Shown: positions 1-64,000 of the stretch, one piece after another
How positions within the stretch are numbered: the first letter of the stretch is position 1
Layout: the number at the start of each line of letters is the position of its first letter
DNA from: a virus
Strand: one strand, 5' to 3'
IMG/VR virus record: IMGVR_UViG_3300020599_000004
Location: 32,001 to 96,000 of that record
DNA: 64,000 nt
The notes under the pieces: model-generated
What the model was told of the DNA's origin: nothing
The model's database searches: none
What the model saw: the letters and a program-made list of their open reading frames with translations, nothing else
Position numbers and translations under genes: made by a program

Positions 1-39
1 TCAGGGGTTAAAGGAAATACCTGATCCATGGCGAGCTTC

Positions 40-276
40 CTAGACGTTATGGCCAAAGGGCCTCTGCCCCATGATTTCCAGAGGACTCGCCCAGAACGGG
101 TAAGAGCCATCGGCCTTTGTTGAGAGCTTATACGCCTGTTCTTGCCCTGGCTTGTGTTCGATCACGTACAGCTTCTGACCGGGTCTTGCGTGCAGGAACG
201 CCGGGTGGTCTCCTGTCGCTGCGGTGATCAATTCTTTCGTTGCCCAGACCTCTTGACCTATTTCGTAAAGAGCCAT
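40..276 (-). CDS. hypothetical protein, 78 aa
   Basis: ORF track; GGGGAG RBS upstream; lies just downstream of the hairpin closing the radical SAM operon. Confidence 0.7.
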   Translation of the reverse strand: MALYEIGQEVWATKELITAATGDHPAFLHARPGQKLYVIEHKPGQEQAYKLSTKADGSYPFWASPLEIMGQRPFGHNV

Positions 277-292
277 GTTACTCCCCTTCTGA

Positions 293-332
293 CATAAAAG
301 GTTGCCGGGGGTAAAGACCCCCGGCTTATGTC
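293..332. terminator. GC-rich hairpin terminator, probably bidirectional
   Basis: GCCGGGGG-taaaga-CCCCCGGC at 304-325, flanked by GACATAA and TTATGTC. Confidence 0.7.
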
Positions 333-334
333 CC

Positions 335-1354
335 CTAATCCTGCTTGACGATACGGTCGAACATCTCTTTTATCCGGCAGTCGCTGCTTAAACCATCGGC
401 AATGAAGCTGTGATGGAGGAAGCAGCGCAGTCCGCACCGCCCGTAGTACTCACACGCTAGGCAGTTATATTTTTCAATGAATGCCATCTCTGCCTTAGCC
501 TTGGCCGCCAACCCTTCTGCCTCATCAAGGATGGCGTTCTTCCCTGCCTCAGACCAACAGGTCGACACGATATTGTCCTTGTTGACAATCTTCGTGGAGC
601 GACAGGTGGTCTCGTTGAACAGGTTTTCACGCCAATCCCTGACAGGCAGGGAGTTGGGGTATTTCTCATTCAGTAACAGGTAGAGGTCACTGATCATGTC
701 CTCGTCCGGCTGAATGTACTCGTACATCGTGGAGGGGATGTAGTGGTCAAAGTACACAGTGAAGTTCTCGCACATCCACTGCATCTCTTTACCTTCCTTC
801 CCCTCCAGGAAGGACTGGATGTTCTGCTTGGTGATCACGACGTTGACCGTGTCGATGTAGTTCTGCAACAGATGGAGATTGCGCAGGAACATCTGACGGT
901 TGTTTTTATCGAATCGACCCGCAGGGTCGTACGAGGTAGCCAGATCAATGATACGGCCTGGGGCGTACTCTCGCAGCAATGCAATCAGACGCATAACCCG
1001 GTTGATGTTCTCGTACGCAAGGTTGGTACCCCACACGAGTTTGACCTCGGTGAAGTGATCCAACACACGTTTACCGGCTTCCAGGTAATGGTCGAACATC
1101 CCATCTGGGATATCGTCACTGAAGAGTTCACCGCCGGTGAAGTTCACTACGTACGGCAAGTCTCCTGGGGTTGAGTCCGTCAGTCGCTTTACCTTGAGCA
1201 GGATTTCCTCACCGGACATCCCCACACGGGAATCGTGGTCCTGATGACAGAACGAGCAGCTCATGTTACACTTCTCGAACAGGATCAGGTGGGCTTCCTT
1301 GTACTTGCCCTTCTTCTGGGCCAGGATATCTACCACGGGAATGAGATCTACCAC
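335..1354 (-). CDS. radical SAM / SPASM-domain protein, 339 aa
   Basis: CNMSCSFC (Cx3Cx2C) at aa 29-36, FTGGELF motif, C-terminal C-x14-C and CLACEYYGRCGLRC (Cx2Cx5Cx3C). Confidence 0.92.
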   Translation of the reverse strand: MVDLIPVVDILAQKKGKYKEAHLILFEKCNMSCSFCHQDHDSRVGMSGEEILLKVKRLTDSTPGDLPYVVNFTGGELFSDDIPDGMFDHYLEAGKRVLDHFTEVKLVWGTNLAYENINRVMRLIALLREYAPGRIIDLATSYDPAGRFDKNNRQMFLRNLHLLQNYIDTVNVVITKQNIQSFLEGKEGKEMQWMCENFTVYFDHYIPSTMYEYIQPDEDMISDLYLLLNEKYPNSLPVRDWRENLFNETTCRSTKIVNKDNIVSTCWSEAGKNAILDEAEGLAAKAKAEMAFIEKYNCLACEYYGRCGLRCFLHHSFIADGLSSDCRIKEMFDRIVKQD

Positions 1355-2409
1355 GTCGACTCCTCCATCAGGTGCTTGAGTTCTTCTTCGTCTGCTCGCA
1401 AGGCGTAACGAATCAGGTTCTCGTCGTACTTGATGGCGTCCATGTGACCCAGCCGGAAACCGTCTTTGCCGTTATCGAAGATGAACCGCAGACGTTTCAG
1501 GCAGAGTTCAGGATCAGTCAAGTCGTCCGTGGATTCAAAGCAGGTCAACAGGTTACGGTTACGTTTCGCCGCGGGCTGATCCCCGCAGTCATCCAAAACC
1601 TTGATGATGCTCTTGACCAGATCGATCATCCACTCGTCTGGCATCTCATATTGGAGTACGTTGGGCAGACGCAACATGGGGTCCGTAAGGTGTCCCAGGT
1701 TCTGGCAGGCCTCAAAGGTGCTAGGCATGTCCAGCAGGGCGTCTAAATTGACGCCTGAGAGGTGCCAACGGGTATCGTCCATGATGACCCGCCCCCAATC
1801 GTCCATCGCGTCATGCGTGTTATTGAGGGCCGTACGGCGTTGCAGGTTCAGTAGGGTGTCAGGGATACTTCCCACAACGCCAAATGCCCGCAGTCGCATG
1901 ATCCGCCATTCCAGGGAAACCTCTTCAGGAGATTCCTCGTAGAGCTTGCGCAGAACAGGGATAATCGGCTCGTCAAAGGCATAAAGGCGCTCGACCACTT
2001 CACGCGTAATCGTCACATCGCGGGTATGGTCCGTGCGATTGTCATGAAGATTAATCGTGCTGGTGTCAAATGTCGCCTTGGCGCAAATGAAGAAGTACTT
2101 GAAATGCTCGTAGTCGATGCCAGGGAACAGGGCCTTTACCATGGCGGCAAAGAGCCGGGTGTAGGTGTCGTCATCAGCATAAATGAAAGTCTTCTGACCG
2201 AATGCAATGGCTCGGTCTATGGCATCACCAAATTCTTTCGGTGACATGGCATCCAGGCTGGTCGCATAACCCGCCTGGAAACCACGGACTCTCACCAGCG
2301 GGTGGTCCACATGTTGGAACCCGCTGTGCTTACTGATGTTGATCTGTGCAACTTCCACCTTGTTCCTGAACTCGGCTTCGACGTAGGTCTTACCGAAGAG
2401 ATGGAACAT
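1348..2409 (-). CDS. hypothetical protein of the radical SAM operon, 353 aa
   Basis: Long ORF overlapping both neighbours (7 and 20 nt); no motif recognised. Confidence 0.85.
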   Translation of the reverse strand: MFHLFGKTYVEAEFRNKVEVAQINISKHSGFQHVDHPLVRVRGFQAGYATSLDAMSPKEFGDAIDRAIAFGQKTFIYADDDTYTRLFAAMVKALFPGIDYEHFKYFFICAKATFDTSTINLHDNRTDHTRDVTITREVVERLYAFDEPIIPVLRKLYEESPEEVSLEWRIMRLRAFGVVGSIPDTLLNLQRRTALNNTHDAMDDWGRVIMDDTRWHLSGVNLDALLDMPSTFEACQNLGHLTDPMLRLPNVLQYEMPDEWMIDLVKSIIKVLDDCGDQPAAKRNRNLLTCFESTDDLTDPELCLKRLRFIFDNGKDGFRLGHMDAIKYDENLIRYALRADEEELKHLMEESTW

Positions 2410-3133
2410 TCAGGCTCCCTGCGATCTGGTCGTATCGACTGTTGTCGGCAGCTGCCGCGGCCAGGAACTGCTGCATGGCTTCTTCCCCTTCCATGGCGAT
2501 GAGGCTACCGATGAACAGGGGATTCTCCTTGACAGCAAAGTAGTAGAACAGGTTCTTGCCCGCGAAGATGTACTTGTTGAAGAGCACCTCGTTGTACGAG
2601 TACTCCTCCGGTCGTACGTCTTCCACCAGCAACGCGAAGAACGGATGCTTGATCAGGTTGACGTAGTTCAGTCCTGCCACACTGATGTTCTCGTCCGCGG
2701 GCAGAGCCTGGACGACTTCATCGAATTCACCCGTGGCATACAGGGCAAATAACGGCAGGTTGCGGATACGCTTCATCCAGGTGTCGAGGATGTCACGGTT
2801 TTCTGCAATGAACTCCGTCGGATCGAACGACAGCAGGGAAGGCTTACCCTGCATGTGCAGCAGGATCTGGACCACCGCATCGTCCAGATCCGGTGCCGTA
2901 GCGATCTGGGGCAGGTGCAGGTAATCCTTTACCAACGGCAGAGCGTCTTCGATGCTCTCCAGGTGCAGGCGGCACTTGATGTCCAAATTGGTCAGGTAGA
3001 CCAGCAGGGACTTGTTACGGAACTTGCTGTTCTTGTAGTCGATGACGAACTGGATGTCTTCTTTCTGTTTACGCACCAGGTCTTGCAGCGGAATCGGCGT
3101 AGTGGTAAACAGTACGGTGGTTTCAGTGTTCAT
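2390..3133 (-). CDS. hypothetical protein of the radical SAM operon, 247 aa
   Basis: ORF with GGGGTG RBS, 10 nt after the upstream stop; no motif recognised. Confidence 0.85.
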   Translation of the reverse strand: MNTETTVLFTTTPIPLQDLVRKQKEDIQFVIDYKNSKFRNKSLLVYLTNLDIKCRLHLESIEDALPLVKDYLHLPQIATAPDLDDAVVQILLHMQGKPSLLSFDPTEFIAENRDILDTWMKRIRNLPLFALYATGEFDEVVQALPADENISVAGLNYVNLIKHPFFALLVEDVRPEEYSYNEVLFNKYIFAGKNLFYYFAVKENPLFIGSLIAMEGEEAMQQFLAAAAADNSRYDQIAGSLNVPSLR

Positions 3134-3143
3134 GGTACACCCC

Positions 3144-3716
3144 TTAGCGACGACCGCGGTTACCGTGGCAGTTGTTGTGGCAGCTGTAGTGGCACACGGT
3201 GTTGGTCAGTGTGCCCACCACTGGACCACCCGCCAGGCTCCACCAGCGGTTGTACATGTTGTTGCAGAGATTGGAGACGTCAGCCTGCTCGACCGAGGTA
3301 CCTGCTGGGATCGCGCCCACCAGGGTGCCTGTGCCACCCACACCCGAGGAGAAGTAACCGATGGCATTGCCGTCGTATTGCGTAGTCGTCCAGGGTGCGG
3401 TGTTGTTGACGTTCTGCACAGGTGGGTTGTAGCCGTTGCCGTTGAAGTAGATCACGATGCGTTTGCGGCACAATACGCCAGAAATCGAGGCCACATACGA
3501 GACCGTATCGTTCACGGCTTGGGCACGGATGCTACCATTGCACCAATCCTGACCGGTGTGGGCACGTCCCAGCGGATTCGGGACATTACCGCCGAACCAA
3601 CCCGGCAGAGACCCACTGGGGTAGTTGTTAGCCCCCCAGGCTACCTGCGCGTTGATCTTGTCAATCAGGAGGCCGTTGAGCAGGTTTACGGCATCCACTT
3701 TACTGATGTTGGCCAT
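3144..3716 (-). CDS. 190-aa G/N/T-rich protein with C-terminal (CHxx)3-RGRR tail; candidate modification substrate
   Basis: Ends CHYSCHNNCHGNRGRR; starts 3 nt after the rSAM stop; substrate role is inference. Confidence 0.8.
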   Translation of the reverse strand: MANISKVDAVNLLNGLLIDKINAQVAWGANNYPSGSLPGWFGGNVPNPLGRAHTGQDWCNGSIRAQAVNDTVSYVASISGVLCRKRIVIYFNGNGYNPPVQNVNNTAPWTTTQYDGNAIGYFSSGVGGTGTLVGAIPAGTSVEQADVSNLCNNMYNRWWSLAGGPVVGTLTNTVCHYSCHNNCHGNRGRR

Positions 3717-3719
3717 ATG

Positions 3720-4751
3720 CTACACCTTGATAATCAAATTTGACTGGGCGCTGCGTCCCGAGAGATACCGAAGGGTATTCTTAAGTCCACCACACCGTCC
3801 GTTCTGCCAGGGTAACCGATGGCAGTCTCCACCACAAAGGTCAAAGACATCGCAATGTAAACAACCTGGCTTAAAGTTCAGCTCACAGGCGATCTCATTG
3901 ATGCGACCATCGGACGCCAGAAACTCCAGAGCCCCCTGGGACAAGTGGGCGTGCTTGTGTTCTGTCGCCATGTTAGGGCAACCACCTAACCAACCGTTGG
4001 AGTTGATCGTCACCAGGTTCTGCTCACAATTGCGGCAGTTGGTGTCGACTTTGACGATACCCAGTTCCAACTTCTGCTTGATGGTGTCTAACGTAGTGAT
4101 CTTGTAATTGGGCTGACGCTCGAAGTACCGCTTGTACAAGGCCAGATACCAGTCGTCTTGCTCTACGTTGTCCGGAAAGACGTCTGGGTTGCACTCGGCG
4201 TTGCCTCCTAAGGTAAGGCGCTCCAGCGCCACCTCATCGATCTCCAGTTGGTCCAGTTGGTCTAAGAACCAGTCTGGTGTGGAAGCCACTAGAGGTCGAG
4301 AAACAGATACCTTCAGGTGGATCGTAACCCCAGCACGTTTGAGCATGCCAAGGTTACGTTTCCACAGATCGACTTGTTTTTGGTTGGACCATCTGATCCA
4401 AGGGTCCCAACTGGTCCCGATGTGACCATCGAAATGAACCAGGATGGTGTCGATAATGGCATCAGTCAACTTGAATGTTAAGTTACTGTTGGCACACATG
4501 GAAACATTCGGGTTGCTCGCAAAGTGATCGATGAAGGCGTTGATCTTGGCGAGCGGTACCAGAAAAGGCTCACCCCCGTGAAACTCAATGTGGTATTGCT
4601 CATCTTCGGGGTATTGGGCCATAAAGTCTTTGACCCAGGAAGCCGTTGCCTCCGGGTCGAATTGGGTCTTATCCCCCTGCTTGCCATTGGTGAAGCAATG
4701 GTCACAGTTCAGGTTGCAAGTGCCCGTGGTCTTAACGTAGATCGTCTTCAT
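3720..4751 (-). CDS. radical SAM / SPASM-domain protein, about 343 aa
   Basis: CNLNCDHC, EFHGGEPF, C-x10-G-x4-C, CLHCDVFDLCGGDC; ATG overlaps the upstream TGA (TGATG). Confidence 0.93.
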   Translation of the reverse strand: MKTIYVKTTGTCNLNCDHCFTNGKQGDKTQFDPEATASWVKDFMAQYPEDEQYHIEFHGGEPFLVPLAKINAFIDHFASNPNVSMCANSNLTFKLTDAIIDTILVHFDGHIGTSWDPWIRWSNQKQVDLWKRNLGMLKRAGVTIHLKVSVSRPLVASTPDWFLDQLDQLEIDEVALERLTLGGNAECNPDVFPDNVEQDDWYLALYKRYFERQPNYKITTLDTIKQKLELGIVKVDTNCRNCEQNLVTINSNGWLGGCPNMATEHKHAHLSQGALEFLASDGRINEIACELNFKPGCLHCDVFDLCGGDCHRLPWQNGRCGGLKNTLRYLSGRSAQSNLIIKV

Positions 4752-5305
4752 CAAAGCTTGTCCACGATGAACTTCTCCAGACCGAAGGAGATCATCAGGG
4801 AATCCTCGTGGTTTATCGCCTGGTGCTTCGTGTTGGCCGGGATGAAGAGGGATTCGCCGGGCTTGAGGGTGTATTCACCGTCAAGGGTTCTGAAGGTCTT
4901 GTTGCCCTTCACCATCAAGACCAGGACATCGTCCGGGTCGGTGTGCATCGGGAAGGACAAGGATTCTGCGGGTGAGATGAACAGATGGGCGGTCACCGGA
5001 CCATCGTGTTCAAAGTAATGCTTCAGGAATTCGCAGCATGCGTACAATTCTGCGGAGAGTTTCTCGTAATGCTCGATCTTGATGGGGCAGTCGATGTGAG
5101 CAATCACATCGGAGCAGCTATGGGCTGTTTCACACCCTGCTTCTCCGAGGACGATCTTGACCATGCCTTCTTCGTAGGCATAGAGACTCTCCAGTACCTG
5201 ACGGTGGTGCATCTGCGCCTCAGTCAAGTGAAAGTTGGCAAAGTCTTGATGCTTTCTCACAGCACTGCGGTCCATTTCCTGTCTCCAAAAGTAGGGGTAG
5301 GCCAC
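4751..5305 (-). CDS. JmjC/cupin Fe(II)-2-oxoglutarate oxygenase, 184 aa
   Basis: H121-T-D123...H161 facial triad, K136, FPMHTDPDDVLVLMVKGNK resembling the ROXA/YcfD-type JmjC core. Confidence 0.82.
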   Translation of the reverse strand: MAYPYFWRQEMDRSAVRKHQDFANFHLTEAQMHHRQVLESLYAYEEGMVKIVLGEAGCETAHSCSDVIAHIDCPIKIEHYEKLSAELYACCEFLKHYFEHDGPVTAHLFISPAESLSFPMHTDPDDVLVLMVKGNKTFRTLDGEYTLKPGESLFIPANTKHQAINHEDSLMISFGLEKFIVDKL

Positions 5306-5367
5306 ATCAATGACCTACCCCTTACTTTCTTACTGCCTATGCCCAGTTCCCTAGCAATAAAAAATTG

Positions 5368-6291
5368 TCAGATAAAGTCCTTAGCCCTACGGCGAGCCGT
5401 GGATGCACTGATACCCAATGCTTCAGCTGCTGCACTCGCATGACTGTACGTCACCCCATCGATCACCAGAGGTTTTCTACTCCTGGCTATCGCCGCATCG
5501 ATCTTACCTCGCACACTGGCCTTATAGTCAGGGTCTGCCCACTTAGCCCGCATGGCTGCCCCATGCCGTTCTCTAAACCCCTCTATCTCCCATGTGGCAG
5601 CACCAGATTTCTTCTGGTTGGCAGCATACTCAGGATCTTCCCAGAGCCTCTTGGTGGCGCTGGATAACTTCTTCAGATACTCAGGGTCAGCTGCCAAGCG
5701 TTTCCCAGTTTCGACCCGTCGGGCTTTCACCGCAGGATCGGCGTAGATGTCCTTGATTTTGGATCGGAAGTCAGGGTCCTGCCATTGCGCCTTAGCTGCA
5801 TCGCTCAGCTTCTTACGGGTGTCTTCGTGAGCAGGGCGATACTCCTCGACCATGTGCCGCTGATTTACGCAGTAGGGGTCATTAAACAGCAGATCAACCA
5901 ATCGCTGCTCGACGGTCCTGGCTTCGCCTTCAGTGTTAGTGAAGAGGTAGATCACATCCGGCAACGCCCGTCTGCGGTCATACTCGCACTGGAGTTTCTG
6001 GTTGTAATGCTTGTTGGCCTTTAAGAAGTAAAGGTGCGTACGAGATCGTACCTGTAGGTAATAAGTGCTGCCGATGTAGAACTTACCACTGTTCCTGAAA
6101 TAGAGCACGTAAACCCCACATCGATCACCGGAGTACCTAATTCCACTGAGAGCAGGTCCCACTCCAGCAAACGCCTCAGGGTAGTTACAGTACTCCTCGA
6201 TCTCGTCATCCACCCAGCACCACAGCAGCCGGTGGAACCCGGCTGCTGTCCATTGCTTCAGATTTTCACCGCAATGCATCAGTTCTAACAT
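5368..6291 (-). CDS. free-standing GIY-YIG homing endonuclease (Seg-like), 307 aa
   Basis: GVYVLY...FYIGST, R-x3-H; W-x-DP helical repeats; C-terminal NUMOD1-like KPLVIDGVTY...AAEALGIS; GGAGA RBS. Confidence 0.88.
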   Translation of the reverse strand: MLELMHCGENLKQWTAAGFHRLLWCWVDDEIEEYCNYPEAFAGVGPALSGIRYSGDRCGVYVLYFRNSGKFYIGSTYYLQVRSRTHLYFLKANKHYNQKLQCEYDRRRALPDVIYLFTNTEGEARTVEQRLVDLLFNDPYCVNQRHMVEEYRPAHEDTRKKLSDAAKAQWQDPDFRSKIKDIYADPAVKARRVETGKRLAADPEYLKKLSSATKRLWEDPEYAANQKKSGAATWEIEGFRERHGAAMRAKWADPDYKASVRGKIDAAIARSRKPLVIDGVTYSHASAAAEALGISASTARRRAKDFI

Positions 6292-6362
6292 AGACAGTTC
6301 TCCATGGGGTTACTTTCGTTCACACCATGGAGATACTTGTAAATAAAAACTGTGCATAACCC

Positions 6363-7811
6363 TTACTGCCACTGTGGTGGCCAGAAAGCGCGCCAACCAC
6401 CAGATACTGCCACGTACGCCACTCCACCAGTCACGTAGACGGAACCATCCACGCCGACAGTGTTCTTCGGCGTATAGCGCGCATCGTGGTCACCGCTGTT
6501 GACGTGGTCGTACATGCCACCTGCCGTGAGCAGGATCGCGTCGCTGTTCTGGTTACGCAGTCGCGTGATGGCATTGGGGATGTTCCCCAAACCGACCTGA
6601 GCCTTAGTGACGTTGTGCGGGTTGTTGGTGTTGTTGATGTGACTCGTCAGGGAATTACCCACCAACTGAGCGATGGCTTGAGCCGTACGCAGCGGGGTCA
6701 TGAAGCGATCGTTCGCTGTACCGGCTTGGGCTTCGGCTTGTGTTGCGGTCAGGAAGTTATCGACATTCCCCAAACCGACCTGAGCCTTGGTCGTCTGGTG
6801 GGGGTTGTTCATGTCCTGCAAGTGAGCTGTCAGCTGGTTACCCACAAGCTGGGTAATGGCCGTTTTGGTCAGAGCAGGGGTCATGAACTTGTCGGTGGCA
6901 GTCCCAGCCTGTGCATCGGCGGTGGTGGCTGTGGCGAAGTTATCCACGTTACCCAGGTTGACTTGGGCTTTGGTTACCTTGTGCGGATTGTTAAAGTCCG
7001 ACAAGTGAGGTGACAAGACACTGTTGGCAATGGCCGTTGCTGTCAGACCCGTCAAGTACGGCGTCATGTACTTGTTGTTGACTGTGGCTGCCTGTGCTTC
7101 AGCGTTGGTGGCGATGCCGAAGTTCTGTACCAGACCCAGTCCCACCTGAGCAGCCGTCACCTGGTGAGGGTTGGAAGTGTCATTGACGTGCTGGTTCAGC
7201 TGGCTCTGGAAGCCATCGATCTGTGCCTGCACCTGATCGATCAGGTACTGGAACTGTTGGCGCAGCTCATCGTGCGATGCGGCATCGCCCTGGAGGATGG
7301 CAACACGGATGTACTCCAGCTGCTCACCGATGTACTCCCAGCCGTAGGTATCCCCCAGATCGTGCAGGTGAGGGGTCGGCGGATAGAGGGCAGGTTTGCC
7401 GATGATGTCGCCCCAGTGCACGGGACGTTCATCCAGGTCCAGAGCCTCGAGCATCTCTTGCAGAGCGTAGACCGACCAGGAGAACTCACCCCCCACCACC
7501 TGATAGGTGATCAGGACTTCGTCACCCACGGTCTGGTCGGTAACGTAGACCACCGAGCAGACGTCCAGACCGGTACGAATGGAAGCTTCTTGGTAGGGTT
7601 GCAGCAGCAGGTACTGATCAACAGGTCTGAGGACTTCCCCAGTGTCGGCACGAGTGACCACAACTGAGTCCGTGTAGAAGGGACCACAGTTGGGCACGAA
7701 TGCCCGCTCTTTCGTCGAACCGATCGTGTGGGGTTCGTTGATGACAAGGTTAGTCGGAGACTTTCCCGTCAGATCAAGCGGGTATTTGAAAAGAAGAGGC
7801 TTGGTACCCAT
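6363..7811 (-). CDS. tail fibre-like virion protein, 482 aa
   Basis: Four NPHxxTxAQVxLG repeats; N-terminal YPLDLTGKSPTNLV shared with 14787..16967. Confidence 0.8.
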   Translation of the reverse strand: MGTKPLLFKYPLDLTGKSPTNLVINEPHTIGSTKERAFVPNCGPFYTDSVVVTRADTGEVLRPVDQYLLLQPYQEASIRTGLDVCSVVYVTDQTVGDEVLITYQVVGGEFSWSVYALQEMLEALDLDERPVHWGDIIGKPALYPPTPHLHDLGDTYGWEYIGEQLEYIRVAILQGDAASHDELRQQFQYLIDQVQAQIDGFQSQLNQHVNDTSNPHQVTAAQVGLGLVQNFGIATNAEAQAATVNNKYMTPYLTGLTATAIANSVLSPHLSDFNNPHKVTKAQVNLGNVDNFATATTADAQAGTATDKFMTPALTKTAITQLVGNQLTAHLQDMNNPHQTTKAQVGLGNVDNFLTATQAEAQAGTANDRFMTPLRTAQAIAQLVGNSLTSHINNTNNPHNVTKAQVGLGNIPNAITRLRNQNSDAILLTAGGMYDHVNSGDHDARYTPKNTVGVDGSVYVTGGVAYVAVSGGWRAFWPPQWQ

Positions 7812-8040
7812 CCTTAAGCTCCCGTGGGTTCTGAAACCCCAACTACGAAGGTAGAAGTGGGGTACTGTGTTTGGTAAAAATTTACCGTATGTTCAAAGGA
7901 TTTGAGGAAAACGCTTCCAAGAATCTCTGGTTAAAAACAGAGTAAGGATAAGGGCTCTTTTGCCCTTATCCTTACTCTTCCTTATTCTTCTTTTCTCCTT
8001 AGGTAGGTTTATCTACCTAAGGGTACTGGGAATGATCGAC

Positions 8041-8076
8041 ACGGCTAGGTCCGCAGAGACCTAGCCGTTTATGCCG
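8041..8076. terminator. hairpin plus TTTATGCCG element
   Basis: ACGGCTAGGTC-cgcaga-GACCTAGCCGT then TTATGCCG abutting the stop at 8077. Confidence 0.65.
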
Positions 8077-10968
8077 TCAGGACTTCCATCCAGGTGCCAG
8101 AGTTGCCGGTTGAGTCGGATTACCCGAAGTCGCCGGGATAGCCATCCCCACCGGAGTCTGGGAGATCCGGTAGTTACCCAACCTCGATACCTTGTCGATC
8201 TGCATGGTGCTAATCTGCGTAGCACCCGTGATGATCTTACCGATGTACATCCGGGTATCGGACTCAGCCTGCTCAGTCGTGGTAATCTGATAGGCAGGCG
8301 TGCTACCGGACCAGTTCACGTAGACGTAGAAGGTGGAGTTGGATGGATCAGCTTGAACTTCGGTAAGATCGAAGGAAGCAGGCGCCAATTGGTCGTACTT
8401 ACCTTTCATCACCACTGGCGTGGGGTCGGTAAAGTACACCATCCATCCTGCGGGGACTTGTTGGGACATCACCACGATCTTATCGGCACGTGTCTTAGCA
8501 GGCCAGGTGATAAAGCTGGCTTTATCGGTGGCATTGAGTTGGAATTCCAACTTGGTGTAGGCATCGGTGTCTTCGTCACCGTTACGCAGAGTACCGATGC
8601 CTACACCCGGCAGTGCGAAGTAGTGAGCAGGGGTGTTGTCGTAGTCATACTCCAGGTAGGCAAACCCTTCTATGGAGCCGTCGGTGTTTACGAAGAGCTT
8701 AAAGCTGTTGATCAGTAATCCCGAGCCTGGTCGGATGATGGCGCCCACACCGGTGAGGGTGATGGCGTAACCACCTGCCATTTTCGTGTAGATGCTGCCA
8801 GCGACCTGACTGGAGTTGGCCAACGTCATGGATGTATTGGTGGTAACCACACTGGAGTATTTACCTGCCAGAGTGACCAGACCGATGGAGTTGATCGTCC
8901 CTGTACGGGCATTGACTGAACAGGTGAAGACAGCCGCGCACTGCATCCCATCGGGCTGGATGGCCCAGAGGATGAAGATACAAGGTGCGGCAGCGTCGAC
9001 AGGGACGATCAGCTGACCTGCGGTGGCTTTAGGGGTACCCGTATAACCTGCCGCTGTGTACGCAGCTGCCTTCGCATTCGCAAAAGCCGTAGCATCCACG
9101 GTGACCATAGAGCCCACAACTTGGTTCTCATCGATGCTGCCGGGTCGTGACAGGTTACCGTCCCAGAAGATGGTGCACCGATTAGCCGTGATGTTACCCG
9201 ACTGGTCGATTTCGGTCAGGAATATCCCGTCATTTACATGACCTCCCACATCCGTGGACAGCTTACGATATGCCTTGGGTGAGTAACCAGGGATATCCGC
9301 ACCGCTGAGTGACTTGTACATGAACGTGGGAGATTCCCCGTTGTCCTTGTACTTGCCCACTGCACGTTTTAGGGTACCGGTGCCTTTGGAGATGGCGGTT
9401 AGATAGCCATTGGGCAGCAGACTGACTGCCTGGAACGCGCTCATAAAGGGACTCGGACCAATGGCTGCGGTGTCCTTGGTCTCTGTGGAGCTGACAAGCC
9501 CATTAGCTGGGGTGACGTCGAAGGGCTTGGTAAAGTTGGCCAGTTTGTATCGAACGATGGAATAAGTACCACCCGATAAGTTGGATGGGTAGACCATCAA
9601 CACGGTGCCATCTTCGGCTATCAGGTAGTTCTTGCCGCCGTAGTAATAGCTAGAGTTGCTGATCCAGCGGTTACTGTCGGAGTATGCCTGGTTGGAAAGG
9701 ATCATACTCGTCTTGCTGGCATTGTAGGTGATCTCACACCCGCCTTGGTACGCAGCATCCACCACCGCCGTCTTTGCCACTGGGTCGATGACCAGGCTTA
9801 GCATCATCTCGGTGTTAGCAAAGCTTGTAGCATCCGGGTAGATTCGGTACAGACCAAACAACGCCGTACGCAGCTTCCCGGTGGCAGCATCGACCTCGGT
9901 GTGGGTCATGAGACCGTTACGACTGCTGCTGAAGAAGTCCGTCTTATAAGGACTGGCAGGGTGGTGGAACACGGCGTCATCTGCGACGTTCTCGGACGAC
10001 AGCATATCGGCCAGACGGATGTTGGTCTGAGCGACCTTGTTCGACCGAACACCCGTGACATCCCATCCCGTGACAGGATTCGCCGCCGTGATGGTCCCTG
10101 CGATAATGTCCGACACCGCAATGTTGGCCACGACCTGTACTTCAAATGGCGTCGATCCAGGGTAATTGCCCTGGCGACCATCCAGTGCCAGCAGTACATA
10201 GACCCGATCGCCAACCAGTACAGGCTCTGCCAGTCGCCAACCACCCGAGACAGTGGGATTGATTTCCGACAATGGGATCAGTGCACCAATGTGCTTACTG
10301 TCATCCAGGGTGCCATTGCACAGCGCCACGAACATTTGTCGGTTCGTGTTGGCGCCTTCGTCAGAGATTTCCCCTAACAGCACACCCTTGTTACCTGCAT
10401 AGACCACCCGAACCTGTTTACCATCCGGGACGAAGGCAGGGTGGTAACGGCGGTTGGTGTAGATAGCGTTGAGTGGCGCAGTCAGCGCATTCTTCATGTA
10501 CGTATAGTACGCTCCAATCGACGCGCCATCGGTGGCATTACGCAGCCAGGTAAGTGTGCCGTCGCGCTCCAGTACCAGCGGCTGGGACATGTAACCGGTG
10601 CCGCCTAGCGTTGTACCCGACTCGTACGATCCTCCTACGCCAATGGGCAGGTAATCCAGCGTACCAAAGCGCGAGAACGGCAGAATGCCCGACGGCAGTT
10701 TCTGTGCAAACAGCGCATTGGATTCGGTCTTGTTGTAAGCACCGAGGGTGGCAGCGGTAACGTTGTGGGGATTGTTCTTGTTGGCGATATGGACATCGGC
10801 CAGGTTCTTGGCCGCTGCCGGGTAACTGGCCGCAGCAGCGCCACCCAGCGCCTGCGCATCGTCCGCTATGGACGAGGACGCAGGCTTCTTGGTCATGACA
10901 GTCTTCACCGCCGCGAAGAAGTCATCCATGGCATCCTTTACGGCCTGGTACTGATCCAAAACACTCAT
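8077..10968 (-). CDS. tail/baseplate-associated virion protein, 963 aa
   Basis: Long ORF with one NPH motif; N- and C-termini paralogous to the 981-aa and 232-aa neighbours. Confidence 0.8.
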   Translation of the reverse strand: MSVLDQYQAVKDAMDDFFAAVKTVMTKKPASSSIADDAQALGGAAAASYPAAAKNLADVHIANKNNPHNVTAATLGAYNKTESNALFAQKLPSGILPFSRFGTLDYLPIGVGGSYESGTTLGGTGYMSQPLVLERDGTLTWLRNATDGASIGAYYTYMKNALTAPLNAIYTNRRYHPAFVPDGKQVRVVYAGNKGVLLGEISDEGANTNRQMFVALCNGTLDDSKHIGALIPLSEINPTVSGGWRLAEPVLVGDRVYVLLALDGRQGNYPGSTPFEVQVVANIAVSDIIAGTITAANPVTGWDVTGVRSNKVAQTNIRLADMLSSENVADDAVFHHPASPYKTDFFSSSRNGLMTHTEVDAATGKLRTALFGLYRIYPDATSFANTEMMLSLVIDPVAKTAVVDAAYQGGCEITYNASKTSMILSNQAYSDSNRWISNSSYYYGGKNYLIAEDGTVLMVYPSNLSGGTYSIVRYKLANFTKPFDVTPANGLVSSTETKDTAAIGPSPFMSAFQAVSLLPNGYLTAISKGTGTLKRAVGKYKDNGESPTFMYKSLSGADIPGYSPKAYRKLSTDVGGHVNDGIFLTEIDQSGNITANRCTIFWDGNLSRPGSIDENQVVGSMVTVDATAFANAKAAAYTAAGYTGTPKATAGQLIVPVDAAAPCIFILWAIQPDGMQCAAVFTCSVNARTGTINSIGLVTLAGKYSSVVTTNTSMTLANSSQVAGSIYTKMAGGYAITLTGVGAIIRPGSGLLINSFKLFVNTDGSIEGFAYLEYDYDNTPAHYFALPGVGIGTLRNGDEDTDAYTKLEFQLNATDKASFITWPAKTRADKIVVMSQQVPAGWMVYFTDPTPVVMKGKYDQLAPASFDLTEVQADPSNSTFYVYVNWSGSTPAYQITTTEQAESDTRMYIGKIITGATQISTMQIDKVSRLGNYRISQTPVGMAIPATSGNPTQPATLAPGWKS

Positions 10969-10989
10969 GCGTGTTCTCCATTAAAGTTA

Positions 10990-11019
10990 GCGGGGAGTTG
11001 TCTCCCCGCCTTTATGCCG
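10990..11019. terminator. hairpin plus TTTATGCCG element
   Basis: GCGGGGAG-ttgt-CTCCCCGC then CTTTATGCCG abutting the stop at 11020. Confidence 0.65.
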
Positions 11020-13965
11020 TTATGGGAACCAAGCCGGGTTCAGGCTGCCAGACTCAGTCGGCAGACCTTCGCTGATCGGCACGGCAGACCCACAGGGCGT
11101 AGAGCTGATGCGGAAGTTGTCGAACTTGGTGACCTTCTCCACGTTCAGAGCAGTGATGCTGTTTACCCCCGTGACGATGGTACCGATGAACAGAGAACTG
11201 TTGTCCTCGTTCTCGTAACTGGTCGTGATCTCGTAGGAGGCCACCCCATCCACCAAGTTGACGTAGAGGTAGAAAGTCGAGTTCGAGGGGTCAGGTTTGA
11301 CCGTGGTGAGATCGATCGAGCCGATGGGCAGACTGTAGTACGCTCCACCCAGGATCACGGGAGTGACCTCGGTGAAGTAGACAATCCAACCCTGAGCGAC
11401 CTCTTGGGAAATCAGCACAGGAGACTGATCCTCAGTGGTCAGGTAAGTCCAGGTACTGAGTTGGGCTTTGGTCTTGGCAAACCCGCGGAAGATCAACTTA
11501 GTGTTCGAGTCGATCAGGTAGATATCTCCCACCCCGTATCCCGGCATGGCCGAATAACGAGCACCGGTGTTAGCAGCCGAGGATGCGGTGACTCCACCCG
11601 TGATCGCCGATCCATCGGACTTGTTAATACCGAAGCGGTACTTGGCCATTTGCGAGCCACCCGGGTAGGTATACTGCCCGGAGGCACCACCTGCAATCAG
11701 GTAAGCATCGCTCGTCTCATAAATCCCGATGTTGAGGTTGCGGTATGCGTTCATCGCATCGAAAACAACACCCGTAATGCCAGTGGCCGTTCCAACACTG
11801 CCACTGGCCACGAGGGTTCCGGGGACCATGGACGTGACAGCACCGGAGCGTGCGTTTACCGTCACCAGCGCCACCGCACAGCGACGTTCATTGGTGGGGC
11901 TCAGGGCGTACGACACCGAGGCAAATGCAGGGACATTGGCGTCCTGCGGAATGACCAGGTCGATGATCGAGGTACCGATGACATTACTTACGCTGTGCCC
12001 TGCCAAGACGATGATTTGATCACGCAATGTTTCCAAGGCTGCCTGCGTGGCAGATATCGTCCCACTGGTGGTCAGGTCGTCATTGATCGTTACCGGTCGC
12101 GACAACGCCGAGGCACTGTTCGATAGCACCGATCCGCTGACTGCCTTGAACCCTGTGTCATCGGCGTGGACAATGGTCCCCGTCAGCAAGGTGCGGGTGG
12201 CAGAGGCCTGGGTGATATCCACTCGATCCGTGGTGGGTGCGAACCCGGGAATGCTCGGGTACGTAATCGACTTGTACGTGTAGTTCGGTGTGAGGGGATC
12301 ACCTGGGTCTCTCAGACTGAACGATACCATGCCGTAGCTGTTACTGTTATTCCGGGTCATGGTCACTGCTTTGTTGTTGGGCAGGAATCGCAGTCCGTCG
12401 AATGCATCCCCAGCCGCCGAACCAAAACCCAGAACCACGTTCAGCGCTTCCCTGGTTTCCGGTGCTTTGTTGACGATGGGACCTTGGATAACATCGAATG
12501 CACTCGTGAACGTGTTCCACTTCCCGCGGTAGAGCGATTCGCTGCTGGCAGGGCCATAGGGCAGTCGACTGGTGAAAATCTGCCCATTGTTGGTGATGTA
12601 TGCCCGATACGAAATGTCCACCGAGGTGTAGTTTTCCAAGAACGAGCCGTTGCCTGCACCTACGATGCTGCCACCATAAACCAGTGTCCCGTCACCCGCT
12701 GGGCTCAGCGTTACCGGCGTCTGACCGGCGTCCAGGGTCACAGTCAGATCGCTCATGTTGACAGTAAAGCTGTAAGCGATCTTATTGGACTGTAAGCCCT
12801 TACCAGATCCACTGTACCGTGGATCTTGGTAGACCAGTACCCTCAGTTTGGATTGGTCAGCGTTGAAAATAGACAGGGTCATGACCCGACCCGATCCGCC
12901 GATATGGCGCTGACCGTCCCACCAACCACTTTGGTCACCGTTCACATGCTGGATAAGTGCAGGGGTGGTGGTGCCTTGAGCCTCGGAAACAGCTGCCAGA
13001 CGAATCTTACCCGTACTGTAAGTTGCCCCCAAGAAGCCCGTGCACTGACCTACTGCGCTCTGAGTCGGCGTGACTTTTGACCCACTGCCCAATGCAGAGA
13101 TCGGGATTTCATAGAGCGTGAAGTCCAGCGGTTCTGCGATGGTCGGACCACTCGGGCTGGCGTACTGGTTGTAGAGGATGTACACCTTCGAGTTTGCGAG
13201 GATAACTTCCGACTTGTTGAGGATGTCATCCCACGTGGGACCGTCCAGGAGGATACAGGTCGCATGCTTACTGTCGTCCAAAGTACCTTTGGTGGGGGTG
13301 ATAAAGATATCCCCCAGTGTCCCAGCCGCATTTTGGAAACGCCCTGCCAGGATACCTTGACCACCTTGGTACAGGTAAGCCACACTGGAGCCTGCCGGCA
13401 GGAAAGGTGGCAGATACCGGCGCGTCGTCATGACGATCTTCTTACCCGTCAATCCATTGACAGCGTCTGGCACGTAACCGTAGTACGCACTCTGACTGGA
13501 GCCATCCGTGCCATTACGCAGCAGGGCCAGGTTGCCGTTGGCTTCCAACTGCATGGAGAACATCTCCCGCAGGTTGACGCCATTAGGATTACCGGTAGCC
13601 CGTACGATTGACGCCCCTTCGAAGCTCCCGGCTACCCCTGCCGGCAGATAGTCCAGGCTACCGTAACGCGACAGCGGGATTACACCGGCCGGTACACAGG
13701 CCGCAGCAGAACTGTCGATTGCACTGATCGGGAATGCGTTGACTTGGTCGGGCGTCAAGTCATGGGGGTTGGCTTTGTTGTTGCTGTGCGTAGCCATATA
13801 CGCATCAGCCGTGGTCTTCATTTGGGTGGGCGTTTGACCGCCCAGCGTCGGTGCGCTATCAGCCAGCGCCACCGACGCGGGTTTCTTGGCCAGGATAGCT
13901 TTCACTTTCGCCGAGTAGTTGGCGAAGCTATCCATCAGATTCTGAAGTTCGGTTGCAATGCTCAT
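11020..13965 (-). CDS. tail/baseplate-associated virion protein, 981 aa
   Basis: Paralog of 8077..10968 (KKPAS, NPH, PLSRYGSLDYLP, C-terminal FDNFRISSTP). Confidence 0.8.
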   Translation of the reverse strand: MSIATELQNLMDSFANYSAKVKAILAKKPASVALADSAPTLGGQTPTQMKTTADAYMATHSNNKANPHDLTPDQVNAFPISAIDSSAAACVPAGVIPLSRYGSLDYLPAGVAGSFEGASIVRATGNPNGVNLREMFSMQLEANGNLALLRNGTDGSSQSAYYGYVPDAVNGLTGKKIVMTTRRYLPPFLPAGSSVAYLYQGGQGILAGRFQNAAGTLGDIFITPTKGTLDDSKHATCILLDGPTWDDILNKSEVILANSKVYILYNQYASPSGPTIAEPLDFTLYEIPISALGSGSKVTPTQSAVGQCTGFLGATYSTGKIRLAAVSEAQGTTTPALIQHVNGDQSGWWDGQRHIGGSGRVMTLSIFNADQSKLRVLVYQDPRYSGSGKGLQSNKIAYSFTVNMSDLTVTLDAGQTPVTLSPAGDGTLVYGGSIVGAGNGSFLENYTSVDISYRAYITNNGQIFTSRLPYGPASSESLYRGKWNTFTSAFDVIQGPIVNKAPETREALNVVLGFGSAAGDAFDGLRFLPNNKAVTMTRNNSNSYGMVSFSLRDPGDPLTPNYTYKSITYPSIPGFAPTTDRVDITQASATRTLLTGTIVHADDTGFKAVSGSVLSNSASALSRPVTINDDLTTSGTISATQAALETLRDQIIVLAGHSVSNVIGTSIIDLVIPQDANVPAFASVSYALSPTNERRCAVALVTVNARSGAVTSMVPGTLVASGSVGTATGITGVVFDAMNAYRNLNIGIYETSDAYLIAGGASGQYTYPGGSQMAKYRFGINKSDGSAITGGVTASSAANTGARYSAMPGYGVGDIYLIDSNTKLIFRGFAKTKAQLSTWTYLTTEDQSPVLISQEVAQGWIVYFTEVTPVILGGAYYSLPIGSIDLTTVKPDPSNSTFYLYVNLVDGVASYEITTSYENEDNSSLFIGTIVTGVNSITALNVEKVTKFDNFRISSTPCGSAVPISEGLPTESGSLNPAWFP

Positions 13966-14009
13966 GACGGTTTCCAGTCAGTTAGAGACAATCCTTCACA
14001 TCAACCGTG

Positions 14010-14708
14010 TCAGGTCCATGCCAAGGTACCCGACCCGGAGGGGTAGCCAGTGCTTACCGGGATCGAACTGCCTTTGGCAGTGGTGGACAGTCGGTAGTTG
14101 TCCAAACGGATTATCTCCGTTGGAACATCCTGGGTGAGAATGCCGCCGGACGAGCACTGGAACTGGCCAATGTACATGGTCACATCCGACTCTGCGATGG
14201 GTGATGTGGAGGGGATGGATACGTACGTGAACTCTCCATCTTTCAACTGGGCGTAAACGCAATAGGTTTTGCTGCCTGGTGAGGGGTCTCCCGCACTAAG
14301 GTCCAGAGCCGTTTGCGGGACAGCATAAACCTTTCCTGAGATGATGGCCGTGGTGGCGCCGAAAGTGATGACGAATGTCGAGGTGTTACCCGTTAGCGTA
14401 GTTCGTTTCCAGTAGGATACTGGCAGGATACCTGAGGGCACCAGATTCGCTAGGATGTTATCCATGGCTGCGCTGTCGTAGATACCCAGCAGCGCAGCCG
14501 TGTCATTGTGCGGGTTGGTCGCACCGACGTGGGCATCGTAGGAAGCCCTTAGGTTGGCAGTTAGTTGAGTGCGGGTTACCCCTGCTACCTGCGATGCGTC
14601 GTCCGCACTGAAGGCTCCAGAGCGTTTGCGCTGGAAAGCGCGTTTGATCTCAGCCGTGAAATTCTGGAGGCCCTGCGTGAATTGGGCAATCTCGTTGGAG
14701 AAATCCAT
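14010..14708 (-). CDS. tail-associated virion protein, 232 aa (short paralog)
   Basis: Shares N-terminal helix/NPH and C-terminal LDNYRLS...GSSIP modules with the two long paralogs. Confidence 0.78.
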   Translation of the reverse strand: MDFSNEIAQFTQGLQNFTAEIKRAFQRKRSGAFSADDASQVAGVTRTQLTANLRASYDAHVGATNPHNDTAALLGIYDSAAMDNILANLVPSGILPVSYWKRTTLTGNTSTFVITFGATTAIISGKVYAVPQTALDLSAGDPSPGSKTYCVYAQLKDGEFTYVSIPSTSPIAESDVTMYIGQFQCSSGGILTQDVPTEIIRLDNYRLSTTAKGSSIPVSTGYPSGSGTLAWT

Positions 14709-14786
14709 GTATAGCCCCTTTTAAGACAAAGACAAAATAGATAGGCCACCGGCTGGACAGCGTCGCAGCCGGTGGCCTTCAGGGGG

Positions 14787-16967
14787 TTATGCAAGCGTTG
14801 CCAGATCGGCCGCTGCTGCGTTGAACGCATCCGCCATGCCGGTCAGAACCGTTGCTGTTTGCGCCTCAGAGGTAAACGCACCGCCCGAGGTGAACTGCTT
14901 CTTGGTGGTGTCCAATGCGCCGACATAGTCACCGACATCATGGATGGCTTCCACCGGTATCATGTTCATCCCACCACAGAGGTCAGTGATGGTGACCTTC
15001 TGACGGTTCGGCAGATCTTTGGTCCAGAACAGGATGGCCTGGTCGGTGCCACCAGGGACTGTCCCTACCGTTGCCCACAGCTCAGGGCCACCCGCACCGT
15101 ATTGCGTGACGCAGGCAAAGGTACTGTTGACCGCGTCGTAGTTACCCGACAGGTCCGTGACCAGTCGTGCGTAACCCAGCTGCGAGCAACCAACGGTGGT
15201 ATCGAGCAAGGCACCACCCGCTACGATGAAGGCCACATCCAGTCGGTTGTTACCGGCTTGCAGGACGAGGTCAGCCGTACGAACGTAGGCGAAGTTGGTG
15301 TAGGCCACACCCCCTGGCATGTCATCCGAGACATCCGGCAGTACGTTCTGCAAAGCCGTCTTACTGGTCGAACCGCTGGACGCGGCATCGATCACTTCCT
15401 GGAGCGTTCTACCTTCCAGCTTCAGGGAGTTGGCAGACGTACCGGCCTGTGCCTGTGCCACGACTTGAGCGACTGTGAGGTTGTCATGCAACACAGCGTT
15501 CGCCGCAGTACCCCCCAGGATGGTGGCTGACAGGGTGGAGAGGTCCATGCCGTAAACGTTCGTGGCGTTTACAGCCGTAGCACCAGAGTCCAGCTTACCT
15601 GCCATCATCTGATTCACGGTGGCCTTGTCATAGGCGCCGACTTGTTCAGCCGTGGTGTGGTGAGGGTTGTTGTAGTCTTGGGCGTGCGCACCCACTGATG
15701 CATCGGCCATCTTGGCGATGGCATAACGTGTCATCAACGGCGTCATGTAGACGTCGTTGCGCAGACCGTCTTCTGCGTCGGCTTGCAGTGCCAGTCCCAG
15801 GTTCTGTACCAGACCCAACCCTACTTGCGACTTGGTCACACCGTGAGGGTTCGAGGTGTTGTTGATGTGACTGGTGAGCGAGTTACCGACCTGCGCTGCG
15901 ATAGCCTGCTTGGTCAGCGTGGGTGTCATGTAGGCGGTGTTGGACGAGCCATCTTCAGCTTGGGCTTGAGTAGCCAATCCGAAGTTTTGCACGTTCCCCA
16001 GCCCCACCTGTCCTTGTGTAACCTGGTGAGGGTTGTCACGGCGTGCCACGAACGCAGCGAAGGCATCGCCCACTTGGTAGGCGATCGCTTCCTTGGTCCT
16101 TAGCGGCGTCATGAAGCGAGCGTTACTGGCACCTTGCTGAGCTTCAGACGTCGAAGCGGTGGCATTGTTGTCGACGTTACCCAGACCCACTTGCGCTTTG
16201 GTGGTGGCGTGAGGGTTATCTATGCGGTTGGCGTGCGCATTGATCAGAGGCACTGCGTAGAAGTCGATCAGGTTCTTCGACCGCAATGGCGACATGTAGA
16301 GCGTGTTGCTCGTACCGGCCTGCGCCTCGCCGATGGTAGCCATCGGGTAGTTGCCCACCAACCCCAGTCCCACCTGAGCAGCCGTCACCTGGTGCGGGTT
16401 GTTCTTGTTGTCGATGTGGTTTTGCAGTGCGTTACCGGAAGAGGCACCGATCGCTGCTGCGATGTCGGCCAGCTTGTCGACAATCTCACCTGCACCGTAC
16501 CAGTCGTCGATCGAGTATTCGTGCGCGATCGGCGGGAACTGGTAGGGCACATCAACCACCTGTTCCCAGGTGGTGATCCGGGGATCAAGCAGGGTATTGG
16601 CCAGGATCTCGGCGATCTTGGCTTCATCGATAGTCCAGTCACCACCTACCGTCTGGTATTCCAGCGAGACCGTACCGGTAAGGGTATGGTCGTAGAAGGT
16701 GATCGAGCCGTAGATACCCAGACCAATGGAATGAGTGGCTGCTTGGAACGAGTGCGAGCAGGTAAAGTCGACCCCGTCGATCAGCACGTTACCACTGGGA
16801 TAGTGCGTAACCTTCAGCGAGTTGCGGAAGTACGGACCGGCCTTTGGGATGATGAAATAGAAGTCCAACATCCCAGGTGGCGTGATGACCTGCCGCTCAC
16901 CCTGTACCAGGTTCGTCGATGCTTTCCCGGTAGGGTCAAACGGATAAAGGAGTGCGTCAGTGTTCAT
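14787..16967 (-). CDS. tail fibre-like virion protein, 726 aa
   Basis: Start reassigned to MNTDALLYPFDP (ATG 16967); five NPH repeats; N-terminus paralogous to 6363..7811. Confidence 0.8.
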   Translation of the reverse strand: MNTDALLYPFDPTGKASTNLVQGERQVITPPGMLDFYFIIPKAGPYFRNSLKVTHYPSGNVLIDGVDFTCSHSFQAATHSIGLGIYGSITFYDHTLTGTVSLEYQTVGGDWTIDEAKIAEILANTLLDPRITTWEQVVDVPYQFPPIAHEYSIDDWYGAGEIVDKLADIAAAIGASSGNALQNHIDNKNNPHQVTAAQVGLGLVGNYPMATIGEAQAGTSNTLYMSPLRSKNLIDFYAVPLINAHANRIDNPHATTKAQVGLGNVDNNATASTSEAQQGASNARFMTPLRTKEAIAYQVGDAFAAFVARRDNPHQVTQGQVGLGNVQNFGLATQAQAEDGSSNTAYMTPTLTKQAIAAQVGNSLTSHINNTSNPHGVTKSQVGLGLVQNLGLALQADAEDGLRNDVYMTPLMTRYAIAKMADASVGAHAQDYNNPHHTTAEQVGAYDKATVNQMMAGKLDSGATAVNATNVYGMDLSTLSATILGGTAANAVLHDNLTVAQVVAQAQAGTSANSLKLEGRTLQEVIDAASSGSTSKTALQNVLPDVSDDMPGGVAYTNFAYVRTADLVLQAGNNRLDVAFIVAGGALLDTTVGCSQLGYARLVTDLSGNYDAVNSTFACVTQYGAGGPELWATVGTVPGGTDQAILFWTKDLPNRQKVTITDLCGGMNMIPVEAIHDVGDYVGALDTTKKQFTSGGAFTSEAQTATVLTGMADAFNAAAADLATLA

Positions 16968-17069
16968 CGAGTTACCCTTATTGGGAAAGAAGACGGACAA
17001 TGGTCGAAAATGAATATGACGACATTGTTTAAATTTATGTTGCCATACAATTTGCTGGAGGGTTAAAGC

Positions 17070-18338
17070 GTGTACCAGTACGAAGGCGCAGTTGTGCAGA
17101 TGAAAGAATCCCGCGGCCGCTGGGTGAGCGCGGATCTCTCTCTGGCACCGGTAGCTACTCTGTTCGATACCTACATGGGAGTTTACCTGATCCTGTCGCA
17201 CTATTCGCTGGACCACAAAGTCTCCCTGGACTTGAGCGAAGTAGCGTCGGAGATCTCGGGTCTAGTGGATACGGCCACCGTCACGGATTGGCTAACGCTG
17301 CGGGGCGATAGGACGCTACCCACCAGTGACGTACTCCCCACCATCACCACCAAACAAGTCAAGTACAACGATGCTTGGCAAGCTGGCTATACCATGAACT
17401 TCGTCCACCCGTTCTACCATGTGGACACCCAGATCATGGAGACCGAAAAGACCGATGTACTCATGGTCCGAGAGGATACCGATTACGAGCAGTTCTACAA
17501 GAATTGCCTGGTCACGGTGAACGGGCTGATCCACCGTACGGACTTTGATGAATACGGCATCAGGATCAAGGACGCAGGCACGTCAGTACGACAGGCCAAT
17601 GAGAACCATATCGGTATCCTGAGCTTCCGGGAGATTGGTGAGATCGAGATCATTAACATCACCGAAGACATGATCTATAACCCCAACCCTGGGGCTAAGC
17701 TCAAGGAAGCAGCCTACCTGAAGGTGGAACAGTCCATGGAAGGTAAGGTCGTTATGCTCGTGCTCGGTGGTTACTTGCACGTGCTGGAGTCTTACTACTA
17801 CGCCATCGGTGACCATGCCATCAAGATCGACATGGCCAATTTCCCCTTCATCCAACGGTTCTATGCCTCGAAGAAGCTGCTCGACATGAGCAACGTCATG
17901 GCTGATTGGCAAAGTGATCCGAATAACGACGAACACTTCGCCATCTCGGATCTGTTCAGCGACACGACCATCAAGAAGTACCTGACCATGAGTCAGTCCT
18001 TCATCGTGCTGTTGGATGCTGACAACCTCTATGTCGAGAAACACAAGGTCGAGTACACCGGCCTGCCTGGGCGTTACTACGCTCACTCTCGTCCAGAGTT
18101 CCCACTGAGGACAGAACTGGGTCGTCTGCCCGAATACATCGCTATTCCTGAGACGGATATCTGGGTACTGGCTATCCAGGACAACTTCTCGACCAAGTAT
18201 CGCTTTGAAGCTACTAACTACCGCGATGAACCGGGCATCGATCCCCAGCGTGAAACCCTGAAGCCTGTTTACTATGCGCAGGGTCATCTGCTGGAAATCG
18301 GCAGCGACATCGCAGGTTTCACCCCTACCACGGCATAA
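17070..18338 (+). CDS. probable virion structural protein, 422 aa
   Basis: GGAGG RBS and GTG start; tail-cluster context; function from context only. Confidence 0.6.
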   Translation: MYQYEGAVVQMKESRGRWVSADLSLAPVATLFDTYMGVYLILSHYSLDHKVSLDLSEVASEISGLVDTATVTDWLTLRGDRTLPTSDVLPTITTKQVKYNDAWQAGYTMNFVHPFYHVDTQIMETEKTDVLMVREDTDYEQFYKNCLVTVNGLIHRTDFDEYGIRIKDAGTSVRQANENHIGILSFREIGEIEIINITEDMIYNPNPGAKLKEAAYLKVEQSMEGKVVMLVLGGYLHVLESYYYAIGDHAIKIDMANFPFIQRFYASKKLLDMSNVMADWQSDPNNDEHFAISDLFSDTTIKKYLTMSQSFIVLLDADNLYVEKHKVEYTGLPGRYYAHSRPEFPLRTELGRLPEYIAIPETDIWVLAIQDNFSTKYRFEATNYRDEPGIDPQRETLKPVYYAQGHLLEIGSDIAGFTPTTA

Positions 18339-18369
18339 ACGGGAGGGCGCATGCCCTCCCCTATGCCCG
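18331..18369. terminator. bidirectional terminator between convergent genes
   Basis: CGGCATAAA, GGGAGGGC-gcat-GCCCTCCC, then TATGCCCG. Confidence 0.7.
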
Positions 18370-18370
18370 A

Positions 18371-18640
18371 TCAGTTAGAGACCGATACCCAGGGACTGCC
18401 TGGGGTAACCGCATGACCACAGGTGGCCAGTTTTCCAGCAAAGGTAATAGGGATGCCATTGATCGTCACAAAGGAAGAACCTTCCGCGATCTTAGGCGAC
18501 GCATGTGCACCATTTCCGTGACCTGCCACAGCATCCCCGACGCAAGAGACGGGTTTGCCATCGATGGTTACAAAGGACTGAACACCCCCTTGAATGATGC
18601 CACCTGCTTGATCTTGTCCTACCACGGCTACACCTGGCAT
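18371..18640 (-). CDS. PAAR-domain spike-tip protein, 89 aa
   Basis: PAAR-type repeats (IDGKPVSCVGD, INGIPITFAGK) with His/His/Cys metal ligands; follows the spike gene. Confidence 0.88.
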   Translation of the reverse strand: MPGVAVVGQDQAGGIIQGGVQSFVTIDGKPVSCVGDAVAGHGNGAHASPKIAEGSSFVTINGIPITFAGKLATCGHAVTPGSPWVSVSN

Positions 18641-18643
18641 GGT

Positions 18644-19462
18644 TTACCCCTGCGTCATGGCGATGGTACCGGCCTTCATCGACAAGGCAGCGGTAATAAG
18701 GGATAGTGCGCCCGGTGTCAGTTCGACGCTGGTACCACCGACTGTTAAGGTGATACGTGCCTCTGCTTTGACGTCGATGGTCTGAGGTGCCGTTAAACGA
18801 ATGGCTTGTTGGTCCATTTCCAGGACACAGCCTTGCTCATTCTGGATAGAAAGGTAAGAGCGAGTCGAGTCGATAAAGATCTTGTTGTCCTTATCATCTA
18901 CCAATGTGAAGGTGCCATTCTTGGTGTCAAAGCGCGTCTTGTACTGAGCCGCTTCCCCGTTGAGCATACTGGTCTGGAACGTGACCTGTCCAGTATGTGT
19001 CGACATCTCAATGAAGTAACAGTTCTCTGGCTTCAGGACGTAATCTGGCCCATCGGACTCCACATCGGGATCGGCGTTGATGCCAAACGTAATGGTTTCC
19101 AGACGGCGTTTAGCATCGTCCAGTCCCAGGTACTCCCAGTAATACTTATCCGTGGTGTCGTACCGCCAGATCATCACCCGTTCCCCCCGGCGGATGTCAG
19201 GAGGGGTGAGACGGTTGCTACCGCGGGGTAGCCATTCAGCGACGATATGGTTACCTGTGTTGATGGTGCCTTCGTAATTGGATTGGTCCGCAGCCACACC
19301 CTTATACCCGACGGCCTTGGTGTTGGTACCCAGTTCACCATCGAGCATGGGCAGTGATTCGATGGGTACCACCCGCAGTTGACGGGTGTTTTGTGACTTG
19401 TTCTCAGCGGCTACCCCTAGGGAGAACTGCTGCAACAGCGAGACTTGTTTGGGCTGTGGCAT
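18644..19462 (-). CDS. baseplate central spike protein, 272 aa
   Basis: W-x-P...P-x-x-GERV OB-fold-like N-terminus, beta-rich C-terminus, 3 nt upstream of PAAR. Confidence 0.72.
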   Translation of the reverse strand: MPQPKQVSLLQQFSLGVAAENKSQNTRQLRVVPIESLPMLDGELGTNTKAVGYKGVAADQSNYEGTINTGNHIVAEWLPRGSNRLTPPDIRRGERVMIWRYDTTDKYYWEYLGLDDAKRRLETITFGINADPDVESDGPDYVLKPENCYFIEMSTHTGQVTFQTSMLNGEAAQYKTRFDTKNGTFTLVDDKDNKIFIDSTRSYLSIQNEQGCVLEMDQQAIRLTAPQTIDVKAEARITLTVGGTSVELTPGALSLITAALSMKAGTIAMTQG

Positions 19463-19537
19463 TTCGCACCTATGTCAAAATAATTAATAAATCCTAACCA
19501 AACCAATGATACAGAGACTGCAAGAAGGACGAAGTCC

Positions 19538-22000
19538 ATGTTTTTCACGTACTTGCGCCAATATCGTTGTCGGCGTTATAAACTGGCCACGTGGCAGGAG
19601 TTAGAGATCGTCCCAACTGCCAAGACTCAATTGGTCTTGGGGACCAATGGTTCGGGGAAAACGAGTTTGCTCAATGCTGGGTTCAGTGTGACACTGCCTA
19701 ACATGAAGCGGGATTACCACCCAGGTGGTTCCCGGACTATACGATTGAACCACAACGGCCATCATTACGAACTGCACTCCTGCCTCAATGGGAAATCCCC
19801 TGAGCATTCCTTCATCCGTGATGGGGAAGAGTTAAATGTCGGTAAAACTGGTGCCGTTTATGAGGCCTTGGTCAGAGAACATTTCGGAATAGACCAGGAT
19901 TTGGAAGATGTGCTGACCGGTGCGGTCAAGTTCACTGAGATGTCTCCCATTGAGCGTCGGAACTGGATTACCCGCCTGTCCACAGCCAATTTCGATTATG
20001 CCCTTGATCTCTATAACAAGACCAAGAAAGGGATCAAGTACGCCGAGAGCGTCGTCAAGCGCAATACCGAGCGTCTGGCTGAAGAAACTGGCAAACTGCT
20101 GAACCAGGAAGATGCCCAACACTTGCTGGATCGGTGCAATAAATTGCGGGATGAACTCAATATCCTCTTGCAAGAAAGTAACCAGGGTGTGTCAGCAGTC
20201 AATACCCTCACCGCTGACTTGAATCAACGCTGGGGACAGATTGTTGATCAGGTAGAGACTATCAGCAAGAACATCTTCTACCCGCCTGAAGGGTTTGGTT
20301 GGAGCAGTCCTGAGCAACTGTTGGCGGACATTCGACGCCGTAATGACGAATTGCGGAATCTGGAAGGTCAACTCAACACCCTGGGCGAAGAGTTTGGCTA
20401 CTTGGAAGCCAAGATGGAGCATCTGCGTGCCATCGAGGGGTTGGATGAAGCCTTCGTTCGGCAACGTATCTCTGAACTCACGGCACAGATCGAAGAATGC
20501 CTGCGGCGTCTGTGCACGGGGGTGAATGTTGACCACATCGCTCATGGTCCTGAAGACATTGAGGTGGTGCAGCAGTTCATGTCAGCGGTTCGTATCCTAG
20601 ATTTCGCTGACGACTACCCTAAGCACCTGGCCGATAAGGCGAATGAAACGGTTGCTACGCTGACCAACAACATCCAGAGTGCCTTCCGTACCATCAGCAA
20701 CATTGAAGGGCGTCTGGAACACATTGACAAGTGTCAGTCAGTGGGTTGTCCGAAGTGTGGTCACGAGTTCAAGCAGGGTGTGGATACCAATGAGCGAGAG
20801 AATCTGCTTGCTCAGCTGGAGAAGGGCCGTGGGCTGGTCAAAAGCTGGACTGAACAGTTGACGATCGCCACTGATTATGCTAACAAGGACCTTGACTACC
20901 GTGCCGCGGTGGATCGAGCTAAGCGTATTCAGTACGAACATCCTGAGCTGGGCAGCTTTTGGCAGCTCATTGCATCAGCAGGTGGCGTAGAAGCAGGTCC
21001 TGCGTTGGTGACCACCTGTCAGATGTACCTACGCGATGCACACGTAGCGGCTGAGATTGCTAAACTGGACTATGAACTGCGTCCTGTGAAGGAGGCCCTC
21101 GATACCATCGAGAAAACAGCTTCTGATGGCAACACCATTCGCGAACGTTATTACCTGCTCAAGTCCAGGATCGTCTCCATCACGGAGCAGATGAGTGCGG
21201 CGCGGCTAGAGCTGGCCATGATCGAGTCCTACAAGCAGCGTCTGGAGTCTTACGACGAGTCTGTAGTGGATTTGGAACAGCGCCTGACAGCCTGGCAGGA
21301 GGACGCCGAGTGCCTGGTGGAAGCCATCCGTCAGGATGAGATCAAACGACTCATCGCACAGCAGCAGAGCAGCCTGGCGGTAGCCTCAGAGGCTCTATCC
21401 GAGAGTGAGCTTATCCAAGGTGTGGTCAAAGATATCCAGAAGGAGATCAAGACCATGTCGTTGCAGGAGAAAGCGTACCGTCTGCTGGAGTCCTTACTCT
21501 CACCCAACGACGGCATCATTGCTGAACAGTTGAGTCTGTCGATCAATGTGCTACTCGATCGAATGAACGCAGTGATTGCGCGGGTCTGGGGATACAACAT
21601 GGCCATCATGCCATGCAGCCTTGAGGACGGTTCGCTCAATTATCGCTTCCCTTTGTATGCAGTGACGACAGACGACCCAGTGCCGGATATCAAGCTCGGT
21701 TCTGACTCGCAGAAGACCATCGTCAACCTGGCCTTCCGTCTAGTTGTGTACAAGTTCCTGAAGCTTCAGCATTATCCCTTGTACCTCGACGAGTTGGGTC
21801 GTGACTTTGACCCGGTGCACCGTCACAACCTGATCCCTGCGATCAAGGATCTGATTGACGATGATACCTACAGTCAAGTGTTCATGATTTCGCACTACGA
21901 GGATGGGCAATCGAGCTTCAAGAATTCCGAGATCGTGGTCCTCCATGACAGTCACCTGACTATCAAGGCGGATTACAACCAACACGTCAGGTTCGCCTGA
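19538..22000 (+). CDS. sbcC: SbcC/Rad50-like SMC ATPase, 820 aa
   Basis: Walker A GTNGSGKT, coiled coils, CPKC zinc hook, GSDSQK signature, Walker B YLDELG, SH switch. Confidence 0.9.
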   Translation: MFFTYLRQYRCRRYKLATWQELEIVPTAKTQLVLGTNGSGKTSLLNAGFSVTLPNMKRDYHPGGSRTIRLNHNGHHYELHSCLNGKSPEHSFIRDGEELNVGKTGAVYEALVREHFGIDQDLEDVLTGAVKFTEMSPIERRNWITRLSTANFDYALDLYNKTKKGIKYAESVVKRNTERLAEETGKLLNQEDAQHLLDRCNKLRDELNILLQESNQGVSAVNTLTADLNQRWGQIVDQVETISKNIFYPPEGFGWSSPEQLLADIRRRNDELRNLEGQLNTLGEEFGYLEAKMEHLRAIEGLDEAFVRQRISELTAQIEECLRRLCTGVNVDHIAHGPEDIEVVQQFMSAVRILDFADDYPKHLADKANETVATLTNNIQSAFRTISNIEGRLEHIDKCQSVGCPKCGHEFKQGVDTNERENLLAQLEKGRGLVKSWTEQLTIATDYANKDLDYRAAVDRAKRIQYEHPELGSFWQLIASAGGVEAGPALVTTCQMYLRDAHVAAEIAKLDYELRPVKEALDTIEKTASDGNTIRERYYLLKSRIVSITEQMSAARLELAMIESYKQRLESYDESVVDLEQRLTAWQEDAECLVEAIRQDEIKRLIAQQQSSLAVASEALSESELIQGVVKDIQKEIKTMSLQEKAYRLLESLLSPNDGIIAEQLSLSINVLLDRMNAVIARVWGYNMAIMPCSLEDGSLNYRFPLYAVTTDDPVPDIKLGSDSQKTIVNLAFRLVVYKFLKLQHYPLYLDELGRDFDPVHRHNLIPAIKDLIDDDTYSQVFMISHYEDGQSSFKNSEIVVLHDSHLTIKADYNQHVRFA

Positions 22001-22016
22001 CGTGTGAGGAGGCGTA

Positions 22017-22484
22017 ATGGATAAAGCATACACCGAAATGCTCACGCGGTTGGTAATGAGCCTCAGCCATAAGCGGTCGGGTCGGTGGTTCTTCATGATG
22101 CCGGTTACGGACATCCATACTTCGACCGCTGTACCTTCGGTCTTAGCTACCAACTGTTCCATCCGAGCATTCTGTCCTGATCAAGGTTATTTCCGCAGTG
22201 ACATTCCCTTCGGCGAAAATGCTTGGAAGACCTATGGCATCCTGATCCTGATCAACCCTTACACTGGGGATAAGATGGCAGTGCCTATCTCCGAAGTGGA
22301 GCGAGTTAATCCGCTGTTTGACTGGCGCTGGGCACTCCAGCGTAGTCAGCGACGTGCTGATCTGGCTATGCAACTGGAGTACGAGTTGGGCATGGCTCAG
22401 CAGAAACAGGCGGTTGCTCATCGGGAACGTGTCATCAAAGACGTCCAGGCCGAGGTCATCAGTAAGAGTCCCACTTTTCACTAG
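22017..22484 (+). CDS. hypothetical protein, 155 aa
   Basis: GAGGAGG RBS, ATG. Confidence 0.75.
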   Translation: MDKAYTEMLTRLVMSLSHKRSGRWFFMMPVTDIHTSTAVPSVLATNCSIRAFCPDQGYFRSDIPFGENAWKTYGILILINPYTGDKMAVPISEVERVNPLFDWRWALQRSQRRADLAMQLEYELGMAQQKQAVAHRERVIKDVQAEVISKSPTFH

Positions 22485-22495
22485 GAGATAACTCC

Positions 22496-22861
22496 GTGGA
22501 TATTTATCAACAAATCGACAAGGTGATCGGCAATCCGGATCGCCAAGTGCTGCTCTCTGCCAGTCGCAATTACACTGACTTTGAAAGCGCGGCTAGGCTC
22601 ATCTTCATGAACTACCAGCGTGACAAGAGCAAGCCGCTCAAGGAGAACCTCTACTTGGCATTGATCAAGTCGGCTATCCAGTCGCAGAAGTACAATGCGG
22701 CCGAAGAAACCGGCAAATGCCAGGAACTGATCAAGCTGCTGAGCGTCAGCGCGGCCGATCGACAGTTCTTCTACGAATGTCTGTTCGATCAGGGAGGTTT
22801 GAGTGGTCCTGGTCTTCGGTTGTTCCAGCGCTATACAGTCGACGATCAGATGACCCAGTAA
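22496..22861 (+). CDS. hypothetical protein, 121 aa
   Basis: AGGAGA RBS, GTG start. Confidence 0.75.
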   Translation: MDIYQQIDKVIGNPDRQVLLSASRNYTDFESAARLIFMNYQRDKSKPLKENLYLALIKSAIQSQKYNAAEETGKCQELIKLLSVSAADRQFFYECLFDQGGLSGPGLRLFQRYTVDDQMTQ

Positions 22862-22865
22862 GCAC

Positions 22866-22906
22866 TCGGCATAAAGCGGGGGCTAGATGCCCCCGCTTTA
22901 TGCCGA
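22866..22906. terminator. perfect 18-bp-stem bidirectional terminator
   Basis: TCGGCATAAAGCGGGGGC-tagat-GCCCCCGCTTTATGCCGA between convergent genes. Confidence 0.8.
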
Positions 22907-22907
22907 C

Positions 22908-23540
22908 TCAGGTGGGTTGTGCTTGGCTCTCAGTGTAGCCCTTGATGATGTCTTCCAGCTGAGCGATGTATTCAGCTTGCGATTGGGTCAGGGCTTCCGC
23001 GCGCAGTGCACGCGCCAGGTAGGTATCGTTATTGGTGATTGCCGCTTGACGCGCAATGGTCAGCTGTACGTGCATGTCGTCGGTAATGGTGTCGGTATAG
23101 GTAGCGCGCCCGACATTCACCGTGATGTCCTGTACACCTGTGTGATCTGAGAGTTCTTGCTGGATGGTCTGGATCGCCACAGAGGGATCGTAGCTGTCCG
23201 GCAGAGGACCCAGGGAACAACTGAGCACCAGCCAGGAATACGGCACCACACCCATGTTAGGGTAGGACAGGATGTAGGTGTCCGGGACGTAGATCGGCTT
23301 TTCGGTCGAGGAGAGCAGGGCGATAATCTGCGCACCCGCGGCGATGTCCGCTTGGTATTCCGTCTCGCCTAACCCCACGGGTCGGTAGACCAAATCCAGC
23401 GGCTCTTCCTTGTCAGCGCGGATCTCTTCGAAGGTCCGGATCGCCGAGACCATGTAGGTGACGTCTTCCTTGGCCACAAAGGGCGCTGCGAGCAGGAAGA
23501 GTCCCTTCGCATTCATAGGAGGAGTGATTCTGGTTGCCAT
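22908..23540 (-). CDS. probable virion structural protein, 210 aa
   Basis: Clean ORF at the end of a minus-strand structural block. Confidence 0.6.
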   Translation of the reverse strand: MATRITPPMNAKGLFLLAAPFVAKEDVTYMVSAIRTFEEIRADKEEPLDLVYRPVGLGETEYQADIAAGAQIIALLSSTEKPIYVPDTYILSYPNMGVVPYSWLVLSCSLGPLPDSYDPSVAIQTIQQELSDHTGVQDITVNVGRATYTDTITDDMHVQLTIARQAAITNNDTYLARALRAEALTQSQAEYIAQLEDIIKGYTESQAQPT

Positions 23541-23542
23541 GA

Positions 23543-24175
23543 TCAGCCCTTGTGTTTGATGAGTCCCATTTGCCTTAGCGTCTCCACCGTGTCTCTGGGG
23601 TGGATCATCGTAGCGGGTACGTTTTGTGCTTGGTGATGGGAGTGTGGTTTTCGACGAAAGTGGTAACCGATTTTAAGCAGCTTTTTGACAGGGTGGTTCG
23701 CTGCGATGACCAAGCGTAGTGCCCAGTCAAAGTTATAGAAATTAGCGTCACCCAGGACATGAATATAACGCTTAAGCACCTCGGTCCTAAAGACACAGCA
23801 GTTATGCAGTTCTAACGGCGATTGGGTCAGTCGTCTGAAATCAAACTCACCGATGTGGTACATTGAGCGGAAACTGCCGTCGACATGGATAGCTCGCTCG
23901 TGACAGGCACAGATCGCGTAAGTCGGATTCTCTTCCAGGTACTGTAAACAACTCTGCACCACGCTAAGGTCGACCCTGTCATCGGGGTCGACCATCAGCA
24001 CGTATTCTGAGTGGATTTGAGAGTAAGCGGCCACACGGGCCGCTCCTACGTCGCCGGGGATACCGGCAAACTCTCTGACAGGATAGGAACCTGCACGCAG
24101 ATCGTGCAGTAATTCCTCCAACCACTCCCTACGGTCATTCGGGCAGAGCATGTAGGCAATGGTCAGTTTGTCCAT
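23543..24175 (-). CDS. family 2 (GT-A) glycosyltransferase, 210 aa
   Basis: GAAR...SEYVLMVDPDD segment matching the GT2 ARN...EYIxFLDADD (DxD) pattern. Confidence 0.75.
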   Translation of the reverse strand: MDKLTIAYMLCPNDRREWLEELLHDLRAGSYPVREFAGIPGDVGAARVAAYSQIHSEYVLMVDPDDRVDLSVVQSCLQYLEENPTYAICACHERAIHVDGSFRSMYHIGEFDFRRLTQSPLELHNCCVFRTEVLKRYIHVLGDANFYNFDWALRLVIAANHPVKKLLKIGYHFRRKPHSHHQAQNVPATMIHPRDTVETLRQMGLIKHKG

Positions 24176-24190
24176 GTCATCTTACCTAGG

Positions 24191-26626
24191 TTAAATGTCC
24201 AGGGTCATGAGATCCCCATAACCCACCCAACGCTTGCTGTCCGACTGTGAAGTCAGGCATTTCATCGTGATCATCCCACGGGGTTTTACCACGACTGGAT
24301 TGCCGGATGCTTGGATACACCACTCAACTTCGCTGTAATAGCCAACATCGACGGACATGGGCAGGTCGGAGTTGTTCCAGAGTCGAAGCTCGGCCAACTC
24401 TTCGAACGAGCCGAATGCGTTAAAGATTACGCTCAGCTTGGTCACGTCTTCGTTGAGGGTATCACTGGCTTTGACCTCGGTCAGCATGTCTTTCAGCTGC
24501 TCGGGGTAGATGTAGAGTGATCCGTACGAATCCGTGGTGATGTTGCTGTACCCATCGTACTTGGATGCGGCCATCCCCGTGACGATATCACCACTGGCTA
24601 ACCACTGAGTACCCGTGGCTTCGTTGTTGGTATCACCATCCAGGTAACGCACATTGACCAAGCCACCGGCGGGCACGACAGGAAAGTCGACCGAGGGGGC
24701 GTAATCAAGGTACATATCCCCACCACGAAGGTTCAGGACAGCACCTGTGTTGTTACGGATGTAGAATCCCTCGCCCATGCCGTAACCATTCGGCCAACTG
24801 ATATTAACATCTATCTGGTCGGCGTAATAGCCACCCTGAATGTAGATCAGAGCGCTTTTTACATCATCCGGATAGATGTCAGCGTAATACGCAGTGCCTT
24901 CATCATCCGACTGAACATCCACCCTGACCACGCGGTCAAAGTCCATCTTACCCTGCGGGGTAACCCCCACACCGGTCCACAGGACATGTGCTGTTTCACC
25001 GCCACCCACTACCGTACCCAGCAGACAGGCCATGGGCGGGATGGTGTACGCATTGATGCCGATGGCAAATTCCGACCAGAGGTAACTCTGATGCATCTTG
25101 GCAGTCAGGTTGGTGTTGTTCCACACGTAGACCTGCTGACCGATCAGTCCCGGGTTACGGGCCTTGATGTTCAGGTCGAACTCATTGGTGCCCTCATCCC
25201 CATGACTGACCAGTTCGACCAGATTACCAACAGTGTCGTCGAGGTAGAACTCACACTCGGCGTAGTTGTTGTCATAGTCGACTTCCAGTTCGACCTGCAT
25301 GACGCCCAGACCCGCCGATCCAGATGCCGTGCCAGTGATCAATACCACACCTTGGCCGTCCATCTTGGCCACCAAGCGCCCTTGGATGGCGTTCAGATCG
25401 GCCAGCTGATTGGAAGCCCCATTCGGGGCGATCTGTGGGGTGAAGTACTCGTCATCGATCTCCAACACTTGGCCGGAAACGTTTAGTACACCGAAGACAG
25501 CACCCAGCCTGGCGTTCTGACCATTGATAACATCCAGGTAGAAGTTATCAATGGTATCGGTGTCCAAGTTATCCGGATTATTGATCAGGATGAACTTGTC
25601 TGCATGCTGAAGTAAATCGATCTCGGCAGATGCCCAGTCAGCATCGCCGCCTTTCGTCAGCGGCACAGTGACGATGTCTTGCCAATAGGCATCCGCGCTG
25701 CTGGTCCCGGCTTGACTGCTGAAGAGCAGAACCGTCGGGACTTCCTGATCCACGTCGATAACCCGACCTAGCACCTGATCGCCCCGGCTCAACTGCTTAG
25801 CCGTACCGTTGGGTAATGCCACCGGGGTCATCTGGCTCTCATCATAGGCCAGGTCGATTTCAGTGGCATTGTACAACCCGAACCGACCACCGGCCTTGGT
25901 CGCCGTCCCAGCATTGAGGATGAAGAGTTTCCCATTCCCTGCCAAGTTATCCGGATTGGTCAGGTAGATAAACTTACCCTGGTGGGTCTGCATGTCTACC
26001 GTGGCTTCAGGACCTGTCTCTCCATCGGTCAGAGAAAGCGTGACCACATCTTCCCAGGCATCACCGCCTTCGCCCTGGATACCTTCCAGTTGTCCAGAGA
26101 CCAGGTAGTACGGCAGCTCAGCATTGACCTTGATCAGTCGAATGTCAGCCACAGCCCCCGGTTTAAATTCCTGCTGGCTGTTGTTCAGCGCATAGGCCAC
26201 TTGGCAGTTGTACGTATCGATCACCGGAGATGCATCGGTGGAGTTGTACACCCCGATGGTTTGGCCCAGGTGTAACACGTTAGACGGAACGATCTCGATC
26301 TTGAACGCATCGTCCGTGTCTGCCGTGATGATAACGAACCGACCTGCATGCAATTCAGGGTCAAGTGTGGCGTAACGACCCCGGTTAACGATGTTCTTCA
26401 CCTTGACTTCGACGATAGGCGCGTTGTCGCTGCTCATCTCGTTGGCAAAGTTAGTCAGGGCTGTCTGCAAGACAGACTTGGTGATGAGCGGCGTTCCCCA
26501 GTCGTCGACGATGGAGGTGCCGCCTGCCATGTACACCTCTTTGGTATTGAGATCGACATAATGCGCATTGAGCTCCGGTGGAATGAAGTCCGGCGCACCT
26601 CGACCTTTGTACAGGTGTTGTTCCAT
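24191..26626 (-). CDS. repeat-domain tail fibre/appendage protein, 811 aa
   Basis: N-terminal GRGAPDFIP...HYVDL attachment-type motif, then about six divergent beta-rich modules of about 115-130 aa. Confidence 0.62.
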   Translation of the reverse strand: MEQHLYKGRGAPDFIPPELNAHYVDLNTKEVYMAGGTSIVDDWGTPLITKSVLQTALTNFANEMSSDNAPIVEVKVKNIVNRGRYATLDPELHAGRFVIITADTDDAFKIEIVPSNVLHLGQTIGVYNSTDASPVIDTYNCQVAYALNNSQQEFKPGAVADIRLIKVNAELPYYLVSGQLEGIQGEGGDAWEDVVTLSLTDGETGPEATVDMQTHQGKFIYLTNPDNLAGNGKLFILNAGTATKAGGRFGLYNATEIDLAYDESQMTPVALPNGTAKQLSRGDQVLGRVIDVDQEVPTVLLFSSQAGTSSADAYWQDIVTVPLTKGGDADWASAEIDLLQHADKFILINNPDNLDTDTIDNFYLDVINGQNARLGAVFGVLNVSGQVLEIDDEYFTPQIAPNGASNQLADLNAIQGRLVAKMDGQGVVLITGTASGSAGLGVMQVELEVDYDNNYAECEFYLDDTVGNLVELVSHGDEGTNEFDLNIKARNPGLIGQQVYVWNNTNLTAKMHQSYLWSEFAIGINAYTIPPMACLLGTVVGGGETAHVLWTGVGVTPQGKMDFDRVVRVDVQSDDEGTAYYADIYPDDVKSALIYIQGGYYADQIDVNISWPNGYGMGEGFYIRNNTGAVLNLRGGDMYLDYAPSVDFPVVPAGGLVNVRYLDGDTNNEATGTQWLASGDIVTGMAASKYDGYSNITTDSYGSLYIYPEQLKDMLTEVKASDTLNEDVTKLSVIFNAFGSFEELAELRLWNNSDLPMSVDVGYYSEVEWCIQASGNPVVVKPRGMITMKCLTSQSDSKRWVGYGDLMTLDI

Positions 26627-26636
26627 CTCGTTGTCC

Positions 26637-28028
26637 TTAGTTGTTGACCAGGGTCTCGCCGCTATCGTTGCTCAGGTCGTCCCCATCGCTACCGGTCAGC
26701 ACGTTCGGGAAGATCGTCTGATCGTTCAGGGTGTACTTCAGTACGACCAGGTACTGCACTTTACCAAAGGAACGTACGATGTACCAGACGCCTTCACGCT
26801 GCATGCGGCTGTAGTTCAACGGCACCGAGGTATCGGGCGTCATCTCCTCGGCGTACCGGAGCTGTTCGATCAGCTGTACGGCGAACGCGCGGGTATCCGG
26901 CGACATGCGACCAAAGTCGGTGTGCGTACTGGGAACGGAGATGTAGTCCTTCCACTGGTCGTAGAACTTGTTGATGCCATCGCGGTTATTGGCACCGCCC
27001 ACTGCCAGCAGTTGCAAGCCTTTATAGGGACTGGAAACCACCGAAAGCACGCTCTTGACAAACTCCTCGGTATAACCCGTGCCCTTGGCAGTCACGATGG
27101 CCTTTTCGATCGCTTCCTCGGTTTGCACCGTGGAGGAGTAGACACCCGTCACCAGCACCTGGTTGGGGATGGCGTAGTTGTTCCACATTGGGGTGATGAT
27201 GAACTCAGTTGCCTGAAAGATGTCCGGAAAGATCACTGCCCATTCGTCGCGGGTGTGCGAGGAGTTGTCCAGGATGTAATCGACGATGGCGGTTTTGATG
27301 TTGTCGATGTTGTTACCGGCAGCGCCGTAGATAACCGTGGTCCAGTCGGTGCTGATGGTCTTGGTGCGATCATTCGGGTCGACCCAGTCAAAACTATCCG
27401 AACGGATCAGCGTCTCGGGGTAACCGTTCTTGGTTTCCTCGATGCGCGCGATCACTTCGGGCAGCTTGATGGCGGCGACCAGGGCTTTAACAGCGTTGTA
27501 GTCGCCGAAGAATTGGTCGATAGGCACCAGGGGCGGTACGACCAGGATCTCGAAGTCGTCGAACTGGTTCAGGAACGACTCACTGGCCATCCAGACTTTG
27601 ACACGGTTCTCACCGATGTTAGCATTGGTGAAACTGATGTCAAAGAACTCAGGACCCCAGATGTTGCCGTCCTTGATCATCACCCCGGAATTATGAAACT
27701 CGACCGTTTCACCCCAGCGGTTGATGAACAGTGCCTGGAAAGCCGCCGCATCTTGACTGAAGCTGCCGGCGTTAGCCTGTTGGTAGACCCAGGCGATGAT
27801 CGCCAAGACCCCGCTGACAAACGTCTCATCCGGGGTAACGTGCACATTGTCCTGGGTGCTGGTAAATGAGGAGAAACTGATACCTGGGTAATCGGCAGCT
27901 TGGTGATGGGTTTTCTCGCGAGCGTAAGTCCAACCAATCGGTGCAAGCTCACCCAGAGGGGCTACAACCTGCTTGGTGTTGTCGATAAGCGCACCGATAT
28001 TGGCGAAGCCCTTTAGGGTGTAGCTCAT
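26637..28028 (-). CDS. probable virion structural protein, 463 aa
   Basis: GGAGAG RBS; first gene of the minus-strand block. Confidence 0.65.
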   Translation of the reverse strand: MSYTLKGFANIGALIDNTKQVVAPLGELAPIGWTYAREKTHHQAADYPGISFSSFTSTQDNVHVTPDETFVSGVLAIIAWVYQQANAGSFSQDAAAFQALFINRWGETVEFHNSGVMIKDGNIWGPEFFDISFTNANIGENRVKVWMASESFLNQFDDFEILVVPPLVPIDQFFGDYNAVKALVAAIKLPEVIARIEETKNGYPETLIRSDSFDWVDPNDRTKTISTDWTTVIYGAAGNNIDNIKTAIVDYILDNSSHTRDEWAVIFPDIFQATEFIITPMWNNYAIPNQVLVTGVYSSTVQTEEAIEKAIVTAKGTGYTEEFVKSVLSVVSSPYKGLQLLAVGGANNRDGINKFYDQWKDYISVPSTHTDFGRMSPDTRAFAVQLIEQLRYAEEMTPDTSVPLNYSRMQREGVWYIVRSFGKVQYLVVLKYTLNDQTIFPNVLTGSDGDDLSNDSGETLVNN

Positions 28029-28159
28029 GGAATCTCTCCAAAAGTATGAATGCCATTGACACTAGACAAAGATCACCCTAAGATACTCGATCCCTCGAAG
28101 CTATCTTAGAGGTCTGGTCAAACCATACTATTTTTGCCTGAGAGCCAGGATAACCTGAC

Positions 28160-28684
28160 ATGGAGAATACATCGGTGGGCCTTGGTCTAAAGATCCTATC
28201 CTACCTATTCCCATTCTTGAAAGAAATAGTGCTAGGGAATACACAAATCCGGGAAGTCATGGCTCGCAACAAGCTGGTCACTGCTTTCGTGACGGTGAAC
28301 CTCTTGCTGTTCGGCCTGTACATGTACGCATGGACAGAAGCCCGGAATAAAGACTACGCACTGATCGAGAATCTGGGGAAGGTCAGTCAACTCGAAGAGC
28401 GCCTCAGTACCGCAAAGGAACGGTACGAGGAAAAGGAGAAATCTTACAAGGACCGTATAGAAGCGCTGATGCGTGAGGGCGACGGGGACGACGCACGCAT
28501 CAAGACGCTGACGGAGGACAACGCTAAGTTGCGCGATCGGATCGCGGAAGTGCAGAAAGACAATGCCAACCTCCGAGAACAATTCAGACTGAAAGATCGT
28601 GCTGATAACGCCCGCACCGCCAGGCAGCGCAGCATGTACCTTGAACAGTTGGAGCGCCTGCGACGACAGGAAAGCGGCTCCTGA
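28160..28684 (+). CDS. membrane-anchored coiled-coil protein (i-spanin candidate), 174 aa
   Basis: Hydrophobic LVTAFVTVNLLLFGLYMYAW followed by a long charged coiled coil. Confidence 0.55.
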   Translation: MENTSVGLGLKILSYLFPFLKEIVLGNTQIREVMARNKLVTAFVTVNLLLFGLYMYAWTEARNKDYALIENLGKVSQLEERLSTAKERYEEKEKSYKDRIEALMREGDGDDARIKTLTEDNAKLRDRIAEVQKDNANLREQFRLKDRADNARTARQRSMYLEQLERLRRQESGS

Positions 28685-28697
28685 CCAGGAAGATGCC

Positions 28698-29132
28698 ATG
28701 CGTAAACACATCCTGCTGATAACGGTGCTGTTATCAGGCTGTGCTGTGGTGGACCGGTTTCCGGTTACACACAGTTGGGATCGCACTATCGAAACTGACG
28801 GAGCGGTCACCAACGAACGGTATTCGTACATCACTTACGAGCGCAGCACAGCCACCTCCGATGACAGCGTAGCGGCTGAAACGGAAAAGGCACCCAACGA
28901 GACTAAGCCCACCGCCACGTGTGAGCCTTTCGTACCACCACCTGCTGAGCCGATGCCTTCGATCCCAGACATTTTGCCCAGCGACCGTAAGGACCCTGAG
29001 CGCGTGGGTACCATCCTGGTCGGCCACATTGCCCAGCTACGGGAATACATTCGTAAGCGGGACAAAGCAACTGACGATGCCTTCATTGAGTACCGCAAAA
29101 AGTGCAAGGCTTTTGGTACCCCTTCGCAATAA
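28698..29132 (+). CDS. lipoprotein (o-spanin candidate), 144 aa
   Basis: Start reassigned to MRKHILLITVLLSGC (lipobox LSG-C); Pro-rich segment; second Cys pair near the C-terminus and mid-protein. Confidence 0.6.
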   Translation: MRKHILLITVLLSGCAVVDRFPVTHSWDRTIETDGAVTNERYSYITYERSTATSDDSVAAETEKAPNETKPTATCEPFVPPPAEPMPSIPDILPSDRKDPERVGTILVGHIAQLREYIRKRDKATDDAFIEYRKKCKAFGTPSQ

Positions 29133-29209
29133 CAGGGTCGTCGTGTTTTTTAGGACAAAGCCTGTCTATCATCTGAGAGACAGGCTATCCCTACTGCTAG
29201 AGAATCGAC

Positions 29210-30682
29210 ATGTCTGATACCCAGAAGAAAAAAGCCATCCTTTACACCGATGGCGGCTACCGCCAGCAGTACACATCCGGCGGCTGGGGCGTACACGGCT
29301 ACACGTACATCGACGCCGTGCCTGACAAGGGCACTGGTAATCCCAAGTGCCTCCCTACCGCCGGCGGCTATGTTCAAGACAAGAGCACTGCCACCCTGGT
29401 TACCATTGAACACTACATCGATGGCGTAGGTGGCGTACCTAACGCCATCAGCAACAACCATACCGAGCTACAAGCCACGGTAAAAGGCCTGGAGTGGATT
29501 GTCGAAAAGGGCATTCACCACACCAAGGTCTTCACAGATTCCCGTTATGTCGTTGACGGCCTGACTAAGTGGGTCGATAAGTGGCAACGTAACAACTGGA
29601 CAAACTCCCAAGGCAACCCCGTCAGTTCGAAGGACCTATGGCTCACTGCTGTGCAGCTGATGGAAAAGGCCACTGAACAGCGTCAGACCATCGACATCCA
29701 GTGGATCAAAGGCCATGACGGTCACTTCGGTAACGAAATGGCAGATCAATACGCCAGTCGAGGTAACGTCTTGGGTCGTAAGGGAATGGATTTCTCCTTT
29801 ATGCTCGAAACGCCTGCTCCTGGGTATTGGAATAAGAAAAACGAGTACAGCCGTCTGCTCTCCAGTGGTCGCTGGTATTTCCAGACCACGGATGAGGCAT
29901 ACACGACCGAAGATGGCAAGACCATCTACTACATCGGTGAACACGGCGAGGATGATGACGAAACCCACGGCAAACGTGTCTCCGACAATTCCAACACGGT
30001 CCTGTATCTGAACGAACCTGATCCGGTGCTGGAACAGATTCGTAAGCAGGCCATGGAGATGGATCGTCGCAAGTTTGGTTCAGTGATGATCGGTCGCCTG
30101 GATACCATCCTGTCCCCCACTGTTTACTCTGAGATTCTGGAGCATGGCACCAAGTTCATGGACTTTGGTGGGGAACGTAAAGACATGTCCACGGCTAAAC
30201 GCCGTCCGGTGGTGAAAGAACAGAATCCACCGGGACTGTCCTATATCGGCATCGACGTACTGAACAACCTGCAAGGGCTGTTGGACGACTACTTGGTGCG
30301 TAAGCCTGGGATTTGGATTACCGACATAACCGACCTAATATATGACGTCGAAGTGAAAAAGAATGGCGTCACAAGGAAGGTTAAGAAGGAACTTTCGCCG
30401 TCCACCAAGTACCTGGATGTCGCAGTTCGCTACAGCACCAAGAAAGTCTCAGAAGTTACCGGTGAAGACGATCCTTCAGTCAAGACGAAGAAGGTTCGGC
30501 TGATCTTTGGGATCGATCTGGCAAAACGGAACACGCTGTCGAATATCGCAGGTGACGACGTAAGAGTCAGCGTTATCACTTGGCGGGAATCCGATTCCGT
30601 GATCCGTTACGCCACGGTCATCGAGACAAGCGCAGGCACTGGGATTTGGGCTGGGACTGACTCGAACTACCTGATGGTTTGA
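29210..30682 (+). CDS. rnh: ribonuclease HI with long C-terminal extension, 490 aa
   Basis: YTDGG, SNNHTELQA, TDSRYV, WIKGHDGHFGNEMAD catalytic motifs. Confidence 0.92.
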   Translation: MSDTQKKKAILYTDGGYRQQYTSGGWGVHGYTYIDAVPDKGTGNPKCLPTAGGYVQDKSTATLVTIEHYIDGVGGVPNAISNNHTELQATVKGLEWIVEKGIHHTKVFTDSRYVVDGLTKWVDKWQRNNWTNSQGNPVSSKDLWLTAVQLMEKATEQRQTIDIQWIKGHDGHFGNEMADQYASRGNVLGRKGMDFSFMLETPAPGYWNKKNEYSRLLSSGRWYFQTTDEAYTTEDGKTIYYIGEHGEDDDETHGKRVSDNSNTVLYLNEPDPVLEQIRKQAMEMDRRKFGSVMIGRLDTILSPTVYSEILEHGTKFMDFGGERKDMSTAKRRPVVKEQNPPGLSYIGIDVLNNLQGLLDDYLVRKPGIWITDITDLIYDVEVKKNGVTRKVKKELSPSTKYLDVAVRYSTKKVSEVTGEDDPSVKTKKVRLIFGIDLAKRNTLSNIAGDDVRVSVITWRESDSVIRYATVIETSAGTGIWAGTDSNYLMV

Positions 30683-30758
30683 AGTCTGTCAGGTTTTACT
30701 TCAACCGTCCACCTCCCCACTTCGACGGGAGGGTGGCTTAAGCGCACCCAATAAACCT

Positions 30759-31181
30759 ATGGTTATCACAACTGCTTTGAGGAAAACCGGGGCCAAGATG
30801 CTCCCACGGCGCATGCTCGAGCGCGCCAAGCGGATCATCTTCGTGACGACCCTGTATCTGGAAATGGTACGGGAGAGCGAACCGTCAACCGACACCCTGG
30901 AGGAGCTGAATCGGTTGTTCAAGCTGGCAGGTGATTCCGACGCTCTGATGGTACCTGCATTACTGAAGGGCGTATTCTGGGGTAAGCGGTCCGAAGTGAT
31001 CCAGCAAGCCAGTGAAAAACTCAACGCTGGAGACATCAACCAAAGCTGCCAGCAGATCCTGTCGATTACACCGGCCTGGATGCGTTACGGTGAGGGCAGC
31101 ACCGAAATGCTGGCGGATACCAAGTCGGTATTACGGACGGCGTACAGTGTGCATGCCCAAGGCGGTCATGGCAGTCATTGA
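30759..31181 (+). CDS. hypothetical protein, about 140 aa (start uncertain)
   Basis: ORF track; followed by a terminator. Confidence 0.65.
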   Translation: MVITTALRKTGAKMLPRRMLERAKRIIFVTTLYLEMVRESEPSTDTLEELNRLFKLAGDSDALMVPALLKGVFWGKRSEVIQQASEKLNAGDINQSCQQILSITPAWMRYGEGSTEMLADTKSVLRTAYSVHAQGGHGSH

Positions 31182-31192
31182 CGCAGCCTAGA

Positions 31193-31236
31193 CGGCATAA
31201 ATGGAGGTGGGGTTGACCCCACCTCCACTATGTCCG
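31193..31236. terminator. bidirectional terminator
   Basis: CGGCATAAA, TGGAGGTGGGG-ttga-CCCCACCTCCA, then CTATGTCCG between convergent genes. Confidence 0.75.
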
Positions 31237-31239
31237 TTC

Positions 31240-32091
31240 TTACTTGGACAGGATGTTGGTCAGGTTCTTGTAGGAGTCATCCACCGAGGTGGTAAATGCC
31301 TGCAAGAAGTAACCCACTGTGCTGTAGAACTCGACTTCACGGGCCATGAAGTAGGTCAGGTCAGTCAGTTGTTTCAGCACAGGTCCGGAGACTTGGTAGG
31401 TTTCCGGGTCTTCCTTGATGTTGGTGATCAACTTGTCGAGCAGCACCGAGATGTCGGTGACTTGCTTGAGCAGTTCCTTACGGTTGATCGAGGCGTACTT
31501 GCCGTTCACATCGTTGAGGTTCCGTGTCACCATGGGCAGATCGCCATGACGCTTGATCACAGCGCCGTAGGTGGACTCGGTTTTTCCTGACTTGTCGAAG
31601 CTGTTTGCGAACGCTTGCTTCAGACCGTCCAGGTCGGGGGCCTTGTAGCGGGCCAGGTCTGGAGTGAAGGAAACCGCGCGCAGCGCATCAGGACGCATCA
31701 GTAGTGTCCCGATCCAGGTTTCGAAGGGTTTAAGCAGGCCTTTCTGGAGATCATCCAGAACCTTCTGTGCTTGCGCCAGAAGCTCGATGTACTGCAACCA
31801 GGTGGTGTTGAAGCCCACCGGTACGAAAACGCGCAGAGGAGCAGCAGAGACGTAATCCACGTCACGCATCAGGTGCTCCAGCTTCCGGCTGTCGACCAGC
31901 TGAGGCTTAGGAGACGCAGGACTCAGCACGCCAGCAATGAATTGCTTGGCTCCGTCCAGGAATTCCGGAAGACGACCCGTGAACGCATTGAGCGTTTGCG
32001 AGACGTTCAGGGCTTCCAGGCCGATGACAGTACGCTGATGGGACAGGCTCTCGAAAGTTACCTGCTCATCAGTGGCAAAAAGGTCTAACAT
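31240..32091 (-). CDS. probable internal head protein, 283 aa
   Basis: Start reassigned to MLDLFA (AGGAG RBS); N-terminal GLE-AL matching the S/A/G-X-E prohead protease site. Confidence 0.6.
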   Translation of the reverse strand: MLDLFATDEQVTFESLSHQRTVIGLEALNVSQTLNAFTGRLPEFLDGAKQFIAGVLSPASPKPQLVDSRKLEHLMRDVDYVSAAPLRVFVPVGFNTTWLQYIELLAQAQKVLDDLQKGLLKPFETWIGTLLMRPDALRAVSFTPDLARYKAPDLDGLKQAFANSFDKSGKTESTYGAVIKRHGDLPMVTRNLNDVNGKYASINRKELLKQVTDISVLLDKLITNIKEDPETYQVSGPVLKQLTDLTYFMAREVEFYSTVGYFLQAFTTSVDDSYKNLTNILSK

Positions 32092-32175
32092 AGTGGTTCT
32101 ACTCCTGTGGGCAGCGTATTTTAAGAAAGAAGCTGTCATATGGTTTGCGAAGGACCCAGCAGAGGAATGCCAACA

Positions 32176-33678
32176 GTGTCTTTTAACCATTTCAAATCCG
32201 CCCCGGCTGTACGTCCAATGCCCAACTTGGGCTGTCTCTTGGACATCCAAACTGGGCGGTATTTTACCGGCAAACATGGGGAAAGCATCCTGAACGGCGG
32301 CATGCCGAACTTCAGTGGTGTGGCCGGTCTACCCAACATGTTTAAGACTGTACTGAGCCTGTACATCTGTGGCGCAGTGCTGAACCATCATAGCTGCGCC
32401 GTCATGCAAGCCCACGACTCCGAGAACACCCTTTCTCTGGGTCGTATTTATGCCGCGTTCGAGCAATTCCAGAACCTGGCGGGCAAAGATTTGGTGGACC
32501 TCGGTCGGCTGAACTTCAGTGATGCCATGGTCTACATGGGCAACGAATGGTTCGAAGCCCTGAAGGATACTTCCAAAGAACGCCGCAATGATCCGTCCAT
32601 CAAGGTCACCACGCCGTTCTGGGATGAGAAGGCCAAGGAGTTCGTCAAGATTCCTTCTCCGATGATTTCTTTCCTCGACTCGCTGTCCGGTCTGAACCCG
32701 GAAGTGATCGTCGAGATGTTCGACAAAGACGATATCGGTGGCAAGGGCCTGAACATGCTCGCCATGAAGTCGTCGGGTGCGAAGAGTCAGATGATCGACC
32801 AGATGACCAACGTCACGGCCCCTGCCGGCATCTACTCGCTCATGACCGCACACGTCGGTCAGGAATACCAGTTGGACCCGTACAAGGCCAACGTCAAGAA
32901 GCTGAAGTTCCTGAAAGGTGATCTGAAACTCAAGAAGGTTCCCGAGAACTTCACCTTCCTCACCGGTAACTGCCTCTACGTTACCGGACTGTCGCCATTG
33001 CTGGACGACAATAAGACACCGGAGTTCCCGCGCGATGAGACTGACGATCTCAAAGGCGATACCGACCTGATCCTGATCACCGTCGTGCCGCTGCGCAACA
33101 AGTTCGGACCGTCGGGAATTCCATTTGATATAGTGGTCTCCCAATCCGAGGGTGTCAAGGTAGGACTCACCGAGTACTACTACCTGCGTCAAGCCGGTTA
33201 TTACGGCCTGTCCGACACCAATGGCAACACTGCCAAAGGCAAGCCGAACTATCGTCTTGACCTGTACCCGGATGTGGCCCTGAGCCGCAAGACCATTCGA
33301 GGCAAGATCGAGGATTCGTACCGGCTACAACGGGCATTCCAGATCACGTCCGAGATGGCCCAGATCGCTGATCTGTGGCACCACCTCGACGACGAGTACT
33401 ACGTCCTGCCCAAGGACCTGTACAAGAGCCTCAAAGACAAAGGGTACGACTGGGAAATCCTGCTCGATACCACCGGTTTCTGGTCCTTCCAAGAGTACCC
33501 GGCTGAGAAGCCCTTCCTCTCCACCATGGACCTGCTGAACATGCACGTGGGCAAATACCACCCCTACTGGTATCCCAAGTCGCGAGAAGAACTCGGTCTT
33601 AAGGACACCCCGGTCCAGACCGCCCCCACTCAGAAAAAGGCCGATGAAAAAACCATCATCGGTAAGGAACTCGCATGA
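32176..33678 (+). CDS. uvsX: UvsX/RecA-like recombinase, about 500 aa
   Basis: Divergent Walker A GLPNMFKT, LDSLSG Walker B region, TAHVG; GTG start inferred from AGAGGA spacing (alternatives 32140, 32167). Confidence 0.8.
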   Translation: MSFNHFKSAPAVRPMPNLGCLLDIQTGRYFTGKHGESILNGGMPNFSGVAGLPNMFKTVLSLYICGAVLNHHSCAVMQAHDSENTLSLGRIYAAFEQFQNLAGKDLVDLGRLNFSDAMVYMGNEWFEALKDTSKERRNDPSIKVTTPFWDEKAKEFVKIPSPMISFLDSLSGLNPEVIVEMFDKDDIGGKGLNMLAMKSSGAKSQMIDQMTNVTAPAGIYSLMTAHVGQEYQLDPYKANVKKLKFLKGDLKLKKVPENFTFLTGNCLYVTGLSPLLDDNKTPEFPRDETDDLKGDTDLILITVVPLRNKFGPSGIPFDIVVSQSEGVKVGLTEYYYLRQAGYYGLSDTNGNTAKGKPNYRLDLYPDVALSRKTIRGKIEDSYRLQRAFQITSEMAQIADLWHHLDDEYYVLPKDLYKSLKDKGYDWEILLDTTGFWSFQEYPAEKPFLSTMDLLNMHVGKYHPYWYPKSREELGLKDTPVQTAPTQKKADEKTIIGKELA

Positions 33679-33974
33679 ATACTCTCCATCCCGGGGCCAG
33701 CCTTGTGCGTGCTGTCTCCAACCTGCTCCACGAAGAAAACCCCACCTTGGCTGATCGCTTCGATCGCCAGTTCCGGGCAGCGTCCAACGACCCTCTGGAT
33801 GAAATCATCGACCTGAATAGCTTCTGGCGTGATCAGCTGAGCTTCCTGTCGGTGAACACCATCTCCGAACGCGAATGCCTCATCGACGCTATCCAGCCTA
33901 ACGACTGGCTGCGTCACTTCCGGCAGCAGGTTCTGCCGACCATCGTGCGGTTCGAGTTACCCCGCGTGGCATGA
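33675..33974 (+). CDS. hypothetical protein, 99 aa
   Basis: ATGA overlap with the recombinase stop; AAGGA RBS. Confidence 0.8.
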   Translation: MNTLHPGASLVRAVSNLLHEENPTLADRFDRQFRAASNDPLDEIIDLNSFWRDQLSFLSVNTISERECLIDAIQPNDWLRHFRQQVLPTIVRFELPRVA

Positions 33975-33982
33975 GGTAAGGT

Positions 33983-34105
33983 ATGAGCGTTCGTATCTGC
34001 TACAAGTGCCTCCATGTTGCCACACCCGTGCAAATCTGGAGTAAGAACGCTCGCATCTTCTACCTCGGCTGCGAGAAATGCGGCCGTGGGGTGTTCTTCA
34101 ACTAG
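33983..34105 (+). CDS. 40-aa zinc-ribbon microprotein (below the ORF-track cutoff)
   Basis: MSVRICYKCLHVATPVQIWSKNARIFYLGCEKCGRGVFFN; GAGGT RBS; CxxC-x20-CxxC; fills the gap between genes. Confidence 0.72.
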   Translation: MSVRICYKCLHVATPVQIWSKNARIFYLGCEKCGRGVFFN

Positions 34106-34113
34106 GAGGCCGC

Positions 34114-34821
34114 ATGGGTAACCGTAAGAAAGCAACCGACTATATCCTCAAGCACATCGCGATGTTCGACCCGAACGACACGTCGAACGTCCAGCTGACC
34201 AAGAACTTCTTGGAAGGCCTGTCGGATGAGCAATTCGAGGACTACATGCGTCGGTTGCGCAAACCCCAAACCGGCGAAGAGGATCAGGGTCGCGAGACCC
34301 TGACCTACTATGCCCCGAACCTCAGTAAGATCAAGCTTGAAGTTAAACGCAACCTTGAGATTGCTAAGGCCATCGGTCACAATTTCTTCGAGAGACTGTG
34401 GCTGACGGACCCACAGACCGGTGAGGTGTACCTGACCACTCAGGCGCACATGGTCGTGGACCTGCCCATCCGTCGTCAGGCTCAGCTGCTGATCAAGAAG
34501 TCGTCTATCCCTGCAAATAACAACACGGTCGACGAACTGTCCGGTCAGCCGACGGGTGAGAGTAAAGGCGGTAAATTGAGCTTCCCAGAACTTCAGGCTC
34601 AAGTGGCTCAACAACTGGATAACACCATCCTCGAGGAAATCAAGATTCGTGGGGGTGATGAAATTGCGTACCAGGAGTTTGAGCGCCAGATGATTGACAC
34701 TGGCAGTGCCTCATTGGAGCAATTGCTCCGGTTGGGGACCAAGGTGAAATCCACGGAGACACTCAGCAAGTTGTTCAAAGGGATGCATTTCGACAACAAT
34801 CTGGCGGACAATGGGCGATAG
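34114..34821 (+). CDS. rpoB: virion RNA polymerase beta subunit, small C-terminal part (phiKZ gp149-like), 235 aa
   Basis: GESKGGKLSFPE...IKIRGGDE aligns by eye with the beta C-terminal GGQRFGEME...KSDD region; AGGAGG RBS. Confidence 0.8.
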   Translation: MGNRKKATDYILKHIAMFDPNDTSNVQLTKNFLEGLSDEQFEDYMRRLRKPQTGEEDQGRETLTYYAPNLSKIKLEVKRNLEIAKAIGHNFFERLWLTDPQTGEVYLTTQAHMVVDLPIRRQAQLLIKKSSIPANNNTVDELSGQPTGESKGGKLSFPELQAQVAQQLDNTILEEIKIRGGDEIAYQEFERQMIDTGSASLEQLLRLGTKVKSTETLSKLFKGMHFDNNLADNGR

Positions 34822-34845
34822 GCGCTCGTGTCAAGGAGTTTGGTA

Positions 34846-35196
34846 ATGTCAGGGGACAAGCTCTTCGGTGGAATGCACGACGATACTCGCAAAACCCTTC
34901 CCGCGACTGCTGCTTGTTTGTTCGAGCTGGTAGAACGCGGTCCCTTCAAGGACGTCGAAGTCCCCGAAGTGGATATGCAGGAACAAGGCTTCAATCAGAA
35001 GCAGCTGAACTCCCTGCTCGATGAAGGCAAGGCCATCCACATCACCGTGCGGGGCCAGGGCGGGTTCGTGGCAGCCACTGATAAAGGCTTGGATGCCTAC
35101 TTGGCACTGTTGGGGGAGAAAACCTTCGAGGCAGCCAAGAGAGTCAGGATCGCAACCTACACGCTGACTGGCCACCTGGAAGGTAAGTCGGCATGA
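34846..35196 (+). CDS. hypothetical protein, 116 aa
   Basis: AAGGAG RBS, ATG at 34846. Confidence 0.7.
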   Translation: MSGDKLFGGMHDDTRKTLPATAACLFELVERGPFKDVEVPEVDMQEQGFNQKQLNSLLDEGKAIHITVRGQGGFVAATDKGLDAYLALLGEKTFEAAKRVRIATYTLTGHLEGKSA

Positions 35197-35639
35197 AGTT
35201 CAACGAAATCGTAACCGTCATCGTCGAGCACACCGGTCAGTATCGCGACAACTATCTGGCCGAGATGACCGACGAGAAGAAGAAGGATCTGATCAAAGCC
35301 CTCTTCGAACTGCGCGTCTCCATCCGTTGGTACCAACTCACTTCCAACGAACAGATCAAGCAGCTCTGGGACAAGGTCCGGGCTAATGTGGAATTGACCG
35401 ACTACGTCATCCGTGGTACGTCGGCAATGATCATGCGGTTCCACGACAGCCAACAACAGTGGAGCAACCTTATCGGCCAAATGGCCGAAGCGATCTGCTG
35501 GGTCACCAGTGACACCAAGATCGGTAAAGAAGTCACCGAGCGCGCTCCTCAGATGGAGTCCTTCAAGGCTTCGATCAACAGTAGCCCGTGGCTGTTCTTC
35601 CTGTACATGGAAACCCTCACCCCTCAGGTCAAGCCGTAA
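35193..35639 (+). CDS. hypothetical protein, 148 aa
   Basis: ATGA overlap with the previous stop. Confidence 0.78.
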   Translation: MKFNEIVTVIVEHTGQYRDNYLAEMTDEKKKDLIKALFELRVSIRWYQLTSNEQIKQLWDKVRANVELTDYVIRGTSAMIMRFHDSQQQWSNLIGQMAEAICWVTSDTKIGKEVTERAPQMESFKASINSSPWLFFLYMETLTPQVKP

Positions 35640-35726
35640 GGGAAGGGAAACAAAAACAGTCGTACATTATCTACCTGACGCTCGGTTCGCTGGGCGTCAG
35701 GCTTGTATGCGATTAAGGTAGGAAAC

Positions 35727-36497
35727 ATGAACGACCAACGGATTTTGATCGAGTTGGATTGTCTGCTGGACACTCGGCTGGGTACACTCAGCAAGCTCAG
35801 TCAACAGGCGGCCGCCAATGCCATGAACAACGACTTGTGGGTACGAGAGACGGACGACTTCCAGACGCTGTCCAACGGTCTGGTCACCAATGAGGCGTAT
35901 AAAACCACGTATGCCCTACGGGATGTGGAAACCCTCGCCCGGTCCTTCCTAACCAATATCGTCGATTACCTGGGCAACCTAACCCGTACCCTGCAACATA
36001 ACGCCACCGATGGCATCGACGTGAAGGACATCTACCTGACCATCAACACCAATCGGTACGATCTGACGAACGAAGAGATCGGCCTCATGATCGAGGGGTT
36101 GCGACCCCACGTGGCACTGACCACGCAGATCAATGCAGTGAAGTACACCATCGATCAATTGACACCTGGGCTACTCAACGCAAATTACGACAGCTACATT
36201 CTGTACGACTTCGATGAGTGGGACAAACGGCATAGAGAGCAACTGATGAAGAACCCCATGCCGGAGTTCTCCATCGTTGCCCCTAGGCTGCATTTCACGG
36301 GTAAGGTCCCTGATCCATCGGACCTGGTGTCCGATGGACAGACGGTCGATCCGTTCAGGTTGACACAGTTGATCTTCATGGAGCGGTTGGACTTGGAGTT
36401 CTTGCCCGTGTTTTTCTACTCAGTCACCCGACCAGCCACACGGACTAAGACTCCGGAGAAACAAAGTCCTCATACTTCAGGTTCTCTACGCCAATGA
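35727..36497 (+). CDS. hypothetical protein, 256 aa (N-terminal ELDCLLD, possibly HAD-like)
   Basis: AGGA RBS before MNDQRIL; fold guess is weak. Confidence 0.7.
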   Translation: MNDQRILIELDCLLDTRLGTLSKLSQQAAANAMNNDLWVRETDDFQTLSNGLVTNEAYKTTYALRDVETLARSFLTNIVDYLGNLTRTLQHNATDGIDVKDIYLTINTNRYDLTNEEIGLMIEGLRPHVALTTQINAVKYTIDQLTPGLLNANYDSYILYDFDEWDKRHREQLMKNPMPEFSIVAPRLHFTGKVPDPSDLVSDGQTVDPFRLTQLIFMERLDLEFLPVFFYSVTRPATRTKTPEKQSPHTSGSLRQ

Positions 36498-36858
36498 AGG
36501 TTTGACCGGGGACAGTCTTCACCGGAGGCAGCTTGTCACGGTCCAGCGTGGGACGATCGTCGCGCTCTTCGACGAGCACACCTTTACGGAAGGGGTTCTT
36601 GCCGCCGATGGCCGCGAGGATCTTGGAAACGTTGGCGGTAGCACGAGCAGCCTGGTCAACGGCGCTCTCCTCGACGTTGATCTTACGCGTGGTCAACGCC
36701 GCCGCGTCGAGGTCACGTAGCACACTGCTGAGTTGTTTGATGCCGTCCTCACTGGTCGGGACACCATCACGGGTGAGGTTATCAACAATTTGCAGGCGAA
36801 GGCTCTGCGAGAGTTCGATGACATCCTCGGGTTTGGTGGATTTCGATTTAGCGGTCAT
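36445..36858 (-). CDS. hypothetical protein, 137 aa
   Basis: Start reassigned to MTAKSK (GGAG RBS); 53-nt convergent overlap with 35727..36497. Confidence 0.65.
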   Translation of the reverse strand: MTAKSKSTKPEDVIELSQSLRLQIVDNLTRDGVPTSEDGIKQLSSVLRDLDAAALTTRKINVEESAVDQAARATANVSKILAAIGGKNPFRKGVLVEERDDRPTLDRDKLPPVKTVPGQTFIGVENLKYEDFVSPES

Positions 36859-36898
36859 AGCCTGGCTCCACTGAGTATAGATTGCCATAGGAATACAC

Positions 36899-37414
36899 AT
36901 GCAGCTACTGAAACCGATCAAGGATTTCTTCACACGCCGACGGCTATCGAAGGAAGCAGAGGTCATCGAGGAGGTGGAGGACCCGGTGGAGATCCTGCTC
37001 CGGGCCTATCATTTACTGGAAGAAGCCAACCTTGAACGATGGAGCATCCGCGACATCGTCAACCGTAATATCGACACCTACTCACCGGATGTGGAACACC
37101 TTTCAAGATGGCTCGAATGGGCCTGGGTTACCATGACGTCCAATGACTACGTGCCAGATAAGTGGAAGAAGCTCCAGCACACGCTCTCCAATAAGTCGTT
37201 GGATGACTGGATGAGTGCAGAGGGCCATGACGTTCATCCTGCGATCTTCTTTAGACGATCAGGACAACATATCCGAGTCATCTCGAACATCCTGCTGTCT
37301 GAACCTAACAATGAAACGGAAAAGAACAAACTGAGGTACTACCGCCGCCAATATAGCACATTGATTCAAGATTGCACGACTGTGATGCGCACCATCTTCG
37401 AGGTCGTCAAGTAA
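36899..37414 (+). CDS. hypothetical protein, 171 aa
   Basis: AGGA RBS, ATG. Confidence 0.75.
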   Translation: MQLLKPIKDFFTRRRLSKEAEVIEEVEDPVEILLRAYHLLEEANLERWSIRDIVNRNIDTYSPDVEHLSRWLEWAWVTMTSNDYVPDKWKKLQHTLSNKSLDDWMSAEGHDVHPAIFFRRSGQHIRVISNILLSEPNNETEKNKLRYYRRQYSTLIQDCTTVMRTIFEVVK

Positions 37415-37488
37415 TCCCCACACCCACTCCATTTTAGTGCACCATCGCTCATCCGAGGTAAGTGCACACCGTGACAATGGAATAGACC

Positions 37489-38016
37489 ATGAGCAAAGAA
37501 TTTAAACGTCTGCTGGAAACGGAAGACAAGAAGATCAACTCGTCTCGTAACGCGTTGTCGAAACTGTTCCGCGATATTCTCGCTTACCACGATGTTCGTC
37601 CAATGAAATGGGACGCCCTCGTTACGCGGTATTTCCGTAGCCCGTTCTCGCGCACTCCGAAGAATGCGAAGGACATTGGTCAGGACAAGAATAACCTGAA
37701 TCGTGCGTTAGCCAAGGATGCGCTGACGTGGAATAACTTCTTCAAAGCCTTGATGATCTTGAGTCCAAAGACCATCGAGATCACTATCACTATGGAGTGG
37801 CCCAACCGCAATGTAAGGTCGGAACACAAGGTGCTCATTCCTAATCCTGTTGCTGAACTGGACAATATCCACAACGAGGAACTTCAAGAAGAAGTCCTCA
37901 GAGCCAGTCAGAGGGCAACCCGCCGCAGTGCTCAGAATGCGCCCGCTGCGCCAGGTTCGACCCTTAAACAGAAAATCCAAGATCAGGTGGACCGCAAAAA
38001 GAATAGGGGTAAGTAA
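37489..38016 (+). CDS. hypothetical basic protein, 175 aa
   Basis: ORF track. Confidence 0.75.
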   Translation: MSKEFKRLLETEDKKINSSRNALSKLFRDILAYHDVRPMKWDALVTRYFRSPFSRTPKNAKDIGQDKNNLNRALAKDALTWNNFFKALMILSPKTIEITITMEWPNRNVRSEHKVLIPNPVAELDNIHNEELQEEVLRASQRATRRSAQNAPAAPGSTLKQKIQDQVDRKKNRGK

Positions 38017-38019
38017 GAG

Positions 38020-38589
38020 ATGGGTAAGCGAGTAGAGAACCCCGCCCAGGCCGAGGATAAGATGCGGCGCATCACCTTTGACCCGGCCGAAGATGGCGTC
38101 TCCCACATCAACTTCTTCACCCGTGGAAAAACCAAGTTGGGTCGTATGGGCAGTAACCTCTCGGATGGTCCTCTGAATCATCCGCTGTACGGTCACTTCC
38201 GCAGCCCTGAAGGCCTCTGGTACTACCTCAAAACGGGCATGAAGGAGGATATCCTGCGTGTCGTCTCTGGCTATGAAGCCAAGGAGATGGGGAAGAAGTT
38301 GGAGACTGTCTGGAACGCAAACTTCCATCGTGAGTTTAAGATGGGTATCCTGGCCAGGATCATGGCCAGTGAGGACCTGCGTAACGAGTTGAAGAACTCC
38401 ACTCTACCACTGGTGCATTACTACACCTTCCCGGATCGTAAGGACCGGAGCAAGTTGGTGGTAATCGTCCCCAAAGGACACGAATGGCAGATGGACTTCT
38501 GGTCCAGCATGCGGACTCGCTTGCAGAAAGGCGAACCGCTGGAGCCTGTTATGGACGGTTTGATCAACTTCAAACCGTCTGAGGAATAG
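38020..38589 (+). CDS. conserved hypothetical protein, possibly NADAR/YbiA-like, 189 aa
   Basis: G-SN-L...HF-S-EG-WYYLK segment resembles NADAR SNF...F-S-E motifs (by eye). Confidence 0.5.
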   Translation: MGKRVENPAQAEDKMRRITFDPAEDGVSHINFFTRGKTKLGRMGSNLSDGPLNHPLYGHFRSPEGLWYYLKTGMKEDILRVVSGYEAKEMGKKLETVWNANFHREFKMGILARIMASEDLRNELKNSTLPLVHYYTFPDRKDRSKLVVIVPKGHEWQMDFWSSMRTRLQKGEPLEPVMDGLINFKPSEE

Positions 38590-38600
38590 TTTTCACTCCA

Positions 38601-38640
38601 CTGGGGACCTTCGTGGTCCCCAGTTCTTTTCTTTTTTCTT
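38601..38640 (+). terminator. intrinsic terminator
   Basis: CTGGGGACC-ttcgt-GGTCCCCAG followed by a long T tract. Confidence 0.8.
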
Positions 38641-38651
38641 TGAGGTGAGCT

Positions 38652-39671
38652 ATGTCTTCTACTGATTTCGCCGGGATGGCCGAAACAGTCTTCGGTGGAC
38701 TCGGTACTGACACTGTCATGGCCAAGGACGTTTACAGTGTCAATGACAGCTCGGGCATCAACGCCATCTTCGGTGCCGCCAAGGGTGTCGCGACCGATGT
38801 CGTGGATGGTATCCGTAAGCGCCCAGGTATCCTGGCAGAAGTGGTGCAGCTCGCTGGGATGGGCACGGGTAAGCTGACCAAAGCCGACATGACCCAACGG
38901 GTGATCAGCATCCTGGGGTCAGGTGGTAACAGCGCTCTTAAGAAACTCTCCGACACCACACTAAACACCATTTTTGGTGCCATGGGTGTCAGCGCAGAAA
39001 CCACCAAGGACATCAAGGTGGCGCTGGGCGCTGCGACACAGGTGGTCGGCTACAGCAATGTCACTGATGTCCAATCAATGACCAGTTTGCTGGGCATGAT
39101 TGCGGGTAACTCGGAGTTGGCCAAGGCGTTTGATCTGGAAGCTGAAGCTGCACTGTTCACGGGCATCCTGAGCCAGGCCACTTCCATGGGCGCCTTCCAG
39201 GCGTTCGACATGATCAAGGAACACGCCAATGATGACTACACCTGGCAGAGTGCGTACCAAGCCTCCGCAGGACAAGCCATCCTGGCCAGCGACCTAACCA
39301 TCCTGAACAAGATCATCGATGAACTGGGTAGTGACAAGGTCCTGGCCGATAATCCTAACGCAGCGGAACAGCTGATTAGCAGTTATCGTTTCGCCAATGG
39401 CGTCACCGCTGATCAGTACCCAGCGAAATGGACAGAGCTGAACACCACGCTGAACAAGCTGGATGTCCATTGGTGGCAGTACCTGCGATCGGGCACTTGG
39501 ATCGCTAACCTGGGGGTGTTCTACAAAGCCAGTGCGGATGCGAAGAAATTGCTCTATCTCAATGAGCCCTTTCGCACCATTGCACTGACGGCGCCTTACT
39601 ACCCACCCACCTCTGCTGTGAACCTGGCAAGAGGTCTGTACCCCAACAACGTCTTTGGTACCACGACATAA
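38652..39671 (+). CDS. probable virion structural protein, 339 aa
   Basis: GAGGTG RBS; function from context only. Confidence 0.6.
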   Translation: MSSTDFAGMAETVFGGLGTDTVMAKDVYSVNDSSGINAIFGAAKGVATDVVDGIRKRPGILAEVVQLAGMGTGKLTKADMTQRVISILGSGGNSALKKLSDTTLNTIFGAMGVSAETTKDIKVALGAATQVVGYSNVTDVQSMTSLLGMIAGNSELAKAFDLEAEAALFTGILSQATSMGAFQAFDMIKEHANDDYTWQSAYQASAGQAILASDLTILNKIIDELGSDKVLADNPNAAEQLISSYRFANGVTADQYPAKWTELNTTLNKLDVHWWQYLRSGTWIANLGVFYKASADAKKLLYLNEPFRTIALTAPYYPPTSAVNLARGLYPNNVFGTTT

Positions 39672-39703
39672 GCAGGGAGGGCCATGGCCCTCCCTGTATG
39701 CCG
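39665..39703. terminator. bidirectional terminator
   Basis: GACATAA, CAGGGAGGGCC/GGCCCTCCCTG, then TATGCCG between convergent genes. Confidence 0.72.
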
Positions 39704-39704
39704 C

Positions 39705-41732
39705 TTATGGACGGTCAGTGCGTTGGGATACAGCCTTGAGGAGTTCCCCTGCCCAAGTACCCATCGCCCAGTTCGCAAAGTGCGCTGGCGATTTCCACTG
39801 GTTGAAAGCTGCCATTTGTTGCGTCAGACGAAGGCGCATCTTCCGCATCGGATTGACCTGTGCTTCGAGTGGCAAGCTACCGAGTACAGCGAGGTAATCG
39901 GTGTACTTGTTATCATCGTCATAGGTCGATGGCATGAATGCCGACGCAATGCCCGCCCCAATATTAGCACCGGTGGTGCTATCGCCACCGGTAAACTTGG
40001 AGATGGCTGCGCCAAGCCCACTACCTGCCCCGGCGATAGCAGCCTGCACGGTGGAGAAACTGGCGTTGATTGGCATGTGCACCACTTCCGAAAGATCCAT
40101 GAACGTGATGTTCACATCAACACCCAAGTAGCGCCCATCGTTCGTCCAACCGACATCACCCACACCCCGAGTGATTGACAAGGATTCCACCATGCCCAGA
40201 CGAATCTGAGTACGGCCTTTGTTGAACAACTCCAGGATGAAGGGTGAGGTGTAGGATTGCTTACCCGTGGACAGCGGAAGGGCCATCGCCAAGAGCATGC
40301 ACATCGGGACGATGATGTTCTGCAACCTGGAGAGGTCGTTACCATAGGGGGAGCGTAGCGGGATGGTGAAACTGCTACGGCCTACATCCGCAGTCGAGGC
40401 ATCCCAGGTTTTCGGAATATCCGCAAACGCAGACCCTGCCAGCGCCGCGATACCATGGATCGACAGACCTTCCGCGATACCATTGACTGTATCAGTGGCT
40501 GCTTTCACCACCGCACCGATGAGGCCTGCGCTGTCCACATTACCGTCTGCCAAGTCAAAACGTGTCGACCTGGCTTTGGACGACATGCTGTTGATGGTGC
40601 TGGCAATGCCCGATTCCTTAGTAGACGTCGAGAAGGATTCCGACTGAGGACCGGTATGGTCCACACGGAAAGTCACGAAGTCAGAACCCATGCGTCGTTC
40701 TGCGGTGAAGAAGGAACTCATCGAGTTGACGAAGGACTCATCACGAACGTCCACTTCCATGGAGGATTCCGTGACTTCCTTGTCTTCGTCCTTGACAGTG
40801 TAGATACCGTCATTACTTTCCAGATAGAGCCTCATGTATTCACGCAGGTCGCCCTTACCCACGTCTTGCACGGTCGGGTTCCATTGCGTCATCCGCTTCA
40901 TGCGATTGGTCAGGTCAGTGGCATTGGCAGAAGACACCACCTCTTGTTCCAGGGCATCACGGAAGGCATTCGCCAGGCGCTGAGCACGGTTAGCCACGGC
41001 ATAGATATCGATACCACCATCACTGCGGTAGATATCCGGCAGCAGCTTGTGTGTGGCTGCAATGGCAGCTTTCTGTTCCTCAGCGTCATTAACCGAATCT
41101 GGATCAATCAGTCCAGAGTTGCCAGTCTTTGCGTCTGAGGTGAACAATCGAGGGATCACACCCAGGTTAACCGCGATGCCGTTGACCATGGTGGCTACGG
41201 CATTCCAGTACAACGGCATGGTGGGTTTAAGGTAGTAGTAACGACTGGCGGGTTTCTCCAGTAGCAACCTGATCAACTTAGCCGTGAGCAGAATGGGTTG
41301 TAAAGGCAACGAGACCACAGTACCGGTCAAACGACCGACATCGTAGAAGATGCTCGGTGTACGACCGGTACGAGCCAGACTCGATGCCTCGACATTGTAG
41401 AAGTCGCCGAAGAAACGCGTCAAGCTATTGAATTTGGGTACGCCCAAACGAATGTGAATCGTCTGTGCGTTATCGTCGATTACCTCGCTGTAGAAGCGCC
41501 CCATGCCCTTCCCCGCCGTGTAGCGACCAGGTCGCTTAATGTCGGCATTACGGGTGAATTGGGGAAATGCGTTGATGGCAAAGTTACCACCCAGCGTGGT
41601 ATCGGTAAACTTTTGGTCTGCTGTGGTGTAGACCCGACGGACGGCGTCGTACGCCTCGTCAATCGAATTCTGAGGCATCAGAAACGACTGACGGACCCAA
41701 TCGGCGTCCTTCAGTGACATCCGCATGGTCAC
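39705..41732 (-). CDS. virion (tail/baseplate) protein, 675 aa
   Basis: Long ORF directly downstream of the tape-measure gene, as in phiKZ-like synteny. Confidence 0.7.
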   Translation of the reverse strand: MTMRMSLKDADWVRQSFLMPQNSIDEAYDAVRRVYTTADQKFTDTTLGGNFAINAFPQFTRNADIKRPGRYTAGKGMGRFYSEVIDDNAQTIHIRLGVPKFNSLTRFFGDFYNVEASSLARTGRTPSIFYDVGRLTGTVVSLPLQPILLTAKLIRLLLEKPASRYYYLKPTMPLYWNAVATMVNGIAVNLGVIPRLFTSDAKTGNSGLIDPDSVNDAEEQKAAIAATHKLLPDIYRSDGGIDIYAVANRAQRLANAFRDALEQEVVSSANATDLTNRMKRMTQWNPTVQDVGKGDLREYMRLYLESNDGIYTVKDEDKEVTESSMEVDVRDESFVNSMSSFFTAERRMGSDFVTFRVDHTGPQSESFSTSTKESGIASTINSMSSKARSTRFDLADGNVDSAGLIGAVVKAATDTVNGIAEGLSIHGIAALAGSAFADIPKTWDASTADVGRSSFTIPLRSPYGNDLSRLQNIIVPMCMLLAMALPLSTGKQSYTSPFILELFNKGRTQIRLGMVESLSITRGVGDVGWTNDGRYLGVDVNITFMDLSEVVHMPINASFSTVQAAIAGAGSGLGAAISKFTGGDSTTGANIGAGIASAFMPSTYDDDNKYTDYLAVLGSLPLEAQVNPMRKMRLRLTQQMAAFNQWKSPAHFANWAMGTWAGELLKAVSQRTDRP

Positions 41733-41787
41733 CTCTGGTGTTATCTGGTTAAAGGAAAGGGGGAGGACAACCTCCCCCTGATTACCG

Positions 41788-44700
41788 CTAGAACGTTGAA
41801 CGCCGTGCTACACTGACAGGCAGTGCTGGCATGGCTTGAGGGTTGCGCAGGAACGGTGGCACACCTGCCGTGGAGCTTTTAGGTGCCGCTACGGGTTGCG
41901 CTTGCGGTTGCCCTTTAGGCTCAGCGGTTTTAGCTTGCATCAATTGCAGGATCATACCCAACTTCTGGTCCATGGATTGCGACACTTGCAGTTGAGCATT
42001 CAGTACAGCGGTCACCGAGTCTACTGACGTGGTCAGCTGCTGGTTTTCCTTACTGGACTGTTTCTGCGCGATGGCAGCCTGCACCTGCGGCGTGGGCAAT
42101 GCCGGAGCATCGTTTGCCACAGGGGTGGTGAGACCCGCTGCTGCGGAAGGTTGTACACCCGTAGCGGCAGCGCTGTCCTTACCTGCTGCCACTGCATCGG
42201 CACCCATGGCTCCCATTGCAGGAGCATTGCTTTGGGCTTGTTGCGTATAGGTGCCATTGTTAACGCCTTTCATGGCTTTGGCCACTTCAGGGTCCATCTG
42301 CCCCAGGCTACCGGCGGTAGGCCCAGAAACGTTGTTCCCATTGGCGGTAGCAGCCGCTTCTGCGATTTTACCCACCTGATCCTTGTTGAGCACCGTAGAA
42401 GCCACATCCTGCCCCGGTTGTAGGTCATGCATTCGACGTCCTTTGTTCAACCGCGAGGACATCTCTTGCACCACTTCACCCACGGTACGTGGACGACCGC
42501 TCGCAAAGAAGATGGAAGAGTTCGCGCTCGGTACGTTGGAATCGACGTACTTGGTGGAGACGTCACCCGGTGGGGCGCTGAGGAACCTACCCGCACCATT
42601 CGGGCCAAGGAAGTGAGCCATGTACAGGTCGGTGTCGGTGATCTGACGACCTAGTCGCTTCTGAAGATAGTCCGCATTCTCTTTCAAGAACTCCATGCCC
42701 ATCAGCGCGTTTGCACGTGCATCAGTAGGAGGCGTTCGGGGATCAATCCCGTACTTACCGGCGTACTTCTCTATCATGCTCTTCCAAGTCCCTCCAATGA
42801 ACTGGAAGAGCCCCGTTGCCGTAGACGTACCCGCCTTGGCATTGGGTTTGAAGCTGGACTCGATTGCCGCCACTGTGGCTGCTGTGGCTGGGTCAAACCC
42901 TGCCATCTTAGCCGCAGCGATGATCGTGTCTCGGACACCGTTCCACCCATCACCCGTGGGCATCGGAATCTGGTTGATGTCACCGCCTGTACCGTTACCC
43001 GGTTGGGCCATGGGCATCCCACTGCCAACACCTGCCCCGTAGAACGGAATGGTGCCGGCGATTCCTTGTTTGGACTTGTTGAACGAATCCCCCATCTTTT
43101 GCAAGATGGATGTCCGTTGGGTGATCTCACCAGTCTTGTAGCCCGACAGCGGTGAGGGCGCCTGGGTGAAATCGACCTTAGCTTTGTTATCCTTGCTGAT
43201 GGGTCGATTGTTCTTCGGCGTGATGGCGTTAAGGAATTGCTCGGTGTACTTCTTCTTATCCTCAGGTCCTTTGAGGGCATCGATGTTACCTTTGATGCTT
43301 TCCTTGTCCTCGTTCAAGACATAATCCGGCCAAGGACTGGCTTTGACTTCCCAGATGGACACCTTCTCGTCCTGGAAGGTCGTCTGAGCGGCGGCTGTTT
43401 CTTGCAGCACTTCAGCCATTTCATTGCCGCTAAGCTTCTTCATGGCCAAATAGGCGTCGATCTTCTGACGTGCCCGTACCGAGGTGGCGTACTGCATCAT
43501 GACCGGCAGGAAGCGGAACCGATACCAGACGTACCAGTCAGTCTTAGCCCGCGTGTTGGTCGTGGAAACACCAAAACGCTGCATGGCGTCAGCCACGAAC
43601 TCATCTGAGCGCTTGTCCACGTTGGCAACGCCATCGCTATCGTACTCGATGATCGGCCAGACCTGGCTTTCCAGGTACATCAGGTTGTCGGCCTTGGATT
43701 TCTCCAGATCGACCAAGCCATAGATCTTGAACCGAGCAGCCATGGCAGCATCAAGTTGCGATGCAGGAGCTTTAGCAGGCTTGAATAGCTTACCTGCAAC
43801 CCAGTTGGCGATCACGCCACCACCGATACCACCCAGTAGCGTTCCTGCTGCGGTTAGCGCCATCTTGGCCAGGTTCGAGGGTGTTAGGGTGTCCTTGATC
43901 CCTTGCCAGAACCGTGACATGATCCCAGGTTTGCCCTGGGGACCAATACCCGTAATGGACGCCACGCCCTGATCCGTGGTCTTTTTGGCAAGCTCCGCTG
44001 CTTTCGCCTGTTCAGGGCTGGCCAACTTATCCTTGTCGCTACGTCCAGGACCTGCCTTGTAGTAGAACTCGGCATCGCTGACCCACGACTTCACGTCGTT
44101 GGCGTCGCAGTCCAGATCCCCAGAGAACGGACTATTGTCCGTGTCGTCGTAGGCATCTTCCAACTGTTCCAGCTTGGTGGCTTTGACGTAGTCCAGACCC
44201 AGTTCCTTGGGCAGTTTGTCGTCAGCTTCAAAGACTTGCGCCCCTTTAACCATCGAGTGCAGCGTGGTGGCATGAGAGAGGAAGACCGGCTTGAACCGCT
44301 TCTGGAACCAGATGATCCAGCGCTTGATACGCTCACGATCACCGGTTTGCCGTGGGTCGATTCCAAAGATCGGGAAGACTTGCATTGGCGTAATGGATTT
44401 GTCATCCAGCGTAGCCAGTTCTCCATCGTTGCCGAACCGGAGGGCTTTACCGCAGACCTCCTCCAGCTTCATGACGGCTTCAATTTCCTTATTGTCGTGC
44501 GGGCTAACCCCGTACTGCGCCATCCGCATGGAACCCAGCACCCCCAATTTCTTGTTGAGGTACTTGTACATCTTGTACGCACCGTAGCCAACGACACCAA
44601 CGGCAGCAGCACCCAGCAGTACAGGTGCCGAAACGAGACCCGCCAGCAGTGTGCCCAGTCCAGTGGCGACTGCTCCTGCTGCGGTGGCGATACCGCCTGC

Positions 44701-47700
44701 CACTGCCCCAGCCACGGGTAGAGCTTCACCCAGCCACGGCAAGAAGGGTAACAGTTTCAGGGCTTGTCGGCCACCCCATTTGAGGAAACCCCATCCCTTA
44801 CTTCCTGCCCACTTAGCCTTACCCAAGAACCCTTTGGAGTTTTTCCAAGTGCGTTTGGGCTTCCTTTTACCCTTACCTTTTCCTTTCCCCTTCTCTTCGC
44901 CATCACCACCGATAGAACCACCGATGTTGATGTCGCCATCATCCCGATCTTCCTCGATCTCTTCCTGACGCTGGAAGAACTTCTTGAAGAGCCCGCCCAA
45001 GCCATCGAGCAAACCACCGCTCGACTGCTTGCCCGATTCCGCTTTCGCTTCCTCGTCGGCTTTCTTCTTCTCCTTGCTCCGCATGATGTCTTGCCAGGAA
45101 TTATCCCGGATACCATCGTCATCGGAATCACCCAAGACTTTTTTCTTCACTGGGAAGCGAGCCTTAAGGTGTTTCAGGATTTCATCTTGGATGCTGGTCT
45201 GATGATAACTCAGGGAAACCAGGTCGTCCATCGGCTCGCCCGTGGATTTACCACGTGCTTTAATGCCTTTACCGGTGAAGAGGTTCTTAAGCCCCTTGAT
45301 GCCACCAGTGAGTTTCTTGGTCCACCAGTTGGTGAGCGTAAAGGGTAAACTGAACGCCGCCTTACCAAACTCTTTCAGGTTACCTAGCAGGTTGGCACCT
45401 TGTTCCATCTTCTTGCCAAGGAAGTCACGGAATCCACCGCTGTTACGCAGCTCCTCTGCCGTAACGACGATGTTACCCGCTTTGTCGACCACCGTGCCCT
45501 TGATGTCGTCGTAGGTACGGATAACCTTCTTGGTTGCTTGATCGAAGTACCCACCCTCTTCCATGAGGACAGCACGGATACGCGGGATGGACTCGTTGTT
45601 GATGTAACCATCCTTGATCTTGTCCTTGGTCCGACCAAATGCCGCGCCGATACCCGCTTTCGCCCCTTTCCACAGCAGGGCATAAGGCAGGGTGGAAGCC
45701 TGGAGATAACCCTTGGTCAGTTTGCCCATGAGGGAAGCTGCTTTACCTGCTAGCGACTTACCGTAGACATCCTTAAGACCTTGAGCATACTCTTCAGCAT
45801 CCAGCACCAGGTTACCGGCTTTATCCCGTACAGGACCGGTAATATCCTTGGCAGACTGGATCACCTTCTTGGTGTTCTCGTCGATGTACTCGCCAGCTTC
45901 GATCAACTTCTTACGCAAGGCCGGGACCTGATCCTGACCTTTGACGTAGATGTCAGCCACCTTATCCTTGGCAAAGGCTTTCTTCGTAGCCCACCAGCCC
46001 AGACCCGCAGTTTTCTTGGTAGCCCACCAGGCACCCAGTCCAGCGCCTTTATAGAGGTTACCCCACATGCGAGTGTAAGCACCGATGCCTTTGGCGCCCT
46101 TACCAAAGGCCCACTTGGCACCTCGCCACAAACGGTTTCCTTTGCGATTTTGGTTACCAGGTGCAGGCGGACCATCCCCTGCACTCCCTTCACCTCCTCC
46201 TTCACCGCAGCACTCTTTGGAGGCGATATACCCTAACAAGTCGATCATCTGGCCTGACAGCTCCAGTTGACTTTGACGACCGGTTTGGATAACCTCCTTC
46301 ATCGAGCGCAATTCACCGAGGATGATGCTCTCATTGCCCAAGTAGCGACTCAGCAAGAGATCACTGACTTCTTGCGTGCCGCCTAGCGTCGGCGTTTCAT
46401 CCAGCGGGCCAGGTCCAGGGGTAGGTGGTACAGGAGGTCTGCCACGCTCACCACGAGGAGGACGAGGAGGACGGCGACGCTTGCGCTTACCACCACGATT
46501 ACCCGGAGGTTGTCCCGCGGGTTTCTTATCGTCTTCTCCATCGAGCAGATCCCAGATGTTGTCGAAGTCGATCCGATCATTACGGCCATTGCCGCTGATT
46601 AGGCCGAGCTCACGCAGGTTGTCCAGACCGAACGCGTTGGCATAGCCGCGCAGGCGATCACCCACAGCCGGGATGATATTCTGCATCCGATCGAACTTAT
46701 CTTGCAGGCTGACCATGCGTTCGTGGTACTGGGTCGAGTTGTCTGCTTCATTGCCGTCGTAGTCCAAACCGAACTCATTACGGAAGAAGTAGCGCAGCTC
46801 ATCGATCGCCTCGTCCGAGAGGTTCTGGCGATAGTTCTCGCGTTTAGTGTAACGTCGAGGGTCGAAGGCCTCACCTCGTGCCAGATCACCGGTGATCTGC
46901 TTGAGCAGCACTTTGCGGTTACTTTCGGAGAGTATCTTATCCTTGTCGATATCATCCATCATCCGTTCGACTTCGGATTTGATGAGATCTGCTTCGTTCT
47001 TCGGCAGGATACTGGACTTGATGTCCTTGTGCAACACGCTCTTCTTGCTAAACCCACCTCTGGCGACGTTCCAGGTGTCCATGTCGTCATCCAGCTGACC
47101 GGTGGCGACACCTTTTACCCAATGGTTGATCTGTGCCAGGTAACCCGGAATCACTTCATTGATCGAGCGATGGGTCATCCGGTCAAAGATTGCAGGCTGG
47201 TCAGACGTAAGCAGGTGGTTATCGGCTACCTTGTCGTTCAGGTAGAACTTAGGCATGATGTCCTTGAGCAGTTGCGTCAAGGTGGAACGCGCACCATAGC
47301 CTTGAGTTTCCGATTTTGCCCAGCGGTTGAGCTTCTGAGGCGCGCCAGTCAACAGCCGACCCAGCTTAGCCCCACCCCGCCGCAGACCCTCGTGCTTCTG
47401 CAAGAAGGGGTTGGCCATAATCGACAGGTAGTCCAGCGCCGTCCCGGTCAACATCTGACCTGCTACCATACCGGAGTTGGTAGCTTTGTCCATGCCGAAC
47501 TCATCCCCACCGCCCATCCCCGCCAGACTGACAGTGTCAGCCAGCGGAGAGACGATACCTTGCACCAGACCCGTCAGGTTCTGCATCAGCTGGTCACGGT
47601 AGTTCCGCGTCCAGTTGGAGATGGTGTTAAGACCAGCGCCCGTCAGGCGCTGTTTGAGCATCTGACTGGCCAGTTCACTCTTATGGATTTTAACGGCATC

Positions 47701-48483
47701 AGGGAGCGCGGTGTTTTTGACCACCTTCTCCATCGCTGCCATCATTTTCTCGTTTTGGACGTTGGTGATGTCCAACAGGTCCTTGGCCACGAAATAATGA
47801 CGGTATTGCAGTTCCAGCGATTTCTGCTGGTACTTGATCAAGATGTTGTCTTGATACCCGACCAGGCGACTAATGCCTTTAGCGATGATGTTCAGCTGAC
47901 CGATTTGGTCTTTATGCTGATCGTCCTGAATCTTGTCACGGATCAGGCGGTTGGCATCATCCTTGTTCTGCTGCTGTGCACCCGCATCAGCTTGCAGTTT
48001 AAACATCTCACCCAGGACTTGGGTGATCTGGCTGTCTTCGTAGTCAGCTTTCAGTTTCTTGGCGTCATAAGCGGCACCTTGGCCGCCCATCGCAAAGTCT
48101 TCCAACTGTCGGCTGAGCCAATTACCTTTGCCGTTACCTGCAATTTTCTTGGCAAGTTTATCAGCAGAACGCCGTGCCACATCCGTGACTGGACGCAGCT
48201 CATCCGCGGCGGTATTGTATAGTTGCTTGGCGGACTCGAACGTGGCTTCCGCGACGTTAAGGCCTTGCGCGTACCCTTTGGGCAGCGCATTACGCAACAC
48301 GCGCTTGGCAGTGTCCGGACTCGTCAGCTCGCTTTTTATGCCACTGAGAAACCCAGCCCCCAGACGAGTGACGGCTTTACGGTCGTCCTTCGTCGGGTCG
48401 GGGTCTTTGAACTCAGGGAGATCGAAATCGAAACTGTCGAAGTCAAAATCATCGAGTTCGATATCATCCTTTTTACGTGCCAT
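41788..48483 (-). CDS. tape-measure/tail protein with lytic transglycosylase domain (phiKZ gp181-like), 2231 aa
   Basis: SLT motifs AAIESSFKPNA, ATGLFQFIGGTW, YMAHFLGP near the C-terminus; size and position divergent from the vRNAP genes. Confidence 0.88.
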   Translation of the reverse strand: MARKKDDIELDDFDFDSFDFDLPEFKDPDPTKDDRKAVTRLGAGFLSGIKSELTSPDTAKRVLRNALPKGYAQGLNVAEATFESAKQLYNTAADELRPVTDVARRSADKLAKKIAGNGKGNWLSRQLEDFAMGGQGAAYDAKKLKADYEDSQITQVLGEMFKLQADAGAQQQNKDDANRLIRDKIQDDQHKDQIGQLNIIAKGISRLVGYQDNILIKYQQKSLELQYRHYFVAKDLLDITNVQNEKMMAAMEKVVKNTALPDAVKIHKSELASQMLKQRLTGAGLNTISNWTRNYRDQLMQNLTGLVQGIVSPLADTVSLAGMGGGDEFGMDKATNSGMVAGQMLTGTALDYLSIMANPFLQKHEGLRRGGAKLGRLLTGAPQKLNRWAKSETQGYGARSTLTQLLKDIMPKFYLNDKVADNHLLTSDQPAIFDRMTHRSINEVIPGYLAQINHWVKGVATGQLDDDMDTWNVARGGFSKKSVLHKDIKSSILPKNEADLIKSEVERMMDDIDKDKILSESNRKVLLKQITGDLARGEAFDPRRYTKRENYRQNLSDEAIDELRYFFRNEFGLDYDGNEADNSTQYHERMVSLQDKFDRMQNIIPAVGDRLRGYANAFGLDNLRELGLISGNGRNDRIDFDNIWDLLDGEDDKKPAGQPPGNRGGKRKRRRPPRPPRGERGRPPVPPTPGPGPLDETPTLGGTQEVSDLLLSRYLGNESIILGELRSMKEVIQTGRQSQLELSGQMIDLLGYIASKECCGEGGGEGSAGDGPPAPGNQNRKGNRLWRGAKWAFGKGAKGIGAYTRMWGNLYKGAGLGAWWATKKTAGLGWWATKKAFAKDKVADIYVKGQDQVPALRKKLIEAGEYIDENTKKVIQSAKDITGPVRDKAGNLVLDAEEYAQGLKDVYGKSLAGKAASLMGKLTKGYLQASTLPYALLWKGAKAGIGAAFGRTKDKIKDGYINNESIPRIRAVLMEEGGYFDQATKKVIRTYDDIKGTVVDKAGNIVVTAEELRNSGGFRDFLGKKMEQGANLLGNLKEFGKAAFSLPFTLTNWWTKKLTGGIKGLKNLFTGKGIKARGKSTGEPMDDLVSLSYHQTSIQDEILKHLKARFPVKKKVLGDSDDDGIRDNSWQDIMRSKEKKKADEEAKAESGKQSSGGLLDGLGGLFKKFFQRQEEIEEDRDDGDINIGGSIGGDGEEKGKGKGKGKRKPKRTWKNSKGFLGKAKWAGSKGWGFLKWGGRQALKLLPFLPWLGEALPVAGAVAGGIATAAGAVATGLGTLLAGLVSAPVLLGAAAVGVVGYGAYKMYKYLNKKLGVLGSMRMAQYGVSPHDNKEIEAVMKLEEVCGKALRFGNDGELATLDDKSITPMQVFPIFGIDPRQTGDRERIKRWIIWFQKRFKPVFLSHATTLHSMVKGAQVFEADDKLPKELGLDYVKATKLEQLEDAYDDTDNSPFSGDLDCDANDVKSWVSDAEFYYKAGPGRSDKDKLASPEQAKAAELAKKTTDQGVASITGIGPQGKPGIMSRFWQGIKDTLTPSNLAKMALTAAGTLLGGIGGGVIANWVAGKLFKPAKAPASQLDAAMAARFKIYGLVDLEKSKADNLMYLESQVWPIIEYDSDGVANVDKRSDEFVADAMQRFGVSTTNTRAKTDWYVWYRFRFLPVMMQYATSVRARQKIDAYLAMKKLSGNEMAEVLQETAAAQTTFQDEKVSIWEVKASPWPDYVLNEDKESIKGNIDALKGPEDKKKYTEQFLNAITPKNNRPISKDNKAKVDFTQAPSPLSGYKTGEITQRTSILQKMGDSFNKSKQGIAGTIPFYGAGVGSGMPMAQPGNGTGGDINQIPMPTGDGWNGVRDTIIAAAKMAGFDPATAATVAAIESSFKPNAKAGTSTATGLFQFIGGTWKSMIEKYAGKYGIDPRTPPTDARANALMGMEFLKENADYLQKRLGRQITDTDLYMAHFLGPNGAGRFLSAPPGDVSTKYVDSNVPSANSSIFFASGRPRTVGEVVQEMSSRLNKGRRMHDLQPGQDVASTVLNKDQVGKIAEAAATANGNNVSGPTAGSLGQMDPEVAKAMKGVNNGTYTQQAQSNAPAMGAMGADAVAAGKDSAAATGVQPSAAAGLTTPVANDAPALPTPQVQAAIAQKQSSKENQQLTTSVDSVTAVLNAQLQVSQSMDQKLGMILQLMQAKTAEPKGQPQAQPVAAPKSSTAGVPPFLRNPQAMPALPVSVARRSTF

Positions 48484-48551
48484 GGAACATCTCCTAATGG
48501 CGCACCAAAACTGTCATATCAAGTCAACATTTACGGGAATTGAGGTGATTT

Positions 48552-50003
48552 ATGGACTTCAAAATGCTCCCGACCCAACTGTGGCTCCTGGAGCTTACGG
48601 ACGAACGGGTCAGGCATTTGCGACCTGTGACCAGCCTGGACATCTACGATGGTGCCACGGCCAACTTCCATGAGGATGGTCTGTACTCTACGTCGATCTT
48701 CGGCCGAGTCGGGACCCGTGAACGCGATGAGCGCTTCTCGTACATCGACATCAAGGCGTCTATCATGCACCCGAAAGTCTTCCGGGATTTGGTGGCGCTT
48801 AAAGGTCTCTATAAAGGCATCCTCTCGGGTAAAGAAACCGCTCGCTGGGACGATGAGATCAAAGACTTCGTCGCAGATAAGTCCTCGGCAGGGCAAACCG
48901 GCTATAGCTTCTTTATTAGCCACTGGAAAGACATCGTCCTGCGTCGCAACAAATCGCCTTCACGCCAACAGCGTGTGGACTTTATCGAGAAGTACCGCGA
49001 TAAGGCCATGACCAGCAGAGTGGTCGTTATCCCGGCAGGTCTACGTGACCTGGAAATCGGCGACAACGGTCAAGCAACCAAGAACGAGATCAATGACCTG
49101 TACTACAAGTTGATCTCGATCAGCAACACCATCATCAAGAACCGTGACATGGAGTCGCCAGCGCTGGATATCCCGCGCTATTCCCTGACCATGACCTTCT
49201 GCGAGATCTACGATCTGCTGGAGCAAATGATCCAGGGTAAGAAAGGTTTTATGCTCAACCGCTGGGGCAGTCGTAAAGTCTTCAACTCCACGCGTAACGT
49301 GTTGTCGGTGATGGACACCAGCTCTTCGGTGCTGGGTGAACCCAATGCACCTGGCTACGACGCCACAGTACTCGGTCTGTTCCAGACAGCGAAGGGTCTG
49401 CAACCCCTGACCATCCACCTGCTGCGCAACAGTTATCTGTCGAACATCTTTAGCGAAGGTGAATCGTCGGTGCCGTTGATCGACAAAAAGACCTGGCAAC
49501 AGGAGATCACCTCGATCGCACCGGAAACCCGTGACGAGTGGACGACCAAGGAAGGTCTGCTTAATGTGCTCAACAGTTATTCGGATGTCGATGCGCGTCA
49601 TCGTCCCGTAGAGGTAGAAGGCCGTTACCTGGCCCTGATCTACAAAGGCGACGACATGACGTTTAAGGTCTTCTACGACATCCGTGACTTACCGTCTCAT
49701 CTGGACAAGAAGAAGGTCAGTCCCATCACCCTGGTGGAACTGCTGTACCTTTCCGGATATCGAGAATGGAACAAGTACTTCGTCTCGGTTACCCGATACC
49801 CCGTCACGGGTGTGGAATCCATTTACCCCAGCCGTGTGTACGTCAAGACCACCACGGTGGGCGAGGTACGTTACGAGTTGGGTGAGGATTGGGAACCGAT
49901 GGGGGACGAATTCCGTGCGTTGGAATTCCCACGCGCTGACATCAATTCCTTCATGGATTCGCAAGCGCCACACTCCTCCCGTCTTAAAGGCCTAAACGCG
50001 GAT
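48552..50003 (+). CDS. rpoC: virion RNAP beta' subunit (phiKZ gp180-like), exon 1, 484 aa
   Basis: GAGGTG RBS; KKGF...RKVF segment; ends ...LKGLNAD, the first half of NADFDGD. Confidence 0.88.
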
Positions 50004-50356
50004 TAACAGTAAAAGCATATATCTACATGCTTTGAATAAGTCCCCTCCAGGCGAAATCCTGGAGTGATATCTCCTTAATTGCTGGAAACCCCTAAAGCTG
50101 CTCCACCACTGCGAGCCGAAAGGCAAAGCCATGGTTAGACAACGGAGCGGATATCACAATGGGCAATCAGCAGCCAAGCGCCGTACAGGTGAAGGTTCAA
50201 CGACTAGAGCGTAGCGGCTCGTACCCGACAGCGTCGGGGAAATGGGAGACACCCTATCCCGTAAGGGAGGGTGAAGATATAGTCTGTTCCTGTAGGAGAC
50301 TACAGGCGGGTGTCCTTGCACACCGGGTGGAAGTCGCGACTCCACTGGACAATAAG
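50004..50356 (+). ncRNA. group I intron 1 (353 nt, no ORF)
   Basis: 5' exon ends in U, intron ends in G; P AATTGCTGGAAA 50077, Q AATCAGCAGCC 50165, R GTTCAACGACTA 50195, S AAGATATAGTC 50274; removal restores NAD-FDGD. Confidence 0.93.
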
Positions 50357-50569
50357 TTCGATGGTGACACCGGTTCGGCCACCATTCTCATGACCCGTGA
50401 AGCATTGGAGGAGAATGAAGCGTACCTGGGTACCCGTCAGGCGTGGGTCTCGACCGATGGCAAATTACGCGCCAGCGCAGCCTACGATACCCTCGAACTG
50501 GTCGTACGCAACCTCACCGGCCGTTACGGCTACCAGCAAGAACAGCTTCGTAATCCGATGACTCAATAA
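50357..50569 (+). CDS. rpoC: virion RNAP beta' subunit, exon 2, 70 aa (spliced product 554 aa)
   Basis: Begins TTC GAT GGT GAC (FDGD). Confidence 0.88.
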   Translation, partial: FDGDTGSATILMTREALEENEAYLGTRQAWVSTDGKLRASAAYDTLELVVRNLTGRYGYQQEQLRNPMTQ

Positions 50570-50585
50570 GCAGAGAGCTAAAACC

Positions 50586-52385
50586 ATGTCGATGCTTCTC
50601 TATCCGCAGTATTACAGACGCTTCGGGGTGTGGCAACCTGGCCACATCATGGCCCCGCGTCTGTTCCCACTGTCCATCATGCGGTTGCCGCGTGACAGCG
50701 TGCTGCACTATCAAGCCGAGTCGGAGGCCGAATACGGTCCTCCGTCCGACGATCTGCTCCTGCAAGGCGTGCCGCGACTGACCTTTGTAGGGCATGTGAC
50801 CCAACTGACCAGTCTGCTGGGTAACCCACGTTCGGCCTACGTACCCCCAGGCCCGATGATCAATGAGTACCGTCGCCGGTACCGGAAACTGCGGCCGCTG
50901 AACAAGTTGGAGATCGCCGATCGGGAACCTCAGAACCTGATCGTGCAGAACTACGCGCTGCTGCCGCATCTGTACAAGTACATCCGCAGCTTCTTCACCC
51001 TGTACTACACCTGGTACAACCTCCAAGCGACTATGGTGAGTGGGATCAACGACATGTTGGGGCAGTCCAACCGCCACAACTACATCCAGATCCAGCTGCC
51101 CAAGGTCATGCCTTCATTGCAACAGCTGCGTCTGGCCCAGGCGCGTCGTAGCAAAACTCAACTGGAACCGTTCAACAACTTCGCTGCGTTGAATATCCTG
51201 GACTTCTTCACCTGGTTGGGTAAAGACCGGGAACATTCGCTCCTGTCGAAACTGCCTCACGACAAGCTGGACCACGTGGACATCATCTTCCGTCACGTCG
51301 GTACTTGGTTCACTGTCAACCTGGGCAAGTTGGACTCGTGGCGCCGTGCAACGGAGAAAGCGTCCACTGAGGGCGTTTCGCTGGAGTCCATCGCCGCATC
51401 CGGTCAACTGGGTGTGTCCATGGAACAGATGGCCGAACTGTCGGCCTTCCTGGAAGTCTCCATGGAAGATGTGCAGATTGATGCAGCGACATTCCAACTG
51501 CGCGTTCTGAAGATGCTGATGGCACTTTACGAGGCCAGCACGTTGGCAGGTTCTGATCAACCGAACAAACAGGTTGTGCAAGAACCTGAAGCGGTGGCAA
51601 CCGATCCGGCGGCAGTGGAAGAGAAAATCGAGATCGGCCACGACGAGACCAAGAAACAGCTCGATGAACTGCGTCAACCCATCTCCGACGAAGAGATGGA
51701 AGAACTCTCGGCGCTGGATAAAGAAACGGCAGCTGAACTCGATGCCGGTGAAGAGGACGATGGCACCGAGTACGATGAAGATGGTGTCATGATCATCAAC
51801 GACACGGGCGCCAAACCGGCGATGCATCTGCCGCCCGCGGTTAGTGCACCCAAGCCGCAGGTCGTTAAAACTCTCTCCAGTGCCATCGAAGAGAAGGTCG
51901 AAGCCCTGGCGGATCAAGGACTGCTCTCGGCTGCCGAATACCGAGCTAAGCTGCGTGCCGCAGTGGCGTACAAGTCCCTGAAGGACCCCTATGGCACAGG
52001 CCAGACGGTTGAAGATGCGCTGAGAATCGACCCCAAGTCCCTGGTGATCGATCAGAATGCCTCCTTTGTCGATATGCCGCAGGTGCTGGACAAGTCGATG
52101 CTCAAATCGACAGTCTCAGACATCGATCGTCAGTACGTCGAGAATGTCTTGCCGAAAGATATCCTCAACGCTGTGATGGCCGTACAAAATGCCGGCATCG
52201 CAGTGACGGACTACAATATCGAACGCGTGGTCGATGCAGTCAGTGACTTTGAGGTCCACTCGGTGCAACTGACGCCTGCGGTCGGTCGGCAGTCTACCAT
52301 CCGCTTCCGTGTTCCGCGGGTGACGACCGATGGCACCTACATGTCCAACGGTACACGCTACCGTCTAAAGAAACAGCGAAGTGAT
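50586..52385 (+). CDS. rpoB: virion RNAP beta subunit, large part (phiKZ gp178-like), exon 1, 600 aa
   Basis: Ends GTRYRLKKQRSD before an in-frame TAA that begins the intron. Confidence 0.85.
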
Positions 52386-52977
52386 TAAAGCCGATATCCT
52401 TGACGAATTAATGATATAATTACATTCGTCGATGGATATTGTAATGAGTAAGGTTAAGAGAGTAGTAGGCTGTAAAGGGTTCAGCAATGATGAATTCATC
52501 GCCATTGCTGAGAGTCGAAACACCTCTTGTCAGCAATTGCTAAAACAAACCCTGATGTAGCCGAACTGTTTTAACCTGACTCATCGTGCATGGTCACTGT
52601 GGCGTGGTAACACGCCACTAGCAAACCTACCTAATTGCGGGAAAACGTCTATAATCTCCATGGCTACCACTTGACGGTCGAAAGGCACGTCAACACCCAT
52701 CCCAGTAATGGAAGCGATGGGCACGGTAAAAACGTCCTGGAGAGACACAACCGGCGCAGCGAAGCCCCTAAATCCTACATGGACATGGGGTGTGCTCAGA
52801 GGCCATCGAACGCTACGGTACCTCAAAAAAAAGGTGCTTAATGACACCTGTATAAAGCCAGGTGGTCACCTAGGTGATTAAAGCCAGTAGAGTAGGAGGC
52901 TGTTACAGCTCCGAAACGGTAGGCACCCCACCCAGCTCAGGCTGGAGGGTGAAGATATGGTCCATCTAAGGGGGATG
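52386..52977 (+). ncRNA. group I intron 2 (592 nt) with enlarged L1 loop
   Basis: P AATTGCGGGAAA 52633, R GCTCAGAGGCCA 52794, S AAGATATGGTC 52952, terminal G 52977; IGS GTCACT 52593-52598 pairs with exon AGTGAT; splice gives KQRSD-LPLRK. Confidence 0.88.
52444..52560 (+). pseudogene. 38-aa ORF in intron 2 L1, possible homing endonuclease N-terminal relic
   Basis: MSKVKRVVGCKGFSNDEFIAIAESRN..., resembling the xxEFIxxA starts of phage endonucleases. Confidence 0.4.
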
Positions 52978-54423
52978 CTTCCCCTACGTAAGGTCTCCCC
53001 GACCCGTGTGGCACTGTCGTCGTATTACGCCAAGATTTTCGTGGATAAGTCCGACCGTGCCACTTTTAACTACGACAAGTACGTCTCCGACCAGATCGTA
53101 GCCAAGGGTCTGAACCAGGCTGACAGCACCATTACCGATATCCGCATCTCCAACGTGGCGGATAACACGGTTAAAGTGCCGCGGATCTATGCGGTGCTGG
53201 CTGCGCGGGTGGCTTCATTCAAGGCAGGTGGAGCAGAGTACTTCTTCGATTACCGCAATCGCTTCGAGAAGACCTTCACGCCAGAAGAACAGGCACTGGA
53301 ACGCGATGGTGCTGTGCTGGTCGGTCGGATTGGTCGTAATCCGATCATCGTGGACACGAACGATGTGTTCTACGAGGCCAGTGGAGGGGAACTGCGGGTA
53401 ATGGGACGGGCAGAAGACCTCTTTGCTTTGACGGCTGAGAAAGTACCAGCCCCCATGGCAGAGTTGAAGATCTTCAGCAAGGTCATTCCGCTGGGTGTCG
53501 TGTTGTCGTACATGCTCGGCTTTAATAACTTGGTCAATCTGCTGGGTGTTCGTCCCCGTCGTGTGCCTAACGGCCAGCGCATGAACCTCATGCCAGACGA
53601 ATACGCGATTCGTTTCCTCGATGAATCGCTGATCTTCCCGAAAGATGATGTCAAGTCGGCCTTGATCCTGTCTGGTTTCAACCTGTACCACGCTACCATT
53701 CGTAACTACAGCGTTTACAGCTTCGATAAGAAGGACATCTACCTCAACCTGCTGGAAAACTACGGTATCGGCATCCGTTATCTGCGGGAAATCGATCTGA
53801 TGACGGCGATGTTCATCGACCCGATCACCAAAGAGATTCTCCAGTGGATGAAGGAGCCCACGGAACTGGCCGCTCTGCTGATCCGTGCTGCGGAGATGCT
53901 GGTAACGCTGTACGTACCGGATCGAGTGGAAACCGCACCGGGCATCGTGGAAGGGATGGAGCGTGAACGGGGTTACGAGCGCTTTGCTGGGGCGGTGTAT
54001 TCCGAACTGGTGCGTTCGATCAGGACCTATAACGCCCGTACAGCCACCTCGTCTGCATCGATCAGCATGAACCCGCACGATGTTTGGACGACCATCGTGC
54101 AAGACCCGGCCTCTGAGCCCATCAACGAAGCCAACCCGATCCACAACCTGAAGGAAAAGGAGGTCATTACCTTCGGTGGGCGCGGTGGCCGTTCTCGCCG
54201 TTCCATGGTGGCAGATTCTCGACTGTATAAGAAGACCGATGAGGGCTTCATCAGCGAGGCAACTGTGGATTCCGGGGACGTAGCCATCATTACCTACGTG
54301 CCGCCCAACGCCAACTTCACAACGGTGCGTGGTACGGTGCGGATGTTGAACGAAATGACGGACGGTCCTTCCAGTCGTCTGTCCACCGCGGCATTGCTGG
54401 CACCGGCAGCTGACCGCGATGAT
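52978..54423 (+). CDS. rpoB: virion RNAP beta subunit, exon 2, 482 aa
   Basis: LPLRKVSP...; ITFGGRGGRS, ATVDSGDV; ends APAADRDD. Confidence 0.87.
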
Positions 54424-54902
54424 CAATTCTGAATATACGTGAAGTAAACACTCCGACTCGGTATTCTCGCGACTACACTGAATCTCCGACTCAAGACCGA
54501 AGGGAAGAAGGTCTTCTCGGATAACAAAACCTACACGTATATTTAAAACGGTCCGGGTAACCTGAGAGGGTTACTTGAATCTCCTCTAATTGCTGGAACC
54601 CGCTTAGAGCTGTCTCACCACAACGTGGTCCGAAAGGACGAGCGTGACGGTCTGAAAACGAGACGGATTGGGGAACCGTGGGTCCTAAGGACCCCTGTAG
54701 CAGCCAAGACCCTACCGGTGCTCTGCACCCATGGGTAAGGTTCAACGACTAAGGCCTTATCAGCCTGTACCCAGTAGCACTGGGGAAATGGGGAGCACCC
54801 TACTCACGGAGAGGGTGAAGATATAGTCTCGACATCCAGGGAAAGCCTGGAGCAGTGCTTAAGTGCACGGGTTCAATCTAGCGAGTTGGACTGAAGACTT
54901 CG
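54424..54902 (+). ncRNA. group I intron 3 (479 nt)
   Basis: P AATTGCTGGAA 54588, Q GCAGCCAAG 54700, R GTTCAACGACTA 54740, S AAGATATAGTC 54818, terminal G 54902; splice gives DRDD-PKRVNF. Confidence 0.9.
54448..54546 (+). pseudogene. 32-codon HTH-like (NUMOD1-type) relic in intron 3 L1
   Basis: TLRLGILATTLNLRLKTEGKKVFSDNKTYTYI*, in frame with exon 2 behind two stops. Confidence 0.5.
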
Positions 54903-56024
54903 CCAAAGCGAGTCAACTTCATTAACATCCAGCAGACTCACGGCATCAGTGCAGTGGGTTACCGTGCCACCCCGTTGCGTACGGGCTACGAACAGGTGTT
55001 GGCTCAACGTACCGATGACCTGTTCGCTACCGCAGCTAAGCAAGACGGCAAAGTGGTAGAGGTGACGGACTCGTCCATTAAGGTCGAGTACGCCGATGGG
55101 CAAATGGTGGCCATCGAGCTGGGTCGTAGGTTCGGATCCAGCATGGGCATGACCTTGCCACATGAGGTGGTCACTTCATTCAAGGTCGGTGATCCGGTAA
55201 AACGCGGCGACATCATCGCGTACAACAGTGGCTTCTTCGAACCGCTGTATGGCAATGAGAAACAAGTTGCCTGGAAAGCCGGTGTTATTGCTCGCACAGC
55301 GTTGATGGAAGCAAGCTATACCCTGGAAGACTCCTCGGCTATCAGCGAACGGATGTCGCGGTTGCTGGGCACACAAGTGACCAAAGTTAAGACGGTGCTG
55401 GTGAAATTTAACCAGTCCGTCCACAACCTGGTAAAGGTGGGAGATAGCGTCGATCTCGACACAATCCTATGCACCATAGAGGACTCTGTCACCGCGAACG
55501 CTAACCTGTTCGACGAGAAATCGTTGGCCACGTTACGTCTGCTCTCTGCCATGACACCCAGGGCGAAAACCGTGGGTAAAGTGGATAAGGTGGAAGTCTT
55601 CTATCACGGCGATTTGGAAGACATGTCCGAGTCGCTCCAGGAACTGGCCACTACGGCTGACCGTGACCGCAAGCGTCAAGCCCGGCGACTGGGTAAGCCG
55701 CCGGTAACTGGCATGGTCGATCAGTCCCTGCGGATCGATGGGAATGGCCTGGATCTCGACACGGTTGCGATCAAGGTCTACATCACCAGCACCGTAGGTA
55801 CTGGCGTCGGTGATAAGGCAGTTTTTGCCAACCAGATGAAGACGGTATTTGGTCGTGTTTTGACCGGTATCCATGAAACCGAATCTGGTGAGGAACTCGA
55901 CGCGATCTTCGGCTTTAAGTCGATCCAAGATCGTATCGTCCTGTCTCCTATGATCATCGGTACGACCAACACCCTGCTGCGCGTTATCGGTGAGAATGCC
56001 GCCGAGCTCTACTTCCAGGGTTAA
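54903..56024 (+). CDS. rpoB: virion RNAP beta subunit, exon 3, 373 aa (spliced product 1455 aa)
   Basis: PKRVNFINIQQ..., LEDSSAISE, GVGDKAVFANQMKT conserved beta motifs. Confidence 0.88.
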   Translation, partial: PKRVNFINIQQTHGISAVGYRATPLRTGYEQVLAQRTDDLFATAAKQDGKVVEVTDSSIKVEYADGQMVAIELGRRFGSSMGMTLPHEVVTSFKVGDPVKRGDIIAYNSGFFEPLYGNEKQVAWKAGVIARTALMEASYTLEDSSAISERMSRLLGTQVTKVKTVLVKFNQSVHNLVKVGDSVDLDTILCTIEDSVTANANLFDEKSLATLRLLSAMTPRAKTVGKVDKVEVFYHGDLEDMSESLQELATTADRDRKRQARRLGKPPVTGMVDQSLRIDGNGLDLDTVAIKVYITSTVGTGVGDKAVFANQMKTVFGRVLTGIHETESGEELDAIFGFKSIQDRIVLSPMIIGTTNTLLRVIGENAAELYFQG

Positions 56025-56088
56025 GACCACATGTCACGGTGGGGTAACACCTGCCGTGACTTCCTTTGTAATTCGGAGTTAACTCCCC

Positions 56089-56283
56089 ATGACCACGCAA
56101 GCAGAAATCGACAACACGGCGGTGCTGGGCAACGCCGGGAATCTCGTCGCCGAGATCGTCCTGGCTGTGGCCGGCAACGACATCTCCAACCACCTGGAAG
56201 GCGAACAGATCAAGGGCGACGCCCTGGGCGGTATCGCTCAAGCCATCTTCAACAAGGAACACGGGGGCATCGACAATGCTTAA
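56089..56283 (+). CDS. hypothetical protein, 64 aa
   Basis: GGAG RBS; overlaps the next start. Confidence 0.7.
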   Translation: MTTQAEIDNTAVLGNAGNLVAEIVLAVAGNDISNHLEGEQIKGDALGGIAQAIFNKEHGGIDNA

Positions 56284-57664
56284 CCGCATCTTCCTGGAGC
56301 AGTCCCTGCCCCTGGCCTCTAAGTTGGCCGCGGCGGGCAAGCGCATCATCCCGATCCAAGGCACGCCCCTGGATGACATCATGCGAGCGTGCTCCACTTT
56401 CAGCCTGTACAACACCGCCCAGGACCTGGATGCCCTGACCAGCAACGAGTTCGTTGGCCAACTGGTCGACATCGCCGGTGCCAAGGACGACAACGGGGAG
56501 AACCTGCACAACGGTGTCGTATCTCAGTTCGTTGAACTGGCCAAGTCTGCGGTGCAGCAAGGTCTGAACAACGCCCGTAACGTCGTCATGCCCGATGTGA
56601 AGAACATCCTGCAAACCGTCCAAGAGGTGCAGGCTGGTCGTCGCAACACCTCGGCCAACCCTTATGTCGTGGTACCGAGCGTCATGCCGGCGGTGTTCAG
56701 CAACCCTGTGCTGCTGGAACTGGTCGAACGGTACAACATGACCCCGGCTCGGGAAGTACCGCGCCGTGAACTGCCAGGCCTGACCAACGATGAGATCAAG
56801 GCTGCCATCACCACAGGTGCTGCCGAGTTCGATGCTCAAGTCGCTGAACTGCTCGGTGAAGAAGGCCTCACCCAAATCGGCAACGTCTGGTCCGGTGGTA
56901 TCGAACTGGGCTTCCTGGCACCGGAGTACGCGGTCGGTCTGCACCTGCTGACCAAGGCGCTGTACAACAACCCGCCGGCAGGCACCAATTACCAGCTGTC
57001 CGACTACAACAACCTGGTCAGCCTCATGACCGAGCAGACCGGTCGCATCACCTACCAGGTGATCGAGACCCAGGCACGTCGTAAGAAGCTGGGCATGCTG
57101 TACAACAGCGGCGCCGCAGTGGCAGGTGCGAATGGTCAGCGCATCATCGAGGTCAACAACGACGTCTACCTGCCCCTGCTCGACAAGGGCTTGACGCCGG
57201 AGATGCTGATCGGCAACGAGTTCCTCGGTCGTCCCTACTCCGATGGTCAACTGCTGGAGAACAAAGAAAACCTCGAAGCAGCGTACAATCGCGAAAAGCG
57301 TCTGTACGACACCCGCGCTGAGCTGGAAGACCGCAACGCCCTGCGCAGCACCCTCTCGTTGGTCTTTTCCCGCGAGATCGCCAATCGTGAAGAAGCGGAT
57401 CTGCCGGTGGATCGTTCCATCCTGCAAAGCCGTCTGAACGAGGCAATGAAGCGCATCCAGGATAAGGACCTGAACTGCCTGGAGTCGCTGGTGCGCGACC
57501 TGACCTGCTACATCTTCTACGCACACACTGACGCCGACATGATCCTCTGTGTCATGGACGACCTTGGGTGCAAGTACCCCGAACTCGACCCGCGCGAGAT
57601 CGCCCTGCTGGCCACCACTCAGTACGTTTCTTACTGGGTGGCCAAGCAGATGCAAGTGGTCTGA
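56276..57664 (+). CDS. probable virion structural protein, 462 aa
   Basis: Position between vRNAP beta and the protease, as in phiKZ-like synteny. Confidence 0.7.
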   Translation: MLNRIFLEQSLPLASKLAAAGKRIIPIQGTPLDDIMRACSTFSLYNTAQDLDALTSNEFVGQLVDIAGAKDDNGENLHNGVVSQFVELAKSAVQQGLNNARNVVMPDVKNILQTVQEVQAGRRNTSANPYVVVPSVMPAVFSNPVLLELVERYNMTPAREVPRRELPGLTNDEIKAAITTGAAEFDAQVAELLGEEGLTQIGNVWSGGIELGFLAPEYAVGLHLLTKALYNNPPAGTNYQLSDYNNLVSLMTEQTGRITYQVIETQARRKKLGMLYNSGAAVAGANGQRIIEVNNDVYLPLLDKGLTPEMLIGNEFLGRPYSDGQLLENKENLEAAYNREKRLYDTRAELEDRNALRSTLSLVFSREIANREEADLPVDRSILQSRLNEAMKRIQDKDLNCLESLVRDLTCYIFYAHTDADMILCVMDDLGCKYPELDPREIALLATTQYVSYWVAKQMQVV

Positions 57665-57670
57665 CCCGTC

Positions 57671-57703
57671 TAGGAGGTGGGAGGGTAACCCTCCCACCTC
57701 CTA
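57671..57703. terminator. long hairpin terminator
   Basis: TAGGAGGTGGGAGGG-taa-CCCTCCCACCTCCTA. Confidence 0.7.
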
Positions 57704-57727
57704 TGATGCTTCCGAAGGACTGCTCCT

Positions 57728-58462
57728 ATGAAATCCATTGAATTTACCCGGGACGCTGATCGGGTGTACAAGGCGTTCACTGCAACTGACAACAATGAAC
57801 TGGTGGCCTTGAGGGAAATGAAGGTCATGATCCCGGCTCGATTCCCCCAACGGGACCTGGCCAACTTCGAAGAGGAGACCAGTTTCGTGGGGATTGCTGC
57901 CTTTATCGTCGAAGAGGGTGGCAAGAAATACTACGGTCTGTCCTGTGTCCCCGCCTACATGCGCAGTGAGCCATCCTTGGTCAATACTGTGAACGTCGAT
58001 GACGTGGACTACATCGAGATGACCTACGAGCCAGGCGCCCTGATCGTGGCTAACCTGAACCTCGTAAAAATCGACAACTTGATGTACCGCATCTACGACG
58101 AACTCATTGCCAAAGGCCGCGTGCCCTGGTACATGAGCTACGCCGACCTGGGCCAGCTGTTTGCCAACGCACCTTACCATGCAGGGGTCAAGGTGGGTGC
58201 GAACCCTGCGATCATGGAAATGATCGTGGCGGCAATCTGCCGGAATCCAGACGACGTAAAACAGTATTACCGTCAATCGATGACCAACCTTAACGACATC
58301 GAGAGCCGTCCCCCGACGGTTATCCCGCTGCGTGAGGTCAGCTACGGTGCGACCAACGCCATCGCCAAGCTGATGGGTCCGTATTTCGACGACAACGTCA
58401 CCAGCACCCTCGTCTCGCCCGGCGAACGGGTGGAGCGAGTGGAGCGCCTGCTCAGGATGTAA
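57728..58462 (+). CDS. probable virion protein, 244 aa
   Basis: AAGGA RBS; immediately upstream of the protease. Confidence 0.7.
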   Translation: MKSIEFTRDADRVYKAFTATDNNELVALREMKVMIPARFPQRDLANFEEETSFVGIAAFIVEEGGKKYYGLSCVPAYMRSEPSLVNTVNVDDVDYIEMTYEPGALIVANLNLVKIDNLMYRIYDELIAKGRVPWYMSYADLGQLFANAPYHAGVKVGANPAIMEMIVAAICRNPDDVKQYYRQSMTNLNDIESRPPTVIPLREVSYGATNAIAKLMGPYFDDNVTSTLVSPGERVERVERLLRM

Positions 58463-58471
58463 GGAGACCCC

Positions 58472-59260
58472 ATGCAACAAGCTATCACTTACGGCTGCAC
58501 TGCACTCGTAGGGACCAACAAAGTGGGCCTGCTGTCCAAAGACGCGGACGGCTATTATGACATGGTGCTCGGCGCCCTGCAAGCCTACAATAGCGCCGGT
58601 GCGTTCTACGAACTCAACCAGGCCAAACAACTGTTCGAGAGTTCCGGTGAGCTGATGCGTCGCATCGCTAATGGCGCCGTGCGTTCCGAGGTGGGCCACC
58701 CCCGCTACCAGGAAGGCATGTCGGAACGGGCCTGGTTCTCCAGGGTCAATGACATCTACGAACCCAACTGCTGCGCCCACATCGCCCAGGTACAACTGTC
58801 TTACGACACCATGCGTGATGACAAAGGCCGTCCGGTGGTAGCCATCATGGGCAAGGTGCGACCCTCAGGTGCCAACGAACGCTTCCTCGAGCGCCAGCTG
58901 GAGAACCCGAAGGAAAACGTCTGCTTCTCCATCCGCTCGTTCACCAACGACCGCGTGGAAGGGGGTCGGATCGTCAAGTACCTGAAGAAGATCGTCACCT
59001 GGGATACGGTTAACGAACCTGGGATTTCGATCGCCAACAAGTACTCGGTTCCCTCGCTCGAATCGATCGGTTCGGACTGCATTGCTGATCTTGACAGCTA
59101 CGAGTTCGACCTCGTGAACATTGCCCAGTTCGCAAAAGAAGAACAGGCAAATGGTGTGAGCATGGAATCCGGCAATGCCCCAGCTTCGCAGATGTTGCAG
59201 CTGGTCGGCTATGTCGAGAAACCGATCAAGGTCTATGTACCCGCCAGTTACCGCTGGTGA
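58472..59260 (+). CDS. prohead maturation protease (phiKZ gp175-like), 262 aa
   Basis: SEVGHP (His), CFSIRS (Ser), TWDTVNEPG (Asp); C-terminal SLE and SME possible self-cleavage sites. Confidence 0.88.
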   Translation: MQQAITYGCTALVGTNKVGLLSKDADGYYDMVLGALQAYNSAGAFYELNQAKQLFESSGELMRRIANGAVRSEVGHPRYQEGMSERAWFSRVNDIYEPNCCAHIAQVQLSYDTMRDDKGRPVVAIMGKVRPSGANERFLERQLENPKENVCFSIRSFTNDRVEGGRIVKYLKKIVTWDTVNEPGISIANKYSVPSLESIGSDCIADLDSYEFDLVNIAQFAKEEQANGVSMESGNAPASQMLQLVGYVEKPIKVYVPASYRW

Positions 59261-59289
59261 TCTTTGTCAACCATCAGGAATTTACTCAC

Positions 59290-61545
59290 ATGTCGCAATC
59301 TCTTGCAATGGCACTGCGCGCCTCCCTGGAGGATGGTGAACAGGCTGACCTGCTGCCCGAGGGCGAAAACGGCCAGCAAAAGTCCCAATCCACCGGCGGT
59401 AGCGATGGCCTGGATGAAGGTCGCCGTTCGGCTGATGCCATCATCATCGACACCGCTCCGGGTGAGCGCATCAACATCGGCGAACCCACGGCCGTCGATC
59501 CGCAAGCGCTGATCTCCGCCGCCGTGCAAGGCCACGAAGCAGCTGACCAGGTCGAAGATCTGGCCGACGAAGCCGAAGCTGTGCTGGACGCCACCGGCGG
59601 TAGCGATGGCCTGGTCATACCGCCGCCCGCGGACGCCGGTGCGCCTGAAGTCCAAGAAGGCGGTGACACCGCTGCCGACCCGCTGCTGGACGGTACGGCT
59701 GCTGCTGTCGATACCGATGCAGACGGTAACGGCACTGGCGATGAAACTGAAGCGGCCGCCGCTGCTGCCCAAGCAGAAGCCGACGCCGGTACCAGTGAGC
59801 TGGGCGATGCCTCTACCGAGATCGACCCGGATGCTGCCGAAGGTTCCGAAGACGAACTGACCGAAGAGGAAGAGCTGGAAATCGCTGCCGAATCCATCTC
59901 CCTGCGCATGATGGGCATCCTCCAAGGCTTCGACATGCAAGGTCGTCTGCCGTCGATGGAATCCAACATCCCGGCTCGTCAACGCCTGATGGGTCTGGTC
60001 GTGCATGGCCGTGCAGCGGCTAAGGCTCTGCGTAAGCAGGTCCGCAAGTCTCTGCGTTCTTCGCTGGAAGATATCGTCGATGTCGACGATGACAGCATCA
60101 ACAACGAACTGGAAGAAATCGCTGACAAGGCCAACGATGGTTCCTTCCAGGAGTGGGCCACTGAGCTGAACACCGCAGCCACCACCGTGGCTGAGCTGAA
60201 CGGTCTGGCTGAGAAGTCCGAAGCCCTGGCTGAAGCTGCCCCTGACGCGCCGGTGCAGCCGAACCAAGTCACGGTCGAGGCCATGGCCCAGACGCTGAAC
60301 GCCCTCTCCGGTCGCTACGGCATCCGTGTGCAGATGGAAAGCCTGGAGAGCCTCGATGGTTACGCCGGCTCCCATGCCAACATCGCTCGCATGGCCCGTC
60401 GCTACGCCTCCCACCTGGAAGATGGCATGCAGGTCTCCGTCGAGGCCATGCCGTTCAAGTACGTGTTCAACGCCCTGCGTGGCCTGGAAGGTCTGAACGT
60501 CGAGTTCGACAAAGCTGCGGCCGAACTGCGCAAGAACGCCGACCTGTATAAGGAAGGTGCGGTGGCGATCAACCACCTGGGTATCTTCAAGTTCCTGACC
60601 GTCAATGACAAGCAGGTGACTGACATCCCTGCGGCCATCGCGGACAACAACAAGAAGATCCTGGGCTTCTTCGACCTGGGCGAAGAGCTGCACAAGGACG
60701 CCGAAGGCTACATCAAGGCCATCCTCGATGCAGACATGACGACCCAGGAAGGTCGTGACGCCATCAAGCAGAAGCTGCGCGGCTCCGCCAACGTCAGCAA
60801 CAAGCTGAAGAAGCTGCAAGGTCAGGCGCTGCTGGGCAACCATACCGTCGTCGTCACCGATGACACTGCCACGGATGACAACGGTGCTGAGCACGACAGC
60901 TACCTGTCGGCGTACTTCGACAAGCAGAAGGTCTCCCCGACCAACAAGGCCGCCTGGTGGGCGCGTATCCCGGCCGGTGTGCTGGGTGCTGCTGCGGGTG
61001 CCAAGACCCTCAGTGAGCTGGTGGGTGGCGGCGTCTCTCCGCTTGTGTTCGGTGCACTCGGCGGTGGTCTGGTCGGCACGGTGGCAGCCACCGGGGTCTG
61101 GGCCTACGGCGTATATCGTGGCGGTAAGTTCATCGGCGGTCAGTCGATGAAGAACGTCGACATCATTGCCAGCGGGCTGAAAACCAAATCCGAGACCAAG
61201 GTATCGGACATGGCCAAGATGCTCGATGAGATGAAGACGCTGGGCCGTAAGGCGCTGGAGTACCGTCGTCTGGTGAAAGGCTCCTACGACCGTTACCTGG
61301 AAGTGGACAGCCTGATCGAGGGCAAGATGAAGGCAGCTGACATGCCCAAGGCCGAGCTCAAGGATATGCGTAAAGCTGTCCAGGTGGCCATGGGTGCGCT
61401 GCAAACCGAGTTCGTCGTGTACGAACTGGGTGTGGATGCGGCGACCTTCACCCTGCGTGGTACTCTGAACCTGGTCGAGAAGCTCAACGCAGCAGCTGAG
61501 AAGATCAAAGGCGGTAAAGTCGCCGAGGCACCTGCTTCGGCCTAA
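59290..61545 (+). CDS. internal head/ejection protein, 751 aa
   Basis: Very acidic N-terminal region with many S/A/G-X-E sites (ASLE, SME, SLE, SVE); Gly-rich hydrophobic segment near the C-terminus. Confidence 0.7.
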   Translation: MSQSLAMALRASLEDGEQADLLPEGENGQQKSQSTGGSDGLDEGRRSADAIIIDTAPGERINIGEPTAVDPQALISAAVQGHEAADQVEDLADEAEAVLDATGGSDGLVIPPPADAGAPEVQEGGDTAADPLLDGTAAAVDTDADGNGTGDETEAAAAAAQAEADAGTSELGDASTEIDPDAAEGSEDELTEEEELEIAAESISLRMMGILQGFDMQGRLPSMESNIPARQRLMGLVVHGRAAAKALRKQVRKSLRSSLEDIVDVDDDSINNELEEIADKANDGSFQEWATELNTAATTVAELNGLAEKSEALAEAAPDAPVQPNQVTVEAMAQTLNALSGRYGIRVQMESLESLDGYAGSHANIARMARRYASHLEDGMQVSVEAMPFKYVFNALRGLEGLNVEFDKAAAELRKNADLYKEGAVAINHLGIFKFLTVNDKQVTDIPAAIADNNKKILGFFDLGEELHKDAEGYIKAILDADMTTQEGRDAIKQKLRGSANVSNKLKKLQGQALLGNHTVVVTDDTATDDNGAEHDSYLSAYFDKQKVSPTNKAAWWARIPAGVLGAAAGAKTLSELVGGGVSPLVFGALGGGLVGTVAATGVWAYGVYRGGKFIGGQSMKNVDIIASGLKTKSETKVSDMAKMLDEMKTLGRKALEYRRLVKGSYDRYLEVDSLIEGKMKAADMPKAELKDMRKAVQVAMGALQTEFVVYELGVDAATFTLRGTLNLVEKLNAAAEKIKGGKVAEAPASA

Positions 61546-61562
61546 CTGCCTGCTACACCCCC

Positions 61563-61599
61563 CATAAACGAGGGACCCTAGGGTCCCTCGTTTATGCCG
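61563..61599 (+). terminator. palindromic terminator ending the late block
   Basis: CATAAACGAGGGACCC-ta-GGGTCCCTCGTTTATG-CCG. Confidence 0.75.
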
Positions 61600-61626
61600 A
61601 ATACCTAGTGTTGAAAAGTCGATTCC

Positions 61627-61647
61627 AAAAATCTTCAGTGATACATT
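61627..61647 (+). promoter_or_regulatory. candidate early promoter, copy 1
   Basis: AAAAATCT-TCAGTGATACATT upstream of 61732. Confidence 0.55.
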
Positions 61648-61731
61648 GTAATGGTGACACTGCGACACTGAAAGACTTCGCAGCTGTCAAATCCCTAAAT
61701 ATCTCAGTTGATCTACACTAGGAGTTACACC

Positions 61732-62043
61732 ATGCAAAACGAAATCATCGCCACTGCTGCTGCCACTGCTACCGAAGCTGCTCCGGCCGTCGTCGACACC
61801 GTCGTGAAATCCGGTGTCCTCGCGACCATCGGTCTGGGTGTCGGTGCAGCGCTCAACGCCGCTGCCAACGCCCACCCGGCCATCAAGGTCGGCGTGGGTC
61901 TGGTGGGCCTGGGCGTCGCAGGGCTGGGTGCTCACAAGCTGTGGAAACAGCGCGTGGCCAAGAAGCTCGCCAGCGTGAGCGAACCCAAGCTGGCGGATGC
62001 AGCGCCCACCGCGGAAGCACCCGAAGCACCGGCAGCCCAGTAA
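61732..62043 (+). CDS. small membrane protein with Gly zipper, 103 aa
   Basis: AGGAG RBS before MQNEII; two Gly/Ala-rich hydrophobic stretches. Confidence 0.75.
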   Translation: MQNEIIATAAATATEAAPAVVDTVVKSGVLATIGLGVGAALNAAANAHPAIKVGVGLVGLGVAGLGAHKLWKQRVAKKLASVSEPKLADAAPTAEAPEAPAAQ

Positions 62044-62135
62044 CCCTGGGCTGTAACACCACACCGTAAAAAGAAATGTATCCTGCCCTGTATATACAGG
62101 GCAGGATCTTAAGCTGTTTTTTAGGAGTGATACAC

Positions 62136-62429
62136 ATGGACATGAACGTAGTCGATATGATCGTAGCGGTAATCCTTTTCTCTGCCGTGGTCTTCTGGGC
62201 CATGGGTCTGCTGCTAGGGGCAGTGGGTAATACCGAGAACTGGTTGACTGAAGCTGTGGTACGCTTCGCCGGTATCGATCAGATCTACTTCATCGGCGCG
62301 ATGGGTACGCTGGCGGTGGTGGCTGTCAAGTTCGGGCTGTGGGCTACGGTTGGCGTGATCCTGTTCGCCACGGTGCTCATGATCGTGCAAGACTTCATCA
62401 TCAAGCCCGCTGATCCCATCGCCAACTGA
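62136..62429 (+). CDS. small polytopic membrane protein, 97 aa
   Basis: AGGAG RBS before MDMNVV; three hydrophobic segments. Confidence 0.75.
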   Translation: MDMNVVDMIVAVILFSAVVFWAMGLLLGAVGNTENWLTEAVVRFAGIDQIYFIGAMGTLAVVAVKFGLWATVGVILFATVLMIVQDFIIKPADPIAN

Positions 62430-62445
62430 ATCCGAGGAAGAGAAC

Positions 62446-62715
62446 ATGCAAGAGGTCATTACCACTGCTGCTGAAGCTGTACCGGTTGTCGCACAGACGG
62501 CAGGTACTCGCCTGCTCAGCGTTACCAGCGAGCTCGCCAAGGCCCATCCGTACCTGGGCGTGGCGGCCATCGCGGGTACCGTGATAGCCACTGCGGGTCT
62601 GCTGACCCTGCGACGTCGCCGTCAACCGCCGTCCGACTTCCTGGTCGGTATCCGCGAGACCTGGGTGGATCACGTTCGCCTACAAGAACTAAAGCTGGCC
62701 GAACAGGCCTACTAA
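62446..62715 (+). CDS. small membrane protein, 89 aa
   Basis: GAGGA RBS; one TM followed by RRRR. Confidence 0.75.
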   Translation: MQEVITTAAEAVPVVAQTAGTRLLSVTSELAKAHPYLGVAAIAGTVIATAGLLTLRRRRQPPSDFLVGIRETWVDHVRLQELKLAEQAY

Positions 62716-62774
62716 GGAACCTCGGGGGAGCTACGGCTCCCCCTGGGTATTCCCTTTCATTTTGCTTGGATTGT

Positions 62775-62795
62775 AAAACTAATCAGTCCTACATT
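62775..62795 (+). promoter_or_regulatory. candidate early promoter, copy 2
   Basis: AAAACTAA-TCAGTCCTACATT upstream of 62902. Confidence 0.5.
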
Positions 62796-62901
62796 ACCTC
62801 CTTGCTACAGGAGGTTCTGTAATTAAATACGGAACCTTTCTGTCATGTGCACAGGGCGACTTACGCCCACATCGCGACCGTTGAATAGAGGAAACATTCG
62901 A

Positions 62902-63381
62902 ATGACTACCGCTACCGAAAACAAACTCGAGAAAGTCGACGCCAAGACCATCGCCCTCGCCGACCGCCTGCAACCCGGCCTGAAGTTCGACGCTGAAGGT
63001 AACGGCACCGCTGACGACGCCGTCATCGCCGCCGAGTACGAAAGCGAAGGCCTGAGCATCGACGGCGCCAAGTCCTACCAGCGTGTGGCCCTGCGCGTCG
63101 CCGACGCCCTGACCCTGGCCAACGGCCGTGCCGGTACCGAGTTCCTGGGCAAGAACAAGGACGTCGATCGCGTCTCCACCACCGTCAAGATCGGCACCGA
63201 CCACATCACCACCGAGTTCGGCCGTCAAGCCCAGCTGCGCAACCCGGGCACCGGCGAGACCTTCATCAAGTACGGCATCGCTTCCACCAAGCTGGCCTCC
63301 GGCATCGGCGCCAAGCGCGGTGACTACAAGCGCATCCAGGAATCCCTGTCCGAGTCCGCTGCCAGCGTCTTCGGCCAGTAA
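62902..63381 (+). CDS. hypothetical protein, 159 aa
   Basis: GAGGA RBS before MTTATE; strongly C/G-ending codons; own promoter motif and terminator. Confidence 0.8.
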   Translation: MTTATENKLEKVDAKTIALADRLQPGLKFDAEGNGTADDAVIAAEYESEGLSIDGAKSYQRVALRVADALTLANGRAGTEFLGKNKDVDRVSTTVKIGTDHITTEFGRQAQLRNPGTGETFIKYGIASTKLASGIGAKRGDYKRIQESLSESAASVFGQ

Positions 63382-63408
63382 GCGTCAACGGTCGCCGGCG
63401 ACGGCACC

Positions 63409-63446
63409 CAGGATCAGGCGTGAAAGCGCCTGATCCTGTTTTATGC
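63409..63446 (+). terminator. intrinsic terminator
   Basis: CAGGATCAGGCG-tgaaag-CGCCTGATCCTG then TTTTATGCC and a T tract. Confidence 0.8.
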
Positions 63447-63471
63447 CTTTTTTCTTTTTTGTGGAGGAAAC

Positions 63472-63588
63472 ATGGCTGCCCCTGAGTGCCGTTACTGTAA
63501 GTCTGAGGACGCACACCTGTTTATCATGGGGAGTCTGAGGACTCCCCGCTTTATGCCGTTATCACTTGATCCCAAATATTTTCAGTGA
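63472..63588 (+). CDS. 38-aa ORF with one CxxC, possibly a truncated gene
   Basis: GGAGGA RBS; MAAPECRYCKSED...; runs through the hairpin at 63528-63558. Confidence 0.35.
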   Translation: MAAPECRYCKSEDAHLFIMGSLRTPRFMPLSLDPKYFQ

Positions 63589-63594
63589 TACATT
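63574..63594 (+). promoter_or_regulatory. candidate early promoter, copy 3
   Basis: AAATATTT-TCAGTGATACATT upstream of 63637. Confidence 0.55.
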
Positions 63595-63636
63595 GTTATC
63601 GTGATCCCATGGCATAGATAACTTAAGGACACCATC

Positions 63637-64000
63637 ATGCCGGCTTATTACATCCTTACCCATAAACCTACGGGAATGTATTACATAGGCTCGACTTCCA
63701 ATCTGATCAAGCGCCTTAGCCGGCACAAGTCTGCATTGAATAGCCGTTCCCATGAATGTGCTAAATTACAAGAAATATACACCTGCTGGGAAGATATCGA
63801 GATCGTTTCTCACGAAGTTGGTTCCATCGAGGAAGCCCGTCGAATGGAACAAGATTTACTTAACACTCATTTCAGGAAATCGAAATGCTGCAATACATCT
63901 TCAAGTGCTGAGCCATTCGGAGATATGACCGCTGAAGATCGAAGCAATCTTCATCGCGGTCATAAGTACAATCTAGGCAAAGCCCATTCGGACGAAACGA
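63637..64000 (+). CDS. GIY-YIG homing endonuclease, 3'-truncated by the window (absent from the ORF track)
   Basis: AAGGA RBS; MPAYYILTHKPTGMYYIGSTSNLIKRLSRH...EARRMEQ...NLGKAHSDET (NUMOD3 start). Confidence 0.85.
   Translation, partial: MPAYYILTHKPTGMYYIGSTSNLIKRLSRHKSALNSRSHECAKLQEIYTCWEDIEIVSHEVGSIEEARRMEQDLLNTHFRKSKCCNTSSSAEPFGDMTAEDRSNLHRGHKYNLGKAHSDET

Follow-up and report, generated by a model that had tools for sequence, protein, structure and literature searches.

A phage cassette of six radical-SAM enzymes and three Fe(II) oxygenases that probably matures a fibre-associated virion protein with a Cys-His repeat tail

The closest known system to the locus described here is the bacterial antiphage system HXS, in which two radical-SAM enzymes, HxsB and HxsC, together with HxsD mature the repeat protein HxsA (Li et al., Nat Commun 2026, PMC13128918). 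A His/Ser motif was mapped as the site of modification (PMC13128918). The triceptide maturases YhhB, HaaB and HtkB are iterative enzymes for aromatic-X-X motifs (HNR, HAA and HTK among them), in which they link His-C2 to the C-beta of residue 3 (PMC11499958). In phages, radical-SAM cassettes were mentioned in the host recognition cluster of pelagimyophages (Zaragoza-Solas et al. 2020, PMC7029224). As in the present locus, these radical-SAM genes lie amid tail-fibre genes, but they are only mentioned, without a substrate, motif or function. Our literature search found no other paper noting radical-SAM cassettes among phage tail-fibre genes, and none describing the cassette reported here. The enzyme set is widespread and unstudied.

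The stretch of DNA analysed (the window) comprises 64,000 nucleotides of a jumbo phage, positions 32,001 to 96,000 of the virus record IMGVR_UViG_3300020599_000004. The ORF listing confirmed six ORFs at positions 335-5305, all on the minus strand. These genes and their surroundings are, in gene order:

6363..7811, minus strand: fibre-like virion structural protein, 482 aa, with NPHxVTxAQVGLG-type repeats; matches phrog_2163 (E 7e-141) and many tail-fibre PHROGs
5368-6291: GIY-YIG homing endonuclease between the fibre gene and the cupin gene
4751..5305, minus strand: JmjC/cupin Fe(II)/2-oxoglutarate oxygenase, 184 aa, cassette gene 1; PF08007, Cupin_2
3720..4754, minus strand: rSAM1, radical SAM/SPASM protein, 344 aa, directly before the tail-protein gene; CxxxCxxC and SPASM-type motif
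3144..3716, minus strand: Cys-His-tailed protein, 190 aa, presumed substrate; C-terminus TNTVCHYSCHNNCHGNRGRR
2390..3133, minus strand: conserved helper protein, 247 aa, core cassette member; phrog_20767 at 1.5e-33
1348..2409, minus strand: 353-aa protein without a recognisable family; syntenic in related loci
335..1354, minus strand: rSAM2, radical SAM/SPASM-type protein, 339 aa, last gene of the first sub-operon; CNMSCSFC and C-terminal Cys motif
304..325, minus strand: terminator-like hairpin between the cassette halves; 9-bp stem with 8 G-C pairs, 4-nt loop, T-rich tail AACCTTTTAT
40..276, minus strand: 78-aa ORF in the variable gap; phrog_21763 at 6.6e-5

Successive genes are joined by a 1-nt overlap, a 3-nt gap, a 10-nt gap, a 20-nt overlap and a 7-nt overlap, so that the tightly packed minus-strand series described by the first-pass annotation was recovered. 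rSAM1 likely starts at the ATG at 4751 and then overlaps the cupin gene by 1 nt (TGATG). The GIY-YIG gene is inserted between fibre gene and cupin in this phage only, and the 78-aa ORF probably stands outside the cassette core.

The hairpin at 304-325 is real; contrary to what had been proposed, it does not close the unit. The six genes, taken earlier for the whole unit, account for the first half of a roughly 14-gene cassette, and the rest runs collinearly past window position 1, resuming after a 535-nt gap (G000:C1 25381-31799). This second half encodes rSAM3, rSAM4, two degenerate rSAMs, a 150-aa protein, two 2OG-Fe(II) oxygenases and a 244-aa protein. With these four additional CxxxCxxC proteins, the pair of radical-SAM enzymes first noticed becomes six, all of them carrying CxxxCxxC, and the whole cassette holds three Fe(II) oxygenases. 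In relatives, the gap between the halves contains variable small ORFs or insertions of 1.5-2.3 kb.

Assignment of the first gene as a JmjC oxygenase was upheld by PF08007 (JmjC_2, 40.3 bits against a cut-off of 22), with Cupin_2 at 38.5 bits. Across 36 homologues, H121-x-D123, H161 and K136 are kept in 95% or more, and the score, the iron triad and the 2OG-binding Lys together place the protein in PF08007. Both rSAM1 and rSAM2 possess CxxxCxxC and a C-terminal CX2CX5CX3C motif of SPASM type, in agreement with the domains first ascribed to them. In rSAM1 the cluster motif is CNLNCDHC (residues 13-20), and C243, C259, C298, C301, C307, C311 and C321 are invariant in 25 homologues; rSAM2 has CNMSCSFC and the C-terminal CLACEYYGRCGLRC. 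Both match phrog_1802 (1e-52 and 5e-32, respectively). Against the PF04055 Radical_SAM gathering threshold of 29.5 bits, rSAM3 (53.0) and rSAM4 (41.3) score above, and rSAM1 (25.8) and rSAM2 (21.6) below; rSAM1 passes Fer4_12 (25.3 bits, cut-off 22). For the SPASM model TIGR04085, rSAM1 and rSAM3 reach 23.1 and 22.5 bits against a cut-off of 27. The two degenerate rSAMs have no Pfam match, yet they resemble viral rSAM clusters in Atlas at 0.97. The 247-aa protein lacks invariant Cys, His or Asp, and its fold was not recognised (AF2 pLDDT 82); Pfam and PHROG searches returned no match for the 353-aa protein.

Similar to HXS, the cassette combines several radical-SAM enzymes and a small helper with a folded protein, as opposed to a short peptide, whose short His-containing tandem repeats abound in basic residues. 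HXS serves bacterial defence, whereas the cassette belongs to a phage virion module, with six rSAMs and three oxygenases and without a peptidoglycan-binding domain. The repeat here is Cys-His-x-Ser/Asn at the extreme C-terminus, followed by RGRR, and HxsA is not described with a preceding Cys. The profile tests for HXS membership fail: with the equivalogs TIGR03976-03979, the cassette enzymes reach 27.2 of the 370 bits required for HxsB and 12.8-20.6 of 267.9 for HxsC.

rSAM1 and rSAM3 align over their full length with the peptide or protein maturases PapB, DynA and anSME, and partly with YhhB and FxsB; the two highest-ranking NCBIfam matches of rSAM1, PapB (1e-13, full length) and YhhB (1.8e-13), stay far short of the cut-offs. 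PapB, the freyrasin enzyme of the ranthipeptide/sactipeptide thioether type, is the best full-length match, with residues 5-313 of rSAM1 covering 5-318 of the 330 model positions. In the ranthipeptide and sactipeptide families, the donors are Cys residues that recur at regular spacing in tandem repeats. The PapB-type family NF047865 was rejected for rSAM1 (51.2 against 340 bits): the tail lacks the Asp at i+4 that serves as acceptor in CxxxD, and the cassette is without the leader/RRE architecture of PapB-type systems. The tail has three H-x-S/N/A motifs, compatible with the aromatic-X-X requirement of the triceptide maturases, and their His is occasionally Tyr; the Cys before each His, invariant here, has no counterpart in the triceptide systems, and the predicted substrate is a 190-aa virion protein. 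The triceptide synthase families were likewise not reached (YhhB NF041707, 50.2 against 445 bits; FxsB TIGR04269, 41 against 370). Similar in kind is anSME, a minimal rSAM/SPASM enzyme whose target is a Cys or Ser within a folded protein; rSAM3 aligns to it over the full length (12-336 on 2-344 of 363). Its family TIGR03942 requires 349 bits (rSAM1 39.6, rSAM3 37.1), and the sulfatase-type target C/S-x-P/A-x-R is absent from the tail. Every cassette enzyme tested with NCBIfam profiles failed the curated cut-offs of the named maturase families, so that chemistry cannot be transferred from them.

JmjC ribosomal oxygenases (YcfD/RoxA, MINA53, NO66) hydroxylate His or Arg in proteins. The cupin protein shares with them the PF08007 score, the HxD...H triad and the Lys, and matches the MINA53 histidyl hydroxylase weakly (E 2.7e-4), but at 184 aa it is short and has neither the dimerisation nor the winged-helix domain. 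His and Arg, the residue types on which these oxygenases act, are both invariant in the tail.

The 190-aa protein consists of a folded alpha/beta domain (residues 1-174, AF2 pLDDT 77) and a 16-residue tail, CHYSCHNNCHGNRGRR (residues 175-190, nt 3147-3194), which has pLDDT below 50 and is predicted to be disordered and flexible beyond the domain. The (CHxx)3 tail reported earlier is genuine and ends in RGRR. An invariant TNTVCHxxCHxxCHxxRGRR is shared by 17 homologues whose identity is 29-66%; they also conserve WGTNNYPxxSLPGWF and RKRIVIY in the domain, and CHxxCHxxCHxxRxRR forms the C-terminal end in 135 of 162 family representatives. The H-x-x triplets here are H-Y-S, H-N-N and H-G-N, the third residue being S, N or A across the family, and the third X2 position contains an extra Cys in 14 of 50. 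The number of CH repeats ranges from 2 to 14 (13-14 in some relatives) with the same enzyme set, as expected if the repeats are modified iteratively. In rare variants His is replaced by Tyr (several members) or the third Cys is lost, which is more easily reconciled with an aromatic cross-link than with a fixed metal site. For a tail of 16 residues, a set of six radical-SAM enzymes plus three oxygenases looks large.

The first-pass annotation had asked whether the genes travel together, and strict synteny and co-occurrence were found. rSAM1, rSAM3 and the tail protein have matches in exactly the same 15 of 50,697 cultured-phage records, and this collection contains no case of homologous rSAMs without the CHxx protein. 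The order cupin, rSAM1, tail protein, 247-aa protein, rSAM2 is constant in every fetched metagenomic locus with enough flank, and the rSAM1 gene immediately precedes the tail-protein gene in nearly all flanked loci. In almost every locus the tail protein has the 247-aa protein as its neighbour, Atu_ph07, S13 and the Pseudobdellovibrio contig among them. rSAM2 is syntenic in all loci, and the 353-aa protein is syntenic too, with 27-46% identity in DT01-like loci and 25-29% in a few distant ones. Between loci whose tail-protein domains share only about 30% identity, the enzymes remain 60-75% identical, yet the last 20 residues of the tail protein do not vary. In RSL2-like phages, genes annotated as DHFR are interspersed.

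On the late strand, the cassette constantly has fibre genes on one side and baseplate or lysin genes on the other. Its placement by the tail-fibre block, first seen in this genome, proved general: in 25 of 26 related loci (from L001-L027), a homologue of the fibre-like gene (34-59% identity) immediately precedes the cupin gene, the sole exception being Atu_ph07 (L003). Two MAG contigs of predatory bacteria carry the cassette as well, with bacterial-type genes on its flanks: PilQ/PilM and CarAB on one contig, FeoB on the other. In both, a gene encoding an endosialidase-chaperone (S74) fibre domain is close by, either 0.6 kb away or directly adjoining the cassette.

Virion evidence comes from Agrobacterium phage Atu_ph07, whose gp170 is a homologue of the tail protein. 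It is a distant one, recognised by Foldseek (E 9e-5) together with the shared tail and synteny, and its calculated mass of 31.89 kDa agrees with the published table (PMC6102473). In purified virions gp170 was detected with 8 peptides and 35% coverage, and the flanking cassette enzymes (gp165-169, gp171, gp172) are not listed among the virion proteins (PMC6102473 Table S5). The suggestion that the product is a virion component gains from this detection, which is limited to a distant homologue in PEG-purified particles that also contained peptides of RecA-like, ssDNA-binding and ribonucleotide reductase proteins (PMC6102473). The abundance of gp170 peaks in gel fragment 1, the top slice, whereas other proteins of 30-32 kDa peak in fragments 7-8 (PMC6102473). 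The loading buffer of this gel is listed without a reducing agent; the high-molecular-weight gp170 could therefore be disulfide-linked and not enzymatically cross-linked.

We consider it probable that the six genes form the opening sub-operon of a roughly 14-gene cassette for maturing a fibre-associated virion protein. Judged from the sequences, the enzyme set most likely modifies the Cys-His repeat tail of this small protein. Synteny, co-occurrence, the near-invariant tail, the virion detection of gp170 and the fibre neighbours speak for the dedicated modification system proposed at first reading; the failure of every curated maturase cut-off speaks against it. In the proposed pathway, the 190-aa protein would be a structural protein of the tail-fibre or baseplate region. 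Late in infection, cytoplasmic radical-SAM/SPASM enzymes would modify its exposed C-terminal tail, (Cys-His-x-Ser/Asn)3-Arg-Gly-Arg-Arg, repeat by repeat. rSAM1 would probably act first, the JmjC-type and 2OG oxygenases would take part too, and the 247-aa protein may be a non-catalytic helper. The matured protein would then be built into the virion and the enzymes left behind. With the tail as the putative enzyme substrate, the most likely products would be Cys thioethers and/or His(C2)-to-C-beta cyclophane cross-links, with hydroxylation of His or Arg, and the tail may serve in adsorption or fibre stability.

An unlikely alternative, though the least so of those weighed here, is that the tail forms a metal or iron-sulfur site, for example on a trimer axis or as a cluster carrier, and that the enzymes act on a small molecule, a cofactor or a virion glycan, with the 190-aa protein as scaffold, carrier or plain metalloprotein. 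The fibre tip of T4, gp37, binds iron via His repeats. Cys and His at i, i+4 and i+8 are classical ligands, and the additional Cys at the third X2 position and the high number of enzymes for so short a tail point the same way. Against a metal site stand the variable repeat number with unchanged enzymes, the Tyr found in place of His, the closer resemblance of the enzymes to peptide or protein maturases than to cofactor or sugar enzymes, the position of rSAM1 directly before the tail protein, and the core cassette, in which no sugar, lipid or nucleotide enzyme was found. Independence from the tail protein, in a pathway modifying nucleotides, DNA or a cofactor, is very improbable. Radical-SAM genes of phages are often QueE, NrdG or viperin-like, N-terminal matches to MoaA, QueE, NrdG and viperin occur weakly, and there are the DHFR-annotated genes of RSL2-like phages; however, those matches cover the generic cluster-binding stretch alone and are far below the cut-offs, the enzymes show the SPASM auxiliary-cluster motifs, their co-occurrence with the tail protein is exact, and the cassette is located in the virion module.

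Two further readings keep the tail as substrate and move its function away from the particle. We regard as improbable a non-structural, HxsA-like effector, for instance in superinfection exclusion or counter-defence, whose matured basic tail binds DNA or a host factor and whose virion association is incidental. The basic HxS repeats of rSAM-matured HxsA bind DNA (PMC13128918), and the tail ends in an invariant RGRR, but gp170 has strong virion coverage with the enzymes absent, the cassette keeps its place on the late strand between fibre and baseplate or lysin genes, fibre-like genes adjoin it in bacteria too, and no signal peptide is visible in the N-terminus of the 190-aa protein. Slightly less probable still is a true RiPP, in which the 174-residue domain is an oversized leader and the modified tail of 16-20 residues is cut off and released at lysis as a bioactive peptide. 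Long folded leaders exist, such as the nitrile-hydratase-like ones, and the enzyme families are typical of RiPP pathways. Overall, nothing favours this released peptide, the 'RiPP-like' option of the first-pass annotation: profile searches recognised no protease or exporter among the roughly 14 genes, the domain itself is conserved, and the homologue is present in virions.

Returning to maturation of a fibre-associated protein, a wider and more tentative possibility is that cassette-bearing phages, jumbo and other, share with predatory Bdellovibrio-like bacteria an unrecognised way of finishing a fibre-associated adhesion protein. The (Cys-His-x-Ser)n-RGRR tail would be converted into a polycyclic structure, possibly metal-holding or intermolecularly cross-linked, that may be needed to recognise or hold the host or prey.

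The ORF listing reproduced all six minus-strand genes of the first-pass annotation at their coordinates, with the same overlaps and gaps, and the G+C-rich hairpin at 304-325 is likewise present. The product of 4751-5305, described as a JmjC oxygenase, scored above the Pfam JmjC_2 threshold, and its HxD...H triad and Lys are kept in 36 homologues. The second and sixth genes, designated rSAM-SPASM, encode CxxxCxxC plus a C-terminal CX2CX5CX3C; in the first of these enzymes, rSAM1, the seven auxiliary-cluster cysteines are invariant among 25 homologues. The product of the third gene, hereafter the tail protein, ends in TNTVCHYSCHNNCHGNRGRR. The six genes are thus real, but they are not the complete unit, which continues beyond the window in the source contig (G000:C1 18001-38000); the window start falls inside the cassette. 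Further genes lie past the hairpin in the same contig; therefore the cassette comprises about 14 genes, and these six are its first sub-operon. The full cassette possesses six radical-SAM enzymes and three oxygenases, and the term 'dual' does not apply to it.

Genes of the cassette and its flanks (window coordinates unless the source contig G000:C1 is named)
Upstream of the cassette: 482-aa fibre-like structural gene
5368-6291, minus: 307-aa GIY-YIG homing endonuclease with I-TevI-like DNA-binding end, between the fibre gene and the cupin gene
4751-5305, minus: cupin/JmjC oxygenase
3720-4754, minus: rSAM1
3144-3716, minus: 190-aa tail protein, putative substrate
2390-3133, minus: 247-aa protein
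1348-2409, minus: 353-aa protein
335-1354, minus: rSAM2
G000:C1, after the hairpin: variable gap, 535 nt
G000:C1, beyond the gap: two further SPASM-type radical-SAM genes
G000:C1, beyond the gap: two degenerate CxxxCxxC proteins
G000:C1, beyond the gap: 150-aa protein
G000:C1, beyond the gap: two 2OG-Fe(II) oxygenases
G000:C1, beyond the gap: 244-aa protein
G000:C1 24698-25381 (6698-7381 of L004, the contig part beyond the window), minus: 227-aa lysin or baseplate-hub-like protein directly after the cassette, with a peptidoglycan-binding N-terminus and matches to baseplate-hub and lysin PHROGs phrog_4928 and phrog_196

The homing endonuclease was absent, at any position, from all other fetched loci. 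Positions 7939-7978, between the 963-aa and the 482-aa fibre genes, hold a perfect inverted repeat of 17 bp around a 6-nt loop, which has a terminator-like score on both strands. Four related loci (L018, L019, L020 and L025) carry 1.5-2.3 kb of extra DNA between rSAM2 and rSAM3, a radical-SAM gene outside the window, where the window phage has the hairpin and a 78-aa ORF; because of this extra DNA, the gap between the two sub-operons looks like an insertion hotspot.

The gene order is common to Pseudomonas phage pPa_SNUABM_DT01, the RSL2/RSF1/FLC/S13 group of Ralstonia and Burkholderia phages, Agrobacterium phage Atu_ph07 and Sinorhizobium phage Phosso, and it is kept in all metagenomic loci whose flanks are long enough. 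No near relative emerged when the region was compared with cultured phages by Megablast. In the set of 50,697 phage records, the 15 that match rSAM1 are exactly those that match rSAM3 and those that match the tail protein; therefore radical-SAM homologues lacking the CHxx protein, which the first-pass annotation had named as evidence against its proposal, do not occur in that collection. Where the enzymes are 60-75% identical, the body of the tail protein is only about 30% identical, and despite this its final 20 residues are invariant.

Metagenomes of soil and wastewater, from several studies, contain DNA near-identical to positions 1-6400. One wastewater contig, from 2025, spans all of this stretch with about 40 substitutions, and its small deletions are clustered at 5338-5367. 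Diversifying selection was considered as a reason for clustering, in the tail protein, of the differences from wastewater variant X3, and was discarded, as all eight differences fall at third codon positions. Two soil metatranscriptome libraries contain short contigs that are 100% identical to parts of 146-349, 2122-2805 and 3387-3903; contigs in RNA libraries do not amount to transcription, and the stretches left uncovered carry no meaning.

A profile search of 1.84 billion representatives placed the tail-protein family at 541 clusters at 50% identity. In 162 family representatives, comprising the best-scoring clusters and the first homologues, the C-terminal CHxxCHxxCHxxRxRR was present in 135, and most of the remainder differ from it slightly, by two or four units, an additional Gly, a Tyr in place of His, or loss of the third Cys. 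Relatives encoded in three loci, L056 (7817-8515, plus), L057 (minus) and L034 (minus), possess 13-14 Cys-His units, grouped in blocks with NVPV or NVV between them; the enzyme set is otherwise normal. AlphaFold2 gave a confident alpha/beta domain (residues 1-174) followed by a disordered tail, a model compatible with a folded carrier that exposes a substrate segment. Searches of Pfam and NCBIfam, together with PADLOC-independent ones, found no family for the tail protein, and PHROG gave a weak match to the tail only. The model had no convincing known fold (Foldseek against PDB; VIA wide, best Z 4.7) and retrieved only family members from BFVD. Modelling rSAM1 in complex with the tail protein returned a score of 0.01, which speaks neither for nor against binding.

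Among the enzymes, rSAM1 aligned over its full length with PapB and partially with YhhB, FxsB, AmcB and DynA, and for rSAM3 the full-length alignments are with DynA and anSME. The matches of these two enzymes to named maturases all score far under the curated cut-offs, and therefore neither can be assigned to a named maturase family. The cassette enzymes appear to be SPASM enzymes of the peptide- and protein-modifying branch. Against PDB sequences, rSAM1 and rSAM2 gave generic N-terminal matches only, and an Atlas search with the 353-aa protein gave sub-threshold leads only. No catalytic-type residue of the 247-aa protein is invariant, and its model has no convincing known fold (best Z 4.7); by analogy with HxsD for HxsC, the protein may be a helper.

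Evidence from virus particles comes from Atu_ph07, analysed by gel-slice ESI-MS/MS (Attai et al. 2018, PMC6102473). Its gp170 is the Cys-His-tailed homologue, with the C-terminus CHSSCHASCHNSRSRR; Table S5 of that study lists it as hypothetical, at 31.89 kDa, and records 8 unique peptides and a coverage of 35%. The masses calculated for gp170, gp176 and gp177 equal the table values exactly, and therefore the gene numbering is confirmed. The neighbouring enzymes gp165-169, gp171 and gp172 are absent from the table; the particles were PEG-purified, and a few non-structural proteins were also detected (PMC6102473). Peptides of gp170 were present in fragments 1-9 with peak abundance in fragment 1, while other 30-32 kDa proteins reached their maximum in fragments 7-8 (PMC6102473). 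The high-mass form of gp170 may be disulfide-linked, since the loading buffer, as described, contained no reducing agent (PMC6102473).

The A1-derived peptide pattern had zero matches in bacterial genomes. A looser DNA pattern for the tail detected ten stretches in bacterial assemblies, three of them genuine; the other seven are chance matches, either out-of-frame CHCH or Arg-rich low-complexity sequence. In a Pseudobdellovibrio MAG the cassette is on a contig of 299 kb and lies between genes for the type IV pilus (PilQ, PilM), for ABC transporters and for carbamoyl-phosphate synthase; beside it is a gene whose product combines a pilin-type methylation motif at the N-terminus with an endosialidase-chaperone (S74) fibre domain. 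In a Bacteriovoracaceae MAG it abuts another S74-domain gene, then FeoB.

Peptidase_S74 fibre-domain genes beside the cassette in the two predatory-bacterium MAGs
L080 12596-13642, plus
L081 5895-7325, plus

The Pseudobdellovibrio cassette additionally has a B12-binding radical-SAM gene. The third match (L034) is a 4.3-kb contig of a Dysosmobacter segnis assembly, 62-67% identical to the enzymes of the window phage, and is probably phage DNA. The S74-domain genes on the two MAG contigs, together with the fibre context in phages, thus link the cassette with fibre-type proteins in phages and, on these two contigs, in predatory bacteria.

We consider it reasonably probable that the cassette serves to mature a virion protein associated with the fibres, which is its best reading. 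The first-pass observation is confirmed, although it covered a truncated unit, and the modification pathway first proposed is partly supported. Two chemistries on the tail motif are conceivable by analogy: Cys thioether links, or His-C2-to-C-beta cyclophanes on H-x-S/N/A, which have been demonstrated on HNR, HAA and HTK (PMC11499958). The occasional His-to-Tyr replacements in the family speak for an aromatic cross-link. Hydroxylation of the invariant His or Arg of the tail could be the task of the JmjC enzyme.

Of the systems described so far, the bacterial HXS defence comes closest; in it, a protein effector that carries repeats is matured by HxsB, HxsC and HxsD (PMC13128918); the cassette is alike in logic but different in every component. 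Radical-SAM cassettes among fibre genes were reported in pelagimyophages (PMC7029224). Papers on the cassette-bearing phages give a bare listing of 'six radical SAM genes', cupin and 2OG oxygenases, and our literature search yielded no paper that describes the tail motif or what the cassette does. Radical-SAM maturation is known for small peptides, for a few enzymes and, since 2026, for one bacterial defence effector; we know of no virus-particle protein matured in this way. The cassette occurs in phages of Pseudomonas, Ralstonia, Burkholderia, Agrobacterium and Sinorhizobium that have been isolated and can be cultured, and therefore the maturation reading is directly testable. If true, it would represent a new enzymatic step in phage assembly or host recognition together with novel chemistry that cross-links a Cys-His motif, and would link phage fibres with the prey-recognition fibres of predatory bacteria.

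What the first reader, a model, noticed from the sequence alone, without database searches (positions are those of the whole stretch)
3144..3716. 190-aa protein ending CHYSCHNNCHGNRGRR: putative core region on an unusually large leader or structural scaffold
Seen: codons 175-190 (3147-3194) encode three consecutive C-H-x-x units and a basic RGRR end; the rest is G/N/T/W-rich and beta-like, with only three other Cys. The first unit contains His-Tyr-Ser (an H-x-S triplet). Inference: the i, i+4, i+8 Cys/His spacing suits thioether or His-crosslink formation by SPASM enzymes, or a Cu/Zn-binding site. At 190 aa it is far longer than typical RiPP precursors, suggesting a folded protein with a modified tail.
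Basis: partly seen in the sequence, partly recalled or inferred. Interest (0 to 1): 0.85.

Follow-up and report, generated by a model that had tools for sequence, protein, structure and literature searches.

The report
Radical-SAM-linked Cys-His tail on phage protein
A small folded phage protein ends in an almost unchanging (Cys-His-x-Ser)x3-Arg-Gly-Arg-Arg tail and always sits among radical-SAM enzyme genes next to tail-fibre genes, which points to an unstudied chemical finishing step for a virus-particle protein.

Summary
ORF 3144-3716(-) encodes 190 aa ending CHYSCHNNCHGNRGRR.

The tail is the most conserved part of the family: a 60-residue C-terminal profile finds 698 clusters at 50% identity, always at the very C-terminus. 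161 of 162 proteins examined have exactly three CHxx units followed by R-x-RR-stop. The fourth residue of each unit is Ser or Asn, and synonymous codons are freely mixed.

All 78 viral loci and 25 cellular loci with a tailed ORF hold radical-SAM (rSAM) genes within the DNA fetched (up to 10 kb each side for the viral loci). In 58 of 78 an rSAM/SPASM gene lies directly upstream.

AlphaFold gives a confident alpha/beta body with no known fold and a floppy tail.

The cassette (cupin, 4-6 rSAM, 2OG oxygenases, three orphan proteins) sits behind fibre genes in three settings:
- phiKZ-like jumbo phages (DT01, RSL2, FLC6, S13);
- T4-like phages (Atu_ph07, marine contigs);
- Bdellovibrionota chromosomes.

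A variant sits in pilus operons of Pseudomonas megaplasmids.

Atu_ph07 gp170, a family member, is in the published virion proteome; the neighbouring enzymes are not.

Most likely (0.6) the tail of a virion protein is modified by the rSAM enzymes. The chemistry is unknown. I found no paper describing it. This scan has already noted the same system many times on other DNA.

The parts
3144..3716 (-). X: 190-aa protein with an alpha/beta body and a C-terminal Cys-His tail
   Evidence: 17 close homologues, 698 clusters by C-terminal profile
3147..3194 (-). Tail CHYS-CHNN-CHGN-RGRR (residues 175-190), the candidate modification site
   Evidence: invariant C, H and R columns; fixed three units in 161 of 162 proteins; protein-level selection; low pLDDT
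3720..4754 (-). rSAM_A: radical SAM/SPASM enzyme directly upstream of X (3-nt gap)
   Evidence: Pfam Radical_SAM and Fer4_12; phrog_1802; weak full-length NCBIfam hits to PapB and DynA; CX3CX2C plus seven or more C-terminal Cys; closest solved structures 8vpo and anSME 4k36-39; directly upstream of X in 58 of 78 viral loci
4751..5305 (-). Cupin/JmjC-type Fe(II) oxygenase, first gene of the cassette
   Evidence: PF08007 JmjC_2, PF07883 Cupin_2; present in 61 loci
2390..3133 (-). p20767: 247-aa orphan protein that follows X in most loci
   Evidence: phrog_20767; 69 loci; AlphaFold pLDDT 86, no fold match
1348..2409 (-). h353: 353-aa orphan protein of the cassette
   Evidence: no family hit; 34 loci
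335..1354 (-). rSAM_B: second radical SAM/SPASM enzyme; its orthogroup is present in every lineage
6363..7811 (-). 482-aa fibre-like virion protein; its orthologue lies immediately upstream of the cupin gene in the 27 jumbo-type loci where it was found
   Evidence: phrog_2163 and tail-fibre PHROGs; synteny
8077..13965 (-). Two large paralogous fibre genes (963 and 981 aa) in the same transcription direction
   Evidence: context only

Best explanation
X is a structural, probably fibre-associated, virion protein. Its exposed C-terminal tail, (C-H-x-S/N)x3-R-G-R-R, is post-translationally modified inside the infected cell by the co-encoded radical SAM/SPASM enzymes, with help from the cupin and 2OG oxygenases. 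The repeating four-residue unit is the unit of modification. The two most likely reactions are a Cys-to-position-4 thioether (ranthionine or sactionine type) and a His-to-position-4 three-residue cyclophane (triceptide type). The product would be a stapled, basic tail. Shown here: the motif, its conservation, its genetic linkage to rSAM genes and fibre genes, the folded body with a flexible tail, and virion presence of one family member. Inferred: that the tail is the substrate, which residues react, and what the finished tail does.
For: 1. The tail is invariant while the bodies diverge to different N-terminal domains of 124-364 aa.
2. 78 of 78 viral and 25 of 25 cellular loci with a tailed ORF contain rSAM genes; rSAM_A lies directly upstream in 58 of 78. 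Orthogroups B, C and D travel with X in every lineage.
3. Rare variants expand the unit to 14-16 copies, and only the last copy is followed by RGRR. That is typical of repeat-motif rSAM substrates.
4. Position 4 is Ser or Asn in phages and Ala in the megaplasmid variant. This fits an acceptor carbon better than a metal ligand.
5. The rSAMs are full-length SPASM types. Their best matches, though weak, are peptide or protein maturases: PapB, YhhB, FxsB, DynA, anSME, CteB.
6. The tail has low pLDDT and extends from a confident fold.
7. Atu_ph07 gp170 has the same tail and follows rSAM gp171 (mass 31.89 kDa). It is in the virion proteome with 8 peptides and 35% coverage, most abundant in the top gel band. 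The neighbouring enzymes are not listed (PMC6102473 Table S5).
8. There is precedent for a folded protein with HxS repeats matured by paired rSAMs: HxsA (PMC13128918).
Against: There is no mass-spectrometric or biochemical evidence of any modification. All rSAM scores lie far below every curated family cut-off. Four to twelve rSAMs seem too many for 16 residues, so some may act on fibres or other targets. The tandem small-X marine group lacks rSAM_A, the cupin and p20767 within the DNA fetched. The Atu_ph07 gel buffer names no reducing agent, so the high-mass band could reflect ordinary disulfides.
Confidence: 0.6

Rival explanations
1. The tail is an unmodified metal or Fe-S binding site. It could be a structural Zn, Cu or Fe site in an oligomeric fibre protein, or a carrier that supplies iron or clusters to the many Fe-S enzymes encoded next to it.
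For: The tail offers three Cys and three His at i, i+4, i+8 on a flexible C-terminus. The cassette encodes six proteins with two or three cluster motifs each. Marine T4-like phages with many rSAMs also carry Fe-S assembly genes (PMC5332604). Expanded 14-16 unit tails resemble His/Cys-rich metallochaperone tails (my own knowledge).
Against: Metallochaperone tails vary in length and composition. Here 161 of 162 proteins have exactly three units, plus a conserved Ser/Asn at position 4 and an invariant R-x-RR. Position 4 is not a typical ligand and becomes Ala in the plasmid variant. A family member is a virion component, which does not fit an intracellular cluster donor.
Confidence: 0.17
2. The tail is an assembly or docking tag, for example a disulfide or electrostatic anchor that fixes X to the fibre or baseplate. 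The rSAM enzymes would then act on other substrates, such as the fibres themselves or a small molecule.
For: X lies directly behind fibre genes in three lineages. Atu_ph07 gp170 runs mostly in the top gel band under a buffer with no reductant named. The number of rSAMs exceeds what 16 residues seem to need.
Against: The strict linkage is between X and the rSAMs, not between the rSAMs and any one fibre family. Fibre types differ completely between jumbo, marine, Bdellovibrionota and pilus contexts, while X and the rSAM B, C and D orthogroups persist. No other conserved candidate motif was seen.
Confidence: 0.13
3. X is a precursor. Its tail is cut off and released as a small modified peptide or cofactor, making it a true RiPP with a giant leader.
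For: It has a C-terminal core-like repeat next to SPASM maturases. Tandem precursor-like gene pairs occur in marine phages.
Against: No protease or exporter was recognised in the cassette. The body is a conserved fold of its own. The full-size protein is found in virions. The RGRR end is at the extreme C-terminus, with no follower peptide.
Confidence: 0.05

Closest known systems
HXS antiphage system (HxsA matured by rSAM HxsB/HxsC with HxsD; Li et al. 2026, PMC13128918)
   Same: The substrate is a folded protein, not a short peptide. It carries several H-x-S units in a basic context and is encoded beside two or more rSAM enzymes. A site-specific covalent change (+8 Da) was mapped to an S-H-R-S-S unit.
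   Different: X has no family match to HxsA, and the rSAMs score far below the HxsB cut-off. X has an invariant Cys before each His, a fixed C-terminal position and an RGRR end. It has no peptidoglycan-binding domain and no N-terminal processing signal. It is a phage virion or fibre-module protein, not a bacterial defence effector.
Triceptides: three-residue cyclophane RiPPs made by rSAM/SPASM enzymes (HaaB on H-A-A, HtkB His-C2 to Lys-C-beta; PMC11499958)
   Same: H-x-S/N (phage) and H-G-A (plasmid variant) fit the aromatic-X-X3 unit. The units are repeated. Several weak NCBIfam hits are to cyclophane synthases (YhhB, FxsB, AmcB, GrrM).
   Different: Scores are 25-50 bits against cut-offs of 310-445. 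The substrate is a 190-aa folded protein. The invariant Cys has no counterpart in triceptide motifs.
Ranthipeptides/SCIFF (PapB, CteB): Cys-to-side-chain thioethers
   Same: It has a C-terminal Cys-rich core with Cys every fourth residue. PapB is the best full-length NCBIfam match of rSAM_A, and CteB is among the PDB hits.
   Different: The score is 51 bits against a cut-off of 340. The usual acceptor residues (Asp, Glu, Thr) are absent. The precursor is not a short peptide with an N-terminal leader.
Anaerobic sulfatase-maturating enzyme (anSME, PDB 4K36-4K39)
   Same: It is an rSAM/SPASM enzyme acting on a Cys or Ser of a folded protein. rSAM_A and rSAM_C align with it over their full length.
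   Different: The tail lacks the C/S-x-P/A-x-R sulfatase motif. Scores are 37-40 bits against a cut-off of 349.

Membership tests
HXS system | Substrate matches the HxsA family model (TIGR03979) | tested here: not met
   No NCBIfam hit for X or five diverse relatives, even at E<=10
HXS system | Paired rSAMs reach the HxsB/HxsC equivalog scores | tested here: not met
   rSAM_A scores 27 bits against TIGR03978, cut-off 370. rSAM_B, rSAM_C and rSAM_D show no Hxs hit
HXS system | Repeated His-x-Ser units in a protein encoded beside two or more rSAM genes | tested here: met
   Position 4 of each unit is Ser in 110-146 of 161 proteins, otherwise mostly Asn; rSAM linkage
Triceptides (3-residue cyclophane RiPPs) | Maturase belongs to a curated cyclophane-synthase family (YhhB, FxsB, AmcB, GrrM/OscB) | tested here: not met
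   Best score is 50 bits against a cut-off of 445; 25 bits against 310-425 for rSAM_D
Triceptides (3-residue cyclophane RiPPs) | Aromatic-X-X3 motif in the core | tested here: met
   H-x-[S/N] three times; H-G-A in the plasmid variant
Triceptides (3-residue cyclophane RiPPs) | C-C crosslink between the ring and C-beta of X3 | not testable with these tools
   Needs MS/MS and NMR of the matured tail
Ranthipeptide/SCIFF | PapB/CteB-type maturase at equivalog score | tested here: not met
   PapB scores 51 bits against a cut-off of 340
Ranthipeptide/SCIFF | Short precursor with an N-terminal leader and a Cys-rich C-terminal core | tested here: inconclusive
   A Cys-rich C-terminal core is present, but the 'leader' is a 174-residue folded domain
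anSME substrates | C/S-x-P/A-x-R motif | tested here: not met
   The tail reads C-H-x-S; there is no Pro or Ala at +2
Pfam PF27846 (named tSAM_targ_Cxxx_rpt in the ESM Atlas output) | Match to the family model | not testable with these tools
   The family is absent from the local Pfam copy. It was seen only as a label on 19% of one neighbouring Atlas cluster

The most novel reading that the evidence does not exclude
The rSAM cassette installs a new type of covalent staple (thioether and/or His cyclophane) on the tail of a surface-appendage protein. The same finishing chemistry would then be shared by phage tail-fibre modules, fibre-like adhesin loci of predatory Bdellovibrionota and pilus operons of Pseudomonas megaplasmids. 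That would make it a general, undescribed way of hardening or arming the host-contact tip of bacterial and viral appendages, possibly by covalently linking X into a high-mass complex.
Probability: 0.3. Interest if true: 0.85.

Novelty: new variant of a known kind. Interest (0 to 1): 0.72.

Why it matters
To my knowledge (not searched for specifically), no virion protein is known to be modified by radical-SAM chemistry. This cassette is widespread: 698 protein clusters at 50% identity, in jumbo phages of Pseudomonas, Ralstonia, Burkholderia and Agrobacterium, in marine T4-like phages, in predatory bacteria and on drug-resistance-type megaplasmids. It always sits in host-contact modules. Working it out would add a new protein modification. 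It would explain why large phages carry up to a dozen rSAM genes. It may also bear on host range and particle stability. Cultured, tractable phages (DT01, RSL2, Atu_ph07) make it directly testable.

Tried and rejected
- **Complex prediction.** Complex prediction of rSAM_A with X, three 4Fe-4S clusters and SAM gave no answer (score 0.02). It counts neither for nor against binding.
- **Fold searches for X.** Foldseek PDB found nothing at E<=0.001. VIA wide gave a best Z of 4.1. BFVD found only uncharacterised phage relatives.
- **Fold searches for p20767.** No match.
- **Profile searches against PDB sequences.** X, p20767, h150 and h353 gave nothing significant.
- **Family libraries.** Pfam and NCBIfam at E<=10 found nothing for X and five variants. 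PF27846 could not be tested. The second ESM Atlas search gave no usable hit.
- **tblastn of marine X variants against cultured phages.** Two variants gave no match. The third (L035) matched only the tail of RSL2-like phages.
- **RP12/RP31 lead.** These phages have a different rSAM cluster behind YomR-like genes, with a 125-aa ORF. I could not show that this ORF is an X relative, and it is not in the RP31 virion list. I dropped the lead.
- **Literature.** Ten searches found only passing mentions of 'radical SAM genes' in these phages. None describes the tail or the cassette.
- **Prophage explanation for the Bdellovibrionota copies.** I considered this and rejected it for G001, where the flanks are housekeeping genes.

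Full report
**1. The observation**

The minus-strand ORF 3144-3716 encodes 190 residues ending CHYSCHNNCHGNRGRR-stop. Residues 175-190 map to 3147-3194. There are three further Cys, at 59, 83 and 151. The description is correct, except that the body is alpha/beta rather than mainly beta.

**2. Where the window comes from**

The window is part of an IMG/VR virus record of 127,830 bp, estimated at 47% complete. An identical protein also occurs on a 276,567-bp contig. The only close cultured relative is the phiKZ-like Pseudomonas jumbo phage pPa_SNUABM_DT01. Its PA10_00065 is 29% identical to X and lies in the same gene order.

**3. The gene neighbourhood**

Reading along the minus strand, the order is as follows.
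- A 482-aa fibre-like virion protein (6363-7811).
- An inserted GIY-YIG homing endonuclease.
- A cupin/JmjC oxygenase (4751-5305).
- rSAM_A (3720-4754).
- X.
- p20767 (2390-3133).
- h353 (1348-2409).
- rSAM_B (335-1354).

Beyond the window edge (locus L007) the chain continues:
- rSAM_C and rSAM_D;
- two degenerate rSAM paralogues (h339, h351);
- h150 (phrog_20737);
- two 2OG-Fe(II) oxygenases.

All six rSAM-like proteins keep CX3CX2C and a C-terminal CxxCxxxxxC block. A, B and C have full SPASM-like Cys sets.

**4. Is the tail the conserved part?**

Yes.
- Among 17 homologues plus DT01, the invariant columns are concentrated in N-T-x-C-H-x-x-C-H-x-x-C-H-x-x-R-G-R-R.
- With 39 sequences, only C, H and R of the tail stay invariant.
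- A scan of viral contigs returned 104 relatives, of which 80 were fetched. The proteins range from 124 to 364 aa with different N-terminal parts, and all end in the tail. Some loci carry tandem pairs of 124-140-aa genes.
- A 60-position C-terminal profile, run against 1.84 billion representative proteins, found 698 clusters at E<=1e-3 and 236 at E<=1e-10. In all 150 hits listed the match ends at the last residue.
- Of 162 sequences, 161 have exactly three CHxx units before R-x-RR (RGRR in 142). Position 4 is Ser in 110-146 and Asn in 14-46, depending on the unit.
- Exceptions are few. One protein has an extra Gly before RGRR. One has CNCN as its third unit. Rare jumbo-phage variants have 14-16 units.
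- The 103 distinct DNA versions mix synonymous codons freely, so selection acts on the protein.

**5. Does it always neighbour rSAM genes?**

Yes, in the DNA fetched (up to 10 kb each side for the viral loci; 8-kb or shorter stretches for the cellular ones).
- 78 of 78 viral loci with a tailed ORF contain rSAM-like genes (median 4, maximum 8).
- In 58 of 78 the rSAM_A orthologue lies directly upstream.
- 25 of 25 loci from cellular genome assemblies also contain them.
- A tree of 115 rSAM-like proteins resolves orthogroups A, B, C, D and h339/h351. Groups B, C and D accompany X in every lineage. Group A, the cupin and p20767 are missing from the fetched DNA of the tandem small-X marine group, which instead has four or five h339/h351 paralogues.

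**6. Link to host-contact appendages**

- In the 27 jumbo-type loci where a 482-aa fibre-like orthologue was found, it immediately precedes the cupin gene.
- In marine T4-like loci, X or cupin-rSAM_A-X starts a few bases after tail-fibre genes of up to 3156 aa. This agrees with reports of rSAM cassettes in the host-recognition cluster of pelagimyophages.
- A DNA pattern for the tail hit 27 stretches in 185,579 species genomes, about 17 of them in Bdellovibrionota. All loci that contain a complete tailed ORF carry the cassette.
- On a 1.29-Mb Halobacteriovoraceae contig, the cassette is flanked by housekeeping genes. It lies next to a 413-aa protein with a Peptidase_S74 intramolecular-chaperone domain, a hallmark of fibre and spike proteins.
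- Ten of 301 sampled Bdellovibrionota genomes have X.
- Following a lead from earlier notes of this scan, I found full-length rSAM_A homologues on 137 plasmids, 130 of them from Pseudomonas.
- On plasmid NZ_CP018048, pilus or type II secretion-like genes are followed by three rSAM genes. Directly after the rSAM_A homologue comes a 124-aa protein with a signal peptide that ends CHTA-CHGA-CHGA-CHGS-RGWR.

**7. Structure**

AlphaFold2 with 39 sequences gives pLDDT 87.4 and pTM 0.81. The elements are helices 6-22, 65-81 and 144-163 and strands 82-94, 108-122 and 166-175. The last block of residues (181-190) averages pLDDT 51, and DSSP assigns no secondary structure after residue 175. No solved structure resembles the body. 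Only uncharacterised phage proteins match, including the DT01 homologue and Atu_ph07 gp170. p20767 also folds confidently without any known relative.

**8. Virion evidence**

Atu_ph07 gp170 lies directly after rSAM gp171 and ends CHSS-CHAS-CHNS-RSRR. It has 296 aa and a computed mass of 31.89 kDa, which matches the published figure exactly. It shares the C-terminal 41 residues with X at E=2e-7.

In the published virion proteome it has 8 unique peptides and 35% coverage. It was found in gel bands 1-9 and was most abundant in band 1, the top of the gel. Other proteins of about 30 kDa peak in bands 7-8. The neighbouring rSAMs, gp169 and gp172 are not listed (PMC6102473, Table S5). The loading buffer as described contains no reductant. 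The high-mass species may therefore be disulfide-linked, otherwise covalent, or an SDS-stable oligomer.

**9. Most likely mechanism**

X is a virion protein of the fibre module. Its flexible tail is modified in the cell by the rSAM/SPASM enzymes, and possibly hydroxylated by the cupin and 2OG oxygenases. The four-residue unit is the unit of chemistry. This follows because the unit can be multiplied without RGRR, and because position 4 is a small residue with a C-beta hydrogen (Ser, Asn or Ala).

Two candidate reactions fit: a Cys-to-position-4 thioether, or a His-to-position-4 cyclophane. The data cannot separate them. I put 0.6 on 'the tail is an rSAM substrate'. The rivals are a metal or Fe-S site (0.17), a docking tag with the rSAMs acting elsewhere (0.13), and a released peptide (0.05).

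**10. Comparison with known systems**

The closest analogue in logic is the HXS defence system: a folded protein with HxS repeats, matured by two rSAMs, with a +8 Da change on S-H-R-S-S. The chemistry candidates are the triceptides, the ranthipeptides/SCIFF and anSME. Membership in each of these families was tested and not met. An ESM Atlas neighbour cluster carries a Pfam 38.1 label suggesting 'rSAM target, Cxxx repeat'. Curators may therefore already have a model for such tails, but I could not test this.

**11. Novelty and verdict**

I found no paper that describes the tail or the cassette. Genome papers only list 'radical SAM genes'. For that reason I keep 'virion protein' tied to Atu_ph07 gp170 only, and I leave the chemistry open.

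I rate it a new variant of a known kind, namely rSAM-matured repeat-motif proteins. It is widespread and testable in cultured phages.

Noticed in passing
window 5368-6291 (-): A GIY-YIG homing endonuclease (I-TevI-like DNA-binding end) is inserted between the fibre-like gene and the cupin gene. In related jumbo-phage loci the fibre-like gene abuts the cupin gene directly.
   Followed up: partly
window 8077-14708 (-): Three extra fibre paralogues (963, 981 and 232 aa) lie between the 809-aa and 482-aa structural genes. In DT01 and most related contigs those two genes are adjacent. This looks like a lineage-specific expansion of receptor-binding genes.
   Followed up: partly
L010 9992-10696; L031 10001-10684: Two jumbo-phage contigs carry X variants with 16 and 14 CHxx units, interrupted by VPV or VV spacers, before a single RGRR end.
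   Followed up: yes
L104 (Dysosmobacter segnis BX15, 4.3-kb contig): A short contig of an isolate assembly carries a cassette fragment whose X tail region closely matches the jumbo-phage contig L031. This is probably phage DNA or contamination in that assembly.
   Followed up: no
L122 (P. aeruginosa DN1 plasmid NZ_CP018048) 10132-10506: A 124-aa exported protein ending (CHxA)3-CHGS-RGWR lies directly after an rSAM_A homologue, inside a pilus or type II secretion-like operon. 137 plasmids carry the rSAM homologue.
   Followed up: partly
L116/L117 (Halobacteriovoraceae, 1.29-Mb contig): This is a chromosomal copy of the cassette. It sits next to a Peptidase_S74 fibre-like gene and is flanked by serine dehydratase, an Mrp/NUBPL ATPase, an SLT transglycosylase and a PBP1 gene.
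   Followed up: partly
PMC6102473 Table S5 (Atu_ph07 gp170): The 31.9-kDa tailed protein is most abundant in the top SDS-PAGE band, whereas other proteins of about 30 kDa peak in bands 7-8.
   Followed up: partly
L008 9992-10531: One relative has CNCN instead of CHxx as its third unit, the only His loss seen in about 80 loci.
   Followed up: no
L082 about 10001-10948: One locus keeps rSAM_A, p20767, h353 and rSAM_C, but a 315-aa ORF without the tail sits where X should be.
   Followed up: no

Follow-up and report, generated by a model that had tools for sequence, protein, structure and literature searches.

Endonuclease-less group I introns at three sites in the virion RNA polymerase genes of a chimallivirus-type jumbo phage

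Two adjacent virion RNA polymerase (vRNAP) genes of a chimallivirus-type jumbo phage are interrupted by three intervening sequences that are very probably remnants of mobile group I introns, late in their homing cycle and obligatorily spliced. The genes lie in a stretch of 64,000 nucleotides, here called the window, that covers positions 32,001 to 96,000 of IMG/VR record IMGVR_UViG_3300020599_000004. An intact homing endonuclease gene was sought in the three introns with the open reading frame list, seven intron endonucleases and Pfam, and none was found.

Host genes, junctions and group I identity

The vRNAP genes in the window are phiKZ gp180-like (gene A, two exons) and gp178-like (gene B, three exons) (Table 1). 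Exon 1 of gene A corresponds to phrog_2986 positions 1-484 (E 7e-184) and shares 57.5% identity with its homologue in Pseudomonas phage pPa_SNUABM_DT01 (hereafter DT01). Exon 1 of gene B corresponds to phrog_3148 positions 1-574, with additional support from alignment, and exon 2 of gene B has tblastn matches in 296 jumbo-phage records. A gp181-like gene lies upstream of gene A with synteny kept, and the gene order gp181-gp180-gp178-gp177 is the same as in PhiPA3, DT01, KTN4 and phiKZ; homology and synteny with phiKZ-type vRNAP subunits thus both hold. Going by the phiKZ and 201phi2-1 annotations, both subunits would be packaged into virions.

Table 1 Exons, introns and intron features of the two vRNAP genes, in window coordinates
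Feature	Position	Strand	Description
Gene A exon 1	48552..50003	+	484 codons; phiKZ gp180-like beta'-like virion RNAP subunit; ends ...GLNAD (GCG GAT)
Intron 1	50004..50356	+	353 nt, no ORF; splits NAD^FDGD catalytic motif; starts with in-frame TAA; ends G
Intron 1 candidate P10 strand UUGAA	50032-50036		pairs with 3' exon UUCGA
Intron 1 guide sequence GUCC	50040..50043	+	predicted pairing with exon GGAU; G.U at splice site (pairing scan)
Gene A exon 2	50357..50569	+	70 codons plus stop; first residues FDGDTGS; phrog_2986 485-538; DT01 alignment
Gene B exon 1	50586..52385	+	600 codons; phiKZ gp178-like beta-like virion RNAP subunit; ends ...KQRSD (AGT GAT)
Intron 2	52386..52977	+	592 nt; starts TAA, ends G
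Intron 2 guide sequence GUCACU	52593..52598	+	predicted 6 bp with exon AGUGAU
Gene B exon 2	52978..54423	+	482 codons; LPLRK to DRDD (GAT GAT); phrog_3148 575-1050
Intron 3	54424..54902	+	479 nt; PhiPA3 gp210 intron site; in-frame TGA at third codon; ends G
HNH endonuclease relic	54457..54540	+	last ~28 codons of gp210-like HNH homing endonuclease, inside intron 3
Intron 3 candidate guide GUCC	54551..54554	+	3 bp only to exon (GAU/GUC)
Gene B exon 3	54903..56024	+	373 codons plus stop; first residues PKRVNF; phrog_3148 1051-1420; alignment

The junctions were placed exactly. MAFFT alignment with the uninterrupted DT01 genes leaves no gap at NAD^FDGD, QRSD^LPLRK or DRDD^PKRV, and the PHROG coordinates run on across each junction (phrog_2986 484/485; phrog_3148 574/575 and 1050/1051). 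The spliced products, of 554 and 1455 amino acids, are free of stops and collinear with intronless homologues. All three 5' exons end in phase 0 with the codon GAT, and hence with U at -1, and the terminal intron base is G in each case (50356, 52977 and 54902). In-frame stops come early: TAA in introns 1 and 2, and CAA-TTC-TGA in intron 3.

Matches to the Rfam group I model RF00028 (gathering score 50 bits) were found in intron 1 (50023-50306, 85.5 bits, E 2e-20), intron 3 (54531-54852, 54.1 bits, E 6e-11) and intron 2 (52572-52987, 46.7 bits, E 1.4e-9), the last slightly below the gathering score; the same-site homologues of intron 2 in related loci L030 and L055 score above it (55.3 and 54.4 bits). 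The alignments span the full length of the model (positions 1-253) in all three introns, and these are the only group I matches in the 127.8 kb record. The evidence supports the assignment of the three intervening sequences as group I introns in conserved motifs, with splicing needed for full-length subunits. A sequence-only reading had proposed three phase-0 group I introns after GAT codons, and the Rfam matches, junctions and product lengths confirm it. The early stops and the shared CACCC...GAGGGTGAAGATAT(A/G)GTC block that it noted are likewise present in all three introns. That block corresponds to P8 and J8/7-P7, which form the core consensus in the Rfam model, and it is therefore no proof of special kinship among the three.

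Intron families, guide pairing and the GAT codons

Two lineages are represented. Introns 1 and 3 form one family, with 64% identity over 255 nt and a GUCC just 5' of P2 in both, and the identity between intron 3 and the L030 and L025 site-1 introns is 74%. Intron 2 is a separate lineage that shares just a 50-nt core block with intron 1 and gave no match in a sequence comparison with intron 3. The closest relatives of each intron include same-site introns of other phages: intron 1 comes nearest to those at site 1 of L025 and L030 (68-69% identity), and intron 2 is 70-74% identical to ten same-site introns.

The guide predictions differ in length. Intron 1 has a predicted P1 of 4 bp; GUCC just 5' of P2 is also found in its site-1 homologues, and it extends to GUCCGC in Vibrio phage vB_VmeM-Yong XC31, where the exon reads GCGGAU. 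For intron 2, the pairing covaries across 10 relatives (GGGGAU/GUCCCC, GCGGAU/GUCCGC, GGCGAU/GUCGCC and GCGGAU/GUUCGC), which gives five pairings with its own AGUGAU/GUCACU included. Compensatory changes were found in 52 of the 84 predicted pairs of the site-2 family alignment, the family for which covariation was computed separately. Together, the compensatory changes and the covarying guide-exon pairs indicate selection for splicing at site 2. The candidate guide of intron 3 lies at the same position as a GUCC in the site-3 introns of PhiPA3, 201phi2-1, L030, L042, L061 and L095; an alternative 4-bp exon pairing is available at 54570 (pairing scan), and a P1 of 3-4 bp is as short as in the PhiPA3 and 201phi2-1 homologues. 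A large insertion occupies the P5 region of intron 3. In intron 2, an insertion of 207 nt separates the guide from the 5' splice site and contains a 42-codon ORF (52432-52560) with no Pfam match. This is the only ORF wholly within any of the three introns; a 136-codon frame at 50159-50569 starts in intron 1 and continues into exon 2 of gene A.

The occurrence of GAT at all three junctions is a real pattern. GAT makes up 68 of the 376 NNT codons in the two genes (P about 0.006 for three of three under a random-NNT null), and the shared codon is explained by the obligatory U at -1, the conserved Asp at the target sites and the GUC-type guides. Asp as such is not the introns' target: insertions of the same family follow AAU in phiKZ gp55, GGU in the RNAP gene of an N4-like phage and GUU at a site 3b (PKRV^NF) in the nearest relative, L016, and in L042 an intron of this family is inserted one base later (GAC U^). 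The earlier proposal that related introns target Asp codons is partly supported: introns 1 and 3 are kin, intron 2 is of separate lineage, and the introns 1/3 family also uses sites after other codons.

Occupancy among relatives and known systems

Occupancy was surveyed in 80 related IMG/VR loci, with the loci in which a site could be scored as denominators. Site 1 was filled in about 9 of 75, site 2 in 10 of 79 and site 3 in 7 of 70, roughly 10-13% for each; counting all recurrent intron sites in both genes there are four, each filled in roughly 7-13% of scorable loci. Roughly 55 of the 80 loci (about 70%) have no intron. All three introns occur together in at least two other loci, and the nearest relatives are mostly without any: DT01 has none of the three, nor do about 15 loci with identities of 52-56%, and L016, at 62% identity, has only an intron at a different site. 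Both ORF-less introns (335-480 nt) and endonuclease-bearing introns (1.1-2 kb) are present among the relatives, the latter at all three sites, and occupied and empty alleles of the same site coexist, as is the case for homing introns. Filled alleles always have U at -1; empty site-1 alleles read GAC in 51 cases and GAT in 4, and empty sites 2 and 3 are mixed. Such sporadic occupancy is the pattern of a selfish element and not of a conserved regulatory device, and the three introns are not peculiar to this phage.

Introns at the same sites are also found in other phages: in phiKZ gp180/gp179 and Yong XC31 at site 1, in Yong XC31 at site 2, and in PhiPA3 gp210 and 201phi2-1 gp273/274 at site 3. 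The phiKZ intron, whose prediction is credited to Mesyanzhinov 2002 by PMC11512511 and PMC10914365, interrupts the same gene at the same position as intron 1, with GCG GAT at the exon end, TAA at the intron start, FDGD at the start of exon 2 and a GUCC guide. It is 1443 nt long with a 357-aa HNH gene (gp179), whereas intron 1 is ORF-less; core similarity is modest (54 bits), and intron 1 is closer to the L025/L030 site-1 introns and to an intron in N4-like Pseudomonas phages. No spliced reads of the predicted phiKZ introns were obtained by ONT-cappable-seq under the conditions tested (PMC10914365). The mobile PhiPA3 gp210 intron (gp211/209; Birkholz et al. 2024, PMC11620839) follows two conserved Asp residues in a vRNAP gene. 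Its site is identical to that of intron 3, with NDD at the gp211 C-terminus and (M)KRVGF at the gp209 N-terminus, and the two introns share the GUCC guide, a similar 3' end and 70% identity over about 300 nt. The PhiPA3 intron encodes a functional 330-aa HNH_3/NUMOD nicking endonuclease; intron 3 retains only the C-terminal relic of a gp210-like enzyme (Table 1), so it would be capable neither of homing nor of attack on competitors. The relic is 44-58% identical to the C-termini of seven intron endonucleases (tblastn; E 7e-8 to 1e-5 for six and 6e-4 for L075) and is the sole gp210-like match in the whole record.

In 201phi2-1, an ORF-less 336-nt intron at site 3 of the gp178 homologue (gp273/274) is the sole group I intron found in that genome, compared with three filled sites here; it is backed by proteomic evidence and two spliced reads (PMC11512511). 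Yong XC31 has introns at sites 1 and 2 of the same two genes, unannotated in GenBank and both with endonuclease ORFs, and an empty site 3; over 197 nt, its site-2 ribozyme and intron 2 share 73% identity. Staphylococcus phage Twort and T4 (td, nrdB and sunY) also have more than one group I intron in essential genes; the host genes are others than here, but the introns likewise sit at conserved residues and have early in-frame stops. The general features of such introns are set out in PMC3984707, according to which homing endonucleases target the codons for critical residues and in-frame stops are frequent; the same paper describes the homing cycle.

Origin and persistence of the introns

Excision of each intron from the pre-mRNA would take the usual group I route, two transesterification steps started by guanosine, with the 5' site set by a U.G pair between the last exon base and an internal guide starting GUC, and the 3' site by the terminal G. 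Splicing would rebuild NADFDGD, the metal-binding motif of the beta'-like subunit, and, in the beta-like subunit, two conserved segments; that it takes place in vivo in this uncultured phage is likely from the conserved cores and guides. The ancestors would have been mobile introns, spread into three recurrent sites by endonuclease-driven homing between co-infecting relatives. Endonuclease genes would later have been lost from all three, with the relic in intron 3 left behind. This order, intron gain and then endonuclease loss, is the likely one. A search of introns 1 and 2 against the seven endonucleases found no relic, so for these ORF loss is argued from their relatives, and recombination could instead have brought them in already without an ORF. 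The introns would now be immobile passengers, kept in place because any imprecise deletion would ruin an enzyme that the phage needs.

A broader proposal, which we regard as doubtful, is that the ORF-less introns, by filling every common homing site, serve the vRNAP operon as a defensive 'vaccination' against the endonucleases that nucleus-forming competitors use as weapons, and that the introns 1/3 family moves between the catalytic motifs of unrelated RNAPs (vRNAP beta', vRNAP beta, nvRNAP beta' and the T7-like RNAP of N4-like phages) through small guide changes. It is improbable that the introns were kept or co-opted as a regulatory checkpoint, in which the timing or output of the packaged polymerase is governed by splicing that responds to GTP, Mg2+, growth state or the stage of infection. 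All three group I introns of the record, which holds about 47% of the genome, do sit in the two vRNAP genes, whose function requires splicing; splicing of the T4 introns is reported to vary with translation and growth state (Sandegren and Sjoberg 2007, as cited in PMC10914365), and spliced phiKZ reads were absent under one set of conditions (PMC10914365). Yet roughly 55 of 80 loci manage without introns, as do DT01 and the 15 or so loci at 52-56% identity, L016 has one only at a different site, endonuclease-bearing versions at the same sites elsewhere are a signature of homing, and no phage-specific intron feature suggests a sensor. The timing or stress checkpoint first suggested for this locus is accordingly unsupported.

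Retention for a benefit, in which split recognition sites would protect all three vRNAP hot spots from the homing endonucleases of rival jumbo phages, enzymes of the gp210 kind that PhiPA3 employs against phiKZ, is a little less probable still. An inserted intron disrupts the homing site, and the allele can then no longer be cut (PMC3984707), phiKZ loses fitness when gp210 cleaves its intronless gp178 (PMC11620839), endonuclease-bearing introns circulate at all three sites, and the ribozymes and guides here are still under selection; the lethality of imprecise deletion, however, explains retention equally well, and a synonymous change (GAC in 51 of 55 empty site-1 alleles) may give resistance without an intron. 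It is barely credible that the introns are dead or unspliced and that each of the five exon pieces is translated on its own as an extra split subunit. Natural splits are known in the beta and beta' genes of jumbo phages (PMC7598289), a frame with its ATG at 52957 begins 21 nt before gene B exon 2, a GTG lies at 54954 within exon 3, and one phiKZ study lacked spliced reads (PMC10914365), but the break would part the first Asp of NADFDGD from the other two, gene A exon 2 and gene B exon 3 both lack a start codon where they actually begin, complete, covarying ribozyme cores and exon-tracking guides would not be maintained without splicing, and 201phi2-1 gp273/274, for which earlier proteomics pointed to an intron (PMC11512511), has been annotated as a single product joined from two pieces, with a mobile element between them, and was identified by mass spectrometry.

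Group I introns in chimallivirus RNAP genes, and the action of PhiPA3 gp210 in phage-phage competition, were already known, and the locus reveals no new mechanism. What it contributes is a phage with an endonuclease-less intron at each of the three common vRNAP sites, a probable snapshot of the late homing cycle, together with a first occupancy map comprising four sites, GAC-biased empty NADFDGD alleles and guides that covary with exon codons. The map should be of use in annotation, where intron-split vRNAP genes are routinely mis-called as fragments, and may help in the choice of phage pairs for competition experiments.

Group I introns in the virion RNA polymerase genes

The IMG/VR contig containing the window, which covers its bases 32001-96000, is 127.8 kb long and an estimated ~47% complete. 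Gene order in the region that carries the introns is of the phiKZ jumbo-phage type: a minus-strand gp181-like gene (2231 aa, resembling a tail-associated lysin) precedes two plus-strand genes for virion RNA polymerase (vRNAP) subunits: gene A (exons A1-A2), homologous to phiKZ gp180 and specifying the beta'-like subunit, and gene B (exons B1-B3), homologous to gp178 and specifying the beta-like subunit. The nearest sequenced phage is Pseudomonas phage pPa_SNUABM_DT01 (DT01), at ~55% protein identity, and the nearest metagenomic locus, L016, is 62% identical (L numbers designate the loci compared, mostly IMG/VR relatives). A megablast search of the phage collection with the whole region gave no match, and the phage lacks a close sequenced relative. 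No exon gave a significant match in a Pfam search; PHROG profiles were used instead because the polymerase subunits are too divergent for Pfam.

The sequence-only reading had described three phase-0 group I introns, each directly after a GAT Asp codon and opening with an early stop. This description was confirmed in every detail, including the lengths of the spliced products. The Rfam group I model is covered over its full length within each intron, with scores of 85.5 bits for intron 1, 54.1 bits for intron 3, and 46.7 bits (E 1.4e-9, slightly below the gathering score) for intron 2; no further group I match to Rfam occurs in the record. PHROG profile coordinates of the exon-block matches run unbroken over the junctions (484/485, 574/575 and 1050/1051). 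Conceptual splicing yields stop-free proteins of 554 and 1455 aa; aligned with the uninterrupted genes of DT01, these show no gap at NAD^FDGD, QRSD^LPLRK or DRDD^PKRV. In all three cases the last base of the 5' exon is the U of a GAT codon (phase 0) and the last intron base is G, and the first in-frame stop falls at codon 1 of introns 1 and 2 and codon 3 of intron 3. The block common to the three introns, CACCC...GAGGGUGAAGAUAU(A/G)GUC, comprises P8 and J8/7-P7 and is the Rfam model's own consensus.

Coordinates of the introns and associated features
Feature	Sequence	Position	Strand	Size
Intron 1 (site 1, NAD^FDGD)	window	50004-50356	+	353 nt
Intron 2 (site 2, QRSD^LPLRK)	window	52386-52977	+	592 nt
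Intron 3 (site 3, DD^PKRV)	window	54424-54902	+	479 nt
Region of phiKZ-type gene order	window	41788-56024		
5' splice junction of intron 2 (GTGAT^TAAAGCC)	window	52381-52392		12 nt
Exact junction copy within intron 2	window	52874-52885		12 nt
Frame from intron 1 into exon A2	window	50159-50569		136 codons
Endonuclease remnant (intron 3 nt 34-117)	window	54457-54540		~28 residues
Free-standing GIY-YIG endonuclease gene	window	5368-6291	-	307 aa
Site-1 intron placed one base later	L042	5151-5548		
Intron 1 family member, T7-like RNAP gene	Pseudomonas phage Pa_WF01 (L007)	2720-3968		
Intron 1 family member, gp55/gp56	phiKZ (L008)	1960-3340		
Site-3b intron	L016	8965-10319 (approx.)		
vRNAP genes of Vibrio phage Yong XC31	MK308674.1 (L015)	125000-136500		

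The sequence of the intron 2 5' splice junction matches twice in the window, where no match is expected. The internal copy supplies the 3' strand in a GUCACC/GGUGAU hairpin, a P1 look-alike, and its AUUAAAGC part is kept in nearly all site-2 introns.

Guide sequences and the GAT codons

RNAalifold analysis of eleven site-2 introns gave 84 pairs, 52 of them with compensatory changes. The site-2 guide, located just 5' of P2, follows the exon hexamer: exon/guide combinations were GGGGAU/GUCCCC (four loci), GCGGAU/GUCCGC (two loci), GGCGAU/GUCGCC and GCGGAU/GUUCGC (one locus each), and AGUGAU/GUCACU in the window's phage alone. Together, these sequence patterns point to maintenance of the ribozyme. 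The guide of the family to which introns 1 and 3 belong is GUCC, which forms 4 bp with GGAU at site 1 and only 3 bp with GAU at site 3, a weak pairing also found in the introns of PhiPA3 and 201phi2-1. Elsewhere, relatives have guides that fit their own exons, namely guide GUUC for exon GAAU in phiKZ gp55 and guide GCCC for exon GGGU in an N4-like phage. The site-1 intron of L042 lies one base later, with an exon ending GAC U and a guide GGUC for GACU, and the splice site is therefore defined by the U at -1 and not by the Asp codon. U occupies -1 in every occupied allele.

The introns had also been proposed to target Asp codons. Conserved Asp codons are present at all three sites, but Asp as the recognized target is ruled out, since family members follow Asn, Gly or Val codons or lie one base into the next codon. 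The GAT pattern is real (three of three, P ~0.006 under a naive null), but it follows from the chemistry of the introns together with their common ancestry. Three factors jointly produce it: an obligatory U as the last exon base, target positions that are conserved Asp codons, and the GUC that begins all three guides. Empty alleles at site 2 have GAC in 41 cases and GAT in 26; at site 3 the corresponding counts are 30 and 28. For the first Asp of NADFDGD at site 1, the 55 intronless loci (L016-L095) have GAC in 51 and GAT in 4, whereas intron-bearing alleles have GAT; this contrast may stem from co-conversion along with the intron, or alleles with a U that allows insertion or cleavage may have been selected against.

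Endonuclease loss, kinship and site occupancy

The only ORF lying wholly within an intron is a 42-codon frame in intron 2, which matched neither Pfam nor intron endonucleases. A longer frame begins in intron 1 and runs into exon A2. The remnant in intron 3 shares 44-58% identity with the C-termini of seven intron endonucleases, of which six are gp210-like HNH enzymes from introns at site 3 or site 3b. No other part of the record gave a match of this kind, and the remaining ~290 codons of the ORF have been deleted. Introns 1 and 2 were also searched for endonuclease relics, and none was found. Intron 1 is compact. In intron 2 the P1 loop holds a 207-nt insertion, at the position occupied in its relatives by endonuclease genes (starting at ~nt 45 of the intron). 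Outside any intron, 43 kb from the vRNAP genes, the window encodes a GIY-YIG homing endonuclease (Pfam E 1e-6) with an I-TevI-like C-terminal DNA-binding domain and no kinship to the HNH relic.

The nearest relatives of intron 1 are the L025 and L030 site-1 introns (68-69% over full length), followed by an intron that N4-like Pseudomonas phages carry in their T7-like RNAP gene (74% over 261 nt; exon ending DACCSG) and the phiKZ gp55 (non-virion beta') intron. The Pa_WF01 member contains a GIY-YIG ORF, and the gp55 member is apparently inserted at N^ADFDGD; members of a single intron family thus sit in the catalytic motifs of RNA polymerases that are unrelated, each with a guide fitted to its site. 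Intron 3 most resembles the L030 and L025 site-1 introns (74% over ~300 nt); the site-3 intron of PhiPA3 comes next (70%). Introns 1 and 3 are 64% identical over 255 nt. Intron 2 is of a different lineage, that of site 2, and is 70-74% identical to ten introns at its own site; it has only a 50-nt core block in common with intron 1 and gave no match to intron 3. Spread of the three introns within their own genome is ruled out, because none is the closest relative of another.

Several named phages carry introns at these sites. In phiKZ, gp180 ends GCG GAT followed by TAA, exon 2 opens FDGD, and the 1443-nt intron contains HNH gene gp179. Yong XC31 has the same arrangement at site 1 and an endonuclease-carrying intron at site 2, between ...AQKVD and PIRK. 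The Yong XC31 annotation divides the vRNAP genes into six hypothetical proteins, but there are in fact two genes containing two group I introns, both with an endonuclease; DUF723/CapR zinc-ribbon matches were obtained for the enzyme at site 2. In PhiPA3, HNH gene gp210 lies between gp211, ending NDD, and gp209, beginning (M)KRVGF; this is an experimentally characterized mobile intron directly after two conserved Asp residues (PMC11620839). The ORF-less 336-nt intron of 201phi2-1 gp273/274 is also at site 3 (PMC11512511).

Occupancy was surveyed in 80 IMG/VR loci gathered with an exon B2 alignment query, a single-protein scan having yielded only 2. Introns were present at site 1 (xAD^FDGD) in ~9 of 75 loci, an approximate count from a regex-based recount with L057, L085 and the 3' boundary in L087 uncertain; at site 2 in 10 of 79; and at site 3 in 7 of 70. 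A fourth site, 12 nt downstream of site 3 and after a GTT Val codon (site 3b, PKRV^NF), is occupied in 5 of 70 loci. These are L016, which carries this intron only, L041 and L053, all three encoding an HNH ORF of 347-352 aa, and L058 and L059, with a short 375-nt form. Across sites, introns fall into short ORF-less (335-480 nt) and endonuclease-bearing (1.1-2 kb) classes. Some 25 of the 80 loci carry one intron or more; DT01, L009/L010 and ~15 loci of 52-56% identity are intron-free. All three sites are filled in L030 and L087 (the L087 site-1 intron from an Rfam match). Triple endonuclease-free occupancy is uncommon, yet not unique.

Retention of the introns

The best-supported reading of these comparisons is that the introns are ordinary self-splicing elements, probably leftovers of homing that are now immobile. 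They would persist because only precise loss would be tolerated in an essential gene; general principles of homing and retention are reviewed elsewhere (PMC3984707). A plausible benefit is that the three occupied sites would be shielded from competitors' endonucleases. The proposal that splicing serves as a dedicated timing or stress checkpoint appears improbable: spliced phiKZ reads went unseen in one study (PMC10914365) and condition-dependent splicing is reported for phage introns, but the patchy distribution speaks against a conserved regulatory role. Separate translation of the exon fragments is very unlikely. The three introns add further members to intron lineages that are already known, in host genes that are known too, and are ordinary in kind.
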